From: Candidatus Cryptobacteroides sp.
Lineage (GTDB): Bacteria; Bacteroidota; Bacteroidia; Bacteroidales; UBA932
NCBI GenBank assembly: GCA_051869955.1
Contig: JBJEBJ010000010.1
Span: forward strand, 10,334-74,333
Length of the DNA stretch: 64,000 nt
Direction of reading: 5' to 3'
Shown here: piece by piece, positions 1 through 64,000 of the stretch
How positions within the stretch are numbered: the first letter of the stretch is position 1
Layout: every line of letters starts with the position of its first letter
The notes under the pieces: generated by a model
What the model was told of the DNA's origin: nothing
The model's input: only the letters and a program-made list of their open reading frames with translations
The model's database searches: none
Program-made: the position numbers and the translations under genes

Positions 1-635
1 ACATTGGGATCTATACCGTAACGGTTCGCGAAGGACTTCAACTGCATGGAAATGCCCCTCGGGGATATCACCTTGCCGAACCTGTTCAGGAAAATGAATC
101 CGGAATACCTGTTCTGCCTGACAAGCCATGCGGAAAGTTCCTTCCGCAGAGACTTCGGTATATACAGGCGACGGACTTTGCCACCTTTCGAATATATGTC
201 GAAATATCCGGCCTTGATGTCCTCAACCTTGACTTTCAGGAGTTCACTCACCCTTGCCCCTGTCGCTCCCATGAACCAGACAATAAAGTACCACTCTTTC
301 AGCCCGTCCTGCTTGAGGCGGAATTTCAGGAACCTGTAGTCCGCATCGCTGATGACATTTTCGAGGAAATTCTTCTGCTGGACCTTCACGAGTTTTAGAC
401 GATGTGACTCCAGACCGATGAATTTCAGATATTTGTTGATAGCCTGCAGCCTGAGATTTACAGTCTGGGGCTTGTAATGCTCCACGAGATATCCCTTGTA
501 TTTCAGCAAGTTATCCACCGTAAAGCCACCATATTCATCTATAAAGTGACGGACCGTCCACAGGTAAGAACCGATAGTATTCTCTGCCAGTCCCGACTTG
601 GACAGCCATGTATTGAATTCTTTCAGCATCAGCAT
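1..635 (-). CDS. Tyrosine-type recombinase/integrase, 5' part (runs off the left edge)
   Basis: Not in the ORF track. Reverse-strand translation from ATG 635/629 reads MLMLKEFNTWLSKSGLAENTIGSYLWTV...YKPQTVNLRLQAINKYL...WFMGATGARVSELL...YSKGGKVRRLYIP...FLNRFGKVISPRGISMQLKSFANRYGIDPNV. This gives a SAM-like N-domain plus the catalytic Arg (TGARVSE) and Lys motifs; the HxxR box would lie just outside the window. Confidence 0.88.
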   Translation of the reverse strand, partial: MLMLKEFNTWLSKSGLAENTIGSYLWTVRHFIDEYGGFTVDNLLKYKGYLVEHYKPQTVNLRLQAINKYLKFIGLESHRLKLVKVQQKNFLENVISDADYRFLKFRLKQDGLKEWYFIVWFMGATGARVSELLKVKVEDIKAGYFDIYSKGGKVRRLYIPKSLRKELSAWLVRQNRYSGFIFLNRFGKVISPRGISMQLKSFANRYGIDPN

Positions 636-818
636 TCGGATTATGCGGTCATCAATACTCGAACTACTGCAAAAAAGTATTGCTCTTCTTTACAAATATA
701 TGATTTAAATAGCTGTAATAAAAGCAATTTCACAGCAAATTTGGGGGTAAACAACATATTTTTGTAGGCGTACTGACGAGCAGCCTGCAAGTAGTTTGAA
801 AACGGGGTCGGATGAGAG

Positions 819-850
819 AAAAAACAAACCTCTCCAGTCACCTGGAGAGG
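819..850 (-). terminator. Rho-independent terminator after tRNA-Gly
   Basis: Stem CCTCTCCAG/CTGGAGAGG (829-850) followed on the minus strand by TTTGTTTTTT. Confidence 0.7.
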
Positions 851-885
851 CTGAATAAGATATAAGCACTGCATCCTTGCAGTTG

Positions 886-958
886 AGCGGAAAACGGGGT
901 TCGAACCCGCGACCTTCGGCTTGGGAAGCCGACGCTCTACCAACTGAGCTATTTCCGC
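886..958 (-). tRNA. tRNA-Gly (anticodon CCC); CCA not encoded
   Basis: Reverse complement is GCGGAAATAGCTCAGTTGGTAGAGCGTCGGCTTCCCAAGCCGAAGGTCGCGGGTTCGAACCCCGTTTTCCGCT. It has acceptor stem GCGGAAA/TTTCCGC, D-arm AGCTCAGTTGGTAGAGC, anticodon loop TT-CCC-AA and T-loop GTTCGAA. A TAACTTTG promoter-like element lies upstream. Confidence 0.96.
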
Positions 959-1043
959 GTCATCCCGCCCCTTGGAGGGAAACGGGATTACAAAGTTACT
1001 GAAAATTCCGACAAATGCAAGTCCCGGAATTCAAAAATATTCC

Positions 1044-2690
1044 CTACACGTACAGGAAACGCTTGATGCTGCCCTTCGGAGTCTTGGCAAACGGCTCATA
1101 CTGAATCTCATAGGAAGACACCATCGAATAAGCCGGCACAATCTTGTTCAAGGATTCGAGATTGGAATCCATTATCTTGGCCAGGCTTTCGGAATCAGTC
1201 CCTGCATCCGCGAGCGCATTCTGGTCAGGCACGATGAGGGCCACGAGTTTCTCCTTCCTGCTGGCAATCAGGGATTCTGCCACGAAAGGCATATTGTTCA
1301 GGATTACCTCTATTTCCTCCGGATAGATGTTCTGTCCGTTGGAAGAAAGAATCATGCTCTTGCTGCGGCCGACGAGGAATAGAGTCCCCTCCTTGTCCAT
1401 TGTTCCGAGGTCACCGGTACGGAACCATCCGTCCTCGGTGAATACGGCATCGGTCGCCTCCTGGTTCTTGTAATATCCGGTGAAGACGCAGTCGCCCTTC
1501 ACTAAAACCTCGCCGGCAATCTTGGTCGGATATTTGGAATCTATCTTCACCTCAATGTGCTCAGTAACAACCTCTCCGACGGATTTCAGCTTGTATGCCC
1601 CGACATGGCCGAGAGAAATCGTAGGAGCACATTCGGTCATGCCGTAGCCTGTGACGAAAGGGGTTGCAAGCTTGACTGCAAGAAGCTGCTCTATCTGGTC
1701 AGGGATTGCAGCACCTCCGGTGACGAAAACTTCGATATTGCCTCCCATGGCCGAGATGAAGATGGTCCTGAGGGCCTCGCAGAAATCAGGATTGCTCTCG
1801 TATGCTGCAAGCTTGGCCTTTCCGGTCTTGCTGTTTATGAACTCCCCTATCGACTCGTCTATCATCTTCCTGAGAATCAGCGGAACAGCGAAGAATACCT
1901 TCGGACGGAACTCCCGCAGGGCCGGCTTGAGATTGGACGGAACCGGCGGCACGTAAAGCACGACGAGATGCATTCCGGTGCAGAGAGGAGTGACCATGTC
2001 GTAGGTCAGTCCGAAAATATGCGCATAAGGCAGGACGCTCACGTAATTCTCCCCTTCCCGGTATGGGAAATGTGAAGGGATGAGGTCCACGTTGGCACTG
2101 AAGTTCCTGACTGTCAGCATGACACCCTTCGGGAATCCGGTGGAACCGGAGGTGTACATTATGCCGCAGAGTTCGTCCATGGAACGATCCGGATAATTCA
2201 CGTCTTCGGGTTTAAATCCGTCTGGATGAGCCCCGGCGAACCTGGTGTCACGGGCCGCATAGACATCCGCGAAACCGTCTCTCGAGGCAAGCAGTTCACC
2301 GCTCTTTAGGTCGATCACACCGAGGAGCTGTGGCATCTGCTCGAAATCCATATCCTTGAAAATCAACTTCTCCGTGAAAAGTATCCGGCTGTCCGAATGG
2401 TTCACGAGAGCCTGGGTGTCATGGGCGGTGAAACCGTTGAACAACTCGACTGCGACATATCCTCCGGAGACGGAAGCCATGAAAATCTTTGCCCAGTTGG
2501 CAGAGCTTCTCGCATTGATGGCAATCTTGTCCCCCGCTTTGAGACCGGCAGCCTTCAACGAAAGCTGGATATTCTCGATATCGGCTGCAAGCTGGCCGTA
2601 AGTGATGCTGGATGAACGGAATTCGTCAAGTGCCGGCTTGTCCCAGCATCTTTTGACAGTGTCCTCGAATGTCTTGATGAAATACTGCAT
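1044..2690 (-). CDS. Long-chain acyl-CoA synthetase (AMP-binding family), paralogue 1
   Basis: Adenylate-forming motifs YTSGSTGFPKG, GYGMTE, FRTGDLG, GQNIYPEEIE and KTPKGSIKR. Confidence 0.9.
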   Translation of the reverse strand: MQYFIKTFEDTVKRCWDKPALDEFRSSSITYGQLAADIENIQLSLKAAGLKAGDKIAINARSSANWAKIFMASVSGGYVAVELFNGFTAHDTQALVNHSDSRILFTEKLIFKDMDFEQMPQLLGVIDLKSGELLASRDGFADVYAARDTRFAGAHPDGFKPEDVNYPDRSMDELCGIMYTSGSTGFPKGVMLTVRNFSANVDLIPSHFPYREGENYVSVLPYAHIFGLTYDMVTPLCTGMHLVVLYVPPVPSNLKPALREFRPKVFFAVPLILRKMIDESIGEFINSKTGKAKLAAYESNPDFCEALRTIFISAMGGNIEVFVTGGAAIPDQIEQLLAVKLATPFVTGYGMTECAPTISLGHVGAYKLKSVGEVVTEHIEVKIDSKYPTKIAGEVLVKGDCVFTGYYKNQEATDAVFTEDGWFRTGDLGTMDKEGTLFLVGRSKSMILSSNGQNIYPEEIEVILNNMPFVAESLIASRKEKLVALIVPDQNALADAGTDSESLAKIMDSNLESLNKIVPAYSMVSSYEIQYEPFAKTPKGSIKRFLYV

Positions 2691-2835
2691 ATTCGTTTTA
2701 TTTTATTCCAAAAGGTTAACAAATTTAGAACAAAGTTCGCTTTTTTCCAAGAACAAGGCTTATATTCACCACATGTAGCTACATTTTGGCCAATTGAAAC
2801 AAAAAAGCTACCTTTGTCACGTAATCTGAGACACA

Positions 2836-3387
2836 ATGCCTTGCAATCCTGAAGAAATACGGTGGCTGAAGAATCTGGGAGACGGGGACAAGAATGCCTT
2901 TGCATCCTTGTACAAGGCGTATGCGGGAAAATGCATCAATTTCGCCCTGATGCTGACAAAGGATGAGCAGGCTGCGAGGGACATAACCCATGACGTGTTC
3001 GTAAATGTCTGGAGAAAGCGCGAGACCATATCCCGGGTGGATTCGTTTTCAAATTACCTGTTCAGGATGATGCGCAACGAAATCATGGACCATTTCGAAA
3101 GGAACCTGATAAACAGGCGTTTCCTCGCCCGGCAGACCCTTCAGGACGATGACCCGATTTCCTTCACGGACGAAAAAGTGGATTTCGACGAATTGCAAAG
3201 ACTGATTGCCGGAGCTTTGGGAAAAATGCCGGCGCAGAGGAGGGAGGTCTTCGAATTGAGCAGATACAAAGGATTAACCAACAATGAGATAGCTTCCCGA
3301 TTCGGCATCAGCGTCAGGACCGTGGAGAAACACATTTCCAACGCATTGTCGGACATAAGGAAAGAACTCAAGGAAAATTTTGCATAA
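2836..3387 (+). CDS. ECF RNA polymerase sigma-70 factor
   Basis: Region 2 ARDITHDVFVNVW..FSNYLFRMMRN and region 4 REVFELSRYKGLTNNEIA..ISVRTVEKHIS. Lies directly upstream of a FecR gene. Confidence 0.92.
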   Translation: MPCNPEEIRWLKNLGDGDKNAFASLYKAYAGKCINFALMLTKDEQAARDITHDVFVNVWRKRETISRVDSFSNYLFRMMRNEIMDHFERNLINRRFLARQTLQDDDPISFTDEKVDFDELQRLIAGALGKMPAQRREVFELSRYKGLTNNEIASRFGISVRTVEKHISNALSDIRKELKENFA

Positions 3388-3450
3388 ATTTCATTTCCGG
3401 CCTACGTGTTCGGGGGCAGAAAAAGGTCAATATAGTAAAACAGCGGTTTA

Positions 3451-4422
3451 ATGACGAAAAAGACCATCAAAGAGACAATCGAATCTTTCTCAAGGGGGAT
3501 GTTCCCAGAGGAAATCAACTCCGGCTTCGAAAAATGGATGCTGGACGGAGTTTCCGCGGCCGAGAAGGAGGAAGCCATGAATGAAATCTGGGCCGGACTC
3601 GACAACACCCCTGTGAAGGAAGATCTGACTGATGATCCTTTCGACCTTATCGCGGAGGCGGACGGGCTGCAGAAACATGGCAGGAACGGCGGCAGATTAC
3701 GGAAAATTCTGCTGTCCGCTGCCGGTATTGCGGCCGCGCTGCTTGCTTTTGCAGGAGTTTACAGGCTCGGGGCAATCTCAGGATCCGGAATGTGCCTCGC
3801 ATCTGCAGACCACACCAAGAGCAGCTTCGTCCTCCCCGACAGTTCCAGGGTATGGCTGAACAGCGGAAGCCGTCTGTATCTGGCCCGTGGACTGAAAGGC
3901 AGGCAACGGAAGGTGAAGCTCGAAGGGGAAGGCTATTTCGAGGTGCGTCATGACGAAAGGAGGCCGTTCATCGTGAAGACTGACAAGATGGACATCACGG
4001 TGCTCGGTACAAGATTCACGGTGACGGCATACGAAGACGGCCCTTTCTCGGCTTGTCTCGCTGAAGGCAGCGTCAATGTCAGCGGCAAAGGTGTTCCTGA
4101 AACCGTCCTGAAACCGGGTGAGATGTTCTCCGAGGACGGCGATTCCTGGAAATTGACCAATGTCAGGGCGTCCAATTTCACTGCCTGGGCCGGAAACCAG
4201 ATGGTGTTCGACGAGTATCCGCTCACCGACATCATCGAAAGTCTCGAGCATTGGTACAATGTGAAGTTCACGACCGGAGGGGGTCTGAAGCCTGACGAGA
4301 TAAGGCTATCCCTGACAGTACGCACGGAGCCGGTGGAGGAGATCCTCGAAGCCATCGGGGAGATTTCCGGAATACACTACCGCATCATTGACGAAGGTCA
4401 TATTCTGCTGTTCATTGATTAA
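3451..4422 (+). CDS. FecR-family anti-sigma factor
   Basis: A single TM segment followed by LPDSSRVWLNSGSRL, LEGEGYFEV..D..RPFIV and VLGTRFTV, with a C-terminal DUF4974-like region. Confidence 0.92.
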   Translation: MTKKTIKETIESFSRGMFPEEINSGFEKWMLDGVSAAEKEEAMNEIWAGLDNTPVKEDLTDDPFDLIAEADGLQKHGRNGGRLRKILLSAAGIAAALLAFAGVYRLGAISGSGMCLASADHTKSSFVLPDSSRVWLNSGSRLYLARGLKGRQRKVKLEGEGYFEVRHDERRPFIVKTDKMDITVLGTRFTVTAYEDGPFSACLAEGSVNVSGKGVPETVLKPGEMFSEDGDSWKLTNVRASNFTAWAGNQMVFDEYPLTDIIESLEHWYNVKFTTGGGLKPDEIRLSLTVRTEPVEEILEAIGEISGIHYRIIDEGHILLFID

Positions 4423-4583
4423 GGAAGCTGAAAATAATAACCTGCTTCAGATTCGACTTGGATTTTCGAGGTCAGATTTTCTGTCGAAGAGGGAGCGTAG
4501 CCGTAGCTACGTGACTGATGAGAAAGGAAATATGGACCGAAAAGATTGACGAAGATGATGCTGATTATTATTTGAAGATTCCT
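4422..4583. mobile_element. MITE-like palindromic element (~160 bp) between fecR and susC
   Basis: Terminal inverted repeats AGGAAGCTGAAAATAATAA (4422-4440) and TTATTATTTGAAGATTCCT (4565-4583) match at 16/19. Central hairpin CGTAGC-CGTA-GCTACG (4496-4511); non-coding. Confidence 0.6.
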
Positions 4584-4622
4584 AACTAAGGTATTTAAAC
4601 CGTAAGATTAATAACCGACACA

Positions 4623-7600
4623 ATGGAACAGAGAAAAGCTGTTCTGGCAGTCATATTGCTGTCAGCACTATTCATTTGCCGATTTCCGTTGTCCGCACAA
4701 GTCCCGAAAGCGTCTGTCCACAAGGACAATGTGCCGATAAAGGAAATCCTCAAGACCATCGAGAAAGAGACCGACTACGCCTTCTTTTGGAACTCCTCCG
4801 ATTTCGACGCGGGCAGGAAAGTATCTGTGAATGTGGACAATGCGCAGGTAACGGACATCATCTCGCAGATTCTTCCGGGCTTCAGCTGCCGGATAGACAA
4901 AGGCAAGATTATCCTGGTAAGGAAACCTTCGGAGACAGAACGTCCTGAACCTGCAGCCACGGTCAGGAAACCCGTAACCCTGCGGGGACGAATCCTCGAC
5001 GAGGAGCACGAGCCCCTGCCCGGAGCCTCCGTCATCATCCGAATAGACGGCAGGAATTACGGAACTACAGCCGATGCCGACGGAGCATTCACATTGAGCC
5101 TTCCGGACACTCCGCGGGAAGGAACTCTCCTGACAGCCTCATTCATAGGATTCATTGACAGTTCAATACCGTTTTCCGGCAAGCATGAGCTCGAATTCGT
5201 ATTGCGGCAGGACGAGGAACTCCTGTCCGAATCCGTCGTGGTGGGCTACGGACGTCAGGAGAAAATCAACCTTACCGGATCAGTTGCGGCGATTTCGAGC
5301 GAAAACATTACCCGCCGTCCTGTAATGAGGGCCACCGCTTCCCTTGCGGGTCTTGCGAGCGGTGTTTCCGTGACACAGACGACAGGACAGCCGGGCTCCG
5401 ACGGAGCAACGGTACGCATCCGCGGAATAGGCACATTGAACAATTCCGCCCCGCTCGTCCTGATAGACGGAATCTCCGGCCAGCTCGACGGCATCAACCC
5501 CAACGACATTGAGTCCATTTCAATTCTCAAGGACGCCGCATCTTCAGCAATCTATGGCTCGAGAGCCGCCAACGGAGTGATTCTTGTCACCACCAAGGAA
5601 GGCTCACAGGACAGGATATCAGTCACTTACAACGGCTATGCAGGATTCCAGTCCCCTACCGCCATGCCTGATTTCGTCTCGAATCTGGAATACATGGAGA
5701 ATATCAACAAGGCTTACGCCAACGAAGGCAAGGCGCCCTTGTATTCGGAACAATATATTGCGGACTGGCTCAGATACAGGAAGATTGACCCCGACCATTA
5801 TCCTGACAACGACTGGCAGAAACTGCTCATGACCGGTTCCGGATTCACCCAGAACCACCATATCAGCGTCAGCGCAGGAAGCAAGAGCATCAGGGGATTC
5901 GCTTCGTTCGCCTACCAGAGCCAGGACGGTATAATGGAGAATTTCTCCGCGAACAGATATTCCCTCAGGGCCAATATCAGTGCGGACATCGCCAAATGGC
6001 TGACTGCCGGGCTGCTCGTGGACGGGCGCCGTTCCACCACCGAAACTCCTTCATATCAGTCGAATATGAAATCCGCCATAAACCGTCTGCCGGGCATCTA
6101 CACATGCATTTTGACAGACGGCAGGTGGGGTACCGGATACAATCAGAGGAACGCTCTTGCACTCGGAATGGACGGCGGCGAGACAACGGCCGTATCGGAC
6201 AATATCAGGGCGACGTTTTCAGTAGGGTTCAAGCCTGTCAAGGGTCTCGGAATCGACTTCAAATGGACTCCGAACATCACGAACAGCTACAAGAAAGTGA
6301 TGCGCAAGACCGTAGCCATGTACGAGCCGGATTTGGAAACGCCTGCTGCAGAGGCACCTGCGCTCAGTTCCCTTAGCCAGTCGGATGACAAGACCACGAT
6401 GACCACAATGCAGGTCCTGGCCAATTACGGGCACGAATTCAAGAAAGGCCACAAGCTTGATGTCCTTCTCGGATACGAACAGATTGATTACAGGACCAGC
6501 GGAATCTCGCTTGCCCGGGAGGGATTCGTACTTCCGGAATACGAAGTGATGGACGCAGGCTCGGCCGAGAACATGAGCAACGGAGGAGACGCATCCTCAT
6601 GGGCGTTGCTGTCCGGATTCGCAAGGATAAACTGGTCATACCGGTCCAGATATCTCCTCGAGGCCAATGTCAGAGCCGATGGTTCATCACGATTCGCCAA
6701 AGGCAACAGATATGGCGTATTCCCTTCATTCTCAGCCGGATGGAGAATCTCAGAAGAGCCGTTCATGCGCAATGCCACATGGCTCAACAACCTGAAAATC
6801 CGTGTTTCATGGGGCAGACTCGGCAATCAGGAAATCGGTACTTATCCGGCCTACGCCACTATCAAGTTCAATCCTTCCTACGTTCTCGGAGGCAAGCCTG
6901 CCGACGGAGGATACCAGACGGCATACGCCAACAGCGGCATATCCTGGGAATCGTCAGAGACCATTGACGCAGGACTCGACTTCAGCCTGTTCGGAAACAA
7001 GCTCACAGCCTCTTTCGACTGGTACAGGAAGAACACCACCGACATTCTCCTGAAGCTCCCGATTCCGAACATCACCGGTCTCTCCGAACCGTATCAGAAC
7101 GCCGGGGTGGTAAGGAACTCGGGATGGGATCTGGAAATAGGGCACAAGAATTCCGTAAAGGATTTCTCCTACTCCATATCGTTCAATCTGTCAGACGTTT
7201 ACAACAAGGTCATCGACCTCAGGGGCACCGGCCCGATCATAAGCGGGTACACCGTCATCAACGAGGGATATCCTATCAACTCGCTGTACGGCTACAAGTC
7301 CGACGGGCTCTTCCGGAACCGTGTGGAACTCATCAACCATCCATCCCAGAGATATTTCGGAAATTACTCGCTCGGTGACATCAAATACGTGAATGTCAGC
7401 GATGAGGACGGTACCGAAAATGTCATCAACGCATATGACAGGACCGTCATCGGGAACCAGATACCGCGTCTCATTTTCGGACTCAATTTCTCCGCGGAAT
7501 GGAAATGGCTCGACCTGACCCTGATGTTCCAGGGCATCGGCAAGCGTGACATCATCCTCACCGGAGATGCCGTCTGGGCCCTTTACAACGGAGGCAAGAT

Positions 7601-7937
7601 GCAGACCTGGATGAGGGACAACTGGTCATCCGACAATCCGGACGCTTCCTATCCGAGACTCATTGCATCGTCCTCCCACAATAATTATCAGTATTCCGAT
7701 TTCTGGGTGTACAATGCCGCATTCCTCAGGCTAAAGACGGCCCAGCTCGGATTCACTTTCCCGGAGAAATGGATGTCGAAGATAAGGGTATCCAATCTGA
7801 GAATCTATGTGACAGGAGACAACATATTGACACTCAGCTCACTGCCGAAAGGATGGGACCCTGAGATGGGCTCCGGTGCCGCAGATATCTATCCGCTCAC
7901 CAAGACCTGGCTTTTCGGCGTCCAGCTGACTTTCTGA
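4623..7937 (+). CDS. SusC/RagA TonB-dependent receptor with N-terminal STN signalling domain
   Basis: Signal peptide and STN-like segment, VVVGYG, plug motifs IRIRGIGT / PLVLIDG / ESISILKDAASSAIYGSRAANGVILVTTK, RADGSSRF, FPSFSAGWRIS, and C-terminal QLTF. Confidence 0.96.
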   Translation: MEQRKAVLAVILLSALFICRFPLSAQVPKASVHKDNVPIKEILKTIEKETDYAFFWNSSDFDAGRKVSVNVDNAQVTDIISQILPGFSCRIDKGKIILVRKPSETERPEPAATVRKPVTLRGRILDEEHEPLPGASVIIRIDGRNYGTTADADGAFTLSLPDTPREGTLLTASFIGFIDSSIPFSGKHELEFVLRQDEELLSESVVVGYGRQEKINLTGSVAAISSENITRRPVMRATASLAGLASGVSVTQTTGQPGSDGATVRIRGIGTLNNSAPLVLIDGISGQLDGINPNDIESISILKDAASSAIYGSRAANGVILVTTKEGSQDRISVTYNGYAGFQSPTAMPDFVSNLEYMENINKAYANEGKAPLYSEQYIADWLRYRKIDPDHYPDNDWQKLLMTGSGFTQNHHISVSAGSKSIRGFASFAYQSQDGIMENFSANRYSLRANISADIAKWLTAGLLVDGRRSTTETPSYQSNMKSAINRLPGIYTCILTDGRWGTGYNQRNALALGMDGGETTAVSDNIRATFSVGFKPVKGLGIDFKWTPNITNSYKKVMRKTVAMYEPDLETPAAEAPALSSLSQSDDKTTMTTMQVLANYGHEFKKGHKLDVLLGYEQIDYRTSGISLAREGFVLPEYEVMDAGSAENMSNGGDASSWALLSGFARINWSYRSRYLLEANVRADGSSRFAKGNRYGVFPSFSAGWRISEEPFMRNATWLNNLKIRVSWGRLGNQEIGTYPAYATIKFNPSYVLGGKPADGGYQTAYANSGISWESSETIDAGLDFSLFGNKLTASFDWYRKNTTDILLKLPIPNITGLSEPYQNAGVVRNSGWDLEIGHKNSVKDFSYSISFNLSDVYNKVIDLRGTGPIISGYTVINEGYPINSLYGYKSDGLFRNRVELINHPSQRYFGNYSLGDIKYVNVSDEDGTENVINAYDRTVIGNQIPRLIFGLNFSAEWKWLDLTLMFQGIGKRDIILTGDAVWALYNGGKMQTWMRDNWSSDNPDASYPRLIASSSHNNYQYSDFWVYNAAFLRLKTAQLGFTFPEKWMSKIRVSNLRIYVTGDNILTLSSLPKGWDPEMGSGAADIYPLTKTWLFGVQLTF

Positions 7938-7950
7938 CAGAATCCGAATT

Positions 7951-9639
7951 ATGAAAATGACAATATCTGAAAATATGAGACGTGCAAAAAACATATTGAT
8001 TGCAGCCTGCGCAGCGGCGGCGGTTTCCTGCTCCGGATTCCTCGACAAATATCCGCAGACAGGACCGTCCAACGAAGATTTCTTCTCCAACGAAGACGAG
8101 CTGACGCTGGCCGTCAACGGGGCATATTCAGCCCTTTACTGGATGTCTGACCAGAAAGTGCAATACCAGCTTTTCCTCGATGGAGCCACGGACATAGTCT
8201 ATATCAGAGGGACTTACGCCAACATGAACACTATCCAGGCCGGACAGTCCAACGCCCAGACCAATGTATTCTCGAAAATCTGGACACATTTCTACACGAA
8301 GATATCCCTGACCAACAACATTCTTGACAATATGCACAGGGCCGAGGGCAAGGTATCCGAAGAGTTCTTCAACCGCATCGAGGCGGAAGCCAGATTCCTC
8401 AGGGCCTATTGCTACACATACCTTGTATTTCTCTACGGAGACGTGCCTTATATCGACCACATGCTTGACTGGAAGGATTGTCTCCGCCCGAAAAACAAGG
8501 CTGAAGAAATCATAGGACACATTTATGACGACCTGGATTTCGCCGGGGAGCATCTTCCGGAAACCTGGGGAGCGGACGACAAGGGTCGTGCAACCAAAGG
8601 AGCTGCCTTGGGACTGAAGGCAAGGGTGGCCCTCTATGCAGGAGACTGGAAACTCGCCGCCGAGTCAGCCGGAAAGGTGATTGGCAGCGGGGTCTATTCG
8701 ATTGACCCTGACTACGGTGCACTGTTCACTCACAAGGGCGAGAATTCTCCTGAAATAATGCTCGCCGTCCAATACCTGAAGAACGTTCAGATAAACGCCA
8801 ATGCGAAATATATCGGCACGAGACTGTCCAACGGCTATTCCGTGATAGTCCCTACGCAGACTCTCGTGGACATGTACCAGTGCCGTGACGGAAAAAGAAT
8901 CGACAAGTCGCCTCAGTACAATCCGCTGAAGCCTTACGAGAACAGGGATCCGAGGCTCGACCTCTCGATTATCCGTCCGGGAGGCTGGCACAACGGATAC
9001 AAATTCGAGATTCATCCGGATTCCACCAAGACCTCGGCCATCATCAACGGAGAAACGAAACGTGTGGGAAATACCGAAGTTACCAATGCCTACGGAACGT
9101 TCACAGGCTATGTGGGCAGGAAGTATTTCGACGAGGCGGACCTGCCTGACTTCATCTCCGAAAGCGAGCTGAATTTCATCCTGTTGCGTTACGCCGAAGT
9201 GCTCCTTACCTACGCAGAGGCCAGAATCGAAGCCGGGGAGATTGACGGCAGCGTGATTGATGCCATAAACCAGGTAAGGCAGAGGCCGGGAGTGTCAATG
9301 CCTGCAGCCACCCTGTCCATGAGTGCGGACGAACTGCGTGAACTTGTCAGATACGAAAGGACGGTGGAATTCGCGATGGAAGGCCTGAGGCTCTTCGACA
9401 TACGCAGATGGAAAATCGCTGAGCACGTCCTCCCGGGCAAACTTCTCGGGAAACGAGTGAAGGCCCATTGGTACGACCCTGTGATTCCGGCCTTCAACGA
9501 ATGGGGAAAGCCGGTCTATCCGGACGAGAGCATCTTCAACAGCCTCGGGGACCTGAGTTTCGACCCGTCCACAGGTTATCTCTGGCCTATACCGCAGTCT
9601 GAGATTGACCAGAACCCGCTGCTCGCGGAAACACTTTAA
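7951..9639 (+). CDS. SusD/RagB nutrient-binding outer-membrane lipoprotein
   Basis: Lipobox AVSC, EARFLRAYCY..L...YGDVP, GRATKGAA, NRDPRL, RYAEVLLTYAEA, ERTVEFAMEGLRLFDIRRW and WPIPQSEI. The start may be 7975. Confidence 0.95.
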   Translation: MKMTISENMRRAKNILIAACAAAAVSCSGFLDKYPQTGPSNEDFFSNEDELTLAVNGAYSALYWMSDQKVQYQLFLDGATDIVYIRGTYANMNTIQAGQSNAQTNVFSKIWTHFYTKISLTNNILDNMHRAEGKVSEEFFNRIEAEARFLRAYCYTYLVFLYGDVPYIDHMLDWKDCLRPKNKAEEIIGHIYDDLDFAGEHLPETWGADDKGRATKGAALGLKARVALYAGDWKLAAESAGKVIGSGVYSIDPDYGALFTHKGENSPEIMLAVQYLKNVQINANAKYIGTRLSNGYSVIVPTQTLVDMYQCRDGKRIDKSPQYNPLKPYENRDPRLDLSIIRPGGWHNGYKFEIHPDSTKTSAIINGETKRVGNTEVTNAYGTFTGYVGRKYFDEADLPDFISESELNFILLRYAEVLLTYAEARIEAGEIDGSVIDAINQVRQRPGVSMPAATLSMSADELRELVRYERTVEFAMEGLRLFDIRRWKIAEHVLPGKLLGKRVKAHWYDPVIPAFNEWGKPVYPDESIFNSLGDLSFDPSTGYLWPIPQSEIDQNPLLAETL

Positions 9640-9651
9640 AACACATTGACA

Positions 9652-10602
9652 ATGAGAAAGATATATAAATATATACTCATCCTCTCCGCAGTCTTCGGAA
9701 CCTGTGCCTGCGAGTCGGACAACGACAATCCGCGGGCGACCGGGGCATTCGATGTCTCCATCACGAGCTTCAATGTTCTCGGAGTGGATTCAAAGGCGGA
9801 ATGGGCTCCGAGAGTCGGGGCAATCGGAAAGATAATAAACAAGGATGGACATTGTCCTGACATCCTCTGCCTTCAGGAATGTGCCGACACGGCCAAACAG
9901 TCGGACCTCCGAAGGTTGTTTGCGGACAAATATGACAGCCACGCCATCGGGCTGACTGATGCCTCCCCTGCCCTGATTCTCTGGGACAGGAGCAAGTTCG
10001 CGAGGACAGATGCCGGATACTCGGACATGCTGCTCGGAGACCCTGGCTACGGAATGTCTGACTATACAGGCTCGCGTTATGCCCATTATGTGAGGCTCAT
10101 GGAGAAAAGCACGGGATGCGAATTCCTGGTCTATAATATCCATCTGAAGACCAATTCCACCACGGTTTCATACCAGAAACTGCGCTACGACTGCATAACG
10201 GCACTTTGTCCGGCAGCCATAGACAGGGCTGACAGGCTCGGAGGGATTCCGGTGTTCATAATGGGTGATTTCAACAACTACATCGACACCGAGGAGAGCG
10301 GATACATTTCCGCACCGTCGGCCTGCATTGCCGGAGGATTCACCGAGGCCTCATCCGTGGCCCGGGAGTGTATCAACCTGAATTACAAGACTTCAGGCGT
10401 TGACCTGAACGGAAAGGCCACACCGAGGCCGGACGGCAATTACAGAATCGACTACATCTTCTACCGGTACGGAGGTCCTGTCACAGTGAGCAGATACCAG
10501 ACCGTTATTGATTTCGTCGGCGGCTCCACCGAAGACATCAGCACCCCTGTCGCCTCCGACCATCATCCAGTCAACGCATCATTCCATTTAGAGTATAAAT
10601 AA
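9652..10602 (+). CDS. Endonuclease/exonuclease/phosphatase (EEP) family lipoprotein
   Basis: Lipoprotein signal (..GTCAC) and a complete EEP motif set: SFNV, DILCLQE, NIHL, MGDFN, RIDYIF, SDHHPV. Confidence 0.88.
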   Translation: MRKIYKYILILSAVFGTCACESDNDNPRATGAFDVSITSFNVLGVDSKAEWAPRVGAIGKIINKDGHCPDILCLQECADTAKQSDLRRLFADKYDSHAIGLTDASPALILWDRSKFARTDAGYSDMLLGDPGYGMSDYTGSRYAHYVRLMEKSTGCEFLVYNIHLKTNSTTVSYQKLRYDCITALCPAAIDRADRLGGIPVFIMGDFNNYIDTEESGYISAPSACIAGGFTEASSVARECINLNYKTSGVDLNGKATPRPDGNYRIDYIFYRYGGPVTVSRYQTVIDFVGGSTEDISTPVASDHHPVNASFHLEYK

Positions 10603-10605
10603 CTT

Positions 10606-12690
10606 ATGAAACGTATATTATTGTCCGCCCTTGCCGCGGCCGCAACAATCATTGCGGGCTGTACCAAATCACCAGATGCTCCGGTTCCGGAGACTGCAAC
10701 ATTCATTGACGTGAACGTGACGTTCGGACATCCGAAAATAAAGGCCGAGCCAGGCATGACCCTTCACGGATGGCTGTTCAGGAAAGACGTGACATCCGTG
10801 GAAACAAGTTCTCTCAAACCTGACATGGAAAAGTCTTTGACATTGACTGACAATCATATAACTGACGGATGCCGGCTGACATTCGAGCCGGTGGACAGGT
10901 CCTGGTCAATGATTCAGATTCTCGTATGGCTCGACAACAATGGCAGCGGTACTCTCGACGAGAATGACCTTGCAATGTTCTCCAACGCCACAGTCGAGTC
11001 GGTAGCATCCGGTGAAAGCACTCCGGTGAACTGCTCGGAGCTCTACGCATTGGACCTCAGGCTCACCAAAGCATACGGGGAGAAGGAATTCGTAGTGCCT
11101 GAAGGAAAAGCTGCAGATGCCGACCTCAACCTATACACGGAAGTCGTAATCGGGCCTCATATATGGCTGAAGGAGAGCCTCAGGACGACCAAATATCAGG
11201 ACGGCAGGGAGATTCTCCAGGCTGACGGAGATGCATTCGCTTCGGCCAATACTGCAGCATGCGTCAACCCTCATGCCACGGCGGAAGAACTTGAGACATT
11301 CGGTCTGCTGTACAACTGGTTCACTGTCAAGGAGGGAAATCCTTGCCCAGAAGGCTACAGGATTCCTTCGGATGCTGACTTCATAGCATTGGAGAGATTT
11401 GTGGCGCCTTTAGCTACCGACCTCGGCACTGACAAGGACGACGCCCCTGAGAAAAATGTAACGAGAGCGACTGAATACCGTCTCGGAACATTGCTGAAAT
11501 CCCCTGATTACGGATTTGCGGGAACGGACGAATACGGTTTCTGCGGTCTCCCGGGCGGTATTTACGGCACCTCTTTCGACCAGGGAGCCGGAGCATCGAC
11601 AATGACTCTCGCCATCTGGACAAGCGATGAGTTCAATTCCGCGAAAGGAATACGCCGTCTGCTCAGGGCCGGATGGGAAGGAGTTGGACGCGGAGCCGAC
11701 ACCAAAGCCAAAGGACATTCCCTCAGGTGCGTCAAGGACAATCCGGATTATGTCCCGAAACAGGACCTGCCGTCTCCTGAACTTTCAGTGGAAGGCACTA
11801 TGGTAAAATGGAGCGCTGTTCCTGAAGCATCAGGATACTCTATATCAATAGACGGCATTGCCGTACAGGAGCCTGTCCTGACGGAAAAGGACGGCATCAT
11901 TTCCTTCGACGTACTCTCTGTCAAGGAAGTCAAGACTCAGGATATCACCTATACGGTCACTGTTATCGCCAATGGCGATGCCGAAAGATGGAATCCTTCG
12001 GCCCCGGCATCGGTTCAGGTAATTGTCACCGGCCAGGGAGAGGAGCCTGTGGTGACTTACGTGGAGGACGTTGACGGGAACAAGTACGAGACCGTCACCA
12101 TCGGTACCCAGACATGGATGCGTGACCATCTGAGGACCACCAAGTTCTCCGACGGGACAGAAATTCCAAGTCTTTCCGGAGACGATTTCGCGAAAGCCAC
12201 TTCCGCTGCTTATGTCAATCCTTACCAGACTGCTGCCGAAACTGAAAAATACGGTCTGCTCTACAACTGGTATTCGGTTGCCACGACAGGCAAGAATCTC
12301 TGTCCTGAAGGATGGCACGTTCCTTCAGACGCTGAATTCAAGATCCTGGAGTCCTGCATTGCCCCGGAGGCTACAGACATAGATGCGGAGAACGGCACCA
12401 AAAACGTGTTCAGGGGTGTCGCACAGGGCCTCGGAAAGATGATGAAGTCCAACGCGGACGGATTCGGCGGAACGGCTGACTCCGAGTTCAGGGCATACGC
12501 CGGAGGTACATATTCCAATGCGCTGAGCAAGGATGCATCGGCTTCGACGAAGATATGCGTGCTCTGGGTGACTGACGAATATGACGGCACATACGCTTAC
12601 CGCAGGATGCTTCAGCACAACAATGACGGATCCGGACGCGGCGCCGCGAAGAAAACTGCCGGACAGTCTGTCAGATGTGTGAAAGATTAG
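10606..12690 (+). CDS. Lipoprotein with two Fibrobacter succinogenes major paralogous (FISUMP) domains separated by an Fn3-like domain
   Basis: Lipobox IIAGC, then two copies of D.D.N.Y..V.IG...W....LRTTK..DG..I / GLLYNW / CPEG..(I/V)PSDA.F..LE / G.S.RCVKD, with a beta-rich WSAVPEASGYSISIDG segment between them. Confidence 0.82.
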   Translation: MKRILLSALAAAATIIAGCTKSPDAPVPETATFIDVNVTFGHPKIKAEPGMTLHGWLFRKDVTSVETSSLKPDMEKSLTLTDNHITDGCRLTFEPVDRSWSMIQILVWLDNNGSGTLDENDLAMFSNATVESVASGESTPVNCSELYALDLRLTKAYGEKEFVVPEGKAADADLNLYTEVVIGPHIWLKESLRTTKYQDGREILQADGDAFASANTAACVNPHATAEELETFGLLYNWFTVKEGNPCPEGYRIPSDADFIALERFVAPLATDLGTDKDDAPEKNVTRATEYRLGTLLKSPDYGFAGTDEYGFCGLPGGIYGTSFDQGAGASTMTLAIWTSDEFNSAKGIRRLLRAGWEGVGRGADTKAKGHSLRCVKDNPDYVPKQDLPSPELSVEGTMVKWSAVPEASGYSISIDGIAVQEPVLTEKDGIISFDVLSVKEVKTQDITYTVTVIANGDAERWNPSAPASVQVIVTGQGEEPVVTYVEDVDGNKYETVTIGTQTWMRDHLRTTKFSDGTEIPSLSGDDFAKATSAAYVNPYQTAAETEKYGLLYNWYSVATTGKNLCPEGWHVPSDAEFKILESCIAPEATDIDAENGTKNVFRGVAQGLGKMMKSNADGFGGTADSEFRAYAGGTYSNALSKDASASTKICVLWVTDEYDGTYAYRRMLQHNNDGSGRGAAKKTAGQSVRCVKD

Positions 12691-12715
12691 TTATATTTCG
12701 TAAAAATTGTCATTG

Positions 12716-14557
12716 ATGAAAAAATTTGTCATTTTCATTCTTCTCGCGGCATCTATATGCGGATGCCGGAAACAGGTTCTTGTGGAAGCGGAATCGTTCG
12801 CGGAGACAGGCGGCTGGAAGATTGACCAGCAGTTCATGGACCAGATGGGCTCACCATACCTCATTGCACACGGGATGGGAGTGCCTGTGGAGGATGCCGT
12901 CACAAGTGTCAGGCTTCCTTCGAAGGGGAAATGGCAGGTTTACGCAAGAACATACAACTGGACCTCTCCGTGGCACGACGGAGAGGGTCCCGGTTGTTTC
13001 AGGATATCCGTTGACGGGAATGAACTCGGGGCTACGCTCGGCAACACCGGTACGGAATGGGAATGGCAGCATGCCGGGGAGATTGATGTGAACCAGCGGG
13101 ATATCAGGCTGGCCATTGTCGACGGAAGCGGATTCGACGGGCGTTGCGATGCGATTCTTTTCTGCAAGGAAATCCCTGACAATCTGCCTGATAGCACTGA
13201 AGCATGCGGAATTCTGAGAAAAAAACTTTCCCGGGAATGCAGACGGACGAGGAGCGCAGGTGATTTCGATTTCGTGGTAGCCGGAGGCGGCACTGCGGGT
13301 ATATGCGCAGCTGTCAGTGCGGCAAGACTCGGACTGAAGGTCGCTTTGGTTCACGACAGGCCGGTTCTCGGTGGCAACAACAGTTCGGAAATCCGGGTAC
13401 ATCTCGGTGGCGTGATCAATTGCGGACCTTACCCGGAGCTCGGTAACATCGTGAAGGAATTCGGGCATACGAAGAAGGGCAATGCAATGCCGGCCGAAAA
13501 TTATGAAGACTGGAAAAAGGACAGTCTCATAGCCTCCGAGCCGGGGATAACGCTTTTCCGGGAGTTCAGGATAGTCGAGGCCGGCATGGACGGAAAACGC
13601 ATCAAGTCATTGACTGCCAAGAATATCAGGACCGGTGAGCAGTTCCGGTTCAAGGCTCCTCTTTTCGCCGACTGCACCGGAGACGGCAATGTGGGGGCAC
13701 TCGCGGGGGCGGATTTCAGGACTGGACGTGAATCCCGGGAACAGACTGGCGAGCCGGGGGCGGTGGATGTAGCAGACAAGCAGGTGATGGGAGCTTCTGT
13801 ACAATGGTATTCGGAGGACTGCGAAGAAGAATCCGGATTTCCGGTATTCGAATACGGCAAGGTATTCACTGACAGCAGCGCGCAGAAGGTACGCAAAGGT
13901 GAATGGACCTGGGAGACCGGCATGAACAGGGACCAGATAGCAGAAGCCGAGAGAGTCAGGGACCACGGCCTGCTCGTGGTGTATTCGAACTGGTCATGGC
14001 TGAAGAATTTTTCATCGGCAAAAGAGGAATTCGCTACTGACAGGCTGGCCTGGGTGGCCTACATTGCAGGCAAACGCGAGTCACGCCGTCTTCTCGGAGA
14101 TATTGTGCTGACCCAGAACGACATACTCGGGAACGTGCCTTACGACGATGCTACCGCTGCGACATCCTGGTCGATTGACCTGCATTATCCTGACCCGAAA
14201 AACTCGGCATTTTTCCCGGGAGAGGAATTCAAGGCCATCTGCGTCCAAGAGCCCATCTACATCTACCCTGTGCCTTACCGGTGCCTGTATTCGAGAAACA
14301 TACAGAATCTGTTCATGGCGGGCAGGGACATCAGCGTGACTCATGTGGCTCTCGGCACCGTGCGTGTCATGAGGACGACTTCAATGCTCGGCGAGGTCGT
14401 GGGTATGGCCGCCTCGATTTGTCACGATGAGGAATGCACTCCGAGACAGGTCTATATCGAGCATCTCGACCGTCTCAAGGACCTGATGCGTGAGGGCTGC
14501 GGCCGCAAAGGCCTCCCTGACACGCAGCGTTTCAATCTCGGCAGGAAGAAACGTTAA
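12716..14557 (+). CDS. FAD-dependent oxidoreductase (FAD_oxidored-like), probable lipoprotein
   Basis: Signal ending ICGC, N-terminal VEAESF beta-domain, FAD motif VVAGGGTAG..AAVSAARLG, LGGNNSSE, FADCTGDG, RESRRL, NLFMAGRDIS and RVMRT. Confidence 0.85.
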   Translation: MKKFVIFILLAASICGCRKQVLVEAESFAETGGWKIDQQFMDQMGSPYLIAHGMGVPVEDAVTSVRLPSKGKWQVYARTYNWTSPWHDGEGPGCFRISVDGNELGATLGNTGTEWEWQHAGEIDVNQRDIRLAIVDGSGFDGRCDAILFCKEIPDNLPDSTEACGILRKKLSRECRRTRSAGDFDFVVAGGGTAGICAAVSAARLGLKVALVHDRPVLGGNNSSEIRVHLGGVINCGPYPELGNIVKEFGHTKKGNAMPAENYEDWKKDSLIASEPGITLFREFRIVEAGMDGKRIKSLTAKNIRTGEQFRFKAPLFADCTGDGNVGALAGADFRTGRESREQTGEPGAVDVADKQVMGASVQWYSEDCEEESGFPVFEYGKVFTDSSAQKVRKGEWTWETGMNRDQIAEAERVRDHGLLVVYSNWSWLKNFSSAKEEFATDRLAWVAYIAGKRESRRLLGDIVLTQNDILGNVPYDDATAATSWSIDLHYPDPKNSAFFPGEEFKAICVQEPIYIYPVPYRCLYSRNIQNLFMAGRDISVTHVALGTVRVMRTTSMLGEVVGMAASICHDEECTPRQVYIEHLDRLKDLMREGCGRKGLPDTQRFNLGRKKR

Positions 14558-14763
14558 TCAGCCTGCGCAAGGCTCTCCGGCATGACACAGTTCCTGGCCG
14601 AACGGCATTTCATGCATCCGATACAAGGGCGAATTTTCCAGTTCTGTGCATATTCTACATATACAGTTGCGCCTGACTTCATGGCCTCTTCCTTCATAAG
14701 TTCAAGCCGTTTGGAAATATTGCCCGTCCGTCTCGGGCTGGCATTGATTATCAATAGTTTCAT
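14554..14763 (-). pseudogene. Truncated flavodoxin-family / NADPH-dependent FMN reductase
   Basis: MKLLIINASPRRTGNIS...IRPCIGCMKCRSARNCVMPE is the typical N-terminus (SPR..GN plus CxxCxxC). The ORF stops after ~69 aa where it meets the oxidoreductase 3' end; full-length members are roughly three times longer. Confidence 0.78.
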
Positions 14764-14865
14764 CGTTGTTTGCGGATTAATTTCCGCAAAAATACTTAAT
14801 TTTGGGACATTGTACCGAATTTTTCTTAAATTTACGAGATATATGGTCAATACGCCACATTGAAT

Positions 14866-15075
14866 ATGCCGACAAACAAAATATCATATTTTATTGCTTT
14901 TTGCATTGAGCAATATAAGGCTGCCAAAGGAATGGCGGGCGAAGAAGTGGCAAAACTCTTTTTTGAGAAAGGGGTTGACCGATATCTTTCCGACAATTTT
15001 GAAGTACTGCACACCCAAAGCCACCAATGGCTCATTGAAGAGATTGATGAATATATAAACAGACAATGCAAATGA
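14866..15075 (+). CDS. DUF3791-like small protein
   Basis: [10 protein letters not shown]...[24 protein letters not shown]; ATGA overlap with the next gene. Confidence 0.75.
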
Positions 15076-15557
15076 GACTCTACCACGGAAGCATAGATGT
15101 GGTTGCACACCCGGAGATACGCAAACCCAACCGGACACTTGACTATGGCAGCGGTTTTTATACCACAACTGACTATGTTCAAGCTGAACAATGGGCATTG
15201 CGACGTATAAAGAACACTCAGAAGAACGCATACGTCAATATTTATGAGATTGATGTAGAAGCTATCCGAAATGCCAACACCCTTTGGTTCGACTCTCCTT
15301 CAGAAGAATGGGTTGATTTTGTTTATTCCAACCGTAATAACCGTTTATTTGACCATAATTACGACTTTGTTTACGGACCGGTTGCCAATGACCGTGTCTA
15401 TGCCCCCCAATTCGCATTGTACGAAGCCGGGCTCATCAGCAAGCAGACGCTCATTCAAGAATTGAAGACTTACACCCTTGTCGACCAATTGCTGTTCAAC
15501 ACGCCTCTGTCCCTGAAGTTCATCACATTTATAGAATCAAAGAGAGTTGCGCTATGA
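15072..15557 (+). CDS. DUF3990 protein (predicted ADP-ribosyltransferase-like fold)
   Basis: [17 protein letters not shown]...[28 protein letters not shown] and DQLLFNT; translationally coupled on both sides. Confidence 0.82.
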
Positions 15558-15772
15558 CAGATATTAATAAAGAAAATCTTTATCTGCTTCTTCCCGGAAT
15601 AATAGCAGGTATAGCCCGGATTTACGCTGAAGATAAACGGTGCAGCGAAATAGAAGCAATCCAGAAGATATATGCTTCGGAACTCTACCCGCGTCTTGCT
15701 GACGAATCAAGCAAACTATGGCATCTCGGCCCCGTAGCCCTCTATGAAGAACTATTGAATCCATCCTTATAA
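15554..15772 (+). CDS. Small protein, DUF3791-like third gene of the DUF3990 operon
   Basis: [27 protein letters not shown] resembles the Y.S..Y..L.DE..KLWH motif of DUF3990 partners; ATGA overlap. Confidence 0.65.
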
Positions 15773-15791
15773 GGTTCACCCGTCACTTTTT

Positions 15792-15837
15792 TTTGCATAT
15801 TCAAATATATTGCCTATCTTTGTATCGTCAACCGATA
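15792..15837 (+). promoter_or_regulatory. Bacteroidota sigmaA promoter with an abutting palindromic operator
   Basis: TTTG (15792-95), a 19-nt spacer and TATCTTTG (15815-22), immediately followed by the palindrome TATCG-N5-CGATA (15823-37), upstream of padR. Confidence 0.62.
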
Positions 15838-15853
15838 TAATAATAGGCGATAT

Positions 15854-16174
15854 ATGAACAGTTCAGCATCAGCATTGACGGAATCGATATACTACATCCT
15901 TCTTGCATTGCAGGAACCGATGCACGGCTATGGCATAATGCAGAAGACATCGGCATTGAGCAAAGGCCGGCTGATTCTTTCTGCAGGAACATTGTATGGA
16001 GCTATTTCCAACCTCCTTGAAAAAGGATGGATCGCCCCTGGCGGGGAAAGTACGGACCCGGACAGCAGAAGGAAGATGTACAAAATCACCGATGCCGGAC
16101 AGGAGGCGCTGAAGGCGGAATTGGAACGCCTTGAGGAACTTGTTTCTAATGGAAGAGAACTAATTAAAGGATAA
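15854..16174 (+). CDS. PadR-family transcriptional regulator
   Basis: LTESIYYILLAL..PMHGYGIMQ, LSAGTLYGAISNLLEKGWI and RRKMYKITDAG. Confidence 0.9.
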   Translation: MNSSASALTESIYYILLALQEPMHGYGIMQKTSALSKGRLILSAGTLYGAISNLLEKGWIAPGGESTDPDSRRKMYKITDAGQEALKAELERLEELVSNGRELIKG

Positions 16175-16178
16175 GGCA

Positions 16179-16745
16179 ATGAAAACGAAAAAAATCGTGT
16201 TCAACTGGTTCATCGACTTCGACAAGGAAGAAAGATGGCTGAATGAGATGTCCCGGCAGGGCTGGTGCCTATGGCATGCCGACGTTTACTTTTACAGGTT
16301 CAAGAGGTCGGAACCAGGCGAGTTCATATTCCAGATTGACTTTGATGAGGACTATATCAACAAAAGCAACGAAGATTATGTCAATTTCAGGTCATCCTGC
16401 GGAGATATTTTCGTACACGAATGTGACAGCAAGATTTACTGGAAAAGAAAAGCGGCTGACGGGCCGTTCGATAACAACGATAACGTTACAGCAAAGCTGC
16501 GGCTTGCCTACAAAGCCTTCAACCTCCAGTTCAAAAGCCTGACGGGAATAATATATACGGGAGCCGTCGGAATTCTGCTCCTCCCTATACTCAAGCTGCT
16601 CCCTGAATGCGGATTTACAAAGTATATGACCGATCTCTGCCGGGGTCTCCCGATTGTAATAATCCTCGTGGCTGCTTTCGTCCAGCTCCCGATGGTAATT
16701 AAAATCCTCAAGAAAATGGATGAGCTTGTCAAGAAGACATTCTGA
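16179..16745 (+). CDS. DUF2812-like membrane protein
   Basis: FDKEERWLNEMSRQGWCL, Y.FKRSEPGE...QIDF, two C-terminal TM segments; the usual partner of PadR. Confidence 0.75.
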   Translation: MKTKKIVFNWFIDFDKEERWLNEMSRQGWCLWHADVYFYRFKRSEPGEFIFQIDFDEDYINKSNEDYVNFRSSCGDIFVHECDSKIYWKRKAADGPFDNNDNVTAKLRLAYKAFNLQFKSLTGIIYTGAVGILLLPILKLLPECGFTKYMTDLCRGLPIVIILVAAFVQLPMVIKILKKMDELVKKTF

Positions 16746-16786
16746 ACTTTTACTGTCGTGCGGCCGCACTATGTAGCAAGCAATCT

Positions 16787-18436
16787 TTACTGATACAGAA
16801 AACGCTTGATGCTGCCCTTGGGAGTCTTGGCAAAAGGCTCGTAATGCAATTCGTACGATGACACGAGGGAGTAGGCCGGGACAATCTTGTTGAGCGACTC
16901 GAGATTCGAATCCATTATGCTGACAAGGCTTTCCGCGTCTGTCCCGGCATCGGCGAGAGCGTTCTGGTCAGGCACGATTATCGCGACCAGTTTTTCTTTC
17001 CTGCTGACTATCAATGACTCCGAGACAAACGGCATATTATTCAATATCACTTCGATTTCCTCCGGATAGATATTCTGCCCGTTGGAAGAGAGAATCATGC
17101 TCTTGCTCCTGCCCACGAGGAAAAGTGTGCCTTCCTTGTCCAATGTTCCGAGGTCACCGGTCCTGAACCATCCGTCCTCCGTGAACACTGCAGCCGTAGC
17201 CTCTTCATTCTTGTAATATCCCGGGAATACGCAGTCCCCCTTCACCAAAACTTCACCTGCTATCTTGGATGGGTTCACCGAATTGATTTTCAATTCAATA
17301 TGTTCGCTTACATATTCTCCGACGGACTTCAGCTTATAGGCTCCCGGACGCCCCAATGAGATTGTCGGGGCACATTCCGTCATTCCATAGGCTGTCACGA
17401 AAGGAGTCCTGAGTTTCACTGCAAGCAGCTGCTCCACCTGGTCCGGAATTGCGGCCCCGCCAGTGACGAAAACTTCAAGGGAGCCTCCCATTGCGGACAT
17501 GAAAATGGTTCTTAGCGCGTCACAATAATCCGGATTGGACTGCCAGGCGGCGAGCTTTGCCTTTCCGGAACGGCTGTTCACGAATTCCCCTATGGAATCC
17601 TCGATCATCTTGACCAGGACGAGAGGAACCGAGAAGAAAAGCTTCGGACGGTGCTCCCTGAGGGCATGCTTGAGATTGGTCGGTACCGGCGGTACGTACA
17701 GCACGACGAGGTGCATTCCGCAGCACAGCGGAGTAATCATGTCGAATGTGAGTCCGAAAATATGGGCATAAGGAAGCACGCTGACGAAACTCTCGCCCTG
17801 CCTGTAGGGAAAATGCGATGGCAGCATGTCCACGTTGGCACTGAAATTCCTGACAGTGAGCATTACACCTTTCGGGAATCCGGTCGAGCCGGAGGTGTAC
17901 ATTATCCCGCAGAGGTCGTCCATGGAACGCTCCGGATAGTTCACGTCCTCCGGTTTCAATCCGTCCGGATGCGCTTGCGCGAACATGGTGTCACGAGCTT
18001 CATAGACATCTGCGAATCCGTTCCTCGAAGCGAGCAGTTCACCGCTCCTGAGGTCCACTGCACCGAGGAGTCCCGGCATCCCGTCGAAGTCCATGTCCTT
18101 GAATATGGATTTCTCCGTGAACAGGATACGGCTGTCAGAATGGTTCACGAGAGCCTGTATGTCATGCGGCATATATCCGTTCAGCAATTCCACGGCGACA
18201 TATCCTCCGGAGACGGCAGCCATGAATGTCTGGGCCCATTTGGCTGAACTCCTGGCATTTATTGCAATCTTGTCTCCGTGTTTCAGTCCTGCAGCCCGGA
18301 AATAGATATGTATCTTCTCTATTTCCTCCGCCAGTTCCCCATAAGTCATCACCGGCTCGCGGTAATCCTGCAGTGCAGGCATATTCCAACAATTCCTTAC
18401 CGTCCTCCCGAATGTCTGTATAAAGTACTCCATCAT
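16787..18436 (-). CDS. Long-chain acyl-CoA synthetase (AMP-binding family), paralogue 2
   Basis: Same motifs as 1044-2690 and colinear with it, with long identical stretches. Start taken at MMEYFIQ. Confidence 0.9.
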   Translation of the reverse strand: MMEYFIQTFGRTVRNCWNMPALQDYREPVMTYGELAEEIEKIHIYFRAAGLKHGDKIAINARSSAKWAQTFMAAVSGGYVAVELLNGYMPHDIQALVNHSDSRILFTEKSIFKDMDFDGMPGLLGAVDLRSGELLASRNGFADVYEARDTMFAQAHPDGLKPEDVNYPERSMDDLCGIMYTSGSTGFPKGVMLTVRNFSANVDMLPSHFPYRQGESFVSVLPYAHIFGLTFDMITPLCCGMHLVVLYVPPVPTNLKHALREHRPKLFFSVPLVLVKMIEDSIGEFVNSRSGKAKLAAWQSNPDYCDALRTIFMSAMGGSLEVFVTGGAAIPDQVEQLLAVKLRTPFVTAYGMTECAPTISLGRPGAYKLKSVGEYVSEHIELKINSVNPSKIAGEVLVKGDCVFPGYYKNEEATAAVFTEDGWFRTGDLGTLDKEGTLFLVGRSKSMILSSNGQNIYPEEIEVILNNMPFVSESLIVSRKEKLVAIIVPDQNALADAGTDAESLVSIMDSNLESLNKIVPAYSLVSSYELHYEPFAKTPKGSIKRFLYQ

Positions 18437-18525
18437 TGTCGTCGTTTTATATCCATTAGACGACAAATTTAATATTTTCTACGCTTTTTAGGTAAAAATT
18501 CCTAAAAATAGCCCTTTTAAGACAC

Positions 18526-18554
18526 AAAAAGGGCCTGACTGGAAAGTCAAGCCC
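18526..18554 (-). terminator. Rho-independent terminator after the gyrA-TPR operon
   Basis: Minus strand GGGCTTGACT-TTCC-AGTCAGGCCC followed by TTTTT. Confidence 0.72.
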
Positions 18555-18583
18555 CCATTTATCATCAGCTATTGCGCAGTCCC

Positions 18584-19888
18584 CTACTGAGCCCTGCCAT
18601 CTGCTGAAATCTTGGAATATTTCTCGTATCCTTCCATGAACTCGGAGCTCTCATCACGGAAACGGTAGAATGCATTCTTCAGATACTCTGAAACGCCGAC
18701 TTTGACAGCCTCATCCTTGGTGATGTTGAAAGCCTTCTCGAACGGAGCGATGCAGGACTTGAGAGCGGTCTCGAATTCCTTCACGAGTTCCATATACTTC
18801 GCATCATCAAGTTCTTCCTGGGCCTTGGTCTGGATCTCAATGGCCTTGTTGTAGAACATTGTGCCTTCTCCGATGTAACCGTACTCATAATCAGGATTGA
18901 TCTCTGCACACTTCTCGTAAGCTGCGACAGCCTTGTCAGTATCGCCGAGCTGGGAGCGGATATTGCCCTCAACATAGTAGAGAGAAGCATTGTTTGGCTC
19001 GTTGGCCTTTGCCTTGTCAAGAAGCTCGAAGAGCCTGTCAGTGCTCTCGTTGCTCTTCAGATAATAGTTGATGAGACCGATGAGGATGCTCTGGCTCTGA
19101 GGGAATTTCTCGAAACCTTCCTCAAGATACTTCTTGGTATTTACAGTGTCCACGTCAGCGAGTTTTGCGAACACCTCGCCGCCCTCATAATAGTAACCTA
19201 CGTTGTAGCATTTCTCGAAGAGAGGCTTTGCCCTGTTGTAATCCTTGGCAGCCCATGCAGTGAAACCTGCATTGTAATAAGCGGTGGTGTCAAGCTTTGA
19301 AAGCGGAGCAACGGCCTCAACCTCAGCTGCTTTTTCAAAAAGCTCGCTGGCTGCTGCAATGTCACCGAAAGAGTACTTGTTGTAAGCCTCGGAGATATAC
19401 TTCTGTCCGATAGACTCGAGAGCAGCGGAAATATCCTTGGTCTTGGTCTTCTTGACGTCAACTGAATAAGCCTTCTTGTATGCATCAACGGCCTTGGTAA
19501 GAGCCTCAGGGTCAACCGGCTTGGTAACCTCAATGATGGCAAGCTGGCCGTTCTGGTTGAAATAGAGGTTCTTGTCAGCATATACCTCCTTGGTCATAGG
19601 CTCGCCCTGGATGGTCACAGCCTCTGAGAATGATGGTTTTGCATTGCCCATGATGAGAGCAAGCTCCTGCTTTGAAGCACCCTGCCAGAGATTGCCGGCC
19701 GGAGCGTCATAAGCCTTGATATATGCCTGTCCGAGAGTAAGCCATGTGGCCACTTTCTCAGCCTTCTTCTCGTTCTGGGAAGCGGCTACTGCAGCGTCAA
19801 TAGCTTTTTTGGCGTCTTCAGGCTTTACCTGTGCGTTGCTTGCCTGCACCGAGGCGAACAATGCCAATGCGATGAGAATTCGTTTCAT
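18584..19888 (-). CDS. Secreted tetratricopeptide-repeat protein
   Basis: Signal peptide and TPR-like helices (AYYNAG..A, NASLYYVEGNI...GDTDKAVAAYEKC..INPDY). This gene commonly follows gyrA in Bacteroidales. Confidence 0.8.
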   Translation of the reverse strand: MKRILIALALFASVQASNAQVKPEDAKKAIDAAVAASQNEKKAEKVATWLTLGQAYIKAYDAPAGNLWQGASKQELALIMGNAKPSFSEAVTIQGEPMTKEVYADKNLYFNQNGQLAIIEVTKPVDPEALTKAVDAYKKAYSVDVKKTKTKDISAALESIGQKYISEAYNKYSFGDIAAASELFEKAAEVEAVAPLSKLDTTAYYNAGFTAWAAKDYNRAKPLFEKCYNVGYYYEGGEVFAKLADVDTVNTKKYLEEGFEKFPQSQSILIGLINYYLKSNESTDRLFELLDKAKANEPNNASLYYVEGNIRSQLGDTDKAVAAYEKCAEINPDYEYGYIGEGTMFYNKAIEIQTKAQEELDDAKYMELVKEFETALKSCIAPFEKAFNITKDEAVKVGVSEYLKNAFYRFRDESSEFMEGYEKYSKISADGRAQ

Positions 19889-19910
19889 GACAATTATGAT
19901 TATTGATTAA

Positions 19911-22493
19911 TTATTCTTCATTCTGCGGGGTTTCAGTGGTTCCTTCCTGTGCTCCGGCATCCGGGGCTCCTTCAGCTTCCCTGACTTCAGGTTCCTCACT
20001 CTTGGCAACTACCGAAACCGAAGCTATGGAGTCATTGTCCCTTATGTTTATCAGCTTGACTCCCTGGGTGTTGCGCCCTGCCTGCTTGATGTCGGACACT
20101 GCCATCCTGATGATGATTCCGCTCTGGGTGATAATCAGGAGGTCATTGTCCTCGGTGACATTCTTCATTGCCACGACAGAACCGGTCTTGTCGGTGATGT
20201 TCATGGTCCTCACACCCTTGCTGCCACGGCTCGTCTTGCGGTATTCCTCGAAATCAGTACGCTTGCCGAGGCCCTTTTCGCCAATCACAAGGAGTGTGTG
20301 TGCTGCAGCATCTTCACTCTCAGGCTCATAGCATACCATTCCGATAGCCGAGTCGTCCTCATCAAGATTGATGCCACGGACACCGGTAGCAGTCCTTCCG
20401 AGTGGTCTCGCATCAGATTCGTCAAACCTTACGCACCTTCCGTTGCGGCTTGCGATGAGCACCTGGGAACGTCCGTCGGTCAATATTGCCTCGAGAAGTT
20501 CGTCTCCCTCACGCACGTTCACGGCATTAACGCCCTTGGCACGAGGTCTCGAATATGCCTCGAGAGAGGTCTTCTTGATGATTCCCTGCTTCGTGGCGAG
20601 GATGATATAATGACTGTTTATATATTCCTGGTCGTTGAGGGTCGGAACATTGATGATGGCCTTGATCTTGTCATCCGGTATGCTGAGGACATTCTGGATA
20701 GCACGGCCCTTGGATGAACGAGATCCCTCCGGCACCTCGTAAACCTTAAGCCAGAAGCACCTTCCGCTTTCGGTGAAGAAAAGCATGGTGCTGTGCATAT
20801 TGGCAACATACAGATGCTCGATGAAATCCTCGTCACGGGTGGCGCTTCCCTTCATGCCGACACCTCCCCTGTTCTGGGTACGGTACTCGGTGAGAGGCGT
20901 GCGCTTGATGTAGCCGAAATGAGATATTGTAATGACGACGTCGTCGTCAGCATAGAAATCCTCCGGGTTGAACTCGTCCGCAGTCGGCACGATTTCGGAC
21001 CTGCGAGGATCTCCGAATCTGGCCTTGAGGTCCATTGTCTCGTTCTTGATGATGTCCATCTGCATGGAAACATTTGCGAGCACGTCATTGCAATAAGCGA
21101 TAAATTTCTCAAGGTCATCGTACTCAGCCTGCAGCTTCTCCCTCTCGAGTCCTGTAAGCTGGCGGATTTTCATCTCGACAATGGCCTGCGCCTGGAGATC
21201 CGAGAACCCGAACTCCTCGATGAGCCCATTCTTTGCATCCTCTACGTTCTTGGATGATCTTACGATTGCTATAATCCTGTCAATCACGTCAATGGCCTTG
21301 ATGAGACCTTCGAGGATATGAGCCCTTTTCTTGGCCTTGTCCAGCTCGAAGCGGGTCCTTCTGACCACCACATCGTGGCGGAAATCCACGAATACCTTGA
21401 TGATTTCCTTGAGGCTCAATGTGCGCGGACGCCCTTTGACGAGGGCAACGTTGTTTATCGCGAAGCTCGACTGGAGCGGGGTATATTTGAACAAGGTGTT
21501 CAGCACCACGTTCGAATTGGCTCCCTGCTTGACCCTGAAAATCACCCTGACACCCTCGCGGGATGTCTCGTCATTCATATAGGTGATGCCCTCGATTTTC
21601 TTGTCATCGACCATCTGGCCGATTTTCTCAAGCATCTCCTTCTTGTTCACCATGTAAGGAATCTCGGTCACGACGATGGTCTCACGACCGTTGTTGTCGA
21701 CCTCGATTTCGGTTTTGGCACGGACAATCACCCTTCCGCGTCCGGTCTCGTATGCATCCCTGATGCCCTGGATGCCCTGGATAATGCCTCCGGTCGGGAA
21801 ATCAGGTCCTTTGATATATTGCATGAGGCCGTCAGTGTCGATGTCAGGATTGTCAATATAGGCGCAGATGGCGTCGCAGCATTCTCCGAGATTGTGCGGA
21901 GCCATGTTGGTAGCCATTCCGACAGCGATACCGGCCGATCCGTTCAGGAGCAGCAGCGGGGCCTTGGTAGGCAGGACCGTAGGCTCGAGTATGGAGTCGT
22001 CGAAGTTCAGCTGGAAATCCACAGTATCCTTGTCCATGTCGCCGAGGACATCGTTTGCAAGTTTCTCGAGTTTCGCCTCGGTGTATCGCATGGCAGCGAC
22101 CGGGTCACCGTCCATTGAGCCGAAGTTACCCTGTCCGTAAACGAGAGGATATCTCTGGTTCCAGTTCTGTGCGAGACGCGCCATGGCGTCATATACGCTC
22201 GAGTCTCCGTGAGGGTGGAACTTACCGAGCACCTCACCGACGATTCTCGCGGATTTCTTGGTCTGTCCCGAATAGTCGAGGCCAAGCCCCTCCATTCCGA
22301 AAAGAACCCTCCTCTGAACCGGCTTCAGTCCGTCACGGGCATCCGGAAGAGCCCTGGACACTATCACGGACATGGAATAGTCGATATAGGCGGAGCGCAT
22401 CTCCTGATCTATATTCACCTCCTCGATAATTCCCTTAGGTCCTGTCTGCTCCTCCTGCTCCATTCCGTTCTTGTTTTCTTCCATATTCTCCAT
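19911..22493 (-). CDS. gyrA: DNA gyrase subunit A
   Basis: [39 protein letters not shown] with the catalytic Tyr, GyrA-box QNRGGVG and beta-pinwheel repeats. Confidence 0.97.
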
Positions 22494-22504
22494 CTTATTT
22501 ATTC

Positions 22505-22678
22505 AAGTTTCGCAAGCCGCAAATTGCTGCTTTTCAGAGGATTTATTGCTCTGTACGAGCAAAAGGCCCACGCGCATTTTTTGTATACGCTACCCTTTTC
22601 CTAAGTCCCTTTCCCCGGGAAAGGGACTTACCCTCGGCCTGAAGGCCTCTAAAGCAGTTGTTTCGCTCTGCGAAACTT
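22505..22678. mobile_element. MITE-like element, copy 1 (174 bp), 11 nt upstream of the gyrA start
   Basis: Terminal inverted repeats AAGTTTCGCA / TGCGAAACTT and an internal hairpin AAGTCCCTTTCC-CC-GGGAAAGGGACTT. A homologous copy lies at 47680-47906. Confidence 0.72.
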
Positions 22679-22877
22679 AAGTTAATTATTCAATAAAAAT
22701 GCCCATGAAACACGTAGTCATAAGCATACAAATTTAGGAATTTTTTATCAGCCGACAAAATATCGGGGCGCAAATCGACTTGCGGAACATGAAAATAAAC
22801 ATTATTCCGTTCGTTTTACCTATATTTGCAAAAGCTGGCCGGCACAGAATCACGTGCAGGCCAATCAGGGAAAGAAT

Positions 22878-25217
22878 ATGGAAATAAGAGTATCGGAAGA
22901 ACTTAACAATATCATCAATTACGCCAGGGAAGAGGCGATGAGGACCGGAAGCTACGGCATCGGCCCGGATCATCTGTTTCTCGGAATCATCAGGCACAAT
23001 GAAAATGCCGCATGCGAAGCCCTGAGGGGCCTCGGGACGGAGCTTGAGTCAATGAAGCGTTTCATTGACAGCAGAATCTTCACCAACGAAAATATCCCCT
23101 ACTCCGAGCTGGAGCACATCACGTTCTCTCGCGGGGCACAGAATGTATTGAGCATCACCATAATGGAAGCCACGAGGCTGAAATGCCCGGAGGCCAGGAC
23201 ACAGCATCTCCTGCTCGCATTGTGCAGGACCACAGGAAGTTACGGCCAGGCATACCTGAGAAACATAGGAGTGGACTACGGCAGGCTCCTTACATATATG
23301 GAGAAGAACGGGATGCTCTCGGCCGAAAACGAGACAGGAGATGACGGAGACGAAATCGGTGACGAGACAGGCGGAGGAGGCCAGACCGGAAACAAGGCTG
23401 ACTCCATCACCGAATTCGGGATTGACCTGACCAAAGCTGCGTCGGAGGGGCGCCTTGACCCTGTCGTGGGACGTGACAACGAAATTTCCAGAGTAATCGA
23501 GATTCTCGGAAGGAGGAAAAAGAACAATCCTATGCTCATCGGGGAGCCCGGAGTGGGAAAATCGGCCATAGTGGAAGGAATCGCCCTCCGGATAGCAGAC
23601 GGCACAATATCTCCCGTGCTTGCGAAGAAACGGATCATTTCATTGGACATTGCATCGGTGGTGGCCGGCACGAAATACCGCGGCGATTTCGAGAAACGTG
23701 TCAAGACCATCATCAAGGAAGTGAGCTCCGACCCTGACCTGATATTGTTCATCGACGAATTCCACACGATAGTGGGTGCAGGCGGAGGACAGGGCAGCCT
23801 GGATGCGGCCAATATGTTGAAACCGGCTCTTGCCCAGGGAGAAATCCAGTGCATAGGAGCCACCACGATGGACGAGTTCACCAAAATCGTCGAGAAAGAC
23901 GGGGCGCTTGACCGCAGATTCCAGAAAATAGTCGTGGAGCCGGCTGACGTGAAGCAGTCCATCAGCATCCTGGAACGCCTGAAGGAGAATTACGAGGCTT
24001 TCCACAAGGTGAAATATACCGACGAGGCCATAGAGGCTTGCGTCAGGCTCACGGACAGGTACATTTCCGACAAATCCCTGCCTGACAAGGCGATAGACGC
24101 GATGGACGAGGCCGGCTCGATGATCAGGCTGCGCCAGCCGGAAGGCAGCGGGACAGTCACGGCGGAAGACATTGCCACGGTGGTGTCCAAGATGACCGGA
24201 ATCCCTGTGAACAAGGTGGCAGAGTCGGAGGGCAACAGGATAATGAAGATGCGGGAACGCCTAAAGAACAGCATCATAGGCCAGGACGAGGCCATCGACA
24301 CCATAGTCGGCGCCATCCAGAGGAACCGTGCCGGACTCAAGGATCCTAGAAGGCCGATAGGCTCATTCCTGTTCTTCGGTCCGACCGGAGTGGGCAAGAC
24401 GGAACTGGCCAAAAGACTCGCCGAATATCTGTTCGACTCGGAGGAAAATATGGTCCGCATCGACATGAGCGAATATATGGAGAAGTTCAATGTCTCAAGA
24501 CTTATCGGGGCGCCTCCGGGATATGTAGGATATGAAGAGGGCGGACAGCTTAGCGAACGGGTCCGCAGGAAACCATATTGCGTGGTCCTTTTGGATGAAA
24601 TTGAGAAGGCACATCCGGACATTTTCAACATCCTGCTCCAGGTGCTTGATGACGGACGTCTGACAGACAGCGAGGGACGTACCGTGGATTTCCGGAATAC
24701 AATCGTAATAATGACCTCCAACGTAGGCAGCCGGGACATCCAGGAATACGGAAAAGGAATCGGGTTCAGCACTTCCGGCAGGAACATGGTGACGGACAGG
24801 CAGATAGTGCTCGAGAAGGCTGTCAGGAAAGCATTCTCCCCTGAGTTCCTGAACCGTGTGGACGAGAAAGTGTTCTTCAATCCGCTCGGCCGTGAAGACA
24901 TAGAGAAGATTGTGGACATCGAGTTGAGAGGCCTCAGGACACGCGCGGAGGAGGCAGGATACAAACTGAACGTGACACCTTCCGCGAAGAAATTCGTCGC
25001 CGATGCCGGCTACGACCCGAATTATGGGGCCAGGCCGCTGAAGCGCGCAATAATGAAATACATTGAGGAACCGGTATCGGAATTCATTATTTCCGACAGG
25101 GTACTCAACAGCAAGAAGAAAGGTGAGGCATCCTTGCGCCAGCTGAAAATCAGCCTATCCCACGACAAGGAAAGCATCGCAGTATCCCTCGTCAGGCCAC
25201 GGCGCTCACCTCGGTAA
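22878..25217 (+). CDS. clpC: ATP-dependent Clp protease ATP-binding subunit (ClpC/ClpA type, no middle domain)
   Basis: Clp_N repeats, NBD1 GEPGVGKS / LFIDEFH, NBD2 GPTGVGKTE / LLDEIEKAH, IGF ClpP-binding loop and GARPLKR. Start taken at MEIRVSEE. Confidence 0.9.
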   Translation: MEIRVSEELNNIINYAREEAMRTGSYGIGPDHLFLGIIRHNENAACEALRGLGTELESMKRFIDSRIFTNENIPYSELEHITFSRGAQNVLSITIMEATRLKCPEARTQHLLLALCRTTGSYGQAYLRNIGVDYGRLLTYMEKNGMLSAENETGDDGDEIGDETGGGGQTGNKADSITEFGIDLTKAASEGRLDPVVGRDNEISRVIEILGRRKKNNPMLIGEPGVGKSAIVEGIALRIADGTISPVLAKKRIISLDIASVVAGTKYRGDFEKRVKTIIKEVSSDPDLILFIDEFHTIVGAGGGQGSLDAANMLKPALAQGEIQCIGATTMDEFTKIVEKDGALDRRFQKIVVEPADVKQSISILERLKENYEAFHKVKYTDEAIEACVRLTDRYISDKSLPDKAIDAMDEAGSMIRLRQPEGSGTVTAEDIATVVSKMTGIPVNKVAESEGNRIMKMRERLKNSIIGQDEAIDTIVGAIQRNRAGLKDPRRPIGSFLFFGPTGVGKTELAKRLAEYLFDSEENMVRIDMSEYMEKFNVSRLIGAPPGYVGYEEGGQLSERVRRKPYCVVLLDEIEKAHPDIFNILLQVLDDGRLTDSEGRTVDFRNTIVIMTSNVGSRDIQEYGKGIGFSTSGRNMVTDRQIVLEKAVRKAFSPEFLNRVDEKVFFNPLGREDIEKIVDIELRGLRTRAEEAGYKLNVTPSAKKFVADAGYDPNYGARPLKRAIMKYIEEPVSEFIISDRVLNSKKKGEASLRQLKISLSHDKESIAVSLVRPRRSPR

Positions 25218-25320
25218 GTTCGAGACCAAGATCACGTACCATATCCATCATCTCGCTGTAAGTGTTTTCTGACGAGAACAGGCTGCTGAGAGCCTCGAGG
25301 TTGAAATCTGTGCTTTTCAT
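25192..25320 (-). CDS. Putative 42-aa small protein
   Basis: MKSTDFNLEALSSLFSSENTYSEMMDMVRDLGLELTEVSAVA, preceded by TATCTTTG (25357-25350) and an A-rich leader (GGAAACAAAAAAACTCCAGATATT). Confidence 0.5.
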   Translation of the reverse strand: MKSTDFNLEALSSLFSSENTYSEMMDMVRDLGLELTEVSAVA

Positions 25321-25408
25321 AATATCTGGAGTTTTTTTGTTTCCTGATGCAAAGATAGTGGCAGCTTGCGCCAAACCATTGCACATTTAAATTTTTCTAC
25401 ACTTTTTT

Positions 25409-26065
25409 ATGACAAAAATTGCAATATTTGACCTGGACGGGACCCTGCTCGACACGGTGCAGGACCTCGGAAGGGCTACGAACCATGCCCTGGGAGTCTG
25501 CGGATTCCCGGAGCGGCCCATAGAGGATTATTACACATTGTGCGGCAGGGGAATCTACAACCTTTTCCGCGGAGCATTGCCTGAGGGCAAGGCAGATGAG
25601 GCCATGGTGAAAAGGATGGCAGAACTTTTCCTGCCGTATTACGATGAACACAAATGCGATTTCACCCGGCCATATCCGGGGATTACGGAAATGCTGCGCA
25701 AGATCACCTCGGCAGGAATACGCCCGGCCGTAGCATCGAACAAATACCAGGACGGGGCCGAAAAACTCATCAGGCATTTCTTCGGGGAGTTCGACTTCGT
25801 GAAGATACTCGGGCAGCGTGAAGGACAGCCCATCAAGCCGGACCCGGAAATCGTATATCAGATAATGTCGGAGATGCCCGGCACAGCGAAAAATGAAGTA
25901 GTCTATGTCGGAGATTCTGACGTGGACATGCAGACCGGGGCCAATGCAGGAGTAAGGACCATAGGGGTCTCATGGGGATTCCGCTCAAGGGCCGAACTCG
26001 AGGCCGGAAAGCCCTGGGGCATAGCGGACAATGCGGAAGAACTCGCCGGGATGATTGTATATTGA
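25409..26065 (+). CDS. HAD-family hydrolase (phosphoglycolate phosphatase-like)
   Basis: IFDLDGTLLDT, VASNK, KPDP, YVGDSDVDMQTG.NAG and VSWGFR. Confidence 0.88.
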   Translation: MTKIAIFDLDGTLLDTVQDLGRATNHALGVCGFPERPIEDYYTLCGRGIYNLFRGALPEGKADEAMVKRMAELFLPYYDEHKCDFTRPYPGITEMLRKITSAGIRPAVASNKYQDGAEKLIRHFFGEFDFVKILGQREGQPIKPDPEIVYQIMSEMPGTAKNEVVYVGDSDVDMQTGANAGVRTIGVSWGFRSRAELEAGKPWGIADNAEELAGMIVY

Positions 26066-26135
26066 CAAAATTTCATATTTTTGCATATGGCTGATTGCAG
26101 TCAGCTGGAATATGGAACACTAAAAACGTATTGAC

Positions 26136-27011
26136 ATGAGAATACCAGAATCAGAATTGATAATCAACGGTGACGGGTCTGCTTTCCACATCCACCTGAA
26201 ACCGGAACAACTTGCAGACAAAGTCATACTCGTGGGAGATCCCGGCAGAGTGGACATGGTCGGGGAATTTCTTGAAGAGAAGGAATTCCGGAATGCATCA
26301 CGCGAATTCGTATCCATCACGGGAAAGTTCAAAGGAGAACGCATTACCGTGCTTTCGACGGGAATCGGAACCGACAACATTGACATTGTACTGACCGAAC
26401 TGGACGCACTTGCGAACGTGGATTTCACCACAAGGGAAATCAAACCGGAACACCGCACCCTGACGATATTGCGAATCGGCACGACGGGCGCAATCCAGCC
26501 GGACATCCCTGTCGGATCTTTCATATTCTCCGAAATATCAGTAGGTTGCGACGGTCTCCTCAACTGGTACGCTGACCGCGACAAGATCAATATCAGGGAA
26601 ATGGAGGCAGCATTCAAAAAGCATACAGAATGGGACAGCCACCTGTGCTCGCCGTATTTCGTCAAAGCCGGGGACAAACTCACCGAAGCGTTCAGGGACT
26701 GCACCGTGAAAGGCGTTACAATCTCAGCCCAGGGCTTCTACGGGCCTCAGGGCCGGGTTGTCAGGCTTCCGCTTGCAATGCCTGACATGCTCGACACATT
26801 CGAGTCATTCAGGTTCGGGGAATACAGGATTACCAATTTCGAGATGGAAAGCTCGGCTGTCGCAGGTCTTGCCGCACACCTCGGACATCAGGCCGGCACG
26901 GTATGCTGCGCAATAGCCAACAGATATTTGAAGAACAGCAACACGGACTACAAGCCGCGCGTAAGGGAACTTGTACAGCTCTCGCTTGAGAAGCTCGCTG
27001 CAATCAGGTAG
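26136..27011 (+). CDS. Nucleoside (uridine) phosphorylase
   Basis: LVGDPGRV, STGIGTDNIDI, LRIGTTGAIQ, GFYGPQGR and NFEMESS. Confidence 0.88.
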   Translation: MRIPESELIINGDGSAFHIHLKPEQLADKVILVGDPGRVDMVGEFLEEKEFRNASREFVSITGKFKGERITVLSTGIGTDNIDIVLTELDALANVDFTTREIKPEHRTLTILRIGTTGAIQPDIPVGSFIFSEISVGCDGLLNWYADRDKINIREMEAAFKKHTEWDSHLCSPYFVKAGDKLTEAFRDCTVKGVTISAQGFYGPQGRVVRLPLAMPDMLDTFESFRFGEYRITNFEMESSAVAGLAAHLGHQAGTVCCAIANRYLKNSNTDYKPRVRELVQLSLEKLAAIR

Positions 27012-28155
27012 ACTGCCCGGTTCCGGTAAGGCGCCTGATAGGCTTGTACCGCGAGAAGAAATGTCCGGCGACGACGCGGACTACGGTATAGGCCGGAATA
27101 GCGACAAGCATCCCCAGCATTCCTGCGACATGTCCGGCAATGAGGAGGACTATGAAAATCTCCAAAGGACTGGCCTTGATGCTGGTCGAATAGATGAGCG
27201 GCTGGAAAAGGAAATTGTCCACCAGCTGCGTCACGGCAAATACCGCCACAAGCAATACTACGAATCCCCAGAAATTCACCGTTCCGAATCCGGCAGCGGT
27301 GAATTTCAGCACTATGGACAGGATTGTCCCGATAATGCCGCCCACGAGTGGTCCCACATACGGGATGATGTTCATCATTCCGGTGATGAAAGCGATACCG
27401 ACTGCGGCGGATATGCCGATGCGCGCCACGAGCCACAGCCCGAGGAAATTCAAGAGTGCCACGCCGAGCACCTCTATGACCAGTCCTACGAAATATCTCG
27501 AAAGCAGATGCTCTATGTCCGAGATCGCCGTGATCACGTCATTCTCCAGCCTGTCCGGCACGAACGAGGACACTATCCTGCCGAAGAGAGAAGAGTCCTT
27601 GATGAAGAAGAACGAGATGAACACCACCGAAAATATTCCCACTCCGAATGATACGAAGAATGAGGCCACGTATTCCACGACAGCCGAAAACGAGCCCGCA
27701 TCGAACATCTTCTTGATGAATTTTCCCACGGCGGCCTCGATTCTGAAATCCGGTCCGAAGTCAGGGAAATGTTCTATCAGCCAGGAGTTTATGTCCGCCA
27801 TCAAGACCTTGAACGCATCCACCGGAATAGAATAGTCGGACATTGTTATATTGTCGGAAATAGTCCTGATTATGCTCGTCACGATAGGAACTATCTGGGT
27901 GACTATCAGCAGGAAAAGCAGAATCACCGCAATGAGGGACAGGACAGCAGCAGGTACAGGAGCAATCCTGAAGCGCCCTATTTTCACTCTTGACAGGGCC
28001 GTCATCACAGGCCGGCAAAGCAACGATAACACTGATGCAAGCACAATGTACAGGAGGACGCTCCTGAAATACCAGCACAGGACGAGTGTCAATGCCGTTC
28101 CTATGCCGTAAATGATGTACCTGGCAAGCCTGTCTATGCTTCGTTCTTTATCCAT
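27004..28155 (-). CDS. AI-2E family transporter
   Basis: Multiple TM segments with MNIIPYVGP, QLVDNFLFQPLIYS..I.ASPLEIF and G.LGMLVAIP. Confidence 0.88.
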   Translation of the reverse strand: MDKERSIDRLARYIIYGIGTALTLVLCWYFRSVLLYIVLASVLSLLCRPVMTALSRVKIGRFRIAPVPAAVLSLIAVILLFLLIVTQIVPIVTSIIRTISDNITMSDYSIPVDAFKVLMADINSWLIEHFPDFGPDFRIEAAVGKFIKKMFDAGSFSAVVEYVASFFVSFGVGIFSVVFISFFFIKDSSLFGRIVSSFVPDRLENDVITAISDIEHLLSRYFVGLVIEVLGVALLNFLGLWLVARIGISAAVGIAFITGMMNIIPYVGPLVGGIIGTILSIVLKFTAAGFGTVNFWGFVVLLVAVFAVTQLVDNFLFQPLIYSTSIKASPLEIFIVLLIAGHVAGMLGMLVAIPAYTVVRVVAGHFFSRYKPIRRLTGTGQST

Positions 28156-28262
28156 TTCACTGATAGCGGAGACAAATTGCGCCTCCTTAGCGACCAAAGT
28201 TAGTTTTTTAATGGTTAATTTCCTATTTTTGCATCCGCAAATTCAAAAAATCGACAGAAAAC

Positions 28263-28700
28263 ATGTGGCAAAGAATACAGACATTATACCTCGCCATCTC
28301 CACCATACTCACGGCGGTGATGGTCTTCGGAGTGAAAGCGGCATTGTACGGGGCTGACGGCACGTCCGTGGAGGAATTCAAATATTTCGCCTACATCCCG
28401 TATGCCATTCTCCTGATAGTGATACTTCTTCTCAACATCCTGGCCCTCACCACATACAAGTTCAGGGTATTCCAGATGAGGACGGCAATCCTGAGCGCAA
28501 TCATCACGCTCGCCCTCCAGATATGGCTGGCCGTGGATTTCTTCTCATGCAGGGGAACAGGACTTGTTTTCAAGGTCTCAGCGGTGTTCCCTGTGGTGTG
28601 CGTAATTCTCAACATCCTGGCAGCGAGAGGGATACTCGCCGACCAGCTTCTCGTTGAGAGCGCCTACAGGCTTCGTTCTGCAAAGAGGAGAAAGAAATAA
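28263..28700 (+). CDS. DUF4293 family membrane protein
   Basis: N-terminal MWQRIQTLYL, four TM segments and C-terminal LAARGILADQLLVESAYRLR. Confidence 0.82.
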   Translation: MWQRIQTLYLAISTILTAVMVFGVKAALYGADGTSVEEFKYFAYIPYAILLIVILLLNILALTTYKFRVFQMRTAILSAIITLALQIWLAVDFFSCRGTGLVFKVSAVFPVVCVILNILAARGILADQLLVESAYRLRSAKRRKK

Positions 28701-28707
28701 TCAAGAT

Positions 28708-29589
28708 TCAGGCTTCGTCCTTCTTGAGAAGTCCGAGCACGTTCTCGGCATAGGTTGGCGTCACCGGAATCGTGGCAATGAGATCATTGTCAATCTCAAG
28801 CTCATATCCGCCCTTCTCCTTGCGGAGCACTTTCACCTTGTCCATATTGACAATGTATTTGCGATGGCAGCGTACGAGACTGCTGCCCTTGAAACTTTCC
28901 TCCACAGTCTTCAGGCGGCATCTGAGCATGTATTTCTTCAGTTCTCCCTTGCTGTCTGAATACCAGACGATTATATAATTGTCATCCGACTCGATGTAAT
29001 ACAGGCTCGACAGTCTCAATGAGAGTTTGAGCACGCCGCTGCTGTCGAAAAGTGTGATTTTCTGCTCGTCCTTCGGGAGAATCGGCTCGTCGGAAACCAC
29101 ATTTGCGTAGTTCATCAGGCGTATTGTATTGTTCTTGTCGATGATGGCGAAATACATCCCCGCTATGATATAAGGGATGATGAGAGAGACGAAACAATAT
29201 ATGAAGGCGTTCAGGAAAATGCGGATGAACGAGTTGTTGGAAAGTTCGATGATTCCGAGAGAATCTCCCTTGAGAGAAAACAGGGTATACAGCAAACAGA
29301 TGACGATGACCTCCGCGAAATCCCAGAGCACATATTGCAGATAGCTCATGTCCTGCATGCGTGTCGAATACATCAGGCGCTTGCTGAAGATGATGATGAG
29401 AAGGCCGAGGATGAAGAAGGCCGCAGTGAACATGAAGGCCTTCGAAGGTCCGAGCTCGAACCAGACATTGTGCGAGAACGGTATGCTGACGAGCATGAAA
29501 ACCAAGGAGAAGAACGCCGTGAAAGTCACAGTCGCGATAAGCTGGTACTTCTGCCTGAAATAGCTCGGAACTTTATATCTGTCTGTCAT
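28708..29589 (-). CDS. Membrane-anchored LytTR-family transcriptional regulator
   Basis: Four N-terminal TM segments followed by a LytTR domain (YYIESDDNYI, LRCRLKTVEE, LVRCHRKYIVN, IPVTPTY). Confidence 0.88.
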   Translation of the reverse strand: MTDRYKVPSYFRQKYQLIATVTFTAFFSLVFMLVSIPFSHNVWFELGPSKAFMFTAAFFILGLLIIIFSKRLMYSTRMQDMSYLQYVLWDFAEVIVICLLYTLFSLKGDSLGIIELSNNSFIRIFLNAFIYCFVSLIIPYIIAGMYFAIIDKNNTIRLMNYANVVSDEPILPKDEQKITLFDSSGVLKLSLRLSSLYYIESDDNYIIVWYSDSKGELKKYMLRCRLKTVEESFKGSSLVRCHRKYIVNMDKVKVLRKEKGGYELEIDNDLIATIPVTPTYAENVLGLLKKDEA

Positions 29590-29798
29590 AATCCATACGT
29601 TTTCGATAGCAAAGATAGCAATTTCCCGGCTAAAATAATCCCCTGAAAGGCGAAATTCACCCCTTATCCGGCCATCTCGCCAAAAGGACGGGTTAAACCG
29701 GCCGGGTTCGCCACATTCATTTCAGAGTTGGCAGAATTCGAGATAAATTTGCACCCGTACAACTATAAATATGCAACAATAGAACCAAGAGGACTATA

Positions 29799-30746
29799 AT
29801 GAAACTTATCGGAACTGGAAGCGCGATTCCATCAAAAGTCGTGACAAACGCCATGCTGTCGGAATTCCTCGACACCGGGGACGAATGGATAATTCCCCGC
29901 ACCGGAATTGAAAGCAGGCACGTAATCACAAACGAGACAGTGGAGGATCTTGGAGCCGACGCCTGCCGCAGAGCATTGGATATGGCCGGACTCAGGCCGG
30001 AGGAGATAGACTTCTTCATCTGTTCCAATGTCGTAAACGAATATATCACCCCGAGCCTGAGCTGCATAATCGCCGAAAAGATCGGTCTCACCTGCCCGTG
30101 CATCGACATCAACTGCGCATGTCCGGGCTTCATTTATGCAATGGAGATTGCAGAGACGCATTTCCTCGCCGGAAAAGTCAGGAACGTGCTCATAGTCAGC
30201 GCAGAAGAGCCTACCAGAATGACGGACTGGACTGATCGGTCCACGTGTGTACTGTTCGGGGATGGAGCCGGAGCAGCCGTGTTCACGAAGGGTGACAACC
30301 TGAAAGGGATCAGGCTGAATGCCAGGCCGGACTCCACCAAAATCTGGCAGAAACGCACACTAATGCCTACCCCGTACATCACCAAGGAGGAGTCCGACGT
30401 ACCTCTCCAGATGAGGGGCAAGGAGGTGTTCAAGTTCGCCGTGGGGGCATCCACGACCGAGGTCGAAGCCCTGCTCGAAGAAGTCGGCCTCACCAAGTCG
30501 GACGTCAGCTACTATATGGTGCACCAGGCCAACCTGCGCATCATCGACGCTATAAAAAAGTACCTCGACGAGCCGGATTCCAAGTTCCCGGTGAACATCA
30601 GGGATCACGGCAATTCGTCTTCCGCATCCTGCGCCATCCTGCTTGACGAGTGCAACAGGGCAGGTCTCTTCAAGAGCGGTGACATATTGGTATTCAGCGC
30701 GTTCGGGGCCGGGCTCCTGTCCGCAGCAGCAGTCCTCGAATGGTAG
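29799..30746 (+). CDS. fabH: 3-oxoacyl-ACP synthase III
   Basis: WIIPRTGIESR, catalytic Cys in INCACPGF, DRSTCVLFGDGAGA, HQANLRII, HGNSSSAS and FGAGL. Confidence 0.92.
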   Translation: MKLIGTGSAIPSKVVTNAMLSEFLDTGDEWIIPRTGIESRHVITNETVEDLGADACRRALDMAGLRPEEIDFFICSNVVNEYITPSLSCIIAEKIGLTCPCIDINCACPGFIYAMEIAETHFLAGKVRNVLIVSAEEPTRMTDWTDRSTCVLFGDGAGAAVFTKGDNLKGIRLNARPDSTKIWQKRTLMPTPYITKEESDVPLQMRGKEVFKFAVGASTTEVEALLEEVGLTKSDVSYYMVHQANLRIIDAIKKYLDEPDSKFPVNIRDHGNSSSASCAILLDECNRAGLFKSGDILVFSAFGAGLLSAAAVLEW

Positions 30747-30794
30747 AATAAATAATTTTTGTAACTTTGCAGATTGTAATAAAACCTATATCTT

Positions 30795-31742
30795 ATGATC
30801 AAAAGTGTAATTTGTGATATCCTTGGGATAAAATATCCTTTGTTCCAGGGAGGAATGGCCTGGATAGCCGATGCAAAGCTTGCCGCTGCCGTGTCAAACG
30901 CCGGTGGACTGGGCCTTATCTCATCAATCAACTTCGGCACTGAAGCCGTAAGAGCAGAAATCCGCAAATGCAGGGAACTTACAGACAAACCTTTCGGAGT
31001 CAACATCATGCTTGCCGCACCAAACGCGGCCGAGATAGCCGACATGGTCATCGAGGAAGGCGTGAAGATTCTCACCACCGGAGCAGGCTCCCCTTCCGCC
31101 TACATGGAGAAATGGAAGGCAGCCGGCATCAAGGTGATTCCTGTAGTGGCATCCGTGGCATACGCCCTCAAGATGCAGGAACTCGGCGCCACTGCAGTAG
31201 TTGCTGAAGGTGCTGAATCAGGCGGACATGTAGGTGACAACCACACGATGGCTCTCGTGCCCCAGATCATTGACGCCCTCGATATCCCTGTACTCGCTGC
31301 CGGCGGAATTTTCGACGGAAGAGGAGCAGCTGCCGCATTCATGTTCGGTGCCGTGGGAGTCCAGGTCGGAACCAGATTCCTCGTGGCTGACGAATGCTGC
31401 GTACATCCTAATTACAAGGAAAAGCTCATCAAGGCTTCCGACGTCAGCACAATGGTCACCGGAAAATCATTCGGAGATGCAGTGCGCTGCCTCAAGAACC
31501 CGTTCGCGAAGAAATTCTTCAAGATGGAATACGACCCGGCAGTGTCCAAGGAGGAAGTGCTGGAGTTCGGCAAGGGTTCTCTCCGCAAAGCCGTATTCGA
31601 CGGTGACAACAGCATGGGAAGCTTCCTTGCCGGTGAAGTGGCCGGAATGGTCACCAAAACCGAGCCTGCCGAGGCAATTGTGAAAGACATAATGGAAGGA
31701 GCCGAGAAACTCCTGAGAAATGCACCTGCGCTTCTCGCCTGA
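30795..31742 (+). CDS. fabK: Enoyl-ACP reductase II (nitronate monooxygenase family)
   Basis: YPLFQGGMAWIA, AVSNAGGLG, KPFGVNIML, EGAESGGHVG, AAGGIFDGRG and QVGTRFL, within a fab cluster. Confidence 0.85.
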   Translation: MIKSVICDILGIKYPLFQGGMAWIADAKLAAAVSNAGGLGLISSINFGTEAVRAEIRKCRELTDKPFGVNIMLAAPNAAEIADMVIEEGVKILTTGAGSPSAYMEKWKAAGIKVIPVVASVAYALKMQELGATAVVAEGAESGGHVGDNHTMALVPQIIDALDIPVLAAGGIFDGRGAAAAFMFGAVGVQVGTRFLVADECCVHPNYKEKLIKASDVSTMVTGKSFGDAVRCLKNPFAKKFFKMEYDPAVSKEEVLEFGKGSLRKAVFDGDNSMGSFLAGEVAGMVTKTEPAEAIVKDIMEGAEKLLRNAPALLA

Positions 31743-31776
31743 GTTTCCGGCACCTATAATTTAATCTGAAAAAATA

Positions 31777-33036
31777 ATGGCAAAAAGAGTAGTAGTAACA
31801 GGAATGGGTATCATCTCCCCAATCGGAAATGATATCGAGACATACTGGAATAGCCTTGTGAACGGTGTATGCGGTATCGATTTTATCGACACTTTCCCTA
31901 CCGACAAGCTTCCGGTGAAAATCGCAGGCAAAGTGAAAAACTTCAAGCCTGAGGAGTACGGCATCGACAAGCCTTTCAGCAGGAAACAGGATTTGTTCAC
32001 CCAGTACGGAGTCGCAGCTGCCTGGCAAGCAATGCAGCAGTCCGGGCTGAAGACTGAAGGCGAAGACCAGAATATCGACCCGTTCAGGCTCGGTGTCTAT
32101 GTTGGCTCCGGCATCGGTGGTTTCGAGATTCAGTACAGGGAGACCGCCAAGATGATAGAGGACCCTTCAGGACAGTGGGTATCGCCGCTCTTCATCCCTA
32201 CCATGATTTCCAACATCGCAGCCGGACATATCGCCATCAGGCATCATGCGAACGGCCCGACCATTGACGTGGTGACCGCCTGCGCGACATCCACGAACAA
32301 TATCGGGGAGGCTTTCAGGGCCATCAAGCACGGATATGCCGACGCTATCATCGCCGGAGGATGCGAGAATGCGACAATTCCTCTCGGAATCGCAGGCTTC
32401 GCCAATGCAAAGGCACTCTCGCGCGCCGAGGATCCAAAATACGCTTCGCTTCCGTTCAATGCGAACAGGGGCGGTTTCGTGATGGGAGACGGTGCAGGCA
32501 TCATTGTCCTTGAGGAATATGAGCATGCAAAGGCCCGCGGGGCGAAGATTTTCGCCGAAATGGTCGGCTACGGCAATACCTGCGATGCATATCATTCGAC
32601 AGCGCCGAGGCCGGACGGAACGACTCAGGCCAAGTGTATCGAGCTCGCTCTCGAGGAGGCAGGATTCGACAAGGAGAAGGACAATCTCTATATCAACGCC
32701 CACGGAACGGGAACCAAGCTGAATGATGCAGCCGAGACCCTGGCTTACAAGATTGCCCTCGGGGACTTCGCATACAAGGCCCACATCAACTCCATCAAGT
32801 CGATGACAGGCCACATGCTTGGTGCCGCCGGTGCTGCCGAGGCTATTGCGACCATCCTTGCCCTGAAGAACGGCATCGTTCCTCCGACCATCAACCTCGA
32901 CACTCCTGATCCTGAGTGCGATCTGGACTACACGCCGAACAAGGCCGTGAAGTCCGACATCAATATCGGAATCTCGGATTCTCTCGGCTTCGGCGGACAC
33001 GATGCATGCGTGGCCTTCAGGAAATACGAAGAATAA
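31777..33036 (+). CDS. fabF: 3-oxoacyl-ACP synthase II
   Basis: RVVVTGMG, GSGIGG, TACATS (Cys), INAHGTGT (His), KSMTGHMLGAAG (His) and GFGGHD. Confidence 0.95.
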   Translation: MAKRVVVTGMGIISPIGNDIETYWNSLVNGVCGIDFIDTFPTDKLPVKIAGKVKNFKPEEYGIDKPFSRKQDLFTQYGVAAAWQAMQQSGLKTEGEDQNIDPFRLGVYVGSGIGGFEIQYRETAKMIEDPSGQWVSPLFIPTMISNIAAGHIAIRHHANGPTIDVVTACATSTNNIGEAFRAIKHGYADAIIAGGCENATIPLGIAGFANAKALSRAEDPKYASLPFNANRGGFVMGDGAGIIVLEEYEHAKARGAKIFAEMVGYGNTCDAYHSTAPRPDGTTQAKCIELALEEAGFDKEKDNLYINAHGTGTKLNDAAETLAYKIALGDFAYKAHINSIKSMTGHMLGAAGAAEAIATILALKNGIVPPTINLDTPDPECDLDYTPNKAVKSDINIGISDSLGFGGHDACVAFRKYEE

Positions 33037-33064
33037 TGACTGACTGTACTAAAACCTGTATAAG

Positions 33065-33484
33065 ATGAACAAAGAAGAAATCAAACAGTTTCTGCCTCAC
33101 AGGGAGCCTATGCTCCTCGTCGACGAGGCCGAGATTGACGAAAACGGACTTGCGCATTGCAAGTACACGATCAAGGAAGACGAATTCTTCACCCGGGGAC
33201 ATTTCCCTGGAAACCCTATCGTTCCTGGCGTAATCCAGTGCGAGATCATGGCCCAGAGCTGCGCCATCATGGTCAAGGAGGACATCCCGGGCCATCTCAC
33301 CCTTTATGCCGGAATCGACAAGGTCCGCTTCAAGAATCCGGTTAAGCCGGGTGATGTCTGCGAGATTACCGCCAGGCTCATAGAGAAGCGCGGCTCCCTC
33401 TATTTCTGCGCCGCAAAGCTCGAAGTGGGCGGCAAGCTCTGCTGCAAAGGTGAACTCACCTTCGCCCTCATCCCGAAAGAGTAA
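33065..33484 (+). CDS. fabZ: 3-hydroxyacyl-ACP dehydratase (stand-alone)
   Basis: LPHREPMLLVD, GHFPGNPIVPGVIQCEIMAQ (His/Glu dyad) and RFKNPVKPGD. Confidence 0.9.
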   Translation: MNKEEIKQFLPHREPMLLVDEAEIDENGLAHCKYTIKEDEFFTRGHFPGNPIVPGVIQCEIMAQSCAIMVKEDIPGHLTLYAGIDKVRFKNPVKPGDVCEITARLIEKRGSLYFCAAKLEVGGKLCCKGELTFALIPKE

Positions 33485-33519
33485 CCCATACGGCCGTCAC
33501 ATCCTGATCGCCGTCCATC

Positions 33520-33555
33520 AAAAGGCCTGACTGATTTCCTCAGCCAGGCCTTTTT
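33520..33555 (+). terminator. Rho-independent terminator after fabZ
   Basis: AAAAGGCCTGACTGA-TTTCC-TCAGCCAGGCCTTTTT; potentially bidirectional. Confidence 0.8.
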
Positions 33556-33663
33556 ATAATATAGGCTGTTTTAACATATCCTGCACTGACAGTTGGCGAT
33601 TTGATTTACGACAAATTGAAAACTTTTATGTAGATTTGCATTATCGGCAAGAAAGGAGGAATT

Positions 33664-35205
33664 ATGCTTTATCCGATTGGAATACAGAGTTTTTCTGAAA
33701 TCAGGGAGAACGGATATGTCTATGTAGACAAGACCGGACTGATGTACAAGATGGTGAAAGAAGGGAAGTACTATTTCCTTTCGAGGCCGCGACGTTTCGG
33801 CAAAAGCCTGCTTATCAGCACGTTGGAGGCGTATTTCCTCGGAAAGAAAGAATTGTTCGAGGGCCTGGCCGTGGCGGAGGTGGAGAAAGACTGGGTGGAG
33901 TATCCGGTGCTGCATCTGGATTTGAATACTCAGAAATATACGACTCCGGAAGCTCTGAACAATGTCTTGAATGTTGCTCTTGAACAGTGGGAAGAGACTT
34001 ATGGCAGGAATAATGTCGAGACTGAGTTTCCATTGAGATTTCAAGGAGTCATCCGCCGCGCCAAGGAAAAGACTGGTCGCAACGTAGTCATTCTCGTCGA
34101 CGAATACGACAAACCGATGCTTCAGGCCATTTGTAACGAAGCGCTCCAGCAGGAGTACCGCAGCACATTGAAGGGGTTCTACGGGGCATTGAAGAGCATG
34201 GACTCCTGCATCAAGTTCGCCCTGCTGACAGGCGTCACCAAGTTCGGGAAAGTCAGCGTGTTCAGCGACCTGAACAATCTCAACGACATTTCGATGGACC
34301 ACCGCTACTATGACCTCTGCGGAATCTCCGAAGCCGACCTGCATCAATATTTTGACGATGAAATAAACGGCCTCGCCCGTGCAAACGGCCAGACATTCAA
34401 GCAGGCATGCGAACAGTTGAGACTTGACTATGACGGATATCATTTCACTTATGATACCCCGGGGATGTACAATCCGTTCAGTATCCTGAACACTCTTTCA
34501 AAGCAGCGATACGGCAGCTACTGGTTCGAGACCGGCACACCTACATTCCTCGTCGAACTTCTCCAGAAAGCTGACTTCAATCTGGAACAGATGTCCAGTA
34601 TGGAGGCTGACGCCGATACACTCGGGAGCATCTTCAATGACGACAATCCTATTCCTGTCATCTATCAGAGCGGGTATCTGACGATAAAGGATTATGATAG
34701 CGAATTCGGACTTTACAAGCTCGGTTTCCCGAACCGGGAGGTCGAGAACGGATTCCTGAAATTCCTCCTGCCATTCTATACGGCAAAACGTAATACCTCA
34801 TCCGCATTCGAAATCAGCAAATTCGTGGCAGACATCAAATCCGGCAATGCGGAGGGCTTCATGCAGCGCCTCCAGTCTTTCTTCGCCGGTGCGAAGTCTG
34901 ACCAGATTGCCAAGGACACCGAGAACTGGTTCCAGAACGTGGTCTTCATCGTGACCAGCCTCTGCGGCCTGTATATCGAGGCCGAGCACCAGACCAGCAA
35001 CGGCCGCATTGACCTGCTCCTGAAGACGGACAAATACATCTACATAATGGAGCTCAAGTACGATGGCTCAGCCGAAGAGGCCCTCAGGCAGATTGACGAG
35101 AATGGCTATGCTCTTCCTTGGCAGGCCGACGGCCGCACCGTCATCAAGGTCGGGGCCAACTTCAGTTAATCGCTCAGGCGAATAGAGAAGTGGGTAGTGT
35201 GCTGA
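33664..35205 (+). CDS. AAA-ATPase-like + PD-(D/E)XK nuclease protein with an in-frame TAA at 35167-69, 12 codons before the apparent true end
   Basis: YPIGIQSF, YVDKT, SRPRRFGKS, LVDEYDKP, YNPFS, YWFETGTP and GRIDL...IMELK..QI...GYA. After GANFS* the frame continues SLRRIEKWVVC*, which resembles the family C-terminus. Confidence 0.85.
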
Positions 35206-35244
35206 CAGAAGCCTCATGATAACGACCTGAAAGGGCTTGACAGG

Positions 35245-35706
35245 TTATTCGTGCGTGGCGAAGCGCTGTTCTGCGAGGCGCTCCCATTTGGTGCCGGGAC
35301 GGCCGTAGTTGGCGTAAGGGTATATGGAAATACCTCCGCGAGGGGTGAAGAGACCGGTAACCTCGATGTATTTCGGGTCCATCAGGCGGATCAGGTCCTT
35401 CATGATTTTGTTAACGCAGTCCTCGTGGAAATCGCCGTGGTTCCTGAAACTGAAAAGATAGAGTTTCAGGCTCTTGCTCTCGACCATCCTGCGGTCCGGG
35501 ACATAGCTGATGCGGATTTCTGCGAAATCGGGCTGTCCGGTAATCGGGCAAAGGCTCGTGAACTCCGGGCAATTGAAACGCACCCAATAGTCATTGTCGG
35601 GATGCTTGTTCTCAAAAGTCTCAAGCACTTCCGGAGCATAATCCATCTTGTATTCGGTCTTATTTCCAAGGGACTGCAGGCCCTCAAGTTCTCTTCCTTC
35701 TGACAT
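35245..35706 (-). CDS. queF: NADPH-dependent 7-cyano-7-deazaguanine reductase (preQ1 synthase)
   Basis: [16 protein letters not shown], QueF motif [15 protein letters not shown] and TPRGGI. Start taken at MSEGRE. Confidence 0.95.
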
Positions 35707-35766
35707 ATTGATAAAAATTATTTTCCGCCGGCAGTGTGCCATGACCGGCGGGGATTCGTACAATTA

Positions 35767-36444
35767 TTATAAATCGGTGATTCTAAACGGATTATATGAG
35801 ATATTCTCATCATATTCATCCACTCCCTCATAACGTTTGAGGGCTTTGACGACGGCCGCGGTCACAGGGAGGATGACAATCTCATAGCATACCTTGAACG
35901 TCACCTGTGCGAGCATCATCCAGGCGAGAGCCCTGAACGGAGTGCCCCAGAAGACTATCGGCATGAATATCAGGGAGTCAAGCAGCTCGCCTGCAATGGA
36001 CGACACAATGGCCCTGACTGAGAAGGCCTTGCCTTTCGAGGCAATCTTCATCTTGCTGATTACGAAGGAGTTCAATGTTGAGCCGGCGAGGAAGGCGAGG
36101 AGAGAGGCGAAGGCTACTCTCGGGGCCATGGTGAAAACGTAGTTGAAATGTTCCGCTCCGTCCCAGAAGGATGCTCCGGGGAGCAATGCGACCAACTGCC
36201 CGGCAACGGCGACGAAGAAGTTCATCGCGAATGCTGTCCATATCACGAGGCGGGCTTTTCTGTATCCCCAGACTTCGGTGAAGCAGTCGTTGAGAATGTA
36301 GGATAACGGGAATATCACGACGGCGCCGGGAAGGGTGATGTTTCCCAATGCGAATACTTTTGTCGCGAAAAGGTTTGATGCGATGAGACATACTGTGAAG
36401 AGTATGGACATCAGCATGAAGGTTACTGATACTTTGCTTTTCAT
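35767..36444 (-). CDS. yhhQ: Queuosine precursor transporter (VUT/YhhQ family)
   Basis: LIASNLFATK, FPLSYILNDCFTEVWGY..AR, ASLLAFL.G and GELLDSLIF; upstream of queF. Confidence 0.9.
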   Translation of the reverse strand: MKSKVSVTFMLMSILFTVCLIASNLFATKVFALGNITLPGAVVIFPLSYILNDCFTEVWGYRKARLVIWTAFAMNFFVAVAGQLVALLPGASFWDGAEHFNYVFTMAPRVAFASLLAFLAGSTLNSFVISKMKIASKGKAFSVRAIVSSIAGELLDSLIFMPIVFWGTPFRALAWMMLAQVTFKVCYEIVILPVTAAVVKALKRYEGVDEYDENISYNPFRITDL

Positions 36445-36447
36445 TTT

Positions 36448-36476
36448 CTTGTTTTTATAGTGGTTACAAGCACACT
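36448..36476 (-). ncRNA. preQ1 class I riboswitch-like aptamer
   Basis: Minus strand AGTG-TGCTTGTAAC-CACT-ATAAAAA-CAAG gives a P1 stem, a loop and an A-rich tail, with CTTG/CAAG pseudoknot pairing. It ends 3 nt before the yhhQ ATG, upstream of yhhQ-queF. Confidence 0.78.
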
Positions 36477-36478
36477 GT

Positions 36479-36742
36479 TAATTCCCCCCAGCCCCCATTA
36501 CGGGGGTGTGGCGTCTTTGCGCCTTTCCGTATTTGCATTTTTTATCGTATGCCGGTGCAAATACCCGGCCCGACGCGGCGTCTGATGACGCCTCTGTAAT
36601 TCCCCCCAGCCCCCATTACGGGGGTGTGGCGCTTTATTCAATCCCCCCGACCCCCTTTTCAAGGGGGCGATCAGCGCTCCGTGCACACCATCAGCACAGG
36701 GCCGGCGCTTCGTTGTTCTGCGCGCGGCGTCTGATGACGCCT
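36479..36742. repeat. Tandemly duplicated REP-like palindromic unit
   Basis: The 35-mer TAATTCCCCCCAGCCCCCATTACGGGGGTGTGGCG is identical at 36479-36513 and 36597-36631, with a variant at 36640-36669. The 20-mer hairpin CGCGGCGTCTGATGACGCCT is identical at 36574-93 and 36723-42. Confidence 0.85.
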
Positions 36743-36820
36743 GGGTAATCCACGCTTGGATAGCCTGTATACCGGGAGGGCAATGTCTCATTTTGGAGGA
36801 CTTGCCGCCCTCGGCACTAG

Positions 36821-37041
36821 AGGGAGGGGCCCAAGCTCCGCTTGGGAGGGCCTGATCCGGAGAAATGAGGTATCATTCCGCCCATCAGGCATAGTAATCA
36901 GCATCAATATTCTACCTCGCCGGGGTATAATGGCAACTGTGGAGGTTCGCTTCGCTCATCCCTCCCAAGCTTGCGCTTGGGCCCCTCCCGTTCACGAGGT
37001 CACGGGCGACCACGCCTCCACCGTCGCCACTATAACCCGGC
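36821..37041. repeat. Inverted pair of REP-like cores, the second nested in a ~125-bp hairpin element
   Basis: GGGAGGGGCCCAAGCTCCGCTTGGGAGGG (from 36821) is the near reverse complement of CCCTCCCAAGCTTGCGCTTGGGCCCCTCCC (36960-89). Outer arms GCCGGGGTATAATGGCAACTGTGGAGG (36919-45) and CCTCCACCGTCGCCACTATAACCCGGC (37015-41) pair with each other. Confidence 0.8.
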
Positions 37042-37054
37042 TCACAGAAGGCAA

Positions 37055-38149
37055 TTATTCCCCGGCTTCCTTCAGGCGCTCGGCGTTCTCGGCGATCTGC
37101 AGCTGGTCAATGCACTCCTGGATGTCACCGTCCATGAAAACCGGAAGATTATACATCGACCAGTTGATACGATGATCCGTCACACGAGACTGCGGATAAT
37201 TGTACGTCCTGATCTTCGCGGAACGGTCACCCGTCGACACCATCGTCTTGCGCTTCGCAGCAATACCGTCAAGATACTTCTGATGCTCCATATTGTAAAG
37301 ACGCGTACGCAACTCCTCCAGCGCCCTGTCCAGATTCTTCAGCTGGGACCTCTCCTCCTGGCACTGAACCACGATACCCGAAGGAATATGCGTCAGGCGC
37401 ACCGCAGAATACGTTGTGTTCACTCCCTGTCCGCCAGGACCTGAAGAGCAGAACGTATCCTTACGTATATCATTCATATCCAAGTCAATATCGAACTCGT
37501 CCGCCTCCGGGAACACAGCCACCGAAGCAGCCGACGTCTGGATCCTGCCCTGAGTCTCCGTCTGCGGCACACGCTGCACGCGATGCACACCGGACTCATA
37601 CTTCATCGTCCCGTAAACCCCGTCAGTATTGGACGACAACTTGAACACAATCTGCTTGTAGCCTCCCGAAGTACCCGGAGCCTGGTCCGAAACCTCCAGT
37701 TTCCAGCCCTTGCTCTCGGCATATTTCGAATACATCCTGAACAAGTCGCCGGCGAAAATCGCCGCCTCGTCACCACCGGTACCGCCACGGATCTCCACCA
37801 TCGCATTCTTGCCGTCATCAGGATCGGAAGGGATCAGCAACAGCTTGATATTCTGCTCCATTTCCAGAATCTTCGGCTCTATCTCGGCAATCTCCTCACG
37901 AGCCATCTCGCGCAGATCCTCATCCTTCTCATTGGCCATGATATCCTTGGCAGAAGCAAGCTCCTCCACCATCTTCTTGTACTCGAGACCCGCCTGGATA
38001 ATCGGCTCAAGCTCCTTGTAATCCTTGTTCAGCTGCACGAACTTCTTCATGTCCGACATCACTGCCGGATCCGCCAGCTGAGCCTGGAGAGCCTGGTATT
38101 TATCCTGAAGGCCAAGCACCTTCTCAAGCAACGTATTATTATCTGCCAT
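37055..38149 (-). CDS. prfA: Peptide chain release factor 1
   Basis: [25 protein letters not shown] (PxT motif), [29 protein letters not shown]. Confidence 0.97.
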
Positions 38150-38191
38150 AATTACCTAAAATCGGCCACACGGCCATTAAAATTATTCATC

Positions 38192-39325
38192 TTAAACGAG
38201 ACTCTTCACATAGCAGCGACGCCTCATATAGAGCTCATGTTCATATTTGCCCCACACGTTAACTGCCCCGTTTGTCTCAATCTGGGGATTCGAAATCGCC
38301 CATACGGTTCCGCATTTCTTGTATTTGTCCGCCATCGAACAATGGAAAATTGCGCTCACGCCCTTGTTCTGCCACTGCGGAACAGCTCCGTTCAACATCA
38401 GGTCCACTGTCTCGTAATTGTGCATTGCCTTCAGAAGATGAAACCAGCCGAACGGGAACAACTTGCCCTTTGCCTTCTGCAAAGCCCTGGACATGAACGG
38501 GAAAGCAATACCGAACGCCACCAGCTTATTGTCCTCGTCCAGCACGATACTGCTCACCTTGTCGTTGATGAACGGCATGCAAACCTTCGCCTCATGATCT
38601 ATCTCCTTGTCCGTGAACGGAATAAAATTGTACACGGTAGAGACGAAACTCTCATTGTACACCTTGAAGAAATACTTCACCAAATCTTTGTCTTTCTTGA
38701 GCTTGTCGAGACAACCCTCATGGAGATTGTACCTCTCCTTCAGCATCCCGGCAATCCTTGTCATCTTGTCAGGACATCCCTGATTCGATATCATCTTGTA
38801 CTGAAGCCAGTCACATTCCTTCTCGTATCCGAGAGCCGTGACAAGCTCATTGTAATACGGATAGTTGTACAGGCAATTGAACGGCGGAATGTTCTCAAAC
38901 CCCTCCACGAGCATTCCCTGCTTGCCCAACGTGTTGTAATACAACGGGCCGTGAACCTCGGTCATGCCGTTCTCCTTCGCCCATGCCTCGGCCGTTTCCA
39001 GCAGGAGACGCGCCACCTCGATGTCATTGATCGTATCGAACCAGCCGAACCTCGCCCTTTTCTTGGAATACAGCTCGTTATATCTCGGATTAATCATGCC
39101 GCAGATTCTCCCCACGACCTTCTTTCCGTCCATCGCAATCCACATCCTGCGTGTGCAATAATCCAGAGCCGGATCTTTCGTCAGGCTCTCGACCTGATCC
39201 ACATGAAGAGGCGGAACATACTGGGGACAATTCCGGTACAATTCATCAGGAAACTTTATGAACTGTTTCAATTCCTTGCGGGTCCTGACCTCTACGATTC
39301 TGTAACAAGGTTTATTTTCAGGCAT
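38192..39325 (-). CDS. GNAT-like N-acetyltransferase (YghO-like)
   Basis: FIKFP.ELY, VVGRICG.IN, RFGWFD, G.L.EGF, YNYPYY, GKLFPFGW and V.PQWQNKG. Confidence 0.78.
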   Translation of the reverse strand: MPENKPCYRIVEVRTRKELKQFIKFPDELYRNCPQYVPPLHVDQVESLTKDPALDYCTRRMWIAMDGKKVVGRICGMINPRYNELYSKKRARFGWFDTINDIEVARLLLETAEAWAKENGMTEVHGPLYYNTLGKQGMLVEGFENIPPFNCLYNYPYYNELVTALGYEKECDWLQYKMISNQGCPDKMTRIAGMLKERYNLHEGCLDKLKKDKDLVKYFFKVYNESFVSTVYNFIPFTDKEIDHEAKVCMPFINDKVSSIVLDEDNKLVAFGIAFPFMSRALQKAKGKLFPFGWFHLLKAMHNYETVDLMLNGAVPQWQNKGVSAIFHCSMADKYKKCGTVWAISNPQIETNGAVNVWGKYEHELYMRRRCYVKSLV

Positions 39326-39542
39326 ACTTTATGTATTTCTGTTCAGTACAACGTCGACCCTTCAAGCCGGGTCTTTGCAATTAACCCACAAAATTAAGAA
39401 AATATTCACATTGTAACAAATACATTATTTTTTTGACAATAGACGATAATTCAGTATATTCGCAAATAGAAGCCGAAAATAACAATTTTGTGTTCCTAAA
39501 GGACAATTTTTCGGAACACACTGACGAAAAAGAAACAGAAAA

Positions 39543-39971
39543 ATGAAAAGAGCAATCACAATCCTTGCGGCAATGATAATTTCAGCCGTTGCAATGAACG
39601 CCCAGACCACCGGAGATGACATCCTCGGGACTTACCTTTCGGAAAACGGTACGGGCAAGGTGGAGGTCACCAAGGCAGACGGAAAATACATCGGAACTCT
39701 CATCTGGACAAAGGATGAAGGTGCCCTTGATGTGAAGAACCCCGACAAGAGCTTGAGAAGCAGGGTGCTCGCCGGCACCGTAATCCTCAAGAACATGGCT
39801 TTTGACGAGTCAAAAGGAGAATGGAAAGGCGGAACAATCTATGACCCGGAAAGCGGCAACACCTACAAGGCAACCATCAAGAGGAAGCCTAACGGGGACC
39901 TCACTTTGAGAGGCTATGTCGGAGTCCCAGCCCTCGGACGCAACTCCGCATGGACCAAGGTCAAACCTTAA
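39543..39971 (+). CDS. DUF2147 family secreted protein
   Basis: Signal peptide, DVKNPDKSLRSR, W.GGTIYDPESG.TY and L.LRGYVG...LGR...W. Confidence 0.88.
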   Translation: MKRAITILAAMIISAVAMNAQTTGDDILGTYLSENGTGKVEVTKADGKYIGTLIWTKDEGALDVKNPDKSLRSRVLAGTVILKNMAFDESKGEWKGGTIYDPESGNTYKATIKRKPNGDLTLRGYVGVPALGRNSAWTKVKP

Positions 39972-40740
39972 GCAAATCTGTAATGACCGTCTGGGCGCAG
40001 GCGCAACCGAAGACGGCAGGCATATATGAAATTGTCCCTACCTGGGACTTCTTGTTCCGGCCGGCCTCCAATACAATGGATGACCGGTCGGGAATTTCTT
40101 CTGAAAACACTGCCTTGAAACCGGCACGGATTCCCATCTTCCCGAGACGCTTCCTGACCATGTGCGCCAGAGGGCATTGGAAAGACTTGGAAATGTCAGT
40201 GATACGGATCTTGGTGACGTCGAACTTTGCCCCGGCCCCCATCGAGGAGACGAGAGGGATTTTCCTGTCAAGGCAATACTTGATGAGTTCAAGCTTCGGG
40301 CTCAGGGTGTCAATGGCATCCACTACATAATCGAAATGATATCCGTCGAGAAGGGCCGCAGGGGTATCCGAGCTGTCCTCGAACCCGGCATCCGGCACAG
40401 CCCCTTCTGAAATGATGAATTTCTCCACTGTCACAATGTCCAGATCCGGATTGATGTCCAAAAGACGCTCCCTGAGGACCTCGCATTTCGGTCGTCCTGT
40501 CGTGGAACCGAGCGCAATCAGCTGACGGTTCCGGTTCGAGACGGAGACCTCGTCGCTGTCCAATGTCAGGATATGCCCCACTCCGGCACGCACAAGCATC
40601 TCGGCTGCATAGCCCCCTACACCGCCTACTCCTATCACAGCCACCCGGGCTTCCGACAGGGTTCGAAGTCCGGAAGCGCCCACAAGCATCCCTGTACGTT
40701 CCTGCCATGCAGGAAACACAAATTCCTGATTGTCAGACAT
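39961..40740 (-). CDS. tcdA: tRNA threonylcarbamoyladenosine dehydratase (ThiF family)
   Basis: VIGVGGVGGYAAE.LVRAGVG, SNRNRQL, DYVVDAID, SSMGAGAK, CPLA..VRKRL and ISYMPAVFG. Confidence 0.88.
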   Translation of the reverse strand: MSDNQEFVFPAWQERTGMLVGASGLRTLSEARVAVIGVGGVGGYAAEMLVRAGVGHILTLDSDEVSVSNRNRQLIALGSTTGRPKCEVLRERLLDINPDLDIVTVEKFIISEGAVPDAGFEDSSDTPAALLDGYHFDYVVDAIDTLSPKLELIKYCLDRKIPLVSSMGAGAKFDVTKIRITDISKSFQCPLAHMVRKRLGKMGIRAGFKAVFSEEIPDRSSIVLEAGRNKKSQVGTISYMPAVFGCACAQTVITDLLKV

Positions 40741-40752
40741 ATAAATTAATGA

Positions 40753-41598
40753 TTACAATCCCTTAGCCTTGGCCTCATCCCAGATGGCATCCATCTCGGC
40801 AAGGGTCATGTCGGTAAGATTCCGGCCTTTGCGGATAGTATTCTCCTCGAGATATGTGAACCTGCGGCGGAACTTGTCGCAGGCACGGTTGAGTGCAGTA
40901 TCGGGATTCAGGCCGTAGAGCCTGGCAGCATTGACAACGGCGAACATGAAATCACCGAGTTCCTCCTCTGCCCTGTCGCGGGCGGAACCCTTGGCAGGAG
41001 CCTCATTGACATTGACAGAAATACCCTTCTCCTCCTCAGCCATTGCCTCGAGTTCGGCCTGGAATTCGCCCTGTTCCTCCTTGACCTTGTCCCATACCTG
41101 GGACGGACATTCCCAGTCGAATCCCACTCCGCGAGCCTTGTCCTGCATCGAATAGGCTTTCAATATCGGAGGAAGGGAATCAGGAACTCCGGACAATATC
41201 CTCTTGTTCCCGCCTTTCTCCTTCGTCTTGAGCATCTCCCAATTCTCCGAGACCTCCTCTGCATCAGCGACTTTGGTATCCGAAAATACATGAGGATGGC
41301 GGAATATCATCTTCTCGCATAGCCTTTCCATGACATCCGCGATATCGAACCTTCCCTGTTCCTGCGCAATCCTGGAATAGAACACCACATGCAGGAGGAC
41401 ATCCCCAAGTTCCTTTTCGATATCCTTCTCCGACTGCTTCAGTATGGCATCACTGAGCTCGTACGTCTCCTCAATGGTCATGGGCCTGAGGGACTCCATT
41501 GTCTGCGCTCCGTTCCACGGACAATTCTCACGCAGTTTGTCCATTATGTCAAGTACACGACCGAACTGCGCGAGTTTCTCTTCGTATGAATGTGCCAT
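40753..41598 (-). CDS. mazG: Nucleoside triphosphate pyrophosphohydrolase
   Basis: LRENCPW...QT..SLR...IEETYEL, ELGDVL, RHPHVF, VGFDW and EEELGDFMF. Confidence 0.93.
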   Translation of the reverse strand: MAHSYEEKLAQFGRVLDIMDKLRENCPWNGAQTMESLRPMTIEETYELSDAILKQSEKDIEKELGDVLLHVVFYSRIAQEQGRFDIADVMERLCEKMIFRHPHVFSDTKVADAEEVSENWEMLKTKEKGGNKRILSGVPDSLPPILKAYSMQDKARGVGFDWECPSQVWDKVKEEQGEFQAELEAMAEEEKGISVNVNEAPAKGSARDRAEEELGDFMFAVVNAARLYGLNPDTALNRACDKFRRRFTYLEENTIRKGRNLTDMTLAEMDAIWDEAKAKGL

Positions 41599-41608
41599 GA
41601 TATCAGAT

Positions 41609-42055
41609 TTATGATACGGCAGGAGCCGCAGGCTGGGATGCAGCCGGTTTCTGCTGTGCAGGCTTGTGGCCGGTCAGAGCCCCGGCAACTTTCTCGAACT
41701 CACCTTCCGACAGCATCTTGCAGGTTCCGTCGAAATGAGCCCCGAGTTCCACCACAAGGCGCTTGACGTGCAGATCACCGTTCACGCTGCAGGTATCCTT
41801 GAGAGTCAGTGTATCCTTAACGTAAAGACTTCCTTCGAGTTTTCCCCAGAAATCTACGTTCTCACATACGATATCGCCCTTGATCTCAGCCTTCTCTCCG
41901 GCTACGACACGTCCGGAGCAGAAAATCCTGCCTTCGAAAGAACCGTCTATCCTAATGTCGTTCGGAGAGGATATTTCACCTTTTATGACCGAACCTGTTG
42001 AAATCCTGCTGACCTCGTTCACATTGACAACAGGAGTCTGTGGTTTAACACTCAT
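41609..42055 (-). CDS. Bactofilin (polymer-forming cytoskeletal protein)
   Basis: Beta-helix repeats IKGEI..DIRIDG.FEG.I, IKGDI.C and VNGDL....LVVELGAHFDG.CKM. Start codon uncertain (42055-42066). Confidence 0.85.
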   Translation of the reverse strand: MSVKPQTPVVNVNEVSRISTGSVIKGEISSPNDIRIDGSFEGRIFCSGRVVAGEKAEIKGDIVCENVDFWGKLEGSLYVKDTLTLKDTCSVNGDLHVKRLVVELGAHFDGTCKMLSEGEFEKVAGALTGHKPAQQKPAASQPAAPAVS

Positions 42056-42155
42056 TTCCATCATCATTTGCAAGTGAGCCAAGTCCTTGCTGTATATGAA
42101 GCCGGTGCATTGGCCACCGGTTTGACATTATAATCAGAAATAATTGCACTATATG

Positions 42156-45100
42156 CTATACGAGTCCCTTCCCGTGGCAGTTCTTGTACTTCAGACCTGA
42201 ACCGCAAGGACACGGGTCATTTCTGCCGACCTTCTTTTCCACGTGGACAGGCATCCTCGTCTTAGGCTGCCCGGAATTGGTGGAAAGTTCCCCGTGCTGG
42301 GTATTCATCCTGCTCATGTCAGTCTTCGGCTGCTGCGGCTCGCGGGCCGGCTGTGCCTGCTCCGGGTCACGCAGATAGATTGAAGAACGGAAGAGGAACG
42401 AAAGCACGTCCTTGTCGAGCGACTCGAGCATGGCGGCGAACAGATTGTAACTCTCCAACTTGTAAATCACGAGAGGGTCCTTCTGCTCGTAAGCCGCATT
42501 CTGCACGGACTGCCTGAGATCATCCAAATCCCTGAGCTGCTGCTTCCAGTGTTCGTCGATTTGATAGAGGATTATGGTCTTGCTGAGTGACTTGGCGAGT
42601 TCCTTGCCTCCTGACTCGTAAGCCTTCTTCAGGTTGAATGCGAGATTCAGCACCTTGCGGCCGTCGGTGATTGGCACGGCAATGTTCTGCCATCTCTCGC
42701 CCTGCTTCTCGTACACGTCCTTGATGAAAGGATAGACCTTCGTTATCATCGCATCCATCCTCCTGTCATAGACCTCCTTCATGTGGAGAGTGAGCTTGTT
42801 CTTGAGTTCTTCCGGCTTCGCTGAAGAATAGACTTCTTCGCTGAATCCCGGGTCTATTGACAGCTGGGCCATGAGATATGAGGAGAAATCCTCATAATTC
42901 ATCCCGTCGCAATTGTTCACGATGACCTCCGAAGCGTCAATCATCATGTTCATCACGTCAATTTCGATTCGCTCTCCGGACATTGCGTTGCGCCTTCTGG
43001 AATATATGGCCTCGCGCTGATAGTTCATCACGTCGTCGTATTCAAGGAGCCTCTTACGGATGCCGAAGTTGTTCTCCTCCACCTTCCTCTGGGCCTTCTC
43101 GATACTGTTGGACAGCATCTTGGACTCGAGAGCATCCTCATCAGTCATTCCGAGTTTGTCAACCACCGCAGCGATTCTCTCGGAACCGAAAAGCCTCATC
43201 AGCTTGTCCTCAAGGGATACATAGAATGTCGAAGAGCCAGGGTCTCCCTGACGTCCGGCACGACCTCTAAGCTGACGGTCCACACGGCGGCTGTCATGCC
43301 TCTCGGTACCGATGATGGCAAGTCCGCCAGCTGCCTTAACTTCAGGTGACAGCTTGATGTCGGTTCCTCGACCGGCCATGTTGGTGGCAATGGTCACGGT
43401 GCTTGACTGTCCGGCCTGGGCAACAATCTCGGCCTCTTTTGCGAACTGCTTGGCGTTCAATACATTGTGAGGAATACCGCGCATCTTGAGCATACGGCTC
43501 AGGAGCTCGGATGTATCCACGTCAGTAGTACCCACGAGGACCGGCCTTCCTGCGGCACGAAGTTCGGCCACCTTATTGATGACGGCGGCATATTTTGCTT
43601 TCTTCGTCCTGTATATGAGGTCGTCGTTATCCTTCCTGATGACTGGCCTGTTGGTCGGGATGACCACCACGTCAAGCTTGTAGATAGACCAGAACTCACC
43701 CGCCTCTGTCTCTGCCGTTCCGGTCATGCCGGCCAGCTTGTGGTACATACGGAAATAATTCTGCAATGTGATGGTGGCGAATGTCTGGGTCGCTGCCTCC
43801 ACGGTCACGTTCTCCTTCGCCTCCACTGCCTGATGGAGACCGTCACTCCAGCGCCTTCCCTCCATTATACGTCCCGTCTGCTCGTCCACGATCTTCACCT
43901 TGCCGTCCACTATGATGTAATCCACGTCCTTCTCGAACATCGAGTAAGCCTTCAGCAACTGGATCATCGTGTGTACACGCTCGCTCTTGAGGGCGAAATC
44001 CTCCATGAGGGCATCCTTCTTCGCCTGTTTCTCGGCCAGAGTAAGTCCGGAATGTTCGATGGAAGCTACCTGCGATCCCACGTCAGGAAGCACGAAGAAA
44101 TCCGGCTCGGAAACTTCAGCCGCAAGCATGTCGTGTCCCTTGTCGGTCATGTCCACGGAATGCTGCTGCTCGTTTATTACGAAATACAGAGGGTCTGTCA
44201 CCTCAGGCATCTGCCTCTCATTGTCCTGGATATAGAAATTCTCCGCCTTCTGCATCAGCTGCTTCATGCCCGGCTCGCTGAGGAACTTGATGAGCGGCTG
44301 GTATTTAGGGAGTCCCTTGTGGCACCTGTACAGGAGCTTTCCTCCGAGAGCCTCGTCCTTGTTCGCAATGGCTTTCTTCGCATCGTTGAGAGTCTTCGTG
44401 ATGAGGGCTCTCTGATTGGCGTAGAGCTTCTCCACATAAGGACGGAACTGCTTGAACTGCTCGTCGTCCTGTGATTTGGCAACAGGACCTGAAATGATGA
44501 GAGGGGTCCTGGCGTCGTCGATGAGCACGGAGTCCACCTCGTCCACGATGGCATAATGATGCTTGCGCTGCACCAGGTCGCTCATCCTCGAGGCCATGTT
44601 GTCACGCAGGTAGTCGAAACCGAACTCGTTGTTGGTACCGAAGGTAATGTCACATTCATAAGCCTTCCTGCGGGCATCGCTGTTAGGCTCGTGCTTGTCG
44701 ATGCAGTCCACTGAAAGCCCGTGGAACATATAGAGAGGTCCCATCCACTCGGAATCTCGCTTGGACAGGTAATCATTCACGGTCACCACATGCACACCCT
44801 TGCCGGCAAGCGCATTGAGGAACACAGGCAGGGTGGCCACGAGGGTCTTGCCCTCTCCGGTAGCCATCTCCGCAATCTTTCCCTGATGCAATATGATACC
44901 GCCTATGAGCTGCACGTCGTAATGTACCATCTCCCAGACAGTTTCATTGCCTCCGGCAACCCAATGATTCTGCCAGAGGGCCTTGTCCCCCTCGATGGTC
45001 ACGAAATCATGTGACACGCTGAGATGGCGGTCAAATTCTGAAGCGGTTACCTCCACGACAGGATTCTCAGTGAACCTGCGGGCAGTGGATTTCATTATTG

Positions 45101-45437
45101 CAAAAGCTTCCGGAAGAATTTCCTCGAGCATTTTCTCTATTGCGGCATCCTCGTCCTTCACAAGTTTGTCGGACTCGGTGGCAAGTTCTTCCTTCTTCTT
45201 GACAGGAATGTCACTTTCAAGCTGGGACTTAATCTCGGCAATCCTGTTCTCAAACGGCTCCTCAACCTCACGGAGACGCCTCTTCAATTCCTCGGAACGG
45301 GCCCTGAGCTCATCGTTCGAGAGTTTGTCAATCGTCTCATAAGCAGCGAGAACCTTTTCAAGCACAGGCCTGACATGCTTCATATCCCGGTCGGACTTCG
45401 TTCCGAACACCTTTTTGATTATATCTACTAATGCCAT
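42156..45437 (-). CDS. secA: Preprotein translocase subunit SecA
   Basis: [47 protein letters not shown] and a SEC-C motif [18 protein letters not shown]. Confidence 0.98.
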
Positions 45438-45485
45438 TGCTTATCGTTTTTAATACTAATCTTGCAAATATAATAATTATTGACG

Positions 45486-46745
45486 TCAATGACAAATCAT
45501 GTTTCCCCACGCCTTTCCATGTCCTGCGAGCCGACTGTAAACGAACAACATTTCCTCCCTTATCCTTCTCACGTCATGCCTGCTTGAGGCCCCGGCAACA
45601 CCTCTCCCGGAGATTTCCGCAGCCTTTTTCCGGTCATCGAGCAGACTCATTATCTTCCCGGCGAAATCCCCGGCATCCCCTGCTGCAGCCAGCAGACCGG
45701 TAACGCCGTCCTCTACTATGGAAGGCACTCCCCCGACGGCAGAAGCCACCACCGGAACTCCTATCATCTGAGCCTCACATACACTGTTCGGGCTATTGTC
45801 CACATAGGAAGGATGCACATACACGGATGCCGTCACAAGCTCGGTTGCAATATCCCCTGCACCACCGACTCCGGCAGCGACCACTCCGCAATCCGCAGCC
45901 CTGACACCTGTAAACTTCTCATAGAAAGGCAGATCCACATTGCCGAAGACCTTCCACTCGAAATCTGCCCCGTAACGTTCATGCAGGAGGGAGGCAGTTC
46001 TGAGAACAAGATCCATACCCTTGTACGGCGCCTCTGAAATCGTGGAAACTATCTTGATTTTCGCAGAAGGATTCCATGTCCCGGCCTTTTCATAGAACTG
46101 AGGCCTGAGAACCTCGTCCACCTTGAAATAGACAGCATCGCCATTGCGGGATTCTATTTCCTGCCTGTCCCATGCAGTACGTCCGATGAACCAATGAATA
46201 GTCCTGAGCACCTCCGCCTCGTCGGCAGCCCGTCTCTTCATGTTCAGCCAATGGTAATACTTCCCGAAGAAACCCTTTAAAGAACCGCCTGACATACAAT
46301 ATCTGAAGAGACTCATGCGCGGAGGAAGGAAACCCTTCACGCAGGCTTCAAGAATACCCTGGACATGAAGCACCACAGGCACGTCAGCAAGTCCGGCGAT
46401 CAGTCCGTATGGATGCTCCGAGCCGAAAACCTCGATAACGTCCGGCCGGAAGTCCCTGATAATCCTAAGGAAAGAACTCAGGATCCATGAGCGTTGTTCG
46501 GCATTGCCGGAAATCATTCTCCTGACTCTGGAAGCCCGGCCGGAATCGTACGGGTCATGAATCGGATAATATCGTACCCCGTCCTTGACAACCGGACCGT
46601 CCGCATCGTTCATCACGAATGCCACGGCAAGCGTAACTGCGGAGGACATCTGCCGCTCCAACGAGGAAATCCAGCCGCAGCCGTTGTATGCTCCGGAGCT
46701 TGAAACGAATCCGGAAGGTGATCTGGTAAGCCACAGGACTCTCAT
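45486..46745 (-). CDS. Glycosyltransferase family 4 (GT-B)
   Basis: MRVLW, FRPDVI..FGSE, YKG.DL, VHPSYVDNSPNSVCEAQMIGVPVVAS.VGG and GVTGLL. Confidence 0.88.
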   Translation of the reverse strand: MRVLWLTRSPSGFVSSSGAYNGCGWISSLERQMSSAVTLAVAFVMNDADGPVVKDGVRYYPIHDPYDSGRASRVRRMISGNAEQRSWILSSFLRIIRDFRPDVIEVFGSEHPYGLIAGLADVPVVLHVQGILEACVKGFLPPRMSLFRYCMSGGSLKGFFGKYYHWLNMKRRAADEAEVLRTIHWFIGRTAWDRQEIESRNGDAVYFKVDEVLRPQFYEKAGTWNPSAKIKIVSTISEAPYKGMDLVLRTASLLHERYGADFEWKVFGNVDLPFYEKFTGVRAADCGVVAAGVGGAGDIATELVTASVYVHPSYVDNSPNSVCEAQMIGVPVVASAVGGVPSIVEDGVTGLLAAAGDAGDFAGKIMSLLDDRKKAAEISGRGVAGASSRHDVRRIREEMLFVYSRLAGHGKAWGNMICH

Positions 46746-46755
46746 AGGACATTCG

Positions 46756-47667
46756 TCATTGGTTAGGGAACTTGTCCCTGAACCCGTTGTCTATCTCACT
46801 GCGTATCTCAGTGATTGTCATGCGCCTGGTGAAATCCATGAAGAAACTGCCATGATTGGAAATACGCTCGAACTTGGCCGGCATCTGCATATAGTCCCCA
46901 TAGATACGTCTCAGGATCTCATCATTTCCGGAAGGAACAGGCACCATAATGTTCTCGAAAGGAATGAGGATCCTGCCGCTTATCCATTCTGCCGGGAACG
47001 AGACCTTTTCAGCCGGGGAGAATGCGGAATAAGTTATCCTCCAGCCTCCTTTGCCGGAAGCCAGCGCCCTGTCCATGCTACAGAAACGGGCCTTGAGCAA
47101 CTTGCGCCTCGGCCTGTACCAGAGAAGGTCGAGCAATGCTCCGGAGCAATAGTGGAAATTGCCTTCAAGCAACGACTCTCCCCAAGCCCTGAATGTATGG
47201 CGCCGGAAACTCCTCCTGTATTTCTTGAATGCCGAATGATATTCATCCTTGAATCGCTGGGCGGCGGAAATGTTCCCGTCAAAAGAGTCCAAAGGGAAAA
47301 TATCTATGAAGACACCATAGATTGAAGGATAGCGTTCCTGCTCCCAGATGGTGGAGTTCATGTCGCAGAACTTGGTAATCGGGAAAGGCATGTCTTCGTC
47401 ACCCACACGCGGGCCACACAGGTCATACTCTCCCTCAAGAACATCTCCGGTTATCTCCCGGACACGTCCCTTCATTGCCAGCAGCCTCTCATAATCGGCT
47501 CTCGGCATATATACGTCAATATCGTCGTCCCAGGGAATCAGGCCCTTGTGCCTGACGGCACCGATAGAAGCCCCGAAAGCCAGATACCAGTCGAGTCCCG
47601 CAGCATCGCAGAACTTCATGAAATCACGCATTGTACGGAGCAAAATCTCCTTGTGTCTGTCGTCCAT
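46756..47667 (-). CDS. licD: LicD-family phosphotransferase (CDP-X transferase)
   Basis: GASIGAVRHKGLIPWDDDIDVYMPRADY, GVFIDIFPLD, FE...PVP..D.IL..IYGDYMQMP. Start taken at MDDRHK; the ORF-track extension lies within a MITE. Confidence 0.9.
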   Translation of the reverse strand: MDDRHKEILLRTMRDFMKFCDAAGLDWYLAFGASIGAVRHKGLIPWDDDIDVYMPRADYERLLAMKGRVREITGDVLEGEYDLCGPRVGDEDMPFPITKFCDMNSTIWEQERYPSIYGVFIDIFPLDSFDGNISAAQRFKDEYHSAFKKYRRSFRRHTFRAWGESLLEGNFHYCSGALLDLLWYRPRRKLLKARFCSMDRALASGKGGWRITYSAFSPAEKVSFPAEWISGRILIPFENIMVPVPSGNDEILRRIYGDYMQMPAKFERISNHGSFFMDFTRRMTITEIRSEIDNGFRDKFPNQ

Positions 47668-47679
47668 AAGAATAAGATT

Positions 47680-47906
47680 AAGTTTCGCAAGCCGCAAATT
47701 GAGTCCTTTCAATAGGGATTGTCGCTCAATGCGAACAAAGGCCCACGCGCATAATATACGCTACACTTTTCCTAAATCCCTACCGTCCCTCCGGGCTGCT
47801 CGCTGCAAAAGGCCACTGGACTTTTGCTTATCGCTCCCGACCCCGGGAAAGGGACTTACCATCGGCCTGAAGGCCTCAAAAGCAGTTGTTTCGCTCTGCG
47901 AAACTT
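47680..47906. mobile_element. MITE-like element, copy 2 (227 bp), with a nested 59-bp hairpin insert
   Basis: Same inverted repeats AAGTTTCGCA/TGCGAAACTT and shared blocks (AAAGGCCCACGCGCAT; GGGAAAGGGACTTACC; TCGGCCTGAAGGCCTC; AAAGCAGTTGTTTCGCTCTGCG) as 22505-22678. The extra segment 47782-47840 contains GCAAAAG..CTTTTGC. Confidence 0.72.
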
Positions 47907-48028
47907 GAGTAAATGTGTTATAACTTACAAATTTACACATTATTTCAACATTTTCCGGCATTTTTAGGAAATAATATTTGATTTGAATTTGAAAACGTTT
48001 AAATTAGCTGCATAAAAATACAATAAAA

Positions 48029-49321
48029 ATGCCTGGAATTTCCCGAAGAGGCGCATCACTTCCGGCTTCCCCTATCAGGAAGCTCGCGCCATACGCAGAA
48101 AGTGCGAAACAAAGAGGAGTCAAAGTCTATCATCTGAACATCGGCCAGCCGGACCTGCCGACTCCCGAAAAAGCCCTTGACGCCATCAGGGCACTGGACC
48201 GCAGGACATTGGAATACAGTCCGAGCAACGGTATCAGAAGCCTGAGGGATAAATTGACCGGTTATTACAGCCGGTTCGGAATCAATCTTTCCCAGGACGA
48301 GATCATTGTCACTTCGGGCGGTTCCGAAGCGCTTCTCGCAACATTCCTGACCTGCTTCGACCCGGGGGACGAGGTCATAATCACCGAACCGGGCTACGCG
48401 AACTACCTGAGTTTCGCCAAGGCGGCAGGCCTCGTGGTGAAAGCCGTGACCTCAAGGATTGAGGACGGATTCGCCCTCCCGTCCGCCGCTGATTTCGAGA
48501 AAGCCATCACAGACAAGACGAAGGCCATTCTCATCTGCAACCCGAACAATCCTACGGGACATCTGTATTCCCCGGAGGAACTGTTCCAGATCAGGGATCT
48601 CGTTCGCGACCACGACCTGTTCCTGATTTCCGACGAAGTCTATCGTGAATTCGTGTACAACGGCGAGCCTTACGTTTCCGCTCTCACCCTCTTCGGAATC
48701 GAAGAAAACGTGATTGTAGTGGATTCCGTGTCCAAGCGTTATTCTGAATGCGGGATACGCGTGGGTATGGTAGTTACAAGGAACAAGGAAATCCTGGAAG
48801 GAATAATGCATTTCTGCCAGTCAAGGCTCAGCCCGCCTCTCCTCGGGCAGATTGCCGCGGAGGCATCCATAGAAGGTACCGAGCTCTATTCCGAGGAATG
48901 CTTCAATGAATACAAGGCCAGACGGGATTTCTTCATCGAAGGCCTCAACAAGATACCGGGGGTTTACTCCCCTCTTCCTGAAGGAGCCTTCTACACTGTG
49001 GCAAGCCTGCCTGTCAAGAACGCGGAGGATTTCTGCAGATGGTGCCTGACGGATTTCTGCTGGAAGGAAAATGAGGACGAACCGGCAGATAATGGAGGGA
49101 TACATTTCGGAGGTCTCATCCCCGGTCCCGGGAAGCAGGAGCCTGAATTCATCGGGGAAACCGTGATGATGGCCCCTGCTGCAGGATTCTATGCCAACAA
49201 GGAGTTGGGAGCCAACCAGGTGAGAATGGCGTACGTTCTCAAGAAAGAGGATCTGGCACGAGCCCTGAAAGTGCTTGAAAAAGCCCTTGAGGCCTACAGC
49301 AAGGTCGAGTCCGGAGAATAA
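48029..49321 (+). CDS. Pyridoxal-phosphate class I aminotransferase (aspartate aminotransferase-like)
   Basis: SPIRKL, LNIGQPD, TSGGSEA, CNPNNPTG, ISDEVY and DSVSKRYSECGIRVG. Confidence 0.9.
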   Translation: MPGISRRGASLPASPIRKLAPYAESAKQRGVKVYHLNIGQPDLPTPEKALDAIRALDRRTLEYSPSNGIRSLRDKLTGYYSRFGINLSQDEIIVTSGGSEALLATFLTCFDPGDEVIITEPGYANYLSFAKAAGLVVKAVTSRIEDGFALPSAADFEKAITDKTKAILICNPNNPTGHLYSPEELFQIRDLVRDHDLFLISDEVYREFVYNGEPYVSALTLFGIEENVIVVDSVSKRYSECGIRVGMVVTRNKEILEGIMHFCQSRLSPPLLGQIAAEASIEGTELYSEECFNEYKARRDFFIEGLNKIPGVYSPLPEGAFYTVASLPVKNAEDFCRWCLTDFCWKENEDEPADNGGIHFGGLIPGPGKQEPEFIGETVMMAPAAGFYANKELGANQVRMAYVLKKEDLARALKVLEKALEAYSKVESGE

Positions 49322-49328
49322 CGGAATG

Positions 49329-50351
49329 TCATATTGAAGGATACAAATATTTCCTCATGCGAAGTACGGCGGCAGCAATGTCCGCCGTTTTTGCATTGAA
49401 CCATTTCCCGGCGGCGGAAGAAGGAAGTGCCAGGAAAGACGAGTCGAATTCCTTGTCAGGGAAATTGGTCCTGATGTCTTCTACCGCGCGGGTGGAATAA
49501 TTCCCGAGCAGGGCCTTCCTGATGAATCCCGGGATGCGGCTGCGTGACAGGAGATGGCGTCGGAGCGGGAATCCGGCCTCGATGAATGCGCATCTCGTGC
49601 TGAATTTCAGGGACTCGTTCTCCGACCACCTGTACACGAAGAGGGTCTTGTCGTAATTGTAATAATTCAGGCCGGAAAGCCCTGCGCGGACAATGAAATA
49701 CAGGTCCGTGGACGGTCCCGAAATATAGTCAAAACCGCCGGACCGGGCTATGGCAGAACGTCTTATGGCCATTCCTGTAGGTATGAATGTCCTGCAGAAC
49801 GGCTCCCATGACGTAAGCGGTTTCCAAAGCCTTGCCGGCCTGCTGCCATCCTTCGGCAATTCCAAAGGAGTACCGTCGCGCCATTTGAACGACCGCGGGC
49901 AGACTATGTCAGCATCGGGCCGGGCGTCCATGACCCGCAGAATCTCACGGACATAGGACGGCAGAAGGAAATCGTCATCGTGAAGGATGACGGTGATGTC
50001 TCCTCTTCCGACGGTCAGGGCGCGGTTGAAATTGCCGACGAGACCCAGGTTCGAGGTATTCTTGAGATATCTCAGGCGCGGGTCATCCAGGCCTTCAAGA
50101 TAATCCCCGATTTCGGTATCAGGCTCGGGATTGTCCTCGACCACAACGACCTCAAACGGCAGGACGGTATCCTGTGAGAAGGCCGAGGACAGGGCATGCT
50201 TTAGCATTGAGACCCGCTTGTAAGCCGGTATCACTATGGACACGGCAGGGACAGGACCGTCAGTGCTGCCCTTCATAAGAACAGACTCCACATCCGCCTG
50301 GACATACAGGTTGTCATTAGCCTTCAGGCACTCTTCCGCATTGATTTCCAT
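49329..50351 (-). CDS. Glycosyltransferase family 2
   Basis: VSIVIPAYKR, EVVVVEDN, NLGLVGNFNR, ILHDDD (DxD) and DLYF...YR. Confidence 0.88.
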   Translation of the reverse strand: MEINAEECLKANDNLYVQADVESVLMKGSTDGPVPAVSIVIPAYKRVSMLKHALSSAFSQDTVLPFEVVVVEDNPEPDTEIGDYLEGLDDPRLRYLKNTSNLGLVGNFNRALTVGRGDITVILHDDDFLLPSYVREILRVMDARPDADIVCPRSFKWRDGTPLELPKDGSRPARLWKPLTSWEPFCRTFIPTGMAIRRSAIARSGGFDYISGPSTDLYFIVRAGLSGLNYYNYDKTLFVYRWSENESLKFSTRCAFIEAGFPLRRHLLSRSRIPGFIRKALLGNYSTRAVEDIRTNFPDKEFDSSFLALPSSAAGKWFNAKTADIAAAVLRMRKYLYPSI

Positions 50352-51748
50352 ACACTTGAAATTTTATTGCCCAACACCGAGAATCCGTCGGAATAAAAGC
50401 CCGGGACTGTCATATCAAGTTCCCTGAACACCCACAGAGGCCACCGCCAGTTGTTGTACGCAGCCTGGACAATGCCCTGCACGAGCACCACGCCAAACAG
50501 CCCTGCAGCAGTGTATTTCAGCACTATGAATGTCAGGAGAACTATCATCCCTCCGGATATAAGGCTCGGCACGACATACGGAATACGGTTCGAGGTGGAT
50601 ATCACCGAAGCGAACTCCGAGTGGTTGAGTTCCAGGGCAATCACAAGCAGATACAGGGCGCATATCCCGAATGACGGAAGTTCTGTGGAGGAATGTATAA
50701 GTTTAAGGAAAGGAGGCACCGCGAAAAGAATTGCAATGGCTCCCGCGAGCATCACAATCTGCCCGGTCACCACCGTAAACGAGATTGTCCTGCGGAGTTC
50801 TTCCTTCCTGCCTGTCACCCTCAGATTGGAGAGTTTGGGAAGGAATGTGACAAACAATGTATTGGCCACTCCGGACACGATGGTGGAGAGCTGGGTCAGC
50901 AGTCCGTAGGAACCGATCACTGCGAGAGGCAGGAAGAAACCGATGATGAACATCCCCATCTTGTTCACCGCGTAAGCCCCGAGGAAATTGATTCCCAACT
51001 TCTTGGCATTGAACCAGATGACTTTGAATGTGGAATTTATCTCGTCCTTTGAGACTTCCCCGCCAAGACGCGATTTCAGTTCCGGAGTGAAATACACCCT
51101 GTAGCAGAACAGGCGCTGGACGAACGGGGCGATGAAATTGGCGGCAACCACCGCGAACAGGCCCCAGTCCAAAAGCAGGAAAATGACGCATAGCAGCATA
51201 TAGGCGGACTTCGACAGGATGGCTGCCTGGGATGCCTCCTTCACCATTCCGCTGCCGGTCAGAAGGCTGGAATAGTAGGAGAAATATATGTTGAAATACG
51301 TCGAGAACGAGTACAATATCCAGATATACAGAGAGTTCTGCACATTGGTAAACCCTTCTGTCAGATACCATATATAGGCCGTCCCGAAAGTCAGCATCAC
51401 CGCGAGGGCAATCAGCGAAAGCCTGGTATAGACATATCGGGCCGTCTTGATAAGCACCGAGAGCAGATGCCAGTCCATCTCTCCCCCTGTCTCTTCCATG
51501 ACTCCTTCCTTCAGGAGGGAACGTGCCCCGCTGTTGACATATGTGAAATTGCGTCCGAACTGGGGCGAGAATCCGAAGTCCAGGAGCCCGACTATGGAGC
51601 CGACCGTGAGCATCAGGTAGTTCATGCCCACCTCCTCGCTCGTCAACATATTGAGAATCAGCGGCAGAGTCACGAGTCCCGACCCTATCAGGAAGAACTT
51701 CGCGACATAGCTCCAGATGACATCCTTACGTGTTATATCGACTCCCAT
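50324..51748 (-). CDS. Wzx-like O-unit flippase
   Basis: About 12 TM segments, LPLIL..L..EEVG, LLDFGFSPQFGRN and IGSYGL; within a glycan operon. Start taken at MGVDITRKD. Confidence 0.8.
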   Translation of the reverse strand: MGVDITRKDVIWSYVAKFFLIGSGLVTLPLILNMLTSEEVGMNYLMLTVGSIVGLLDFGFSPQFGRNFTYVNSGARSLLKEGVMEETGGEMDWHLLSVLIKTARYVYTRLSLIALAVMLTFGTAYIWYLTEGFTNVQNSLYIWILYSFSTYFNIYFSYYSSLLTGSGMVKEASQAAILSKSAYMLLCVIFLLLDWGLFAVVAANFIAPFVQRLFCYRVYFTPELKSRLGGEVSKDEINSTFKVIWFNAKKLGINFLGAYAVNKMGMFIIGFFLPLAVIGSYGLLTQLSTIVSGVANTLFVTFLPKLSNLRVTGRKEELRRTISFTVVTGQIVMLAGAIAILFAVPPFLKLIHSSTELPSFGICALYLLVIALELNHSEFASVISTSNRIPYVVPSLISGGMIVLLTFIVLKYTAAGLFGVVLVQGIVQAAYNNWRWPLWVFRELDMTVPGFYSDGFSVLGNKISSVWKSMRKSA

Positions 51749-51749
51749 A

Positions 51750-52760
51750 TCATCTCCTCCCCCGGCATTTTTCCATGCCCCATGCGTAAACCTTGTCGAT
51801 TTCCGGGCAGCTGACCCCGTTCTCGTGTGCGAGGTCATGTATCATTTTCAGCCCGTATGGAAAATCTTCCGTGAAATACCGGCTTCCGAAATCCGGAATC
51901 CATCCCCCTTCCACGCGCACCATTGGCGACTCTATGTCCCTGAACGAAGGGATGCTGCTTATCTTCGCCGTCATTCCTTCAGCGTCAGAAGCTTCGTAAT
52001 GTTCAAGCAGGGTGTCGATGTGCTCCGTGCTCACGCCCAATGCCGAGAGCAGTTTGAAGAACTCCCTGTCCATCCGGATTTCGAGTTCGGATGCCTCGAC
52101 AGTCCATTCCCTGTAGAAGAATCCACGTCCCGGAAAAGGTTTACCGTCCCAGTCCTTCCACATAGTATAGAGCCGGCCGGTATGCAGGATGGGATTGCTG
52201 TTGCTCAGGGTAACCTCATAGAAACTTCCGGCGAACACAACCTTCTCCCCGAAAAGCCTGCCGAGGACATCCGCAAACGCCTGCTTGTCAGATATATTCT
52301 CGGCTGCGACAATGATCTCCTCCCTGTCCCCGAGAAGCCTTGCGCTCTTTCCGTATTCAGTCACCCGGGACACGTACGGGACGCGCTGGAGGCCGAATAC
52401 AGGCACTCCCTCCATATGGTTGTGGCAATGGAAGAAGAATCCGGAATTGGAGACCACGGTCCCGACGATGGTATTCTGCCCGAGATGCGGCTTAATCCTG
52501 TCCAATGTCTCCCCGACAAGAAATGCCGGAAGGCAGAGCAGGACAATATCGGACCGGGGTATCAGCACTGCAGGATCGGCCGACACTTCCGCAAGCCTTC
52601 CCCTCAGGACGTTTCCGTCCGGTCTCGTGACCTCGAACTCACGGTTCCATCTCTCCGGATGCGAGCATAACATATTGACGGACACGTCCTCCAATCTGGA
52701 GAACATCCCCGCGCAGGTATGTCCGAGGCCTCCGCCTCCGCAGATTGTAACGGTCAGCAT
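51750..52760 (-). CDS. NAD/NADP opine (octopine/nopaline) dehydrogenase family protein
   Basis: Rossmann motif ICGGGGLGH, DIVLLCLPAF, NSNPILH, FY.EW and the C-terminal signature SRYFTEDFPYGL. Confidence 0.85.
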   Translation of the reverse strand: MLTVTICGGGGLGHTCAGMFSRLEDVSVNMLCSHPERWNREFEVTRPDGNVLRGRLAEVSADPAVLIPRSDIVLLCLPAFLVGETLDRIKPHLGQNTIVGTVVSNSGFFFHCHNHMEGVPVFGLQRVPYVSRVTEYGKSARLLGDREEIIVAAENISDKQAFADVLGRLFGEKVVFAGSFYEVTLSNSNPILHTGRLYTMWKDWDGKPFPGRGFFYREWTVEASELEIRMDREFFKLLSALGVSTEHIDTLLEHYEASDAEGMTAKISSIPSFRDIESPMVRVEGGWIPDFGSRYFTEDFPYGLKMIHDLAHENGVSCPEIDKVYAWGMEKCRGRR

Positions 52761-54580
52761 TTTCTCTCCTCTTCCAACTGTCTGAACGCGGCGAGGAGAC
52801 GGTCATTGTCCTCCCTGCTCCTTACCGCTATGCGCATATATTGTCCTCCGTCGAGACCTGCCTTGGCCGAACAGTCCCTCGTGAGGATATCGAATCTCTT
52901 GAGCATCGTAAGCACAAGCCCCCCGGCCGTGTACGGCGGTAATATCCTGCAAAGGAAATAATTGGCCTGCGAAGGCATCACGTGCAGGAACGGTATTCCG
53001 GACAATTCCTTTCCGAAACGGTCTCTCTCTTCAGCGAATCTCGTACATGCCCTGTGATAGTCCTTCTCGTACTTGGTGAATATCTGCATGAAGAACTCGG
53101 CAAAGGAATTTATATTCCAGATGCTCAACGACTTGCGAATGTCCGACATCAGCTCCATGTCAGCAGAGCAGAGGATTCCGAGCCTGATTCCCGGCACTCC
53201 GTAGCTCTTGGAAATGCTCTTGAGCACCACCAACTGAGGATATTTTTCCAGAATCCCGTCGTGAAGCAGTGTATTGTGGACATATCCGTCGCTGAAATCC
53301 ACGAAACTCTCGTCCACTATCAACCTTGTCCCGCTTTCCCCGCACCATTCCGCGAGGGAAAGAAGGTCTGCCACAGGAATGAAATTGCCGGACGGATTGT
53401 CAGGATTGATTACCAGAATGTTGTCCGCAGGGTTCCTTCCGAAGAATTCTTTCAGGTCACCGGCCGTATATCTGTAGTCCGGTTTTTCCGGAATGAATGT
53501 CACAAGGTCTTCAGGAGACCGCCGGTTCGGATATTCCTCGAATGTGGGACGGACTATTCCCAATGTTCCCGGCAATATGCCCATGAGTTCCTTTATGAGT
53601 TCGGCGGCACCATTCCCCGGCACAATGTAATCTTCCTTCACACCCCAGCATTTGGAGGCAAGCAAGGTATTGACTTTCAGTCCGGAAGGATATTCCGACA
53701 CGAGCGTACCGAAATTGGCCTTCATCTCCTCGACAATGCGGGACTCCCCGAAATACGGATTCACCAGGTAACAGAAATCCAGCATCTTCGGAAATCTCCA
53801 GAATCCTCCGAAACGGCCGTAATATTTCCTGATGATGTCTTTCTCCTCCGCGAAGAGGGCCTCGGCGATGTCCAGGTCCTGCTTGTCGTCGATTTCGTAC
53901 CATTTCGCATTGGTCACAGGCAGTGCCTTGAGGTCGCTGCTGTTCAGGAAGCTGATGATTCTCAGTACGTTCTCATAGTATTCGTTGTTCCCGACGGCCT
54001 TGGTATAGGCTTCGAGGAACGGAACGTACTTGCGGGCGGAGAATTCCTTGCTGAACTTGTAGATATTGACCGTCTTGTAATATTTTCCCGCATTGGAATA
54101 GTCGAAAGCATCCTTCGGGACGAAGTTCACGATATTGCAATCTGAGTCAATCCTGACCATGGTCCCGTCCATCCAGGTCTCGTATTTGGAGACTAATGCA
54201 AGATTCGGGAAAGGATTGTCAATCAACATGTTGAGCAGGACCTCATCGAAAATGAGGTCGGACTCGACAAGTATGGTGTCATCCTGCTGGAGATAGTCCT
54301 TCGCCAACCATAAGGAATAGATGTTGTTCGTCCGGCTATATACCGGATTTTCTACGAACTCGATATCCAGGTCCGTGTGCAGTTCCCCTATGTGCCTGAT
54401 GAGTTTGTCGCCCTCGTAACCGACGACTATCACCACCCGGTCCAGTTTCAGAGCGGAAAGCTGGCCGAGAAGCCTGTCAATGAGGGGCACACCGTTCACA
54501 GGGACCATACATTTCGTATTGTCCTTCGTATATTCCCCAAGCCTGCGGCCCATTCCCGCCGCGAGGATTATTGCCTGCAT
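52754..54580 (-). CDS. Fusion of a LicC-like cytidylyltransferase and a CobD/HisC-like PLP enzyme
   Basis: N-domain AIILAAGMGRRL...KCM, NP.Y..TNNIYSL, ESDLIF, WYEIDD.QDL. C-domain GNGAAELI, PTFEEY, NPDNPSG, IVDESF, KSISKSYGVPGIRLG, NYFL, MRIAV. Confidence 0.88.
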   Translation of the reverse strand: MQAIILAAGMGRRLGEYTKDNTKCMVPVNGVPLIDRLLGQLSALKLDRVVIVVGYEGDKLIRHIGELHTDLDIEFVENPVYSRTNNIYSLWLAKDYLQQDDTILVESDLIFDEVLLNMLIDNPFPNLALVSKYETWMDGTMVRIDSDCNIVNFVPKDAFDYSNAGKYYKTVNIYKFSKEFSARKYVPFLEAYTKAVGNNEYYENVLRIISFLNSSDLKALPVTNAKWYEIDDKQDLDIAEALFAEEKDIIRKYYGRFGGFWRFPKMLDFCYLVNPYFGESRIVEEMKANFGTLVSEYPSGLKVNTLLASKCWGVKEDYIVPGNGAAELIKELMGILPGTLGIVRPTFEEYPNRRSPEDLVTFIPEKPDYRYTAGDLKEFFGRNPADNILVINPDNPSGNFIPVADLLSLAEWCGESGTRLIVDESFVDFSDGYVHNTLLHDGILEKYPQLVVLKSISKSYGVPGIRLGILCSADMELMSDIRKSLSIWNINSFAEFFMQIFTKYEKDYHRACTRFAEERDRFGKELSGIPFLHVMPSQANYFLCRILPPYTAGGLVLTMLKRFDILTRDCSAKAGLDGGQYMRIAVRSREDNDRLLAAFRQLEEERKC

Positions 54581-54612
54581 ATACGCTTCAGATTAAGTCA
54601 ATTATACCTGTC

Positions 54613-54670
54613 GAGCCGGAGGCTCCCGTCGGCTGATACGCCTGACAAGTCCCTCCGGCTCACAAATATA
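54613..54670 (-). promoter_or_regulatory. -7 promoter element followed by a GC-rich hairpin upstream of the glycan-modification operon
   Basis: TATATTTG (54670-54663), then a 10-bp stem GAGCCGGAGG/CCTCCGGCTC (54613-22 / 54652-61) with no U-tract. Confidence 0.45.
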
Positions 54671-54714
54671 CGGAATATTTCCGTTTTATTTATATCAGGA
54701 ATCTGACGATGCCC

Positions 54715-56763
54715 TTATTTGATGTAGGCGTCTGAAACTACCTTGCGGCTTCTCGAAATGAAATCGCTCAGGGCCTTGCCTTTCAGCATTCCGTTGGCAA
54801 GCAGTGCGAGATCCGTGATCTGGTGAAGAATCTCGTTCCCGGCAGCAAACGCCTCGATATCGGCCTTGTGCGCATCACGGGCGGCGTTCTTTGCCTCGCG
54901 TGCTGCATTTTTGGCATCTTCTGCAGCCTTCTTCTGATCCTCGGTAGCATCCTTGGCCTCGCCTGCCTTCAGGATTTCAGGATCTGCCTCAGGCACTGCA
55001 GCCATCGGTTTCACGGCAGCTTTCTGCGCCTCCATTATCTTGGCAATCAACGGATTCTCAAGATTAACAGTGATATTGTACGAGGTCGGGAGAGAGCCGT
55101 AGAAATTCATTCCTCCGCCCATCGAACTCATTTCTCGGTAACGGCGCATGAACTCGTTCTGGGTAATGAGGACAGGCTCGGCGTTCTCACCCATATTGTC
55201 GGCACTGACATAATAATCGCTGCCTTCCGGAAGGACTGCCTTGAACAGGTCCTGCAGGTCGTTTCTCTCCTCCTCGGAAAGCTCCGGCTTCTTCCTGTCA
55301 TCCTTAGGTATGAGATTGTCGATGGAATCGGAGTCCACGCGGCAGAATCTGGTGTCCTGAAGTTTCTGCTCGAGCAGGTTCACGTAATGAGAATCCAATT
55401 CGCAGTCCATCAGGAGCACGTCATAGCCCTTGTTCCTGGCTCCCTCAATGAAGGAATACTGGGCCTCGGTGTCAGTTGCATAGAGATATACGACTTTCTT
55501 GTCCTTGTCGGTCTGTTCGCCTTCCACTGCCTTGCGGTAGTCCTCGAAACTGAAGAACTTCCCGTCGGTGTTCTTGAGCAGGGCGAACTTGAGGGCCCTC
55601 TCGCAGAACTTCTCGTCGGTGAGCATTCCGTACTCGATGAAGAGCTTGAGATTGTCCCATTTCTCCTCGAGCGACTTCCTGTCCTCGTTGAATATTTCCT
55701 CGAGGCGGTCTGCCACCTTCTTCGTGATGTAGCCTGAAATTTTCTTCACGTTGGCATCGCTTTGGAGATAGCTCCTCGACACGTTCAGCGGAATGTCCGG
55801 AGAATCAATTACTCCATGGAGGAGAGTCAGGAAGTCAGGAACGATATTGTCCACGTGGTCGGTGACGAACATCTGGTTGCAGAACAGCTGTATCTTGTTC
55901 TTTTCCACGGACATGCGGTCCTTTATCTTAGGGAAGTAGAGAATACCTGTCAGATGGAACGGATAGTCCACGTTCAGGTGGATATGGAACAGAGGCTCCT
56001 CATAAGTCGGATAGAGGGACCTGTAAAAACTCATATAGTCCTCATCCTTGAGTTCGGACGGTTTGCGGGTCCAGAGAGGTTCTACAGTATTGATTACCTT
56101 GTCCTTGTCTGTATCCACGTATTTTCCGTCCTTCCATTCCTGCTCCTTGCCGAACACCACCGGGACCGGCATGAACTTGCAATATTTGTTCAGGAGGCCT
56201 TCAATCCTGCCCTTGGCGGCATACTCGGAAGAATCGTCATCAAGATAAAGGGTGATGACAGTTCCCCTGTCAGACTTGTCGCATGCGGTAAGTTCATATT
56301 CCGGACTGCCGTCGCAGCTCCATTTCACTGCCTTTGCCCCGTCTTTCCACGAGAGGGTCTCGATGGTCACTTTTTTGGAGACCATGAAGGCGGAGTAGAA
56401 TCCGAGTCCGAAATGGCCTATGATGCTGCCTATCTGGTCCTTGTATTTTTCAAGGAATTCCCCGGCAGAGGAGAATGCTATCTGGTTGATGTACTTGTCC
56501 ACTTCCTCCTCGGTCATTCCGATACCGCGGTCGGTGACTTTCAGGGTCTTTTCCTTCTCGTCCAGCTCGATCCGTACTGAAAGTTCACCGAGCACACCCT
56601 TGAAATCGCCTGAGGAAGCGAGTGCCTTCATCTTCTCGGAAGCGTCCACTGCATTGGCCACAAGTTCCCTGAGGAAAATCTCATGGTCCGAATAGAGAAA
56701 TTGTTTGATGACCGGGAAAATATTCTCGGTCGTAACACCGATTTTGCCTTTGATTTCTGCCAT
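54715..56763 (-). CDS. htpG: Molecular chaperone HtpG (Hsp90)
   Basis: LYSDHEIFLRELVANAVDA, DRGIGMT, IGHFGLGFYSAFMV, GVIDSPDIPLNVSRSYLQ. Confidence 0.97.
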   Translation of the reverse strand: MAEIKGKIGVTTENIFPVIKQFLYSDHEIFLRELVANAVDASEKMKALASSGDFKGVLGELSVRIELDEKEKTLKVTDRGIGMTEEEVDKYINQIAFSSAGEFLEKYKDQIGSIIGHFGLGFYSAFMVSKKVTIETLSWKDGAKAVKWSCDGSPEYELTACDKSDRGTVITLYLDDDSSEYAAKGRIEGLLNKYCKFMPVPVVFGKEQEWKDGKYVDTDKDKVINTVEPLWTRKPSELKDEDYMSFYRSLYPTYEEPLFHIHLNVDYPFHLTGILYFPKIKDRMSVEKNKIQLFCNQMFVTDHVDNIVPDFLTLLHGVIDSPDIPLNVSRSYLQSDANVKKISGYITKKVADRLEEIFNEDRKSLEEKWDNLKLFIEYGMLTDEKFCERALKFALLKNTDGKFFSFEDYRKAVEGEQTDKDKKVVYLYATDTEAQYSFIEGARNKGYDVLLMDCELDSHYVNLLEQKLQDTRFCRVDSDSIDNLIPKDDRKKPELSEEERNDLQDLFKAVLPEGSDYYVSADNMGENAEPVLITQNEFMRRYREMSSMGGGMNFYGSLPTSYNITVNLENPLIAKIMEAQKAAVKPMAAVPEADPEILKAGEAKDATEDQKKAAEDAKNAAREAKNAARDAHKADIEAFAAGNEILHQITDLALLANGMLKGKALSDFISRSRKVVSDAYIK

Positions 56764-56832
56764 AATATGTATTCTTTAAATATAATCTAAACGCGCCGCA
56801 TACCCATGAGGGCCATACGGCGCGAATCAGAA

Positions 56833-56874
56833 GTCAAAATATGTTCCAATTTATGTTCCATGACAATTTGGCAG
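56833..56874 (-). promoter_or_regulatory. Sigma54-like promoter with an upstream palindromic box before htpG
   Basis: Minus strand CTGCCAAATTGTCA-TGGAACATAAAT-TGGAAC-ATATT-TTGAC. TGGAAC-N5-TTGA resembles TGGCAC-N5-TTGC, and TGCCA-AAT-TGTCA is an imperfect palindrome. Confidence 0.45.
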
Positions 56875-56878
56875 TCCG

Positions 56879-57550
56879 TCAGTCGAACGAGCTCTCGTAT
56901 TGTACCGAGCCTCCCTCAAGATAGGTCGTCCTGAGCCAGTCAAGTTTCCTGCTGTCCTTGTAGAAGTCCAGACAAAGTGTGCCCAAATTGGTGTAACCGC
57001 CGCTTCCCGAAGCATCGGGAATCATGAGGAAACCGTCCTCAGTGGCACAGGAAAGATAATAATCCGAATCTTCATACCTATAGCCTGAAAGAGACACTTT
57101 CAAGGTTCCCACCCTGTCATCCAGGTTCTTGACCTTCAATGTAAAATCGTACCTGAAACGGCTGTTTCCGTCACCTTTGTCCTTTCTCGACACCTCCCAG
57201 TCATATCCGTCTCCGGAAGTGCGGTTCACGACATAGGAATAATCACTGTATGTCCACGTGGTGTCATTCCCTGATATGGTGCATTTCATCGGCCCGATTC
57301 TCTGGCCGGAAGCATCGGTGAATACGTATGACGATCCGTTCGCCGGCTTGATATCCTCGACCGTGTACAGAGCATCCACATACTGCTTGACAGTCATTGG
57401 GCGATTGAGACAATACTCGATGATGTCATTGTTGTACCTGATGTATTCAAATCCCCTGTCATCATAACCTCCGAACGAATTGTCCCCGTAATAGACCGAG
57501 CAAGAAACGATGGCGGAGAATGCAAATATCGCAGAAATTATCTTCTTCAT
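56879..57550 (-). CDS. Hypothetical lipoprotein
   Basis: MKKIISAIFAFSAIVSC lipoprotein signal and a beta-rich body; no family recognised. Confidence 0.7.
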   Translation of the reverse strand: MKKIISAIFAFSAIVSCSVYYGDNSFGGYDDRGFEYIRYNNDIIEYCLNRPMTVKQYVDALYTVEDIKPANGSSYVFTDASGQRIGPMKCTISGNDTTWTYSDYSYVVNRTSGDGYDWEVSRKDKGDGNSRFRYDFTLKVKNLDDRVGTLKVSLSGYRYEDSDYYLSCATEDGFLMIPDASGSGGYTNLGTLCLDFYKDSRKLDWLRTTYLEGGSVQYESSFD

Positions 57551-57579
57551 ATTCAATTCAATTAATAGCACATTGGTTT

Positions 57580-58182
57580 TCAGAATCTTACACCTACCCC
57601 GAAATTCACACCCATGAAGACCGAGCCAAACGACAGCTCGGCAATTCCGTAAACTTTGGAGCCGATGGTATAGGTCAAAGGGATAATCTGCCAGTCGAAA
57701 GCCGCCTTGTGCGGATATCCTGAATATATTCCCACACCTGCGCTCACGGTACCGGACAGAGTGGTGAGCTGCGTCCTGAAATAGAAGAACCTGACCTCCG
57801 GCATGATATAAATCGAGTCAAAGGATTTACCGACATGAGTGTCACCGGTGAGCAGATTGTACGTATCTCCTTCCATGCGGGTATAGTAAACGGAACCGCC
57901 GTAGGACAGCCATGAAAGAGGATGTGTTTCAAAGCATATGGAGTATGTCCCGATATATCTGTTGATGTCCACCCTGTCCTCATACATATCCTTCACGGAT
58001 GGTTTGTTGAGGTTCAGGAAACCTCCGTCGAGCTTGTCGACTGCAAAGGTAGGCTCCCCGGCTCCAACATGGGCGGAAATGTTGAACTTGTAAGGTTTCA
58101 TAGGTCTGAACGCCCCGGCTTCGGCCGGCAAGAGCAACATTGCCAATGCAATTGAGGCGCCCGCAAGTATTTTTCCAAACAT
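57580..58182 (-). CDS. Small outer-membrane beta-barrel protein
   Basis: Signal peptide, alternating beta strands (IMPEVRFFYF, GIAELSFG) and C-terminal GVGVRF. Confidence 0.75.
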   Translation of the reverse strand: MFGKILAGASIALAMLLLPAEAGAFRPMKPYKFNISAHVGAGEPTFAVDKLDGGFLNLNKPSVKDMYEDRVDINRYIGTYSICFETHPLSWLSYGGSVYYTRMEGDTYNLLTGDTHVGKSFDSIYIMPEVRFFYFRTQLTTLSGTVSAGVGIYSGYPHKAAFDWQIIPLTYTIGSKVYGIAELSFGSVFMGVNFGVGVRF

Positions 58183-58251
58183 ATATTATAAAAACTTTGT
58201 TATCCTGTTCCGGAGAATCCATAATCATTCTCCCGTCATTATAGATGCATG

Positions 58252-58278
58252 AAAGGGCCGGAATGTTGCTTCCGGCCC
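58252..58278 (-). terminator. Probable terminator after acyl-CoA synthetase 3
   Basis: GGGCCGGAA/TTCCGGCCC stem with only a short T-run on the minus strand. Confidence 0.5.
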
Positions 58279-58318
58279 AGTAAAAATATCATCCGCAAGG
58301 GATGGTCCATGTCGTTGT

Positions 58319-59959
58319 CTATTTGTACATGAATCGCTTGATGCTCATTTTCGGAGTCTTCTCGAACGGGGCTTCCACAGGCTCCACCTTCTGGAGCTTG
58401 CTGTATGAAGGAAGCTGCTTGTTGGATGCAATCCTGATATGCTCAGGGAGTTCCGAAATGGCTTCCGTGTCGAGGCCGGCCTTCTTCATTCCGTCCTGGT
58501 CGAGATATACGAGGGCCACGAGTTTGCCGGAGCGGTCAACAACGACGGACTCCACCACGAACGGCTGGTTATTGACCACGGCCTCCACTTCCTCAGGATA
58601 GATATTCTGTCCGTTGGCGCTGAGAATCATGCTCTTGCTTCTTCCGCGGATAAAGATATTGCCTTCGGCGTCAATGACTCCGAGGTCTCCTGTCCTGAGA
58701 TATCCGTCTTCGGTGAAAGCCGCAGCTGAAGCCTCAGGATTCTTGTAATATCCGATGCAGATATTGTCTCCCTTGGCCTGGATTTCACCGACCACGTTCA
58801 CCGGATCCTCGGAATCGATCCGCACGGTAGCGCAGTCCACAGACTTGCCGCATGATCCCGGCACATATTTGTCACAGGCCTCGTAAGCGAGAAGAGGAGC
58901 GGCCTCGGTCATGCCGTATCCCACAGTATATGGGAGTCCGAGTTTCTTGAAGCATTTCTCCACCTCCGGATTCAGAGGGGCACCTCCCATGATTATCATC
59001 TGCAGATTGCCGCCGAGAGCACTCAGCAAAGTCTCCCTTACTTTCTTGAAAATCAGGCACCTGACTCCCGGAATTGCCGTAAGGACTTTCATCACCGGCT
59101 TGTCGAGGGCAGGCTTGAGCGAGCTCTTGTATATCTTCTCCATGACGAGAGGAACAGTGATAAGCAGATATGGGCGGACCTCCTTCATGGCTGCGAGAAG
59201 CAGGGTCGGGGAAGGTGTCTTGCCGAGGAACGTGATACTGGTTCCGTTGCACAGAGGATAGAGGAACTCGAACATGAGACCGTACATGTGCGCCATCGGC
59301 AACATGGAAACCATTGTGTACTTGTCAGATGACGGGATATGTCTCTGGCCGAAATCCACATTGGCGCTCAACGCCCTGTACGTGAGCATTACTCCTTTCG
59401 GGGCGCTGGTTGTTCCGGATGTATAGTTGATTACCGCGAGATCGTCCCAGTTGTCGCACGGGAGGTTGACGTTTTCTTGGGAGAATCCGAGAGGATATTT
59501 CGCGGCAAACGCGTCCGAAATCCCGGAATAAGCCTTCCGGGAATCTTCGTCACCGTACAGGAGGCTGAAATCATTCACGCTGACAACGGCCTTCAAACGT
59601 GGCATGGCCTTGATGTCGAGTTTTTCCCATATATCCGTGTCAGTGAACAGGATAAGGCTCTCGGAATGGTCCACGAGATGGTTCACGCTCTCAGGTGTGA
59701 AGTCCGACAGGATCGGAACGACCACCTTTCCGCTGGTGTTGATTGCGAGGAAGGACAATGCCATGCGGGCCGTGTTCTTGGCGCATACGGCTATCTTGTC
59801 GCCTTTTCCGAGGCCGCAGGAGTCAAAGAAAATGTGGAACCGCGCTATCTGCCCGGCCATCTGTCCATAGGTGAAGGACTCTCCGCGGAAATTGCGGATT
59901 GCAGGTTTTTCCCAGTAAAGCCTGGTCGCATTCTGGAGTCTTGAGAAATAATGTTCCAT
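58319..59959 (-). CDS. Long-chain acyl-CoA synthetase (AMP-binding family), divergent paralogue 3
   Basis: YTSGTTSAPKG, LPMAHMYG, GYGMTE, RTGDLG, GQNIYPEEVE and KTPKMSIKR. Start taken at MEHYF. Confidence 0.9.
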   Translation of the reverse strand: MEHYFSRLQNATRLYWEKPAIRNFRGESFTYGQMAGQIARFHIFFDSCGLGKGDKIAVCAKNTARMALSFLAINTSGKVVVPILSDFTPESVNHLVDHSESLILFTDTDIWEKLDIKAMPRLKAVVSVNDFSLLYGDEDSRKAYSGISDAFAAKYPLGFSQENVNLPCDNWDDLAVINYTSGTTSAPKGVMLTYRALSANVDFGQRHIPSSDKYTMVSMLPMAHMYGLMFEFLYPLCNGTSITFLGKTPSPTLLLAAMKEVRPYLLITVPLVMEKIYKSSLKPALDKPVMKVLTAIPGVRCLIFKKVRETLLSALGGNLQMIIMGGAPLNPEVEKCFKKLGLPYTVGYGMTEAAPLLAYEACDKYVPGSCGKSVDCATVRIDSEDPVNVVGEIQAKGDNICIGYYKNPEASAAAFTEDGYLRTGDLGVIDAEGNIFIRGRSKSMILSANGQNIYPEEVEAVVNNQPFVVESVVVDRSGKLVALVYLDQDGMKKAGLDTEAISELPEHIRIASNKQLPSYSKLQKVEPVEAPFEKTPKMSIKRFMYK

Positions 59960-60108
59960 AAATATGTAAATTTCAGGGATGTCGTCTTTTCGGCTGACGC
60001 AATGCACAAATTTAATACTTTTCCGCCATTTTCACACGTAATATCCAACTTTCCGCTATCTTTGCCGACGACGGCACAGATGCCGGGACTATTGAAAGAG
60101 ATTATTTT

Positions 60109-60945
60109 ATGAAACGCAAACCGATTGTAGCGCTTATCTATGACTTCGACGGGACCCTGTCCCCGGGAAACATGCAGGAATTCGGGTTCATCCAGGCCAT
60201 CGGGAAGACTCCTGCGGAATTCTGGCAGATGAGTGACGGAATAGCCAAGGGGCAGGACGCGAGCAACATCCTGGCCTATATGAAACTTATGGCCGACGAA
60301 GCCAAGGCCAAGGGCATCAAGTTGAAAAGGGAGGAACTGAAGATGTTCGGGGCCGGCATCGAACTGTTCTCCGGAGTGGAAAAATGGTTCAGGCTCATCA
60401 ATCTTTACGGAGAGATGAAAGGGGTGAAAGTGGAACATTACATCAATTCATCCGGACTGAAGGAAATCATCGAGGGGTCGCCAATTGCCGGACGCTTCAA
60501 GCACATATTCGCAAGCTCGTTCATATACAATGAGAACGGCGAGGCGGAATGGCCGGGCATCGCAGTGGACTACACGGCCAAGACACAGTTCATTTTCAAG
60601 ATAAACAAGGGCATTTTCAGTTCACGTGACGCAGCCAAGGTGAATGAAAGCGTTTCGGATGACAAGAAGCGCATCCCGTTCACCCAGATGATTTATTTCG
60701 GAGACGGAGATACCGACGTGCCCTGCATGAAAATTGTCAACATGTTCGGCGGTCATTCCATAGCGGTGTATGACCCGGAGAACAAGAAGAAGAAAGCCGT
60801 CGCGGAAAAGCTGAAACGTCAGGGACGTGTCAATTTCACCGCTCCGGCCAACTATGATGCCGGGGGAAGAGTCTATGAAGTGGTATGCCGCATAATCGAC
60901 AAGATAGTCGCCGACATAGCTCTTTCCCGTCTTTCCAAAGGTTGA
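60109..60945 (+). CDS. HAD-like hydrolase
   Basis: YDFDGTLSPGNMQE, YINSSG, KTQF.F.INKG and YFGDGDTDVPCM. Confidence 0.85.
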   Translation: MKRKPIVALIYDFDGTLSPGNMQEFGFIQAIGKTPAEFWQMSDGIAKGQDASNILAYMKLMADEAKAKGIKLKREELKMFGAGIELFSGVEKWFRLINLYGEMKGVKVEHYINSSGLKEIIEGSPIAGRFKHIFASSFIYNENGEAEWPGIAVDYTAKTQFIFKINKGIFSSRDAAKVNESVSDDKKRIPFTQMIYFGDGDTDVPCMKIVNMFGGHSIAVYDPENKKKKAVAEKLKRQGRVNFTAPANYDAGGRVYEVVCRIIDKIVADIALSRLSKG

Positions 60946-61833
60946 TTATTTCCCGAATCTTTTGAGGATATCCCCGTACGCGTCGATTCTCCTGTCACGG
61001 AGGAAAGGCCATCCGCGGCGGACATACTCGGTCCTGTCAAGGTCAATCTCCACGACCTTGTTCTCCTCTCTGTCTGTGCTGAACTGTGCCAGAATCTCGC
61101 CCTGTGGGCCTGTAGCGAATGAATATCCCCAGAAATCGAGCCCGATGGTATTGCCGGAAGGATCATCCTCATGTCCGACACGGTTCACTGTAATGACTGG
61201 AAGCCCGTTGGCCACTGAATGTCCCCTCTGGACCAGCTGCCAGGCCTGGCGCTGGGTCTGCTGCTCATCTTTCGAATCGGTCCCGACGCCTCCGATTGCA
61301 GTAGGATAAATCAGGAGCTCAGCCCCGTTGAGGGCCATGAGCCTCGCTGCCTCCGGATACCACTGATCCCAGCAGACAAGCACTCCAAGGTCACCCACCG
61401 AAGTATGGACAGGCCTGAATCCGAGGTCACCCGGGGTGAAATAGAATTTCTCATAGAAGCAAGGATCATCAGGAATGTGCATCTTGCGGTATTTGCCGGC
61501 AATGGAGCCGTCCTTTTCAATTACGACTGCGGTATTGTGATACAGACCGGGAGCGCGTCTCTCGAAGAGAGAGAGAACGAGAACGATGCCGAGTTCGCGT
61601 GCAAGAGCGCCGAACCTCTCTGTGGACGGGCCCGGGATGGTCTCGGCCAGGTCACATATCGAGGCTTCCTCGGTCTGGCAGAAATATACGCTATTGTGCA
61701 GTTCCTGGAGCACGACGAGCTGGGCGCCTTCCGAAGCGCACTGCCTGATATTCGCCTCAAGCTTGCTGATGTTGGCAGCTATGTCCGTTCCGCAGGATTG
61801 CTGCACCATTCCGACTTTGAGTATTCTTGACAT
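60946..61833 (-). CDS. aguB: N-carbamoylputrescine amidase (carbon-nitrogen hydrolase)
   Basis: Nitrilase triad LQELH / YRKMHIPDDP..YEKFYF / VCWDQWYPE, YPTAIG and FLRDRR; downstream of aguA. Confidence 0.88.
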   Translation of the reverse strand: MSRILKVGMVQQSCGTDIAANISKLEANIRQCASEGAQLVVLQELHNSVYFCQTEEASICDLAETIPGPSTERFGALARELGIVLVLSLFERRAPGLYHNTAVVIEKDGSIAGKYRKMHIPDDPCFYEKFYFTPGDLGFRPVHTSVGDLGVLVCWDQWYPEAARLMALNGAELLIYPTAIGGVGTDSKDEQQTQRQAWQLVQRGHSVANGLPVITVNRVGHEDDPSGNTIGLDFWGYSFATGPQGEILAQFSTDREENKVVEIDLDRTEYVRRGWPFLRDRRIDAYGDILKRFGK

Positions 61834-61873
61834 ATTCAGTTTGAATTTATTACAATATTCAGCCCCTCTCCTG

Positions 61874-62929
61874 TCATTTCCCCTGCGCCGGCCTCAGCCA
61901 GCCTTCCGGAAACTGCATCGTGACGCAGTGGAGAGAGCCGTGACCGGAGAGCAGGGGCCTGCAGTCAATCACCTTGATCTCCCTGTCGGGAAATGCCTCC
62001 TGCAATCTTTCCGCAGCAATGTCATCGAGCGGTGAACCGGATCCCGGAACGAGTACTGCGCCGTTGATTATCAAGAAATTGGCATAGGAAGCAGGAAGTC
62101 TGTATCCATCTAACCAGAGAGGCTCCGGCAGAGGGAGAGGAATCAGACGGTAAGGTTTCCCGTCTTCAGTCCGGAATTCCCTGAGCTGGGCCTCCATTGC
62201 GTGCAGTCCTGCATAGTTTTCGTCCGACTCATCGGTACATTGTGTATATGCTATCGTGTCAGGAGAGCAGAAACGGGCCATGATGTCCACGTGGCTGTCC
62301 GTATCGTCCCCGGCGATTCCCCCGTGCTCGAGCCAGAGGACCCGTTTCAGGCCGAAAGCCTGCCTGAGTTCCCCTTCAATCTCCTCGCGGGAGAGATATT
62401 CATTGCGGTTCACCGAGCAGAGACATTCTGCAGTGGTCAGGAGGGTTCCCTGCCCGTCGGAATCAATGCTGCCGCCTTCAAGCACGAACGGCCTCATGTC
62501 CACGCACATGACATCCTCCTCGAACATTCCGGAGAAGAAGACCTTGCGCGTCATCTGGTTGTCCAGATCGGAAGCGAACTTCAGGCCCCAGCCGTTGAAC
62601 ACGAAATCATAGAGATATTTCTCCCCGGCATCACCGTGGACAGAGATTCCGCCATGGTCCCGTGCCCAGGTGTCGTTGATCGGGCATTCGCAGAAGGCAA
62701 TGGCATCGATATCAATGTCAAGAGACAGTGATTCAGACAGTTCCGCAAGACGCTCGCGCGCATCTTCCACGGATGAAGTGACTATCATCAGAGCCTCATG
62801 TCCGAGGACAGCGGCGGCGATTTTCGCATAACATTCCTGGACTTTCTCCAGTTCGTACCAAGGAGTGGTCGCGTCCGGCCACGTGAGCTGGACTCCACTC
62901 TGTTTCTCCCATTCTGCAGGCAGTCTCAT
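61874..62929 (-). CDS. aguA: Agmatine deiminase (PAD_porph family)
   Basis: RLPAEWE, WP, NDTWARD.G, FNGWG, LEGGSID.DG.GT, DDTDSHVD, ASYANFL and GSLHCVTMQ. Confidence 0.9.
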   Translation of the reverse strand: MRLPAEWEKQSGVQLTWPDATTPWYELEKVQECYAKIAAAVLGHEALMIVTSSVEDARERLAELSESLSLDIDIDAIAFCECPINDTWARDHGGISVHGDAGEKYLYDFVFNGWGLKFASDLDNQMTRKVFFSGMFEEDVMCVDMRPFVLEGGSIDSDGQGTLLTTAECLCSVNRNEYLSREEIEGELRQAFGLKRVLWLEHGGIAGDDTDSHVDIMARFCSPDTIAYTQCTDESDENYAGLHAMEAQLREFRTEDGKPYRLIPLPLPEPLWLDGYRLPASYANFLIINGAVLVPGSGSPLDDIAAERLQEAFPDREIKVIDCRPLLSGHGSLHCVTMQFPEGWLRPAQGK

Positions 62930-62970
62930 ATTATCGTTATTTTACAACCTGCAAAAATAAACAATTTATC

Positions 62971-64000
62971 TCAATCCTCCCAGTTGTCAGTACGGAAAGG
63001 TGCCACAGGAAGATTGCAGCGTCCAGTCAGATTGCCGGGCTGGAAATCCCTGAAACAATAACGTACAGCTACCGGATGAGGTACATCGCCACTCCACACG
63101 ATCATCGTACGTCCCGGTCCCAGTTTGGCCTCGGCCGGGTGGAAGACCTTGTCCTCCCCTGCCACCTCGAAGCCCTCAATCCCGTGCCACGGGCTGAATC
63201 CGTTGTCTGCCCCGTCGAAACGGACAGTGACCTCCTTCCCGTTGATTTCCATATCCCTGTAAACAGGTCCGTCACAAACAATTCCCTCACGGCCATAGGT
63301 CTTGTTGAGAGCCTGGTAAGCGAGACGGTAGCCGACTTCTTTTTTCCGGCAAGGATGTATCTGGTCATACTCATGGGCATAGACAAGGTCGTTGGTGCAT
63401 ACGATTCCGCTGTTCGGAATCATGCCGGCAGCCTTCCTCTGGGCCTCTCTCTGACGGGCCCCGAGAGTACCGTCCCCGCTGTATTTCCAAGGAGCGAGTT
63501 CTACCTCATAGAACGGAAGCTGGCCCTGTCCCCAGAGCTCCCTCCAAATTTCTACCATCCTGGCAAGGCGGTCAGCATAATACTGGTACAGACCGGCATT
63601 GGTCTCGCCCTGATACCACAGGAAGCCTTTGAGGGTATAATTGTGAACCGGATGGAGCATGCCGTTGTACATCACGTATGATGAGCAGCAGTTCCACCAT
63701 CCGCCCGGATCCTTGCGGTGGAGTTCGCCAAGTGGCAGGGTTTCCACAGGATATTCGCGGACAATCTCCTCAGGCATCCAGCTCTCCACGGCGGAACCTC
63801 CCCAGTTGCATTCCAGAAGGCCTACAGGCACGTCGAGAACGGAATTCAGCATCTTGGCGAAAAACCATCCGGCTGCGGAAATCCATCTCGCGGTCTCAGG
63901 AGCAGGAACAACCCATCTGCCCTCCACCGTGTCCTGTACTTCAAGGCTTCCGGTCTTTGGAATCTTGACCTGGCGTATCTTGTCCTTCCATTGTCCGGAA
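62971..64000 (-). CDS. Sialate O-acetylesterase family (SASA) protein, 3' part (starts beyond the right edge)
   Basis: SAAGWFFA, VPVGLL..WGGS.VESW, YNGML.P, LWYQGETN, DQIHP..K..VG.RLA, VAVRY and PFRTDNW. Confidence 0.85.
   Translation of the reverse strand, partial: SGQWKDKIRQVKIPKTGSLEVQDTVEGRWVVPAPETARWISAAGWFFAKMLNSVLDVPVGLLECNWGGSAVESWMPEEIVREYPVETLPLGELHRKDPGGWWNCCSSYVMYNGMLHPVHNYTLKGFLWYQGETNAGLYQYYADRLARMVEIWRELWGQGQLPFYEVELAPWKYSGDGTLGARQREAQRKAAGMIPNSGIVCTNDLVYAHEYDQIHPCRKKEVGYRLAYQALNKTYGREGIVCDGPVYRDMEINGKEVTVRFDGADNGFSPWHGIEGFEVAGEDKVFHPAEAKLGPGRTMIVWSGDVPHPVAVRYCFRDFQPGNLTGRCNLPVAPFRTDNWED

Follow-up and report, generated by a model that had tools for sequence, protein, structure and literature searches.

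A 64,000-nucleotide stretch of Candidatus Cryptobacteroides sp. DNA (the window) carries an opine dehydrogenase (ODH) gene between a gene for a cytidylyltransferase fused to a PLP enzyme and a gene for an O-unit flippase, raising the question of what an opine dehydrogenase would contribute to a surface-glycan locus.

Gene content and layout of the locus

Profile searches recovered every gene named in the original prediction. The fusion (608 aa; 52754..54580), the ODH (336 aa; 51750..52760), a Wzx-like flippase (50324..51748; NF041503 WZX_like, 449 bits, cut-off 300) and a GT2 glycosyltransferase (49329..50351; PF00535, E 6.5e-21) follow one another on the minus strand with a 7-nt overlap, a 1-nt gap and a 28-nt overlap, respectively, in line with the predicted operon of overlapping or abutting genes; the likely flippase start is 51748, the ORF finder having placed it at 51838. 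The LicD phosphotransferase (46756..47712; PF04991, 117 bits; likely start ATG at 47667) and, after 10 nt, a GT4 glycosyltransferase (45486..46745; PF00534/PF13692) are encoded further along the same strand, as predicted, but the prediction had omitted a PRK07568-type aminotransferase (430 aa; 48029..49321; NF005744, 567 bits) that lies between GT2 and licD on the plus strand, convergent with GT2. Because this opposite-strand gene and a dispersed repeat intervene, and because licD-GT4 has its own TAnnTTTG motif (47928..47935, minus strand), licD-GT4 is a unit separate from the fusion-ODH-flippase-GT2 operon. The motif scan placed TAnnTTTG, which we take to be the Bacteroidota promoter element, also upstream of the fusion (54663..54670) and at 45465..45472, both on the minus strand; the window has 32 copies of it, compared with 19.5 ± 4.4 in shuffled sequence, and a sigma-70 and terminator scan gave chance level only.

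The aminotransferase, which has a 46% identical paralogue on another contig of the source genome (C114), is not considered part of the pathway. Neither is the repeat, a two-arm element without strand (about 47714..47915) that separates licD from its promoter motif, was recognised by its count in the source genome (31 pieces, with 17 copies of one arm) and had no Rfam match. High RNA-run depth at 47.7-48.0 kb is accounted for by this repeat and not by an Rfam RNA; there were six RNA runs, with small shares each. Contigs of relatives, mostly 90-99% alike, span the fusion to the aminotransferase and not licD-GT4, and as contigs speak for neither transcription nor absence.

The source genome assembly (G000) is 88.8% complete. 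Profile searches of it found, as predicted, no PEP mutase (PF13714) and no choline kinase (LicA) over cut-off (one match, 21 bits against 29), as well as no CbiB and no TagF-like gene, and LicD occurs in it as a single copy; the choline transporter LicB was absent from the scanned window ORFs. A serC-serA-DUF1015 cluster is present, serC and serA being read from their translations.

The fusion enzyme and the opine dehydrogenase

The original prediction of a LicC-like cytidylyltransferase fused to a CobD/HisC-like PLP enzyme agrees with the Pfam, fold and motif matches, the motifs falling on the CobD side. PF12804/PF00483 match residues 3-122 and PF00155 residues 315-598; the cytidylyltransferase spans approximately residues 1-245 with an E106/E203 pocket, and the PLP lysine K458 lies in a CobD/SMUL_1544-like part. 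The best PDB sequence match was 6OUX (E 3.8e-40), with LicC and PntC matches too, and the structural model (pLDDT 84.5) matched 6PD2 (top), 6OUX and 1LC5. By pairwise-alignment motifs and an inferred 20-residue numbering offset, E106/E203 correspond to the PntC-type pair (E104/E196) and not to the LicC-type pair (D105/D192), and 74 of the 75 transferase domains carry this Glu pair, whether an ODH is present or not. The best reading is therefore a PntC-like pocket that would accommodate a primary amine; a choline role was rejected on this pair and on the lack of LicA over cut-off.

In the PLP domain, DESF and F/Y/H-GG occur as in CobD, in place of the DEAY of HisC, and R568 and R583 are retained, for which a decarboxylase-type enzyme is the best reading; counting against the predicted pathway, the fusion has only 28% identity to CobD and likewise to SMUL_1544. 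TIGR01140 (CobD) was the top NCBIfam match, but at 173.8 bits it fell below the cut-off of 290.55, and with no CbiB in the genome a role in B12 synthesis was discarded. A histidine role was likewise discarded, as TIGR01141 reached 119.5 bits (cut-off 276.55) and the DEAY tyrosine is absent; a separate HisC-like ORF lies on contig C3. S457, preceding the PLP lysine, equals S242 of SMUL_1544 and not T215 of CobD, but HisC also has Ser here and the residue was dropped as a classifier.

2-Amino-4-phosphonobutyrate is the carbon isostere of phosphoserine. Judged by its description, FrbH of the FR-900098 pathway in Streptomyces rubellomurinus has the same build as the fusion, an N-terminal PF12804 cytidylyltransferase and a C-terminal decarboxylase, and, according to the consulted parts of two papers (PMC8976061, PMC6697681), cytidylylates and then decarboxylates 2-amino-4-phosphonobutyrate. 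The phosphonate context of FrbH is missing here, the source genome having no PEP mutase, and glycan genes, a reductase and LicD stand in its place. The fusion, with 6OUX as its best PDB match, also resembles the stand-alone phosphoserine decarboxylases SMUL_1544 and Cj1436. Cj1436 makes ethanolamine phosphate for the Campylobacter jejuni capsule, where a ligase attaches the amine through an amide bond and it is neither CDP-activated nor N-alkylated.

The ODH belongs to the PF02317 opine dehydrogenase family (109 bits, cut-off 30) and is predicted to condense an amine with a 2-oxoacid using NAD(P)H. It combines a Rossmann domain with the two-domain fold of ODHs, matches octopine dehydrogenase 3C7A at E 4.9e-34, and its model (pLDDT 91.5) gave TM scores of 0.85 to octopine dehydrogenase (3IQD/3C7A) and 0.78 to CENDH (1BG6). 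H193/R294/D299, invariant in 25 of 25 rows, align with H212/R324/D329 of octopine dehydrogenase, presumably its catalytic His/Arg/Asp set. The fold, the glycine-rich motif and this triad are shared with both enzymes, whose use of amino acids as the amine counts against the prediction; the amine predicted here is a phosphorylated non-amino acid in a glycan context. Q125-R126 replaces E142-T143 of octopine dehydrogenase, of which we take E142 to bind the amino acid, setting the ODH apart from octopine dehydrogenase proper; Arg occupies position 126 in 131 of 138 rows. Counting against the predicted pathway, the Q-R motif is also found in an ODH of Paraburkholderia that belongs to no glycan locus.

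Gene linkage across other genomes

Co-occurrence had been named beforehand as a check on the prediction, and the linkage proved tight. Among 401 genomes of the same order, the six with a close ODH all fall within the 11 with a full-length fusion, the two genes being adjacent (hypergeometric P ~1e-10, overstated as kin are not independent); two of the 11 have LicD and no reductase. Carriers in three samples, covering Bacteroidales and Verrucomicrobia, numbered 6/401, 9/301 and 3/151 genomes. The 89 longer ODH homologues include 57 ODH-LicD and 31 transferase-PLP-ODH fusions. In a control clade of 404-aa ODHs (25% identity; G084, G145, G247), neither the fusion nor LicD is encoded close by. An amine-supply module is present in 72 of 80 metagenome loci (the fusion in 58, a 2-aminoethylphosphonate (AEP) pathway in 11, a kinase/LicC set in three), and LicD in 45, with TagF alone in two more; where at least 5 kb flank both sides (n = 28), supply is found in 27 and a transferase in 24. 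The remaining four, together with G119, have neither LicD nor TagF, which counts against the link, as do ODHs with >2 kb of upstream DNA but no supply gene (3/80 loci, L084, L095 and L112, and further L008, L012 and G668).

Outside its own genus, the window LicD is closest to the LicD part of an ODH-LicD fusion (L063; 35%, 189 bits, the runner-up scoring 122), whose locus also has a GT4 33% identical to that of the window, and the window gene order is kept in loci L001-L003. In the LicD tree, ODH-LicD fusions need at least four changes, which favours the prediction; against it, the LicDs that neighbour an ODH are polyphyletic (14 changes over 23 rows) and thus form no dedicated donor-specific clade. 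A functional link among fusion, ODH and LicD is well supported by gene linkage and gene fusion.

Close ODH orthologues also occur in Pnt-type loci: nine AEP-linked ODHs share a 24-row clade (support 100) with the window ODH. A single oxygen atom separates ethanolamine phosphate from AEP. Pnt phosphonate tailoring (Ppm, Ppd, AEPT, PntC; Tde1415, PDB 6PD2) shares the transferase-PLP fusion, the amine-binding Glu pair and LicD neighbours, but its PLP domain is a class V AEPT, whereas that of the window is class I/II and CobD-like; the searched literature on this tailoring mentions neither 'opine' nor 'octopine'. The reductase is exchanged as well. A PF02423 cyclodeaminase/mu-crystallin-type gene (five matches in 401 genomes) follows the fusion in three genomes and a PntC-AEPT fusion in one; because it occupies the place of the ODH behind each of the two main supplies, all four combinations of supply and reductase occur. 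It is unrelated to the ODH, with 4M54, which we take to be SbnB, as its best PDB match. The part consulted of one report (PMC8087989) describes tauropine and succinamopine synthesis as having evolved in PF02423. Five loci carry both genes, so one may not simply replace the other.

A predicted phospho-opine substituent and its alternatives

From these sequence comparisons we consider it somewhat better than an even chance that the operon converts O-phosphoserine to CDP-ethanolamine and then to CDP-N-(1-carboxyethyl)ethanolamine, from which LicD would decorate a Wzx-exported surface glycan. SerA and SerC, whose genes are present, would supply phosphoserine; the fusion, by comparison with FrbH, SMUL_1544 and Cj1436, would cytidylylate and decarboxylate it, needing no kinase, transporter or choline. 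Since FrbH is the closest architecture, the analogy suggests that cytidylylation precedes decarboxylation. The ODH would then condense the primary amine with a 2-oxoacid, using NAD(P)H; given this route, pyruvate and the R configuration are a good bet. LicD would finally transfer the phospho-opine with release of CMP. Since the amine would become secondary and gain a carboxylate, the tag would have a net negative charge, unlike the neutral ethanolamine phosphate. The Lic pathway (LicA/B/C/D) likewise activates an aminoalkyl phosphate with CTP and uses LicD to place it on a surface glycan, but the window differs in having no choline kinase over cut-off, a Glu pair for the LicC Asp pair, a de novo supply and an extra reductase.

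The same product could arise in another order, which we regard as unlikely, with the ODH acting on ethanolamine phosphate already placed by LicD on a lipid-linked glycan, or on free ethanolamine phosphate before cytidylylation. The spread of ODH-neighbouring LicDs over many clades would suit transfer of unmodified ethanolamine phosphate by LicD, and ODH-LicD fusions are compatible with either order, but the 31 transferase-PLP-ODH fusions put the ODH with a soluble supply enzyme, and a pocket unchanged with or without ODH speaks against a bulky N-substituted transferase substrate in the free-amine-first version.

Less probable still is an N-carboxyalkylated amino alcohol other than ethanolamine. 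The original prediction had listed phosphoserine, phosphothreonine and DHAP as substrates; the AEP supply swap and the decarboxylase-type motifs favour phosphoserine and ethanolamine over the latter two, since AEP, the partner of close ODH orthologues, is a two-carbon amine without a branch, and split fusion homologues adjoin CDP-alcohol phosphatidyltransferases in G353 and G336. Annotation of the loci noted no threonine kinase. Aminopropanol phosphate from phosphothreonine would fit CobD as the top NCBIfam match (174 bits) and the equal distance to CobD and SMUL_1544, and serinol phosphate from DHAP does occur in capsule loci (Cj1437).

We think it slightly more doubtful again that the operon makes an activated opine for which the window LicD is not the partner, or that the acceptor is a lipid or other polymer encoded elsewhere. 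Although an opposite-strand gene and a promoter motif of its own set licD-GT4 apart, the genome is incomplete, and fusion homologues elsewhere serve lipid-type transferases, this LicD is the only one found in the genome, where no TagF-like gene was found either; the conserved gene order, the ODH-fused nearest relative with its related GT4, and the presence of wzx and GT2 in the ODH operon also tie it to the pathway. An ODH that works oxidatively like SbnB, freeing an amine from an opine, or that is a passenger while the glycan receives plain ethanolamine phosphate, is highly improbable: distant ODHs do lie beside cysteine-synthase-like genes (rhizobial plasmids, a Proteus siderophore cluster) and two fusion genomes have LicD without a reductase, but no SbnA-like opine synthase adjoins the ODH among neighbours identified in annotated loci, and invariant catalytic residues and repeated fusion to both flanking enzymes are hard to explain for a passenger.

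The preferred product, CDP-activated N-(1-carboxyethyl)ethanolamine delivered by LicD, would correspond to N-[(R)-1-carboxyethyl]ethanolamine phosphate (R-Cet-EtnP), which, in line with the original prediction, the part of PMC9630907 consulted names as a Proteus mirabilis O-polysaccharide substituent. There it is a structure only, whereas here the product is predicted from genes alone; the literature searched, partly excerpts, yielded no description of its genes, and the main text of PMC5560731, as distinct from supplements that may hold an O14 gene table, has no licD or ethanolamine passage. Two Proteus ODH matches were 24% identical, and the P. mirabilis one examined was rejected as an R-Cet-EtnP gene because it lies in an IucA/C siderophore cluster; no Proteus names appeared in homologue lists, cluster look-ups or a search from a distant homologue. 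For E. coli, a distant blastn with a Fusobacterium fusion gene gave no match, and an O-antigen review had no ethanolamine passage.

More tentatively, at a little under even chances, we propose a widespread and modular system that gives surface glycans opine head groups. Its three supply routes (the phosphoserine fusion, the AEP pathway and kinase/LicC) would feed either of two unrelated reductase folds and then LicD or TagF, the ODH would be an opine synthase on a CMP-activated non-amino-acid amine, and Proteus R-Cet-EtnP would be explained by the same genes. Where the AEP pathway is the supply, CMP-AEP would serve this ODH as substrate, yielding the phosphonate analogue, N-(1-carboxyethyl)-2-aminoethylphosphonate, for which the literature searched held no report as a glycan phosphonate.

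These comparisons name candidate enzymes for a glycan substituent that we found described only as a structure, and the proposal is open to testing with commercial substrates and no more than three soluble proteins. Its predictions are a change of surface charge in Bacteroidales and Verrucomicrobia that needs neither a kinase nor choline, and a new phosphonate branch downstream of AEP; if true, opine dehydrogenases would extend from metabolites and metallophores to cell-envelope chemistry.

Gene layout around the fusion

In the window, a 608-aa cytidylyltransferase-PLP decarboxylase-like fusion (54580-52754), a 336-aa opine dehydrogenase (ODH, PF02317; 52760-51750), a Wzx-like flippase (51748-50324) and a GT2 (50351-49329) form a four-gene minus-strand run in which neighbours overlap or abut. 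The original prediction had this operon followed on the same strand by licD (47712-46756) and GT4 (46745-45486); the gene run and the shared strand stand, but between GT2 and licD lie a plus-strand aminotransferase gene (48029-49321) and a dispersed repeat, and licD is preceded by a TAnnTTTG motif of its own. The window's gene order recurs in three loci from Bacteroidales / Candidatus Cryptobacteroides (L001-L003). The two-arm intergenic repeat, at 47714-47915 and also at about 22613-22677, is possibly a small mobile element: one arm has 17 copies in the genome, 9 of them no more than 400 bp ahead of an ORF on the same strand, and the repeat is present in the equivalent gap of L001, missing from that gap in L002 and L003, without a match in an Rfam search, and folds with z = −0.62.

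In the genome, which is 88.8% complete, licD was found as a single copy, a serC-serA-DUF1015 run is present, and neither a TagF-like gene nor CbiB was found; PEP mutase was absent and choline kinase gave nothing above the cut-off, in line with the original prediction, which had neither gene. The window ORFs scanned included none recognisable as a polymerase. An ECF sigma/FecR/SusC/SusD unit (2836-14557), a fab gene cluster (29799-33484) and a carbon-nitrogen hydrolase with a deiminase-family gene (60946-62929) are ordinary neighbours.

Substrate-site features of the fusion and the opine dehydrogenase

The closest solved structures to the N-terminal domain of the fusion are LicC and PntC. In PntC the primary amine is contacted by E104 and E196, whose LicC equivalents, D105 and D192, are described as leaving more room (PMC6697681). 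At these amine-pocket positions, assigned through motifs and a deduced offset in residue numbering, the fusion carries E106 and E203, as do 74 of the 75 transferase domains from the compared loci, whether these contain an ODH, the PF02423 protein (ornithine cyclodeaminase/mu-crystallin) that takes its position in some loci, or neither. The best PDB match of the C-terminal domain is SMUL_1544 (6OUX), annotated in an NCBI record as a serine-O-phosphate decarboxylase. The PLP domain retains K458, R466, R568 and R583, shares an N-terminal x-G-G motif with CobD, and has in its DESF motif the Phe of CobD and SMUL_1544, which is Tyr in two HisC sequences; since it is only 28% identical to each of these decarboxylases, the motifs by themselves do not discriminate between serine and threonine.

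The fusion has the same architecture as FrbH, and 2-amino-4-phosphonobutyrate is the carbon isostere of phosphoserine. FrbH is described as a case in which 2-amino-4-phosphonobutyrate is cytidylylated first and decarboxylated second (PMC8976061, PMC6697681). Split homologues of the fusion adjoin a CDP-alcohol phosphatidyltransferase in two genomes, which fits CDP-ethanolamine as the product of the fusion. Split or fused transferase and PLP enzymes beside such a gene at L147:713-3273, L148:8696-11256 and L040:7980-10458 could possibly provide a kinase-free CDP-ethanolamine route to phospholipid.

The ODH is octopine-dehydrogenase-like in sequence (E 4.9e-34) and in its predicted model (pLDDT 91.5; TM 0.85 to the octopine-dehydrogenase fold), and its H193, R294 and D299, invariant in 25 of 25 rows, match what we take to be the catalytic residues of octopine dehydrogenase. 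E142-T143 of octopine dehydrogenase is replaced by Q125-R126, Arg at 126 being shared by 131 of the 138 aligned rows but not by the 404-aa, TupA-linked and siderophore ODHs; judged from sequence, this would fit an anionic amine substrate, although the Q-R motif is also seen in a Paraburkholderia ODH that does not lie in a glycan locus. The wider family comprises 472 clusters at 50% identity (E up to 1e-30). At L034:9340-11588 (G324), a glycan locus, a 424-aa ODH (25% identity) lacking the Q-R motif directly precedes a TupA-like ATP-grasp gene and could serve in making amide-linked opines, of the kind of the carboxyethyl-lysine known in Providencia. At L038:3508-11137 and in rhizobial plasmid matches (H25-H59), distant PF02317 genes adjoin cysteine-synthase-like genes, presumably the position of SbnB; by analogy, ODH and cyclodeaminase-family enzymes may share one role here as well.

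Linkage and exchange of supply and reductase genes

The predicted co-occurrence of ODH, transferase-PLP fusion and LicD in glycan loci was borne out both by linkage and by fusion proteins. Among 89 longer ODH homologues (589-2000 aa; partly Pfam-checked), 57 are ODH-LicD, 31 transferase-PLP-ODH and one other; three ODH-LicD proteins of 913-934 aa (P0178, P0179, P0183) have an extra C-terminal domain that lacks a Pfam assignment and by eye looks like a glycosyltransferase. In a metagenome survey keeping the best 80 of at least 517 ODH relatives, 58 loci had the fusion or its PLP domain as putative source of an activated amine, 11 had aminoethylphosphonate (AEP) genes and 3 had LicC/amidohydrolase/kinase genes; supply was missing in 8, five of which have less than 600 bp upstream. 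Of these best 80, 45 carry LicD (fused in 7) and 2 have TagF alone; where flanking DNA extends 5 kb or more in both directions (28 loci), a supply was found in 27 and a transferase in 24. Gene labels came from blastp against references and a custom LicD profile, with Pfam checks on subsets, and the metagenome loci do not count as independent: at 90% identity, 108 ODH rows collapse to 87.

Twelve loci from species genomes comprised seven with fusion and LicD, one with AEP genes and LicD, one with LicD alone and three without partner, two of these at contig ends. Across 401 same-order genomes, ODH occurred in 10 (six close, including the window's own genome, and four distant) and the full-length fusion in 11; the close ODH directly follows the fusion in 6 of 6, and the five other close-ODH genomes have LicD nearby (3), TagF (1) or neither within 20 kb (1). 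The ODH search found 9 of 301 genomes in a family sample, where the ODH of G668 (39% identity) lacks a partner, and 3 of 151 in the class of the Akkermansia record, two of which show licD-fusion-ODH plus a second licD. At L032:8322-14989 (G110), TagF replaces LicD, with fusion-ODH between two TagF-type transferases, plus an IspD-SDR fusion. Seven related ODH loci (L012, L078, L087, L099, L101, L104, L112) adjoin metG, a neighbourhood we take to be a Bacteroidota protein O-glycosylation gene site; other ODH loci are close to a gene for a large membrane protein that resembles YfhO by eye and gave no Pfam match.

In a quick maximum-likelihood tree with SH-aLRT support only, the window ODH falls in a 24-row clade (support 100) of 10 fusion-linked, 9 AEP-linked and 5 unassigned sequences. 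Close orthologues would thus act after the fusion in some loci and after Ppm-Ppd-AEPT-PntC in others, an exchange that speaks for a 2-aminoethyl-phosphorus amine as the ODH substrate. The reductase is exchanged as well: five genomes carry the fusion but no ODH; in three of them the fusion is immediately followed by a PF02423 gene, with LicD at most two genes away, and the other two have LicD only. A search with this PF02423 protein found 5 of 401 genomes, namely these three, a fourth in which the gene immediately follows a PntC-AEPT fusion within a Ppm-Ppd locus, and a fifth where it stands at the end of a contig, ahead of two licD genes, so that all four combinations of supply (fusion or AEP) and reductase (ODH or PF02423) occur. 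Taurine, the amine of tauropine, is the sulfonate analogue of AEP. PF02423 is described as a family in which tauropine dehydrogenase and succinamopine synthase activities have evolved (PMC8087989). The occupation of one slot by two unrelated folds, both capable of chemistry between amines and 2-oxoacids, is the main argument that this slot would carry out the proposed step, although ODH and PF02423 genes occur together in 5 loci, which counts against a clean substitution.

A third supply type, at L103:7968-14206, L106 and L108, whose ODHs form one clade, combines ODH, LicC-like, amidohydrolase, transferase-choline/ethanolamine-kinase fusion and LicD genes. L039:7023-12866 (Fusobacterium vincentii), with a fusion (47% identity), LicD, formyltransferase and DUF1015 and no reductase, may be an N-formyl variant, in which DUF1015 would provide phosphoserine locally.

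Proposed route and product

Genes, domains, motifs, linkage, fusions and swaps are the observed basis of a route in which the fusion would convert phosphoserine and CTP to CDP-ethanolamine, ODH would reductively add a 2-oxoacid to the amine, and LicD would move the group onto a repeat unit exported by Wzx. Among the 78 LicDs compared, the best match of the window LicD outside its near relatives is the LicD half of the L063 ODH-LicD fusion (35% over 280 aa, 189 bits versus 122 for the next); a GT4 with 33% identity is present in L063 too. ODH may alternatively act after LicD transfer, which the polyphyly of ODH-associated LicDs allows. We consider the route as first stated slightly favoured, and the product class, whatever the step order, distinctly more probable.

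N-[(R)-1-carboxyethyl]ethanolamine phosphate is a named Proteus glycan substituent (PMC9630907). Pyruvate and the R configuration are favoured by analogy, since D-carboxyethyl opines are the products of the nearest enzymes with solved structures (by PDB titles) and this substituent is named in Proteus, the sole constraints on the keto acid; O-antigen, capsule and protein O-glycan are candidate acceptors. In searches that covered few of the subscription journals in which much Proteus glycan work appears, we found neither a gene assignment for N-(1-carboxyethyl)ethanolamine phosphate nor an opine dehydrogenase placed in a LicD or AEP locus.

The gene module is real and conserved. The logic of CTP activation and LicD transfer and the fusion architecture are already known, while what is predicted here as new, with no description found in the literature searched, is an opine step on a glycan head group, together with a phosphonate version of it.
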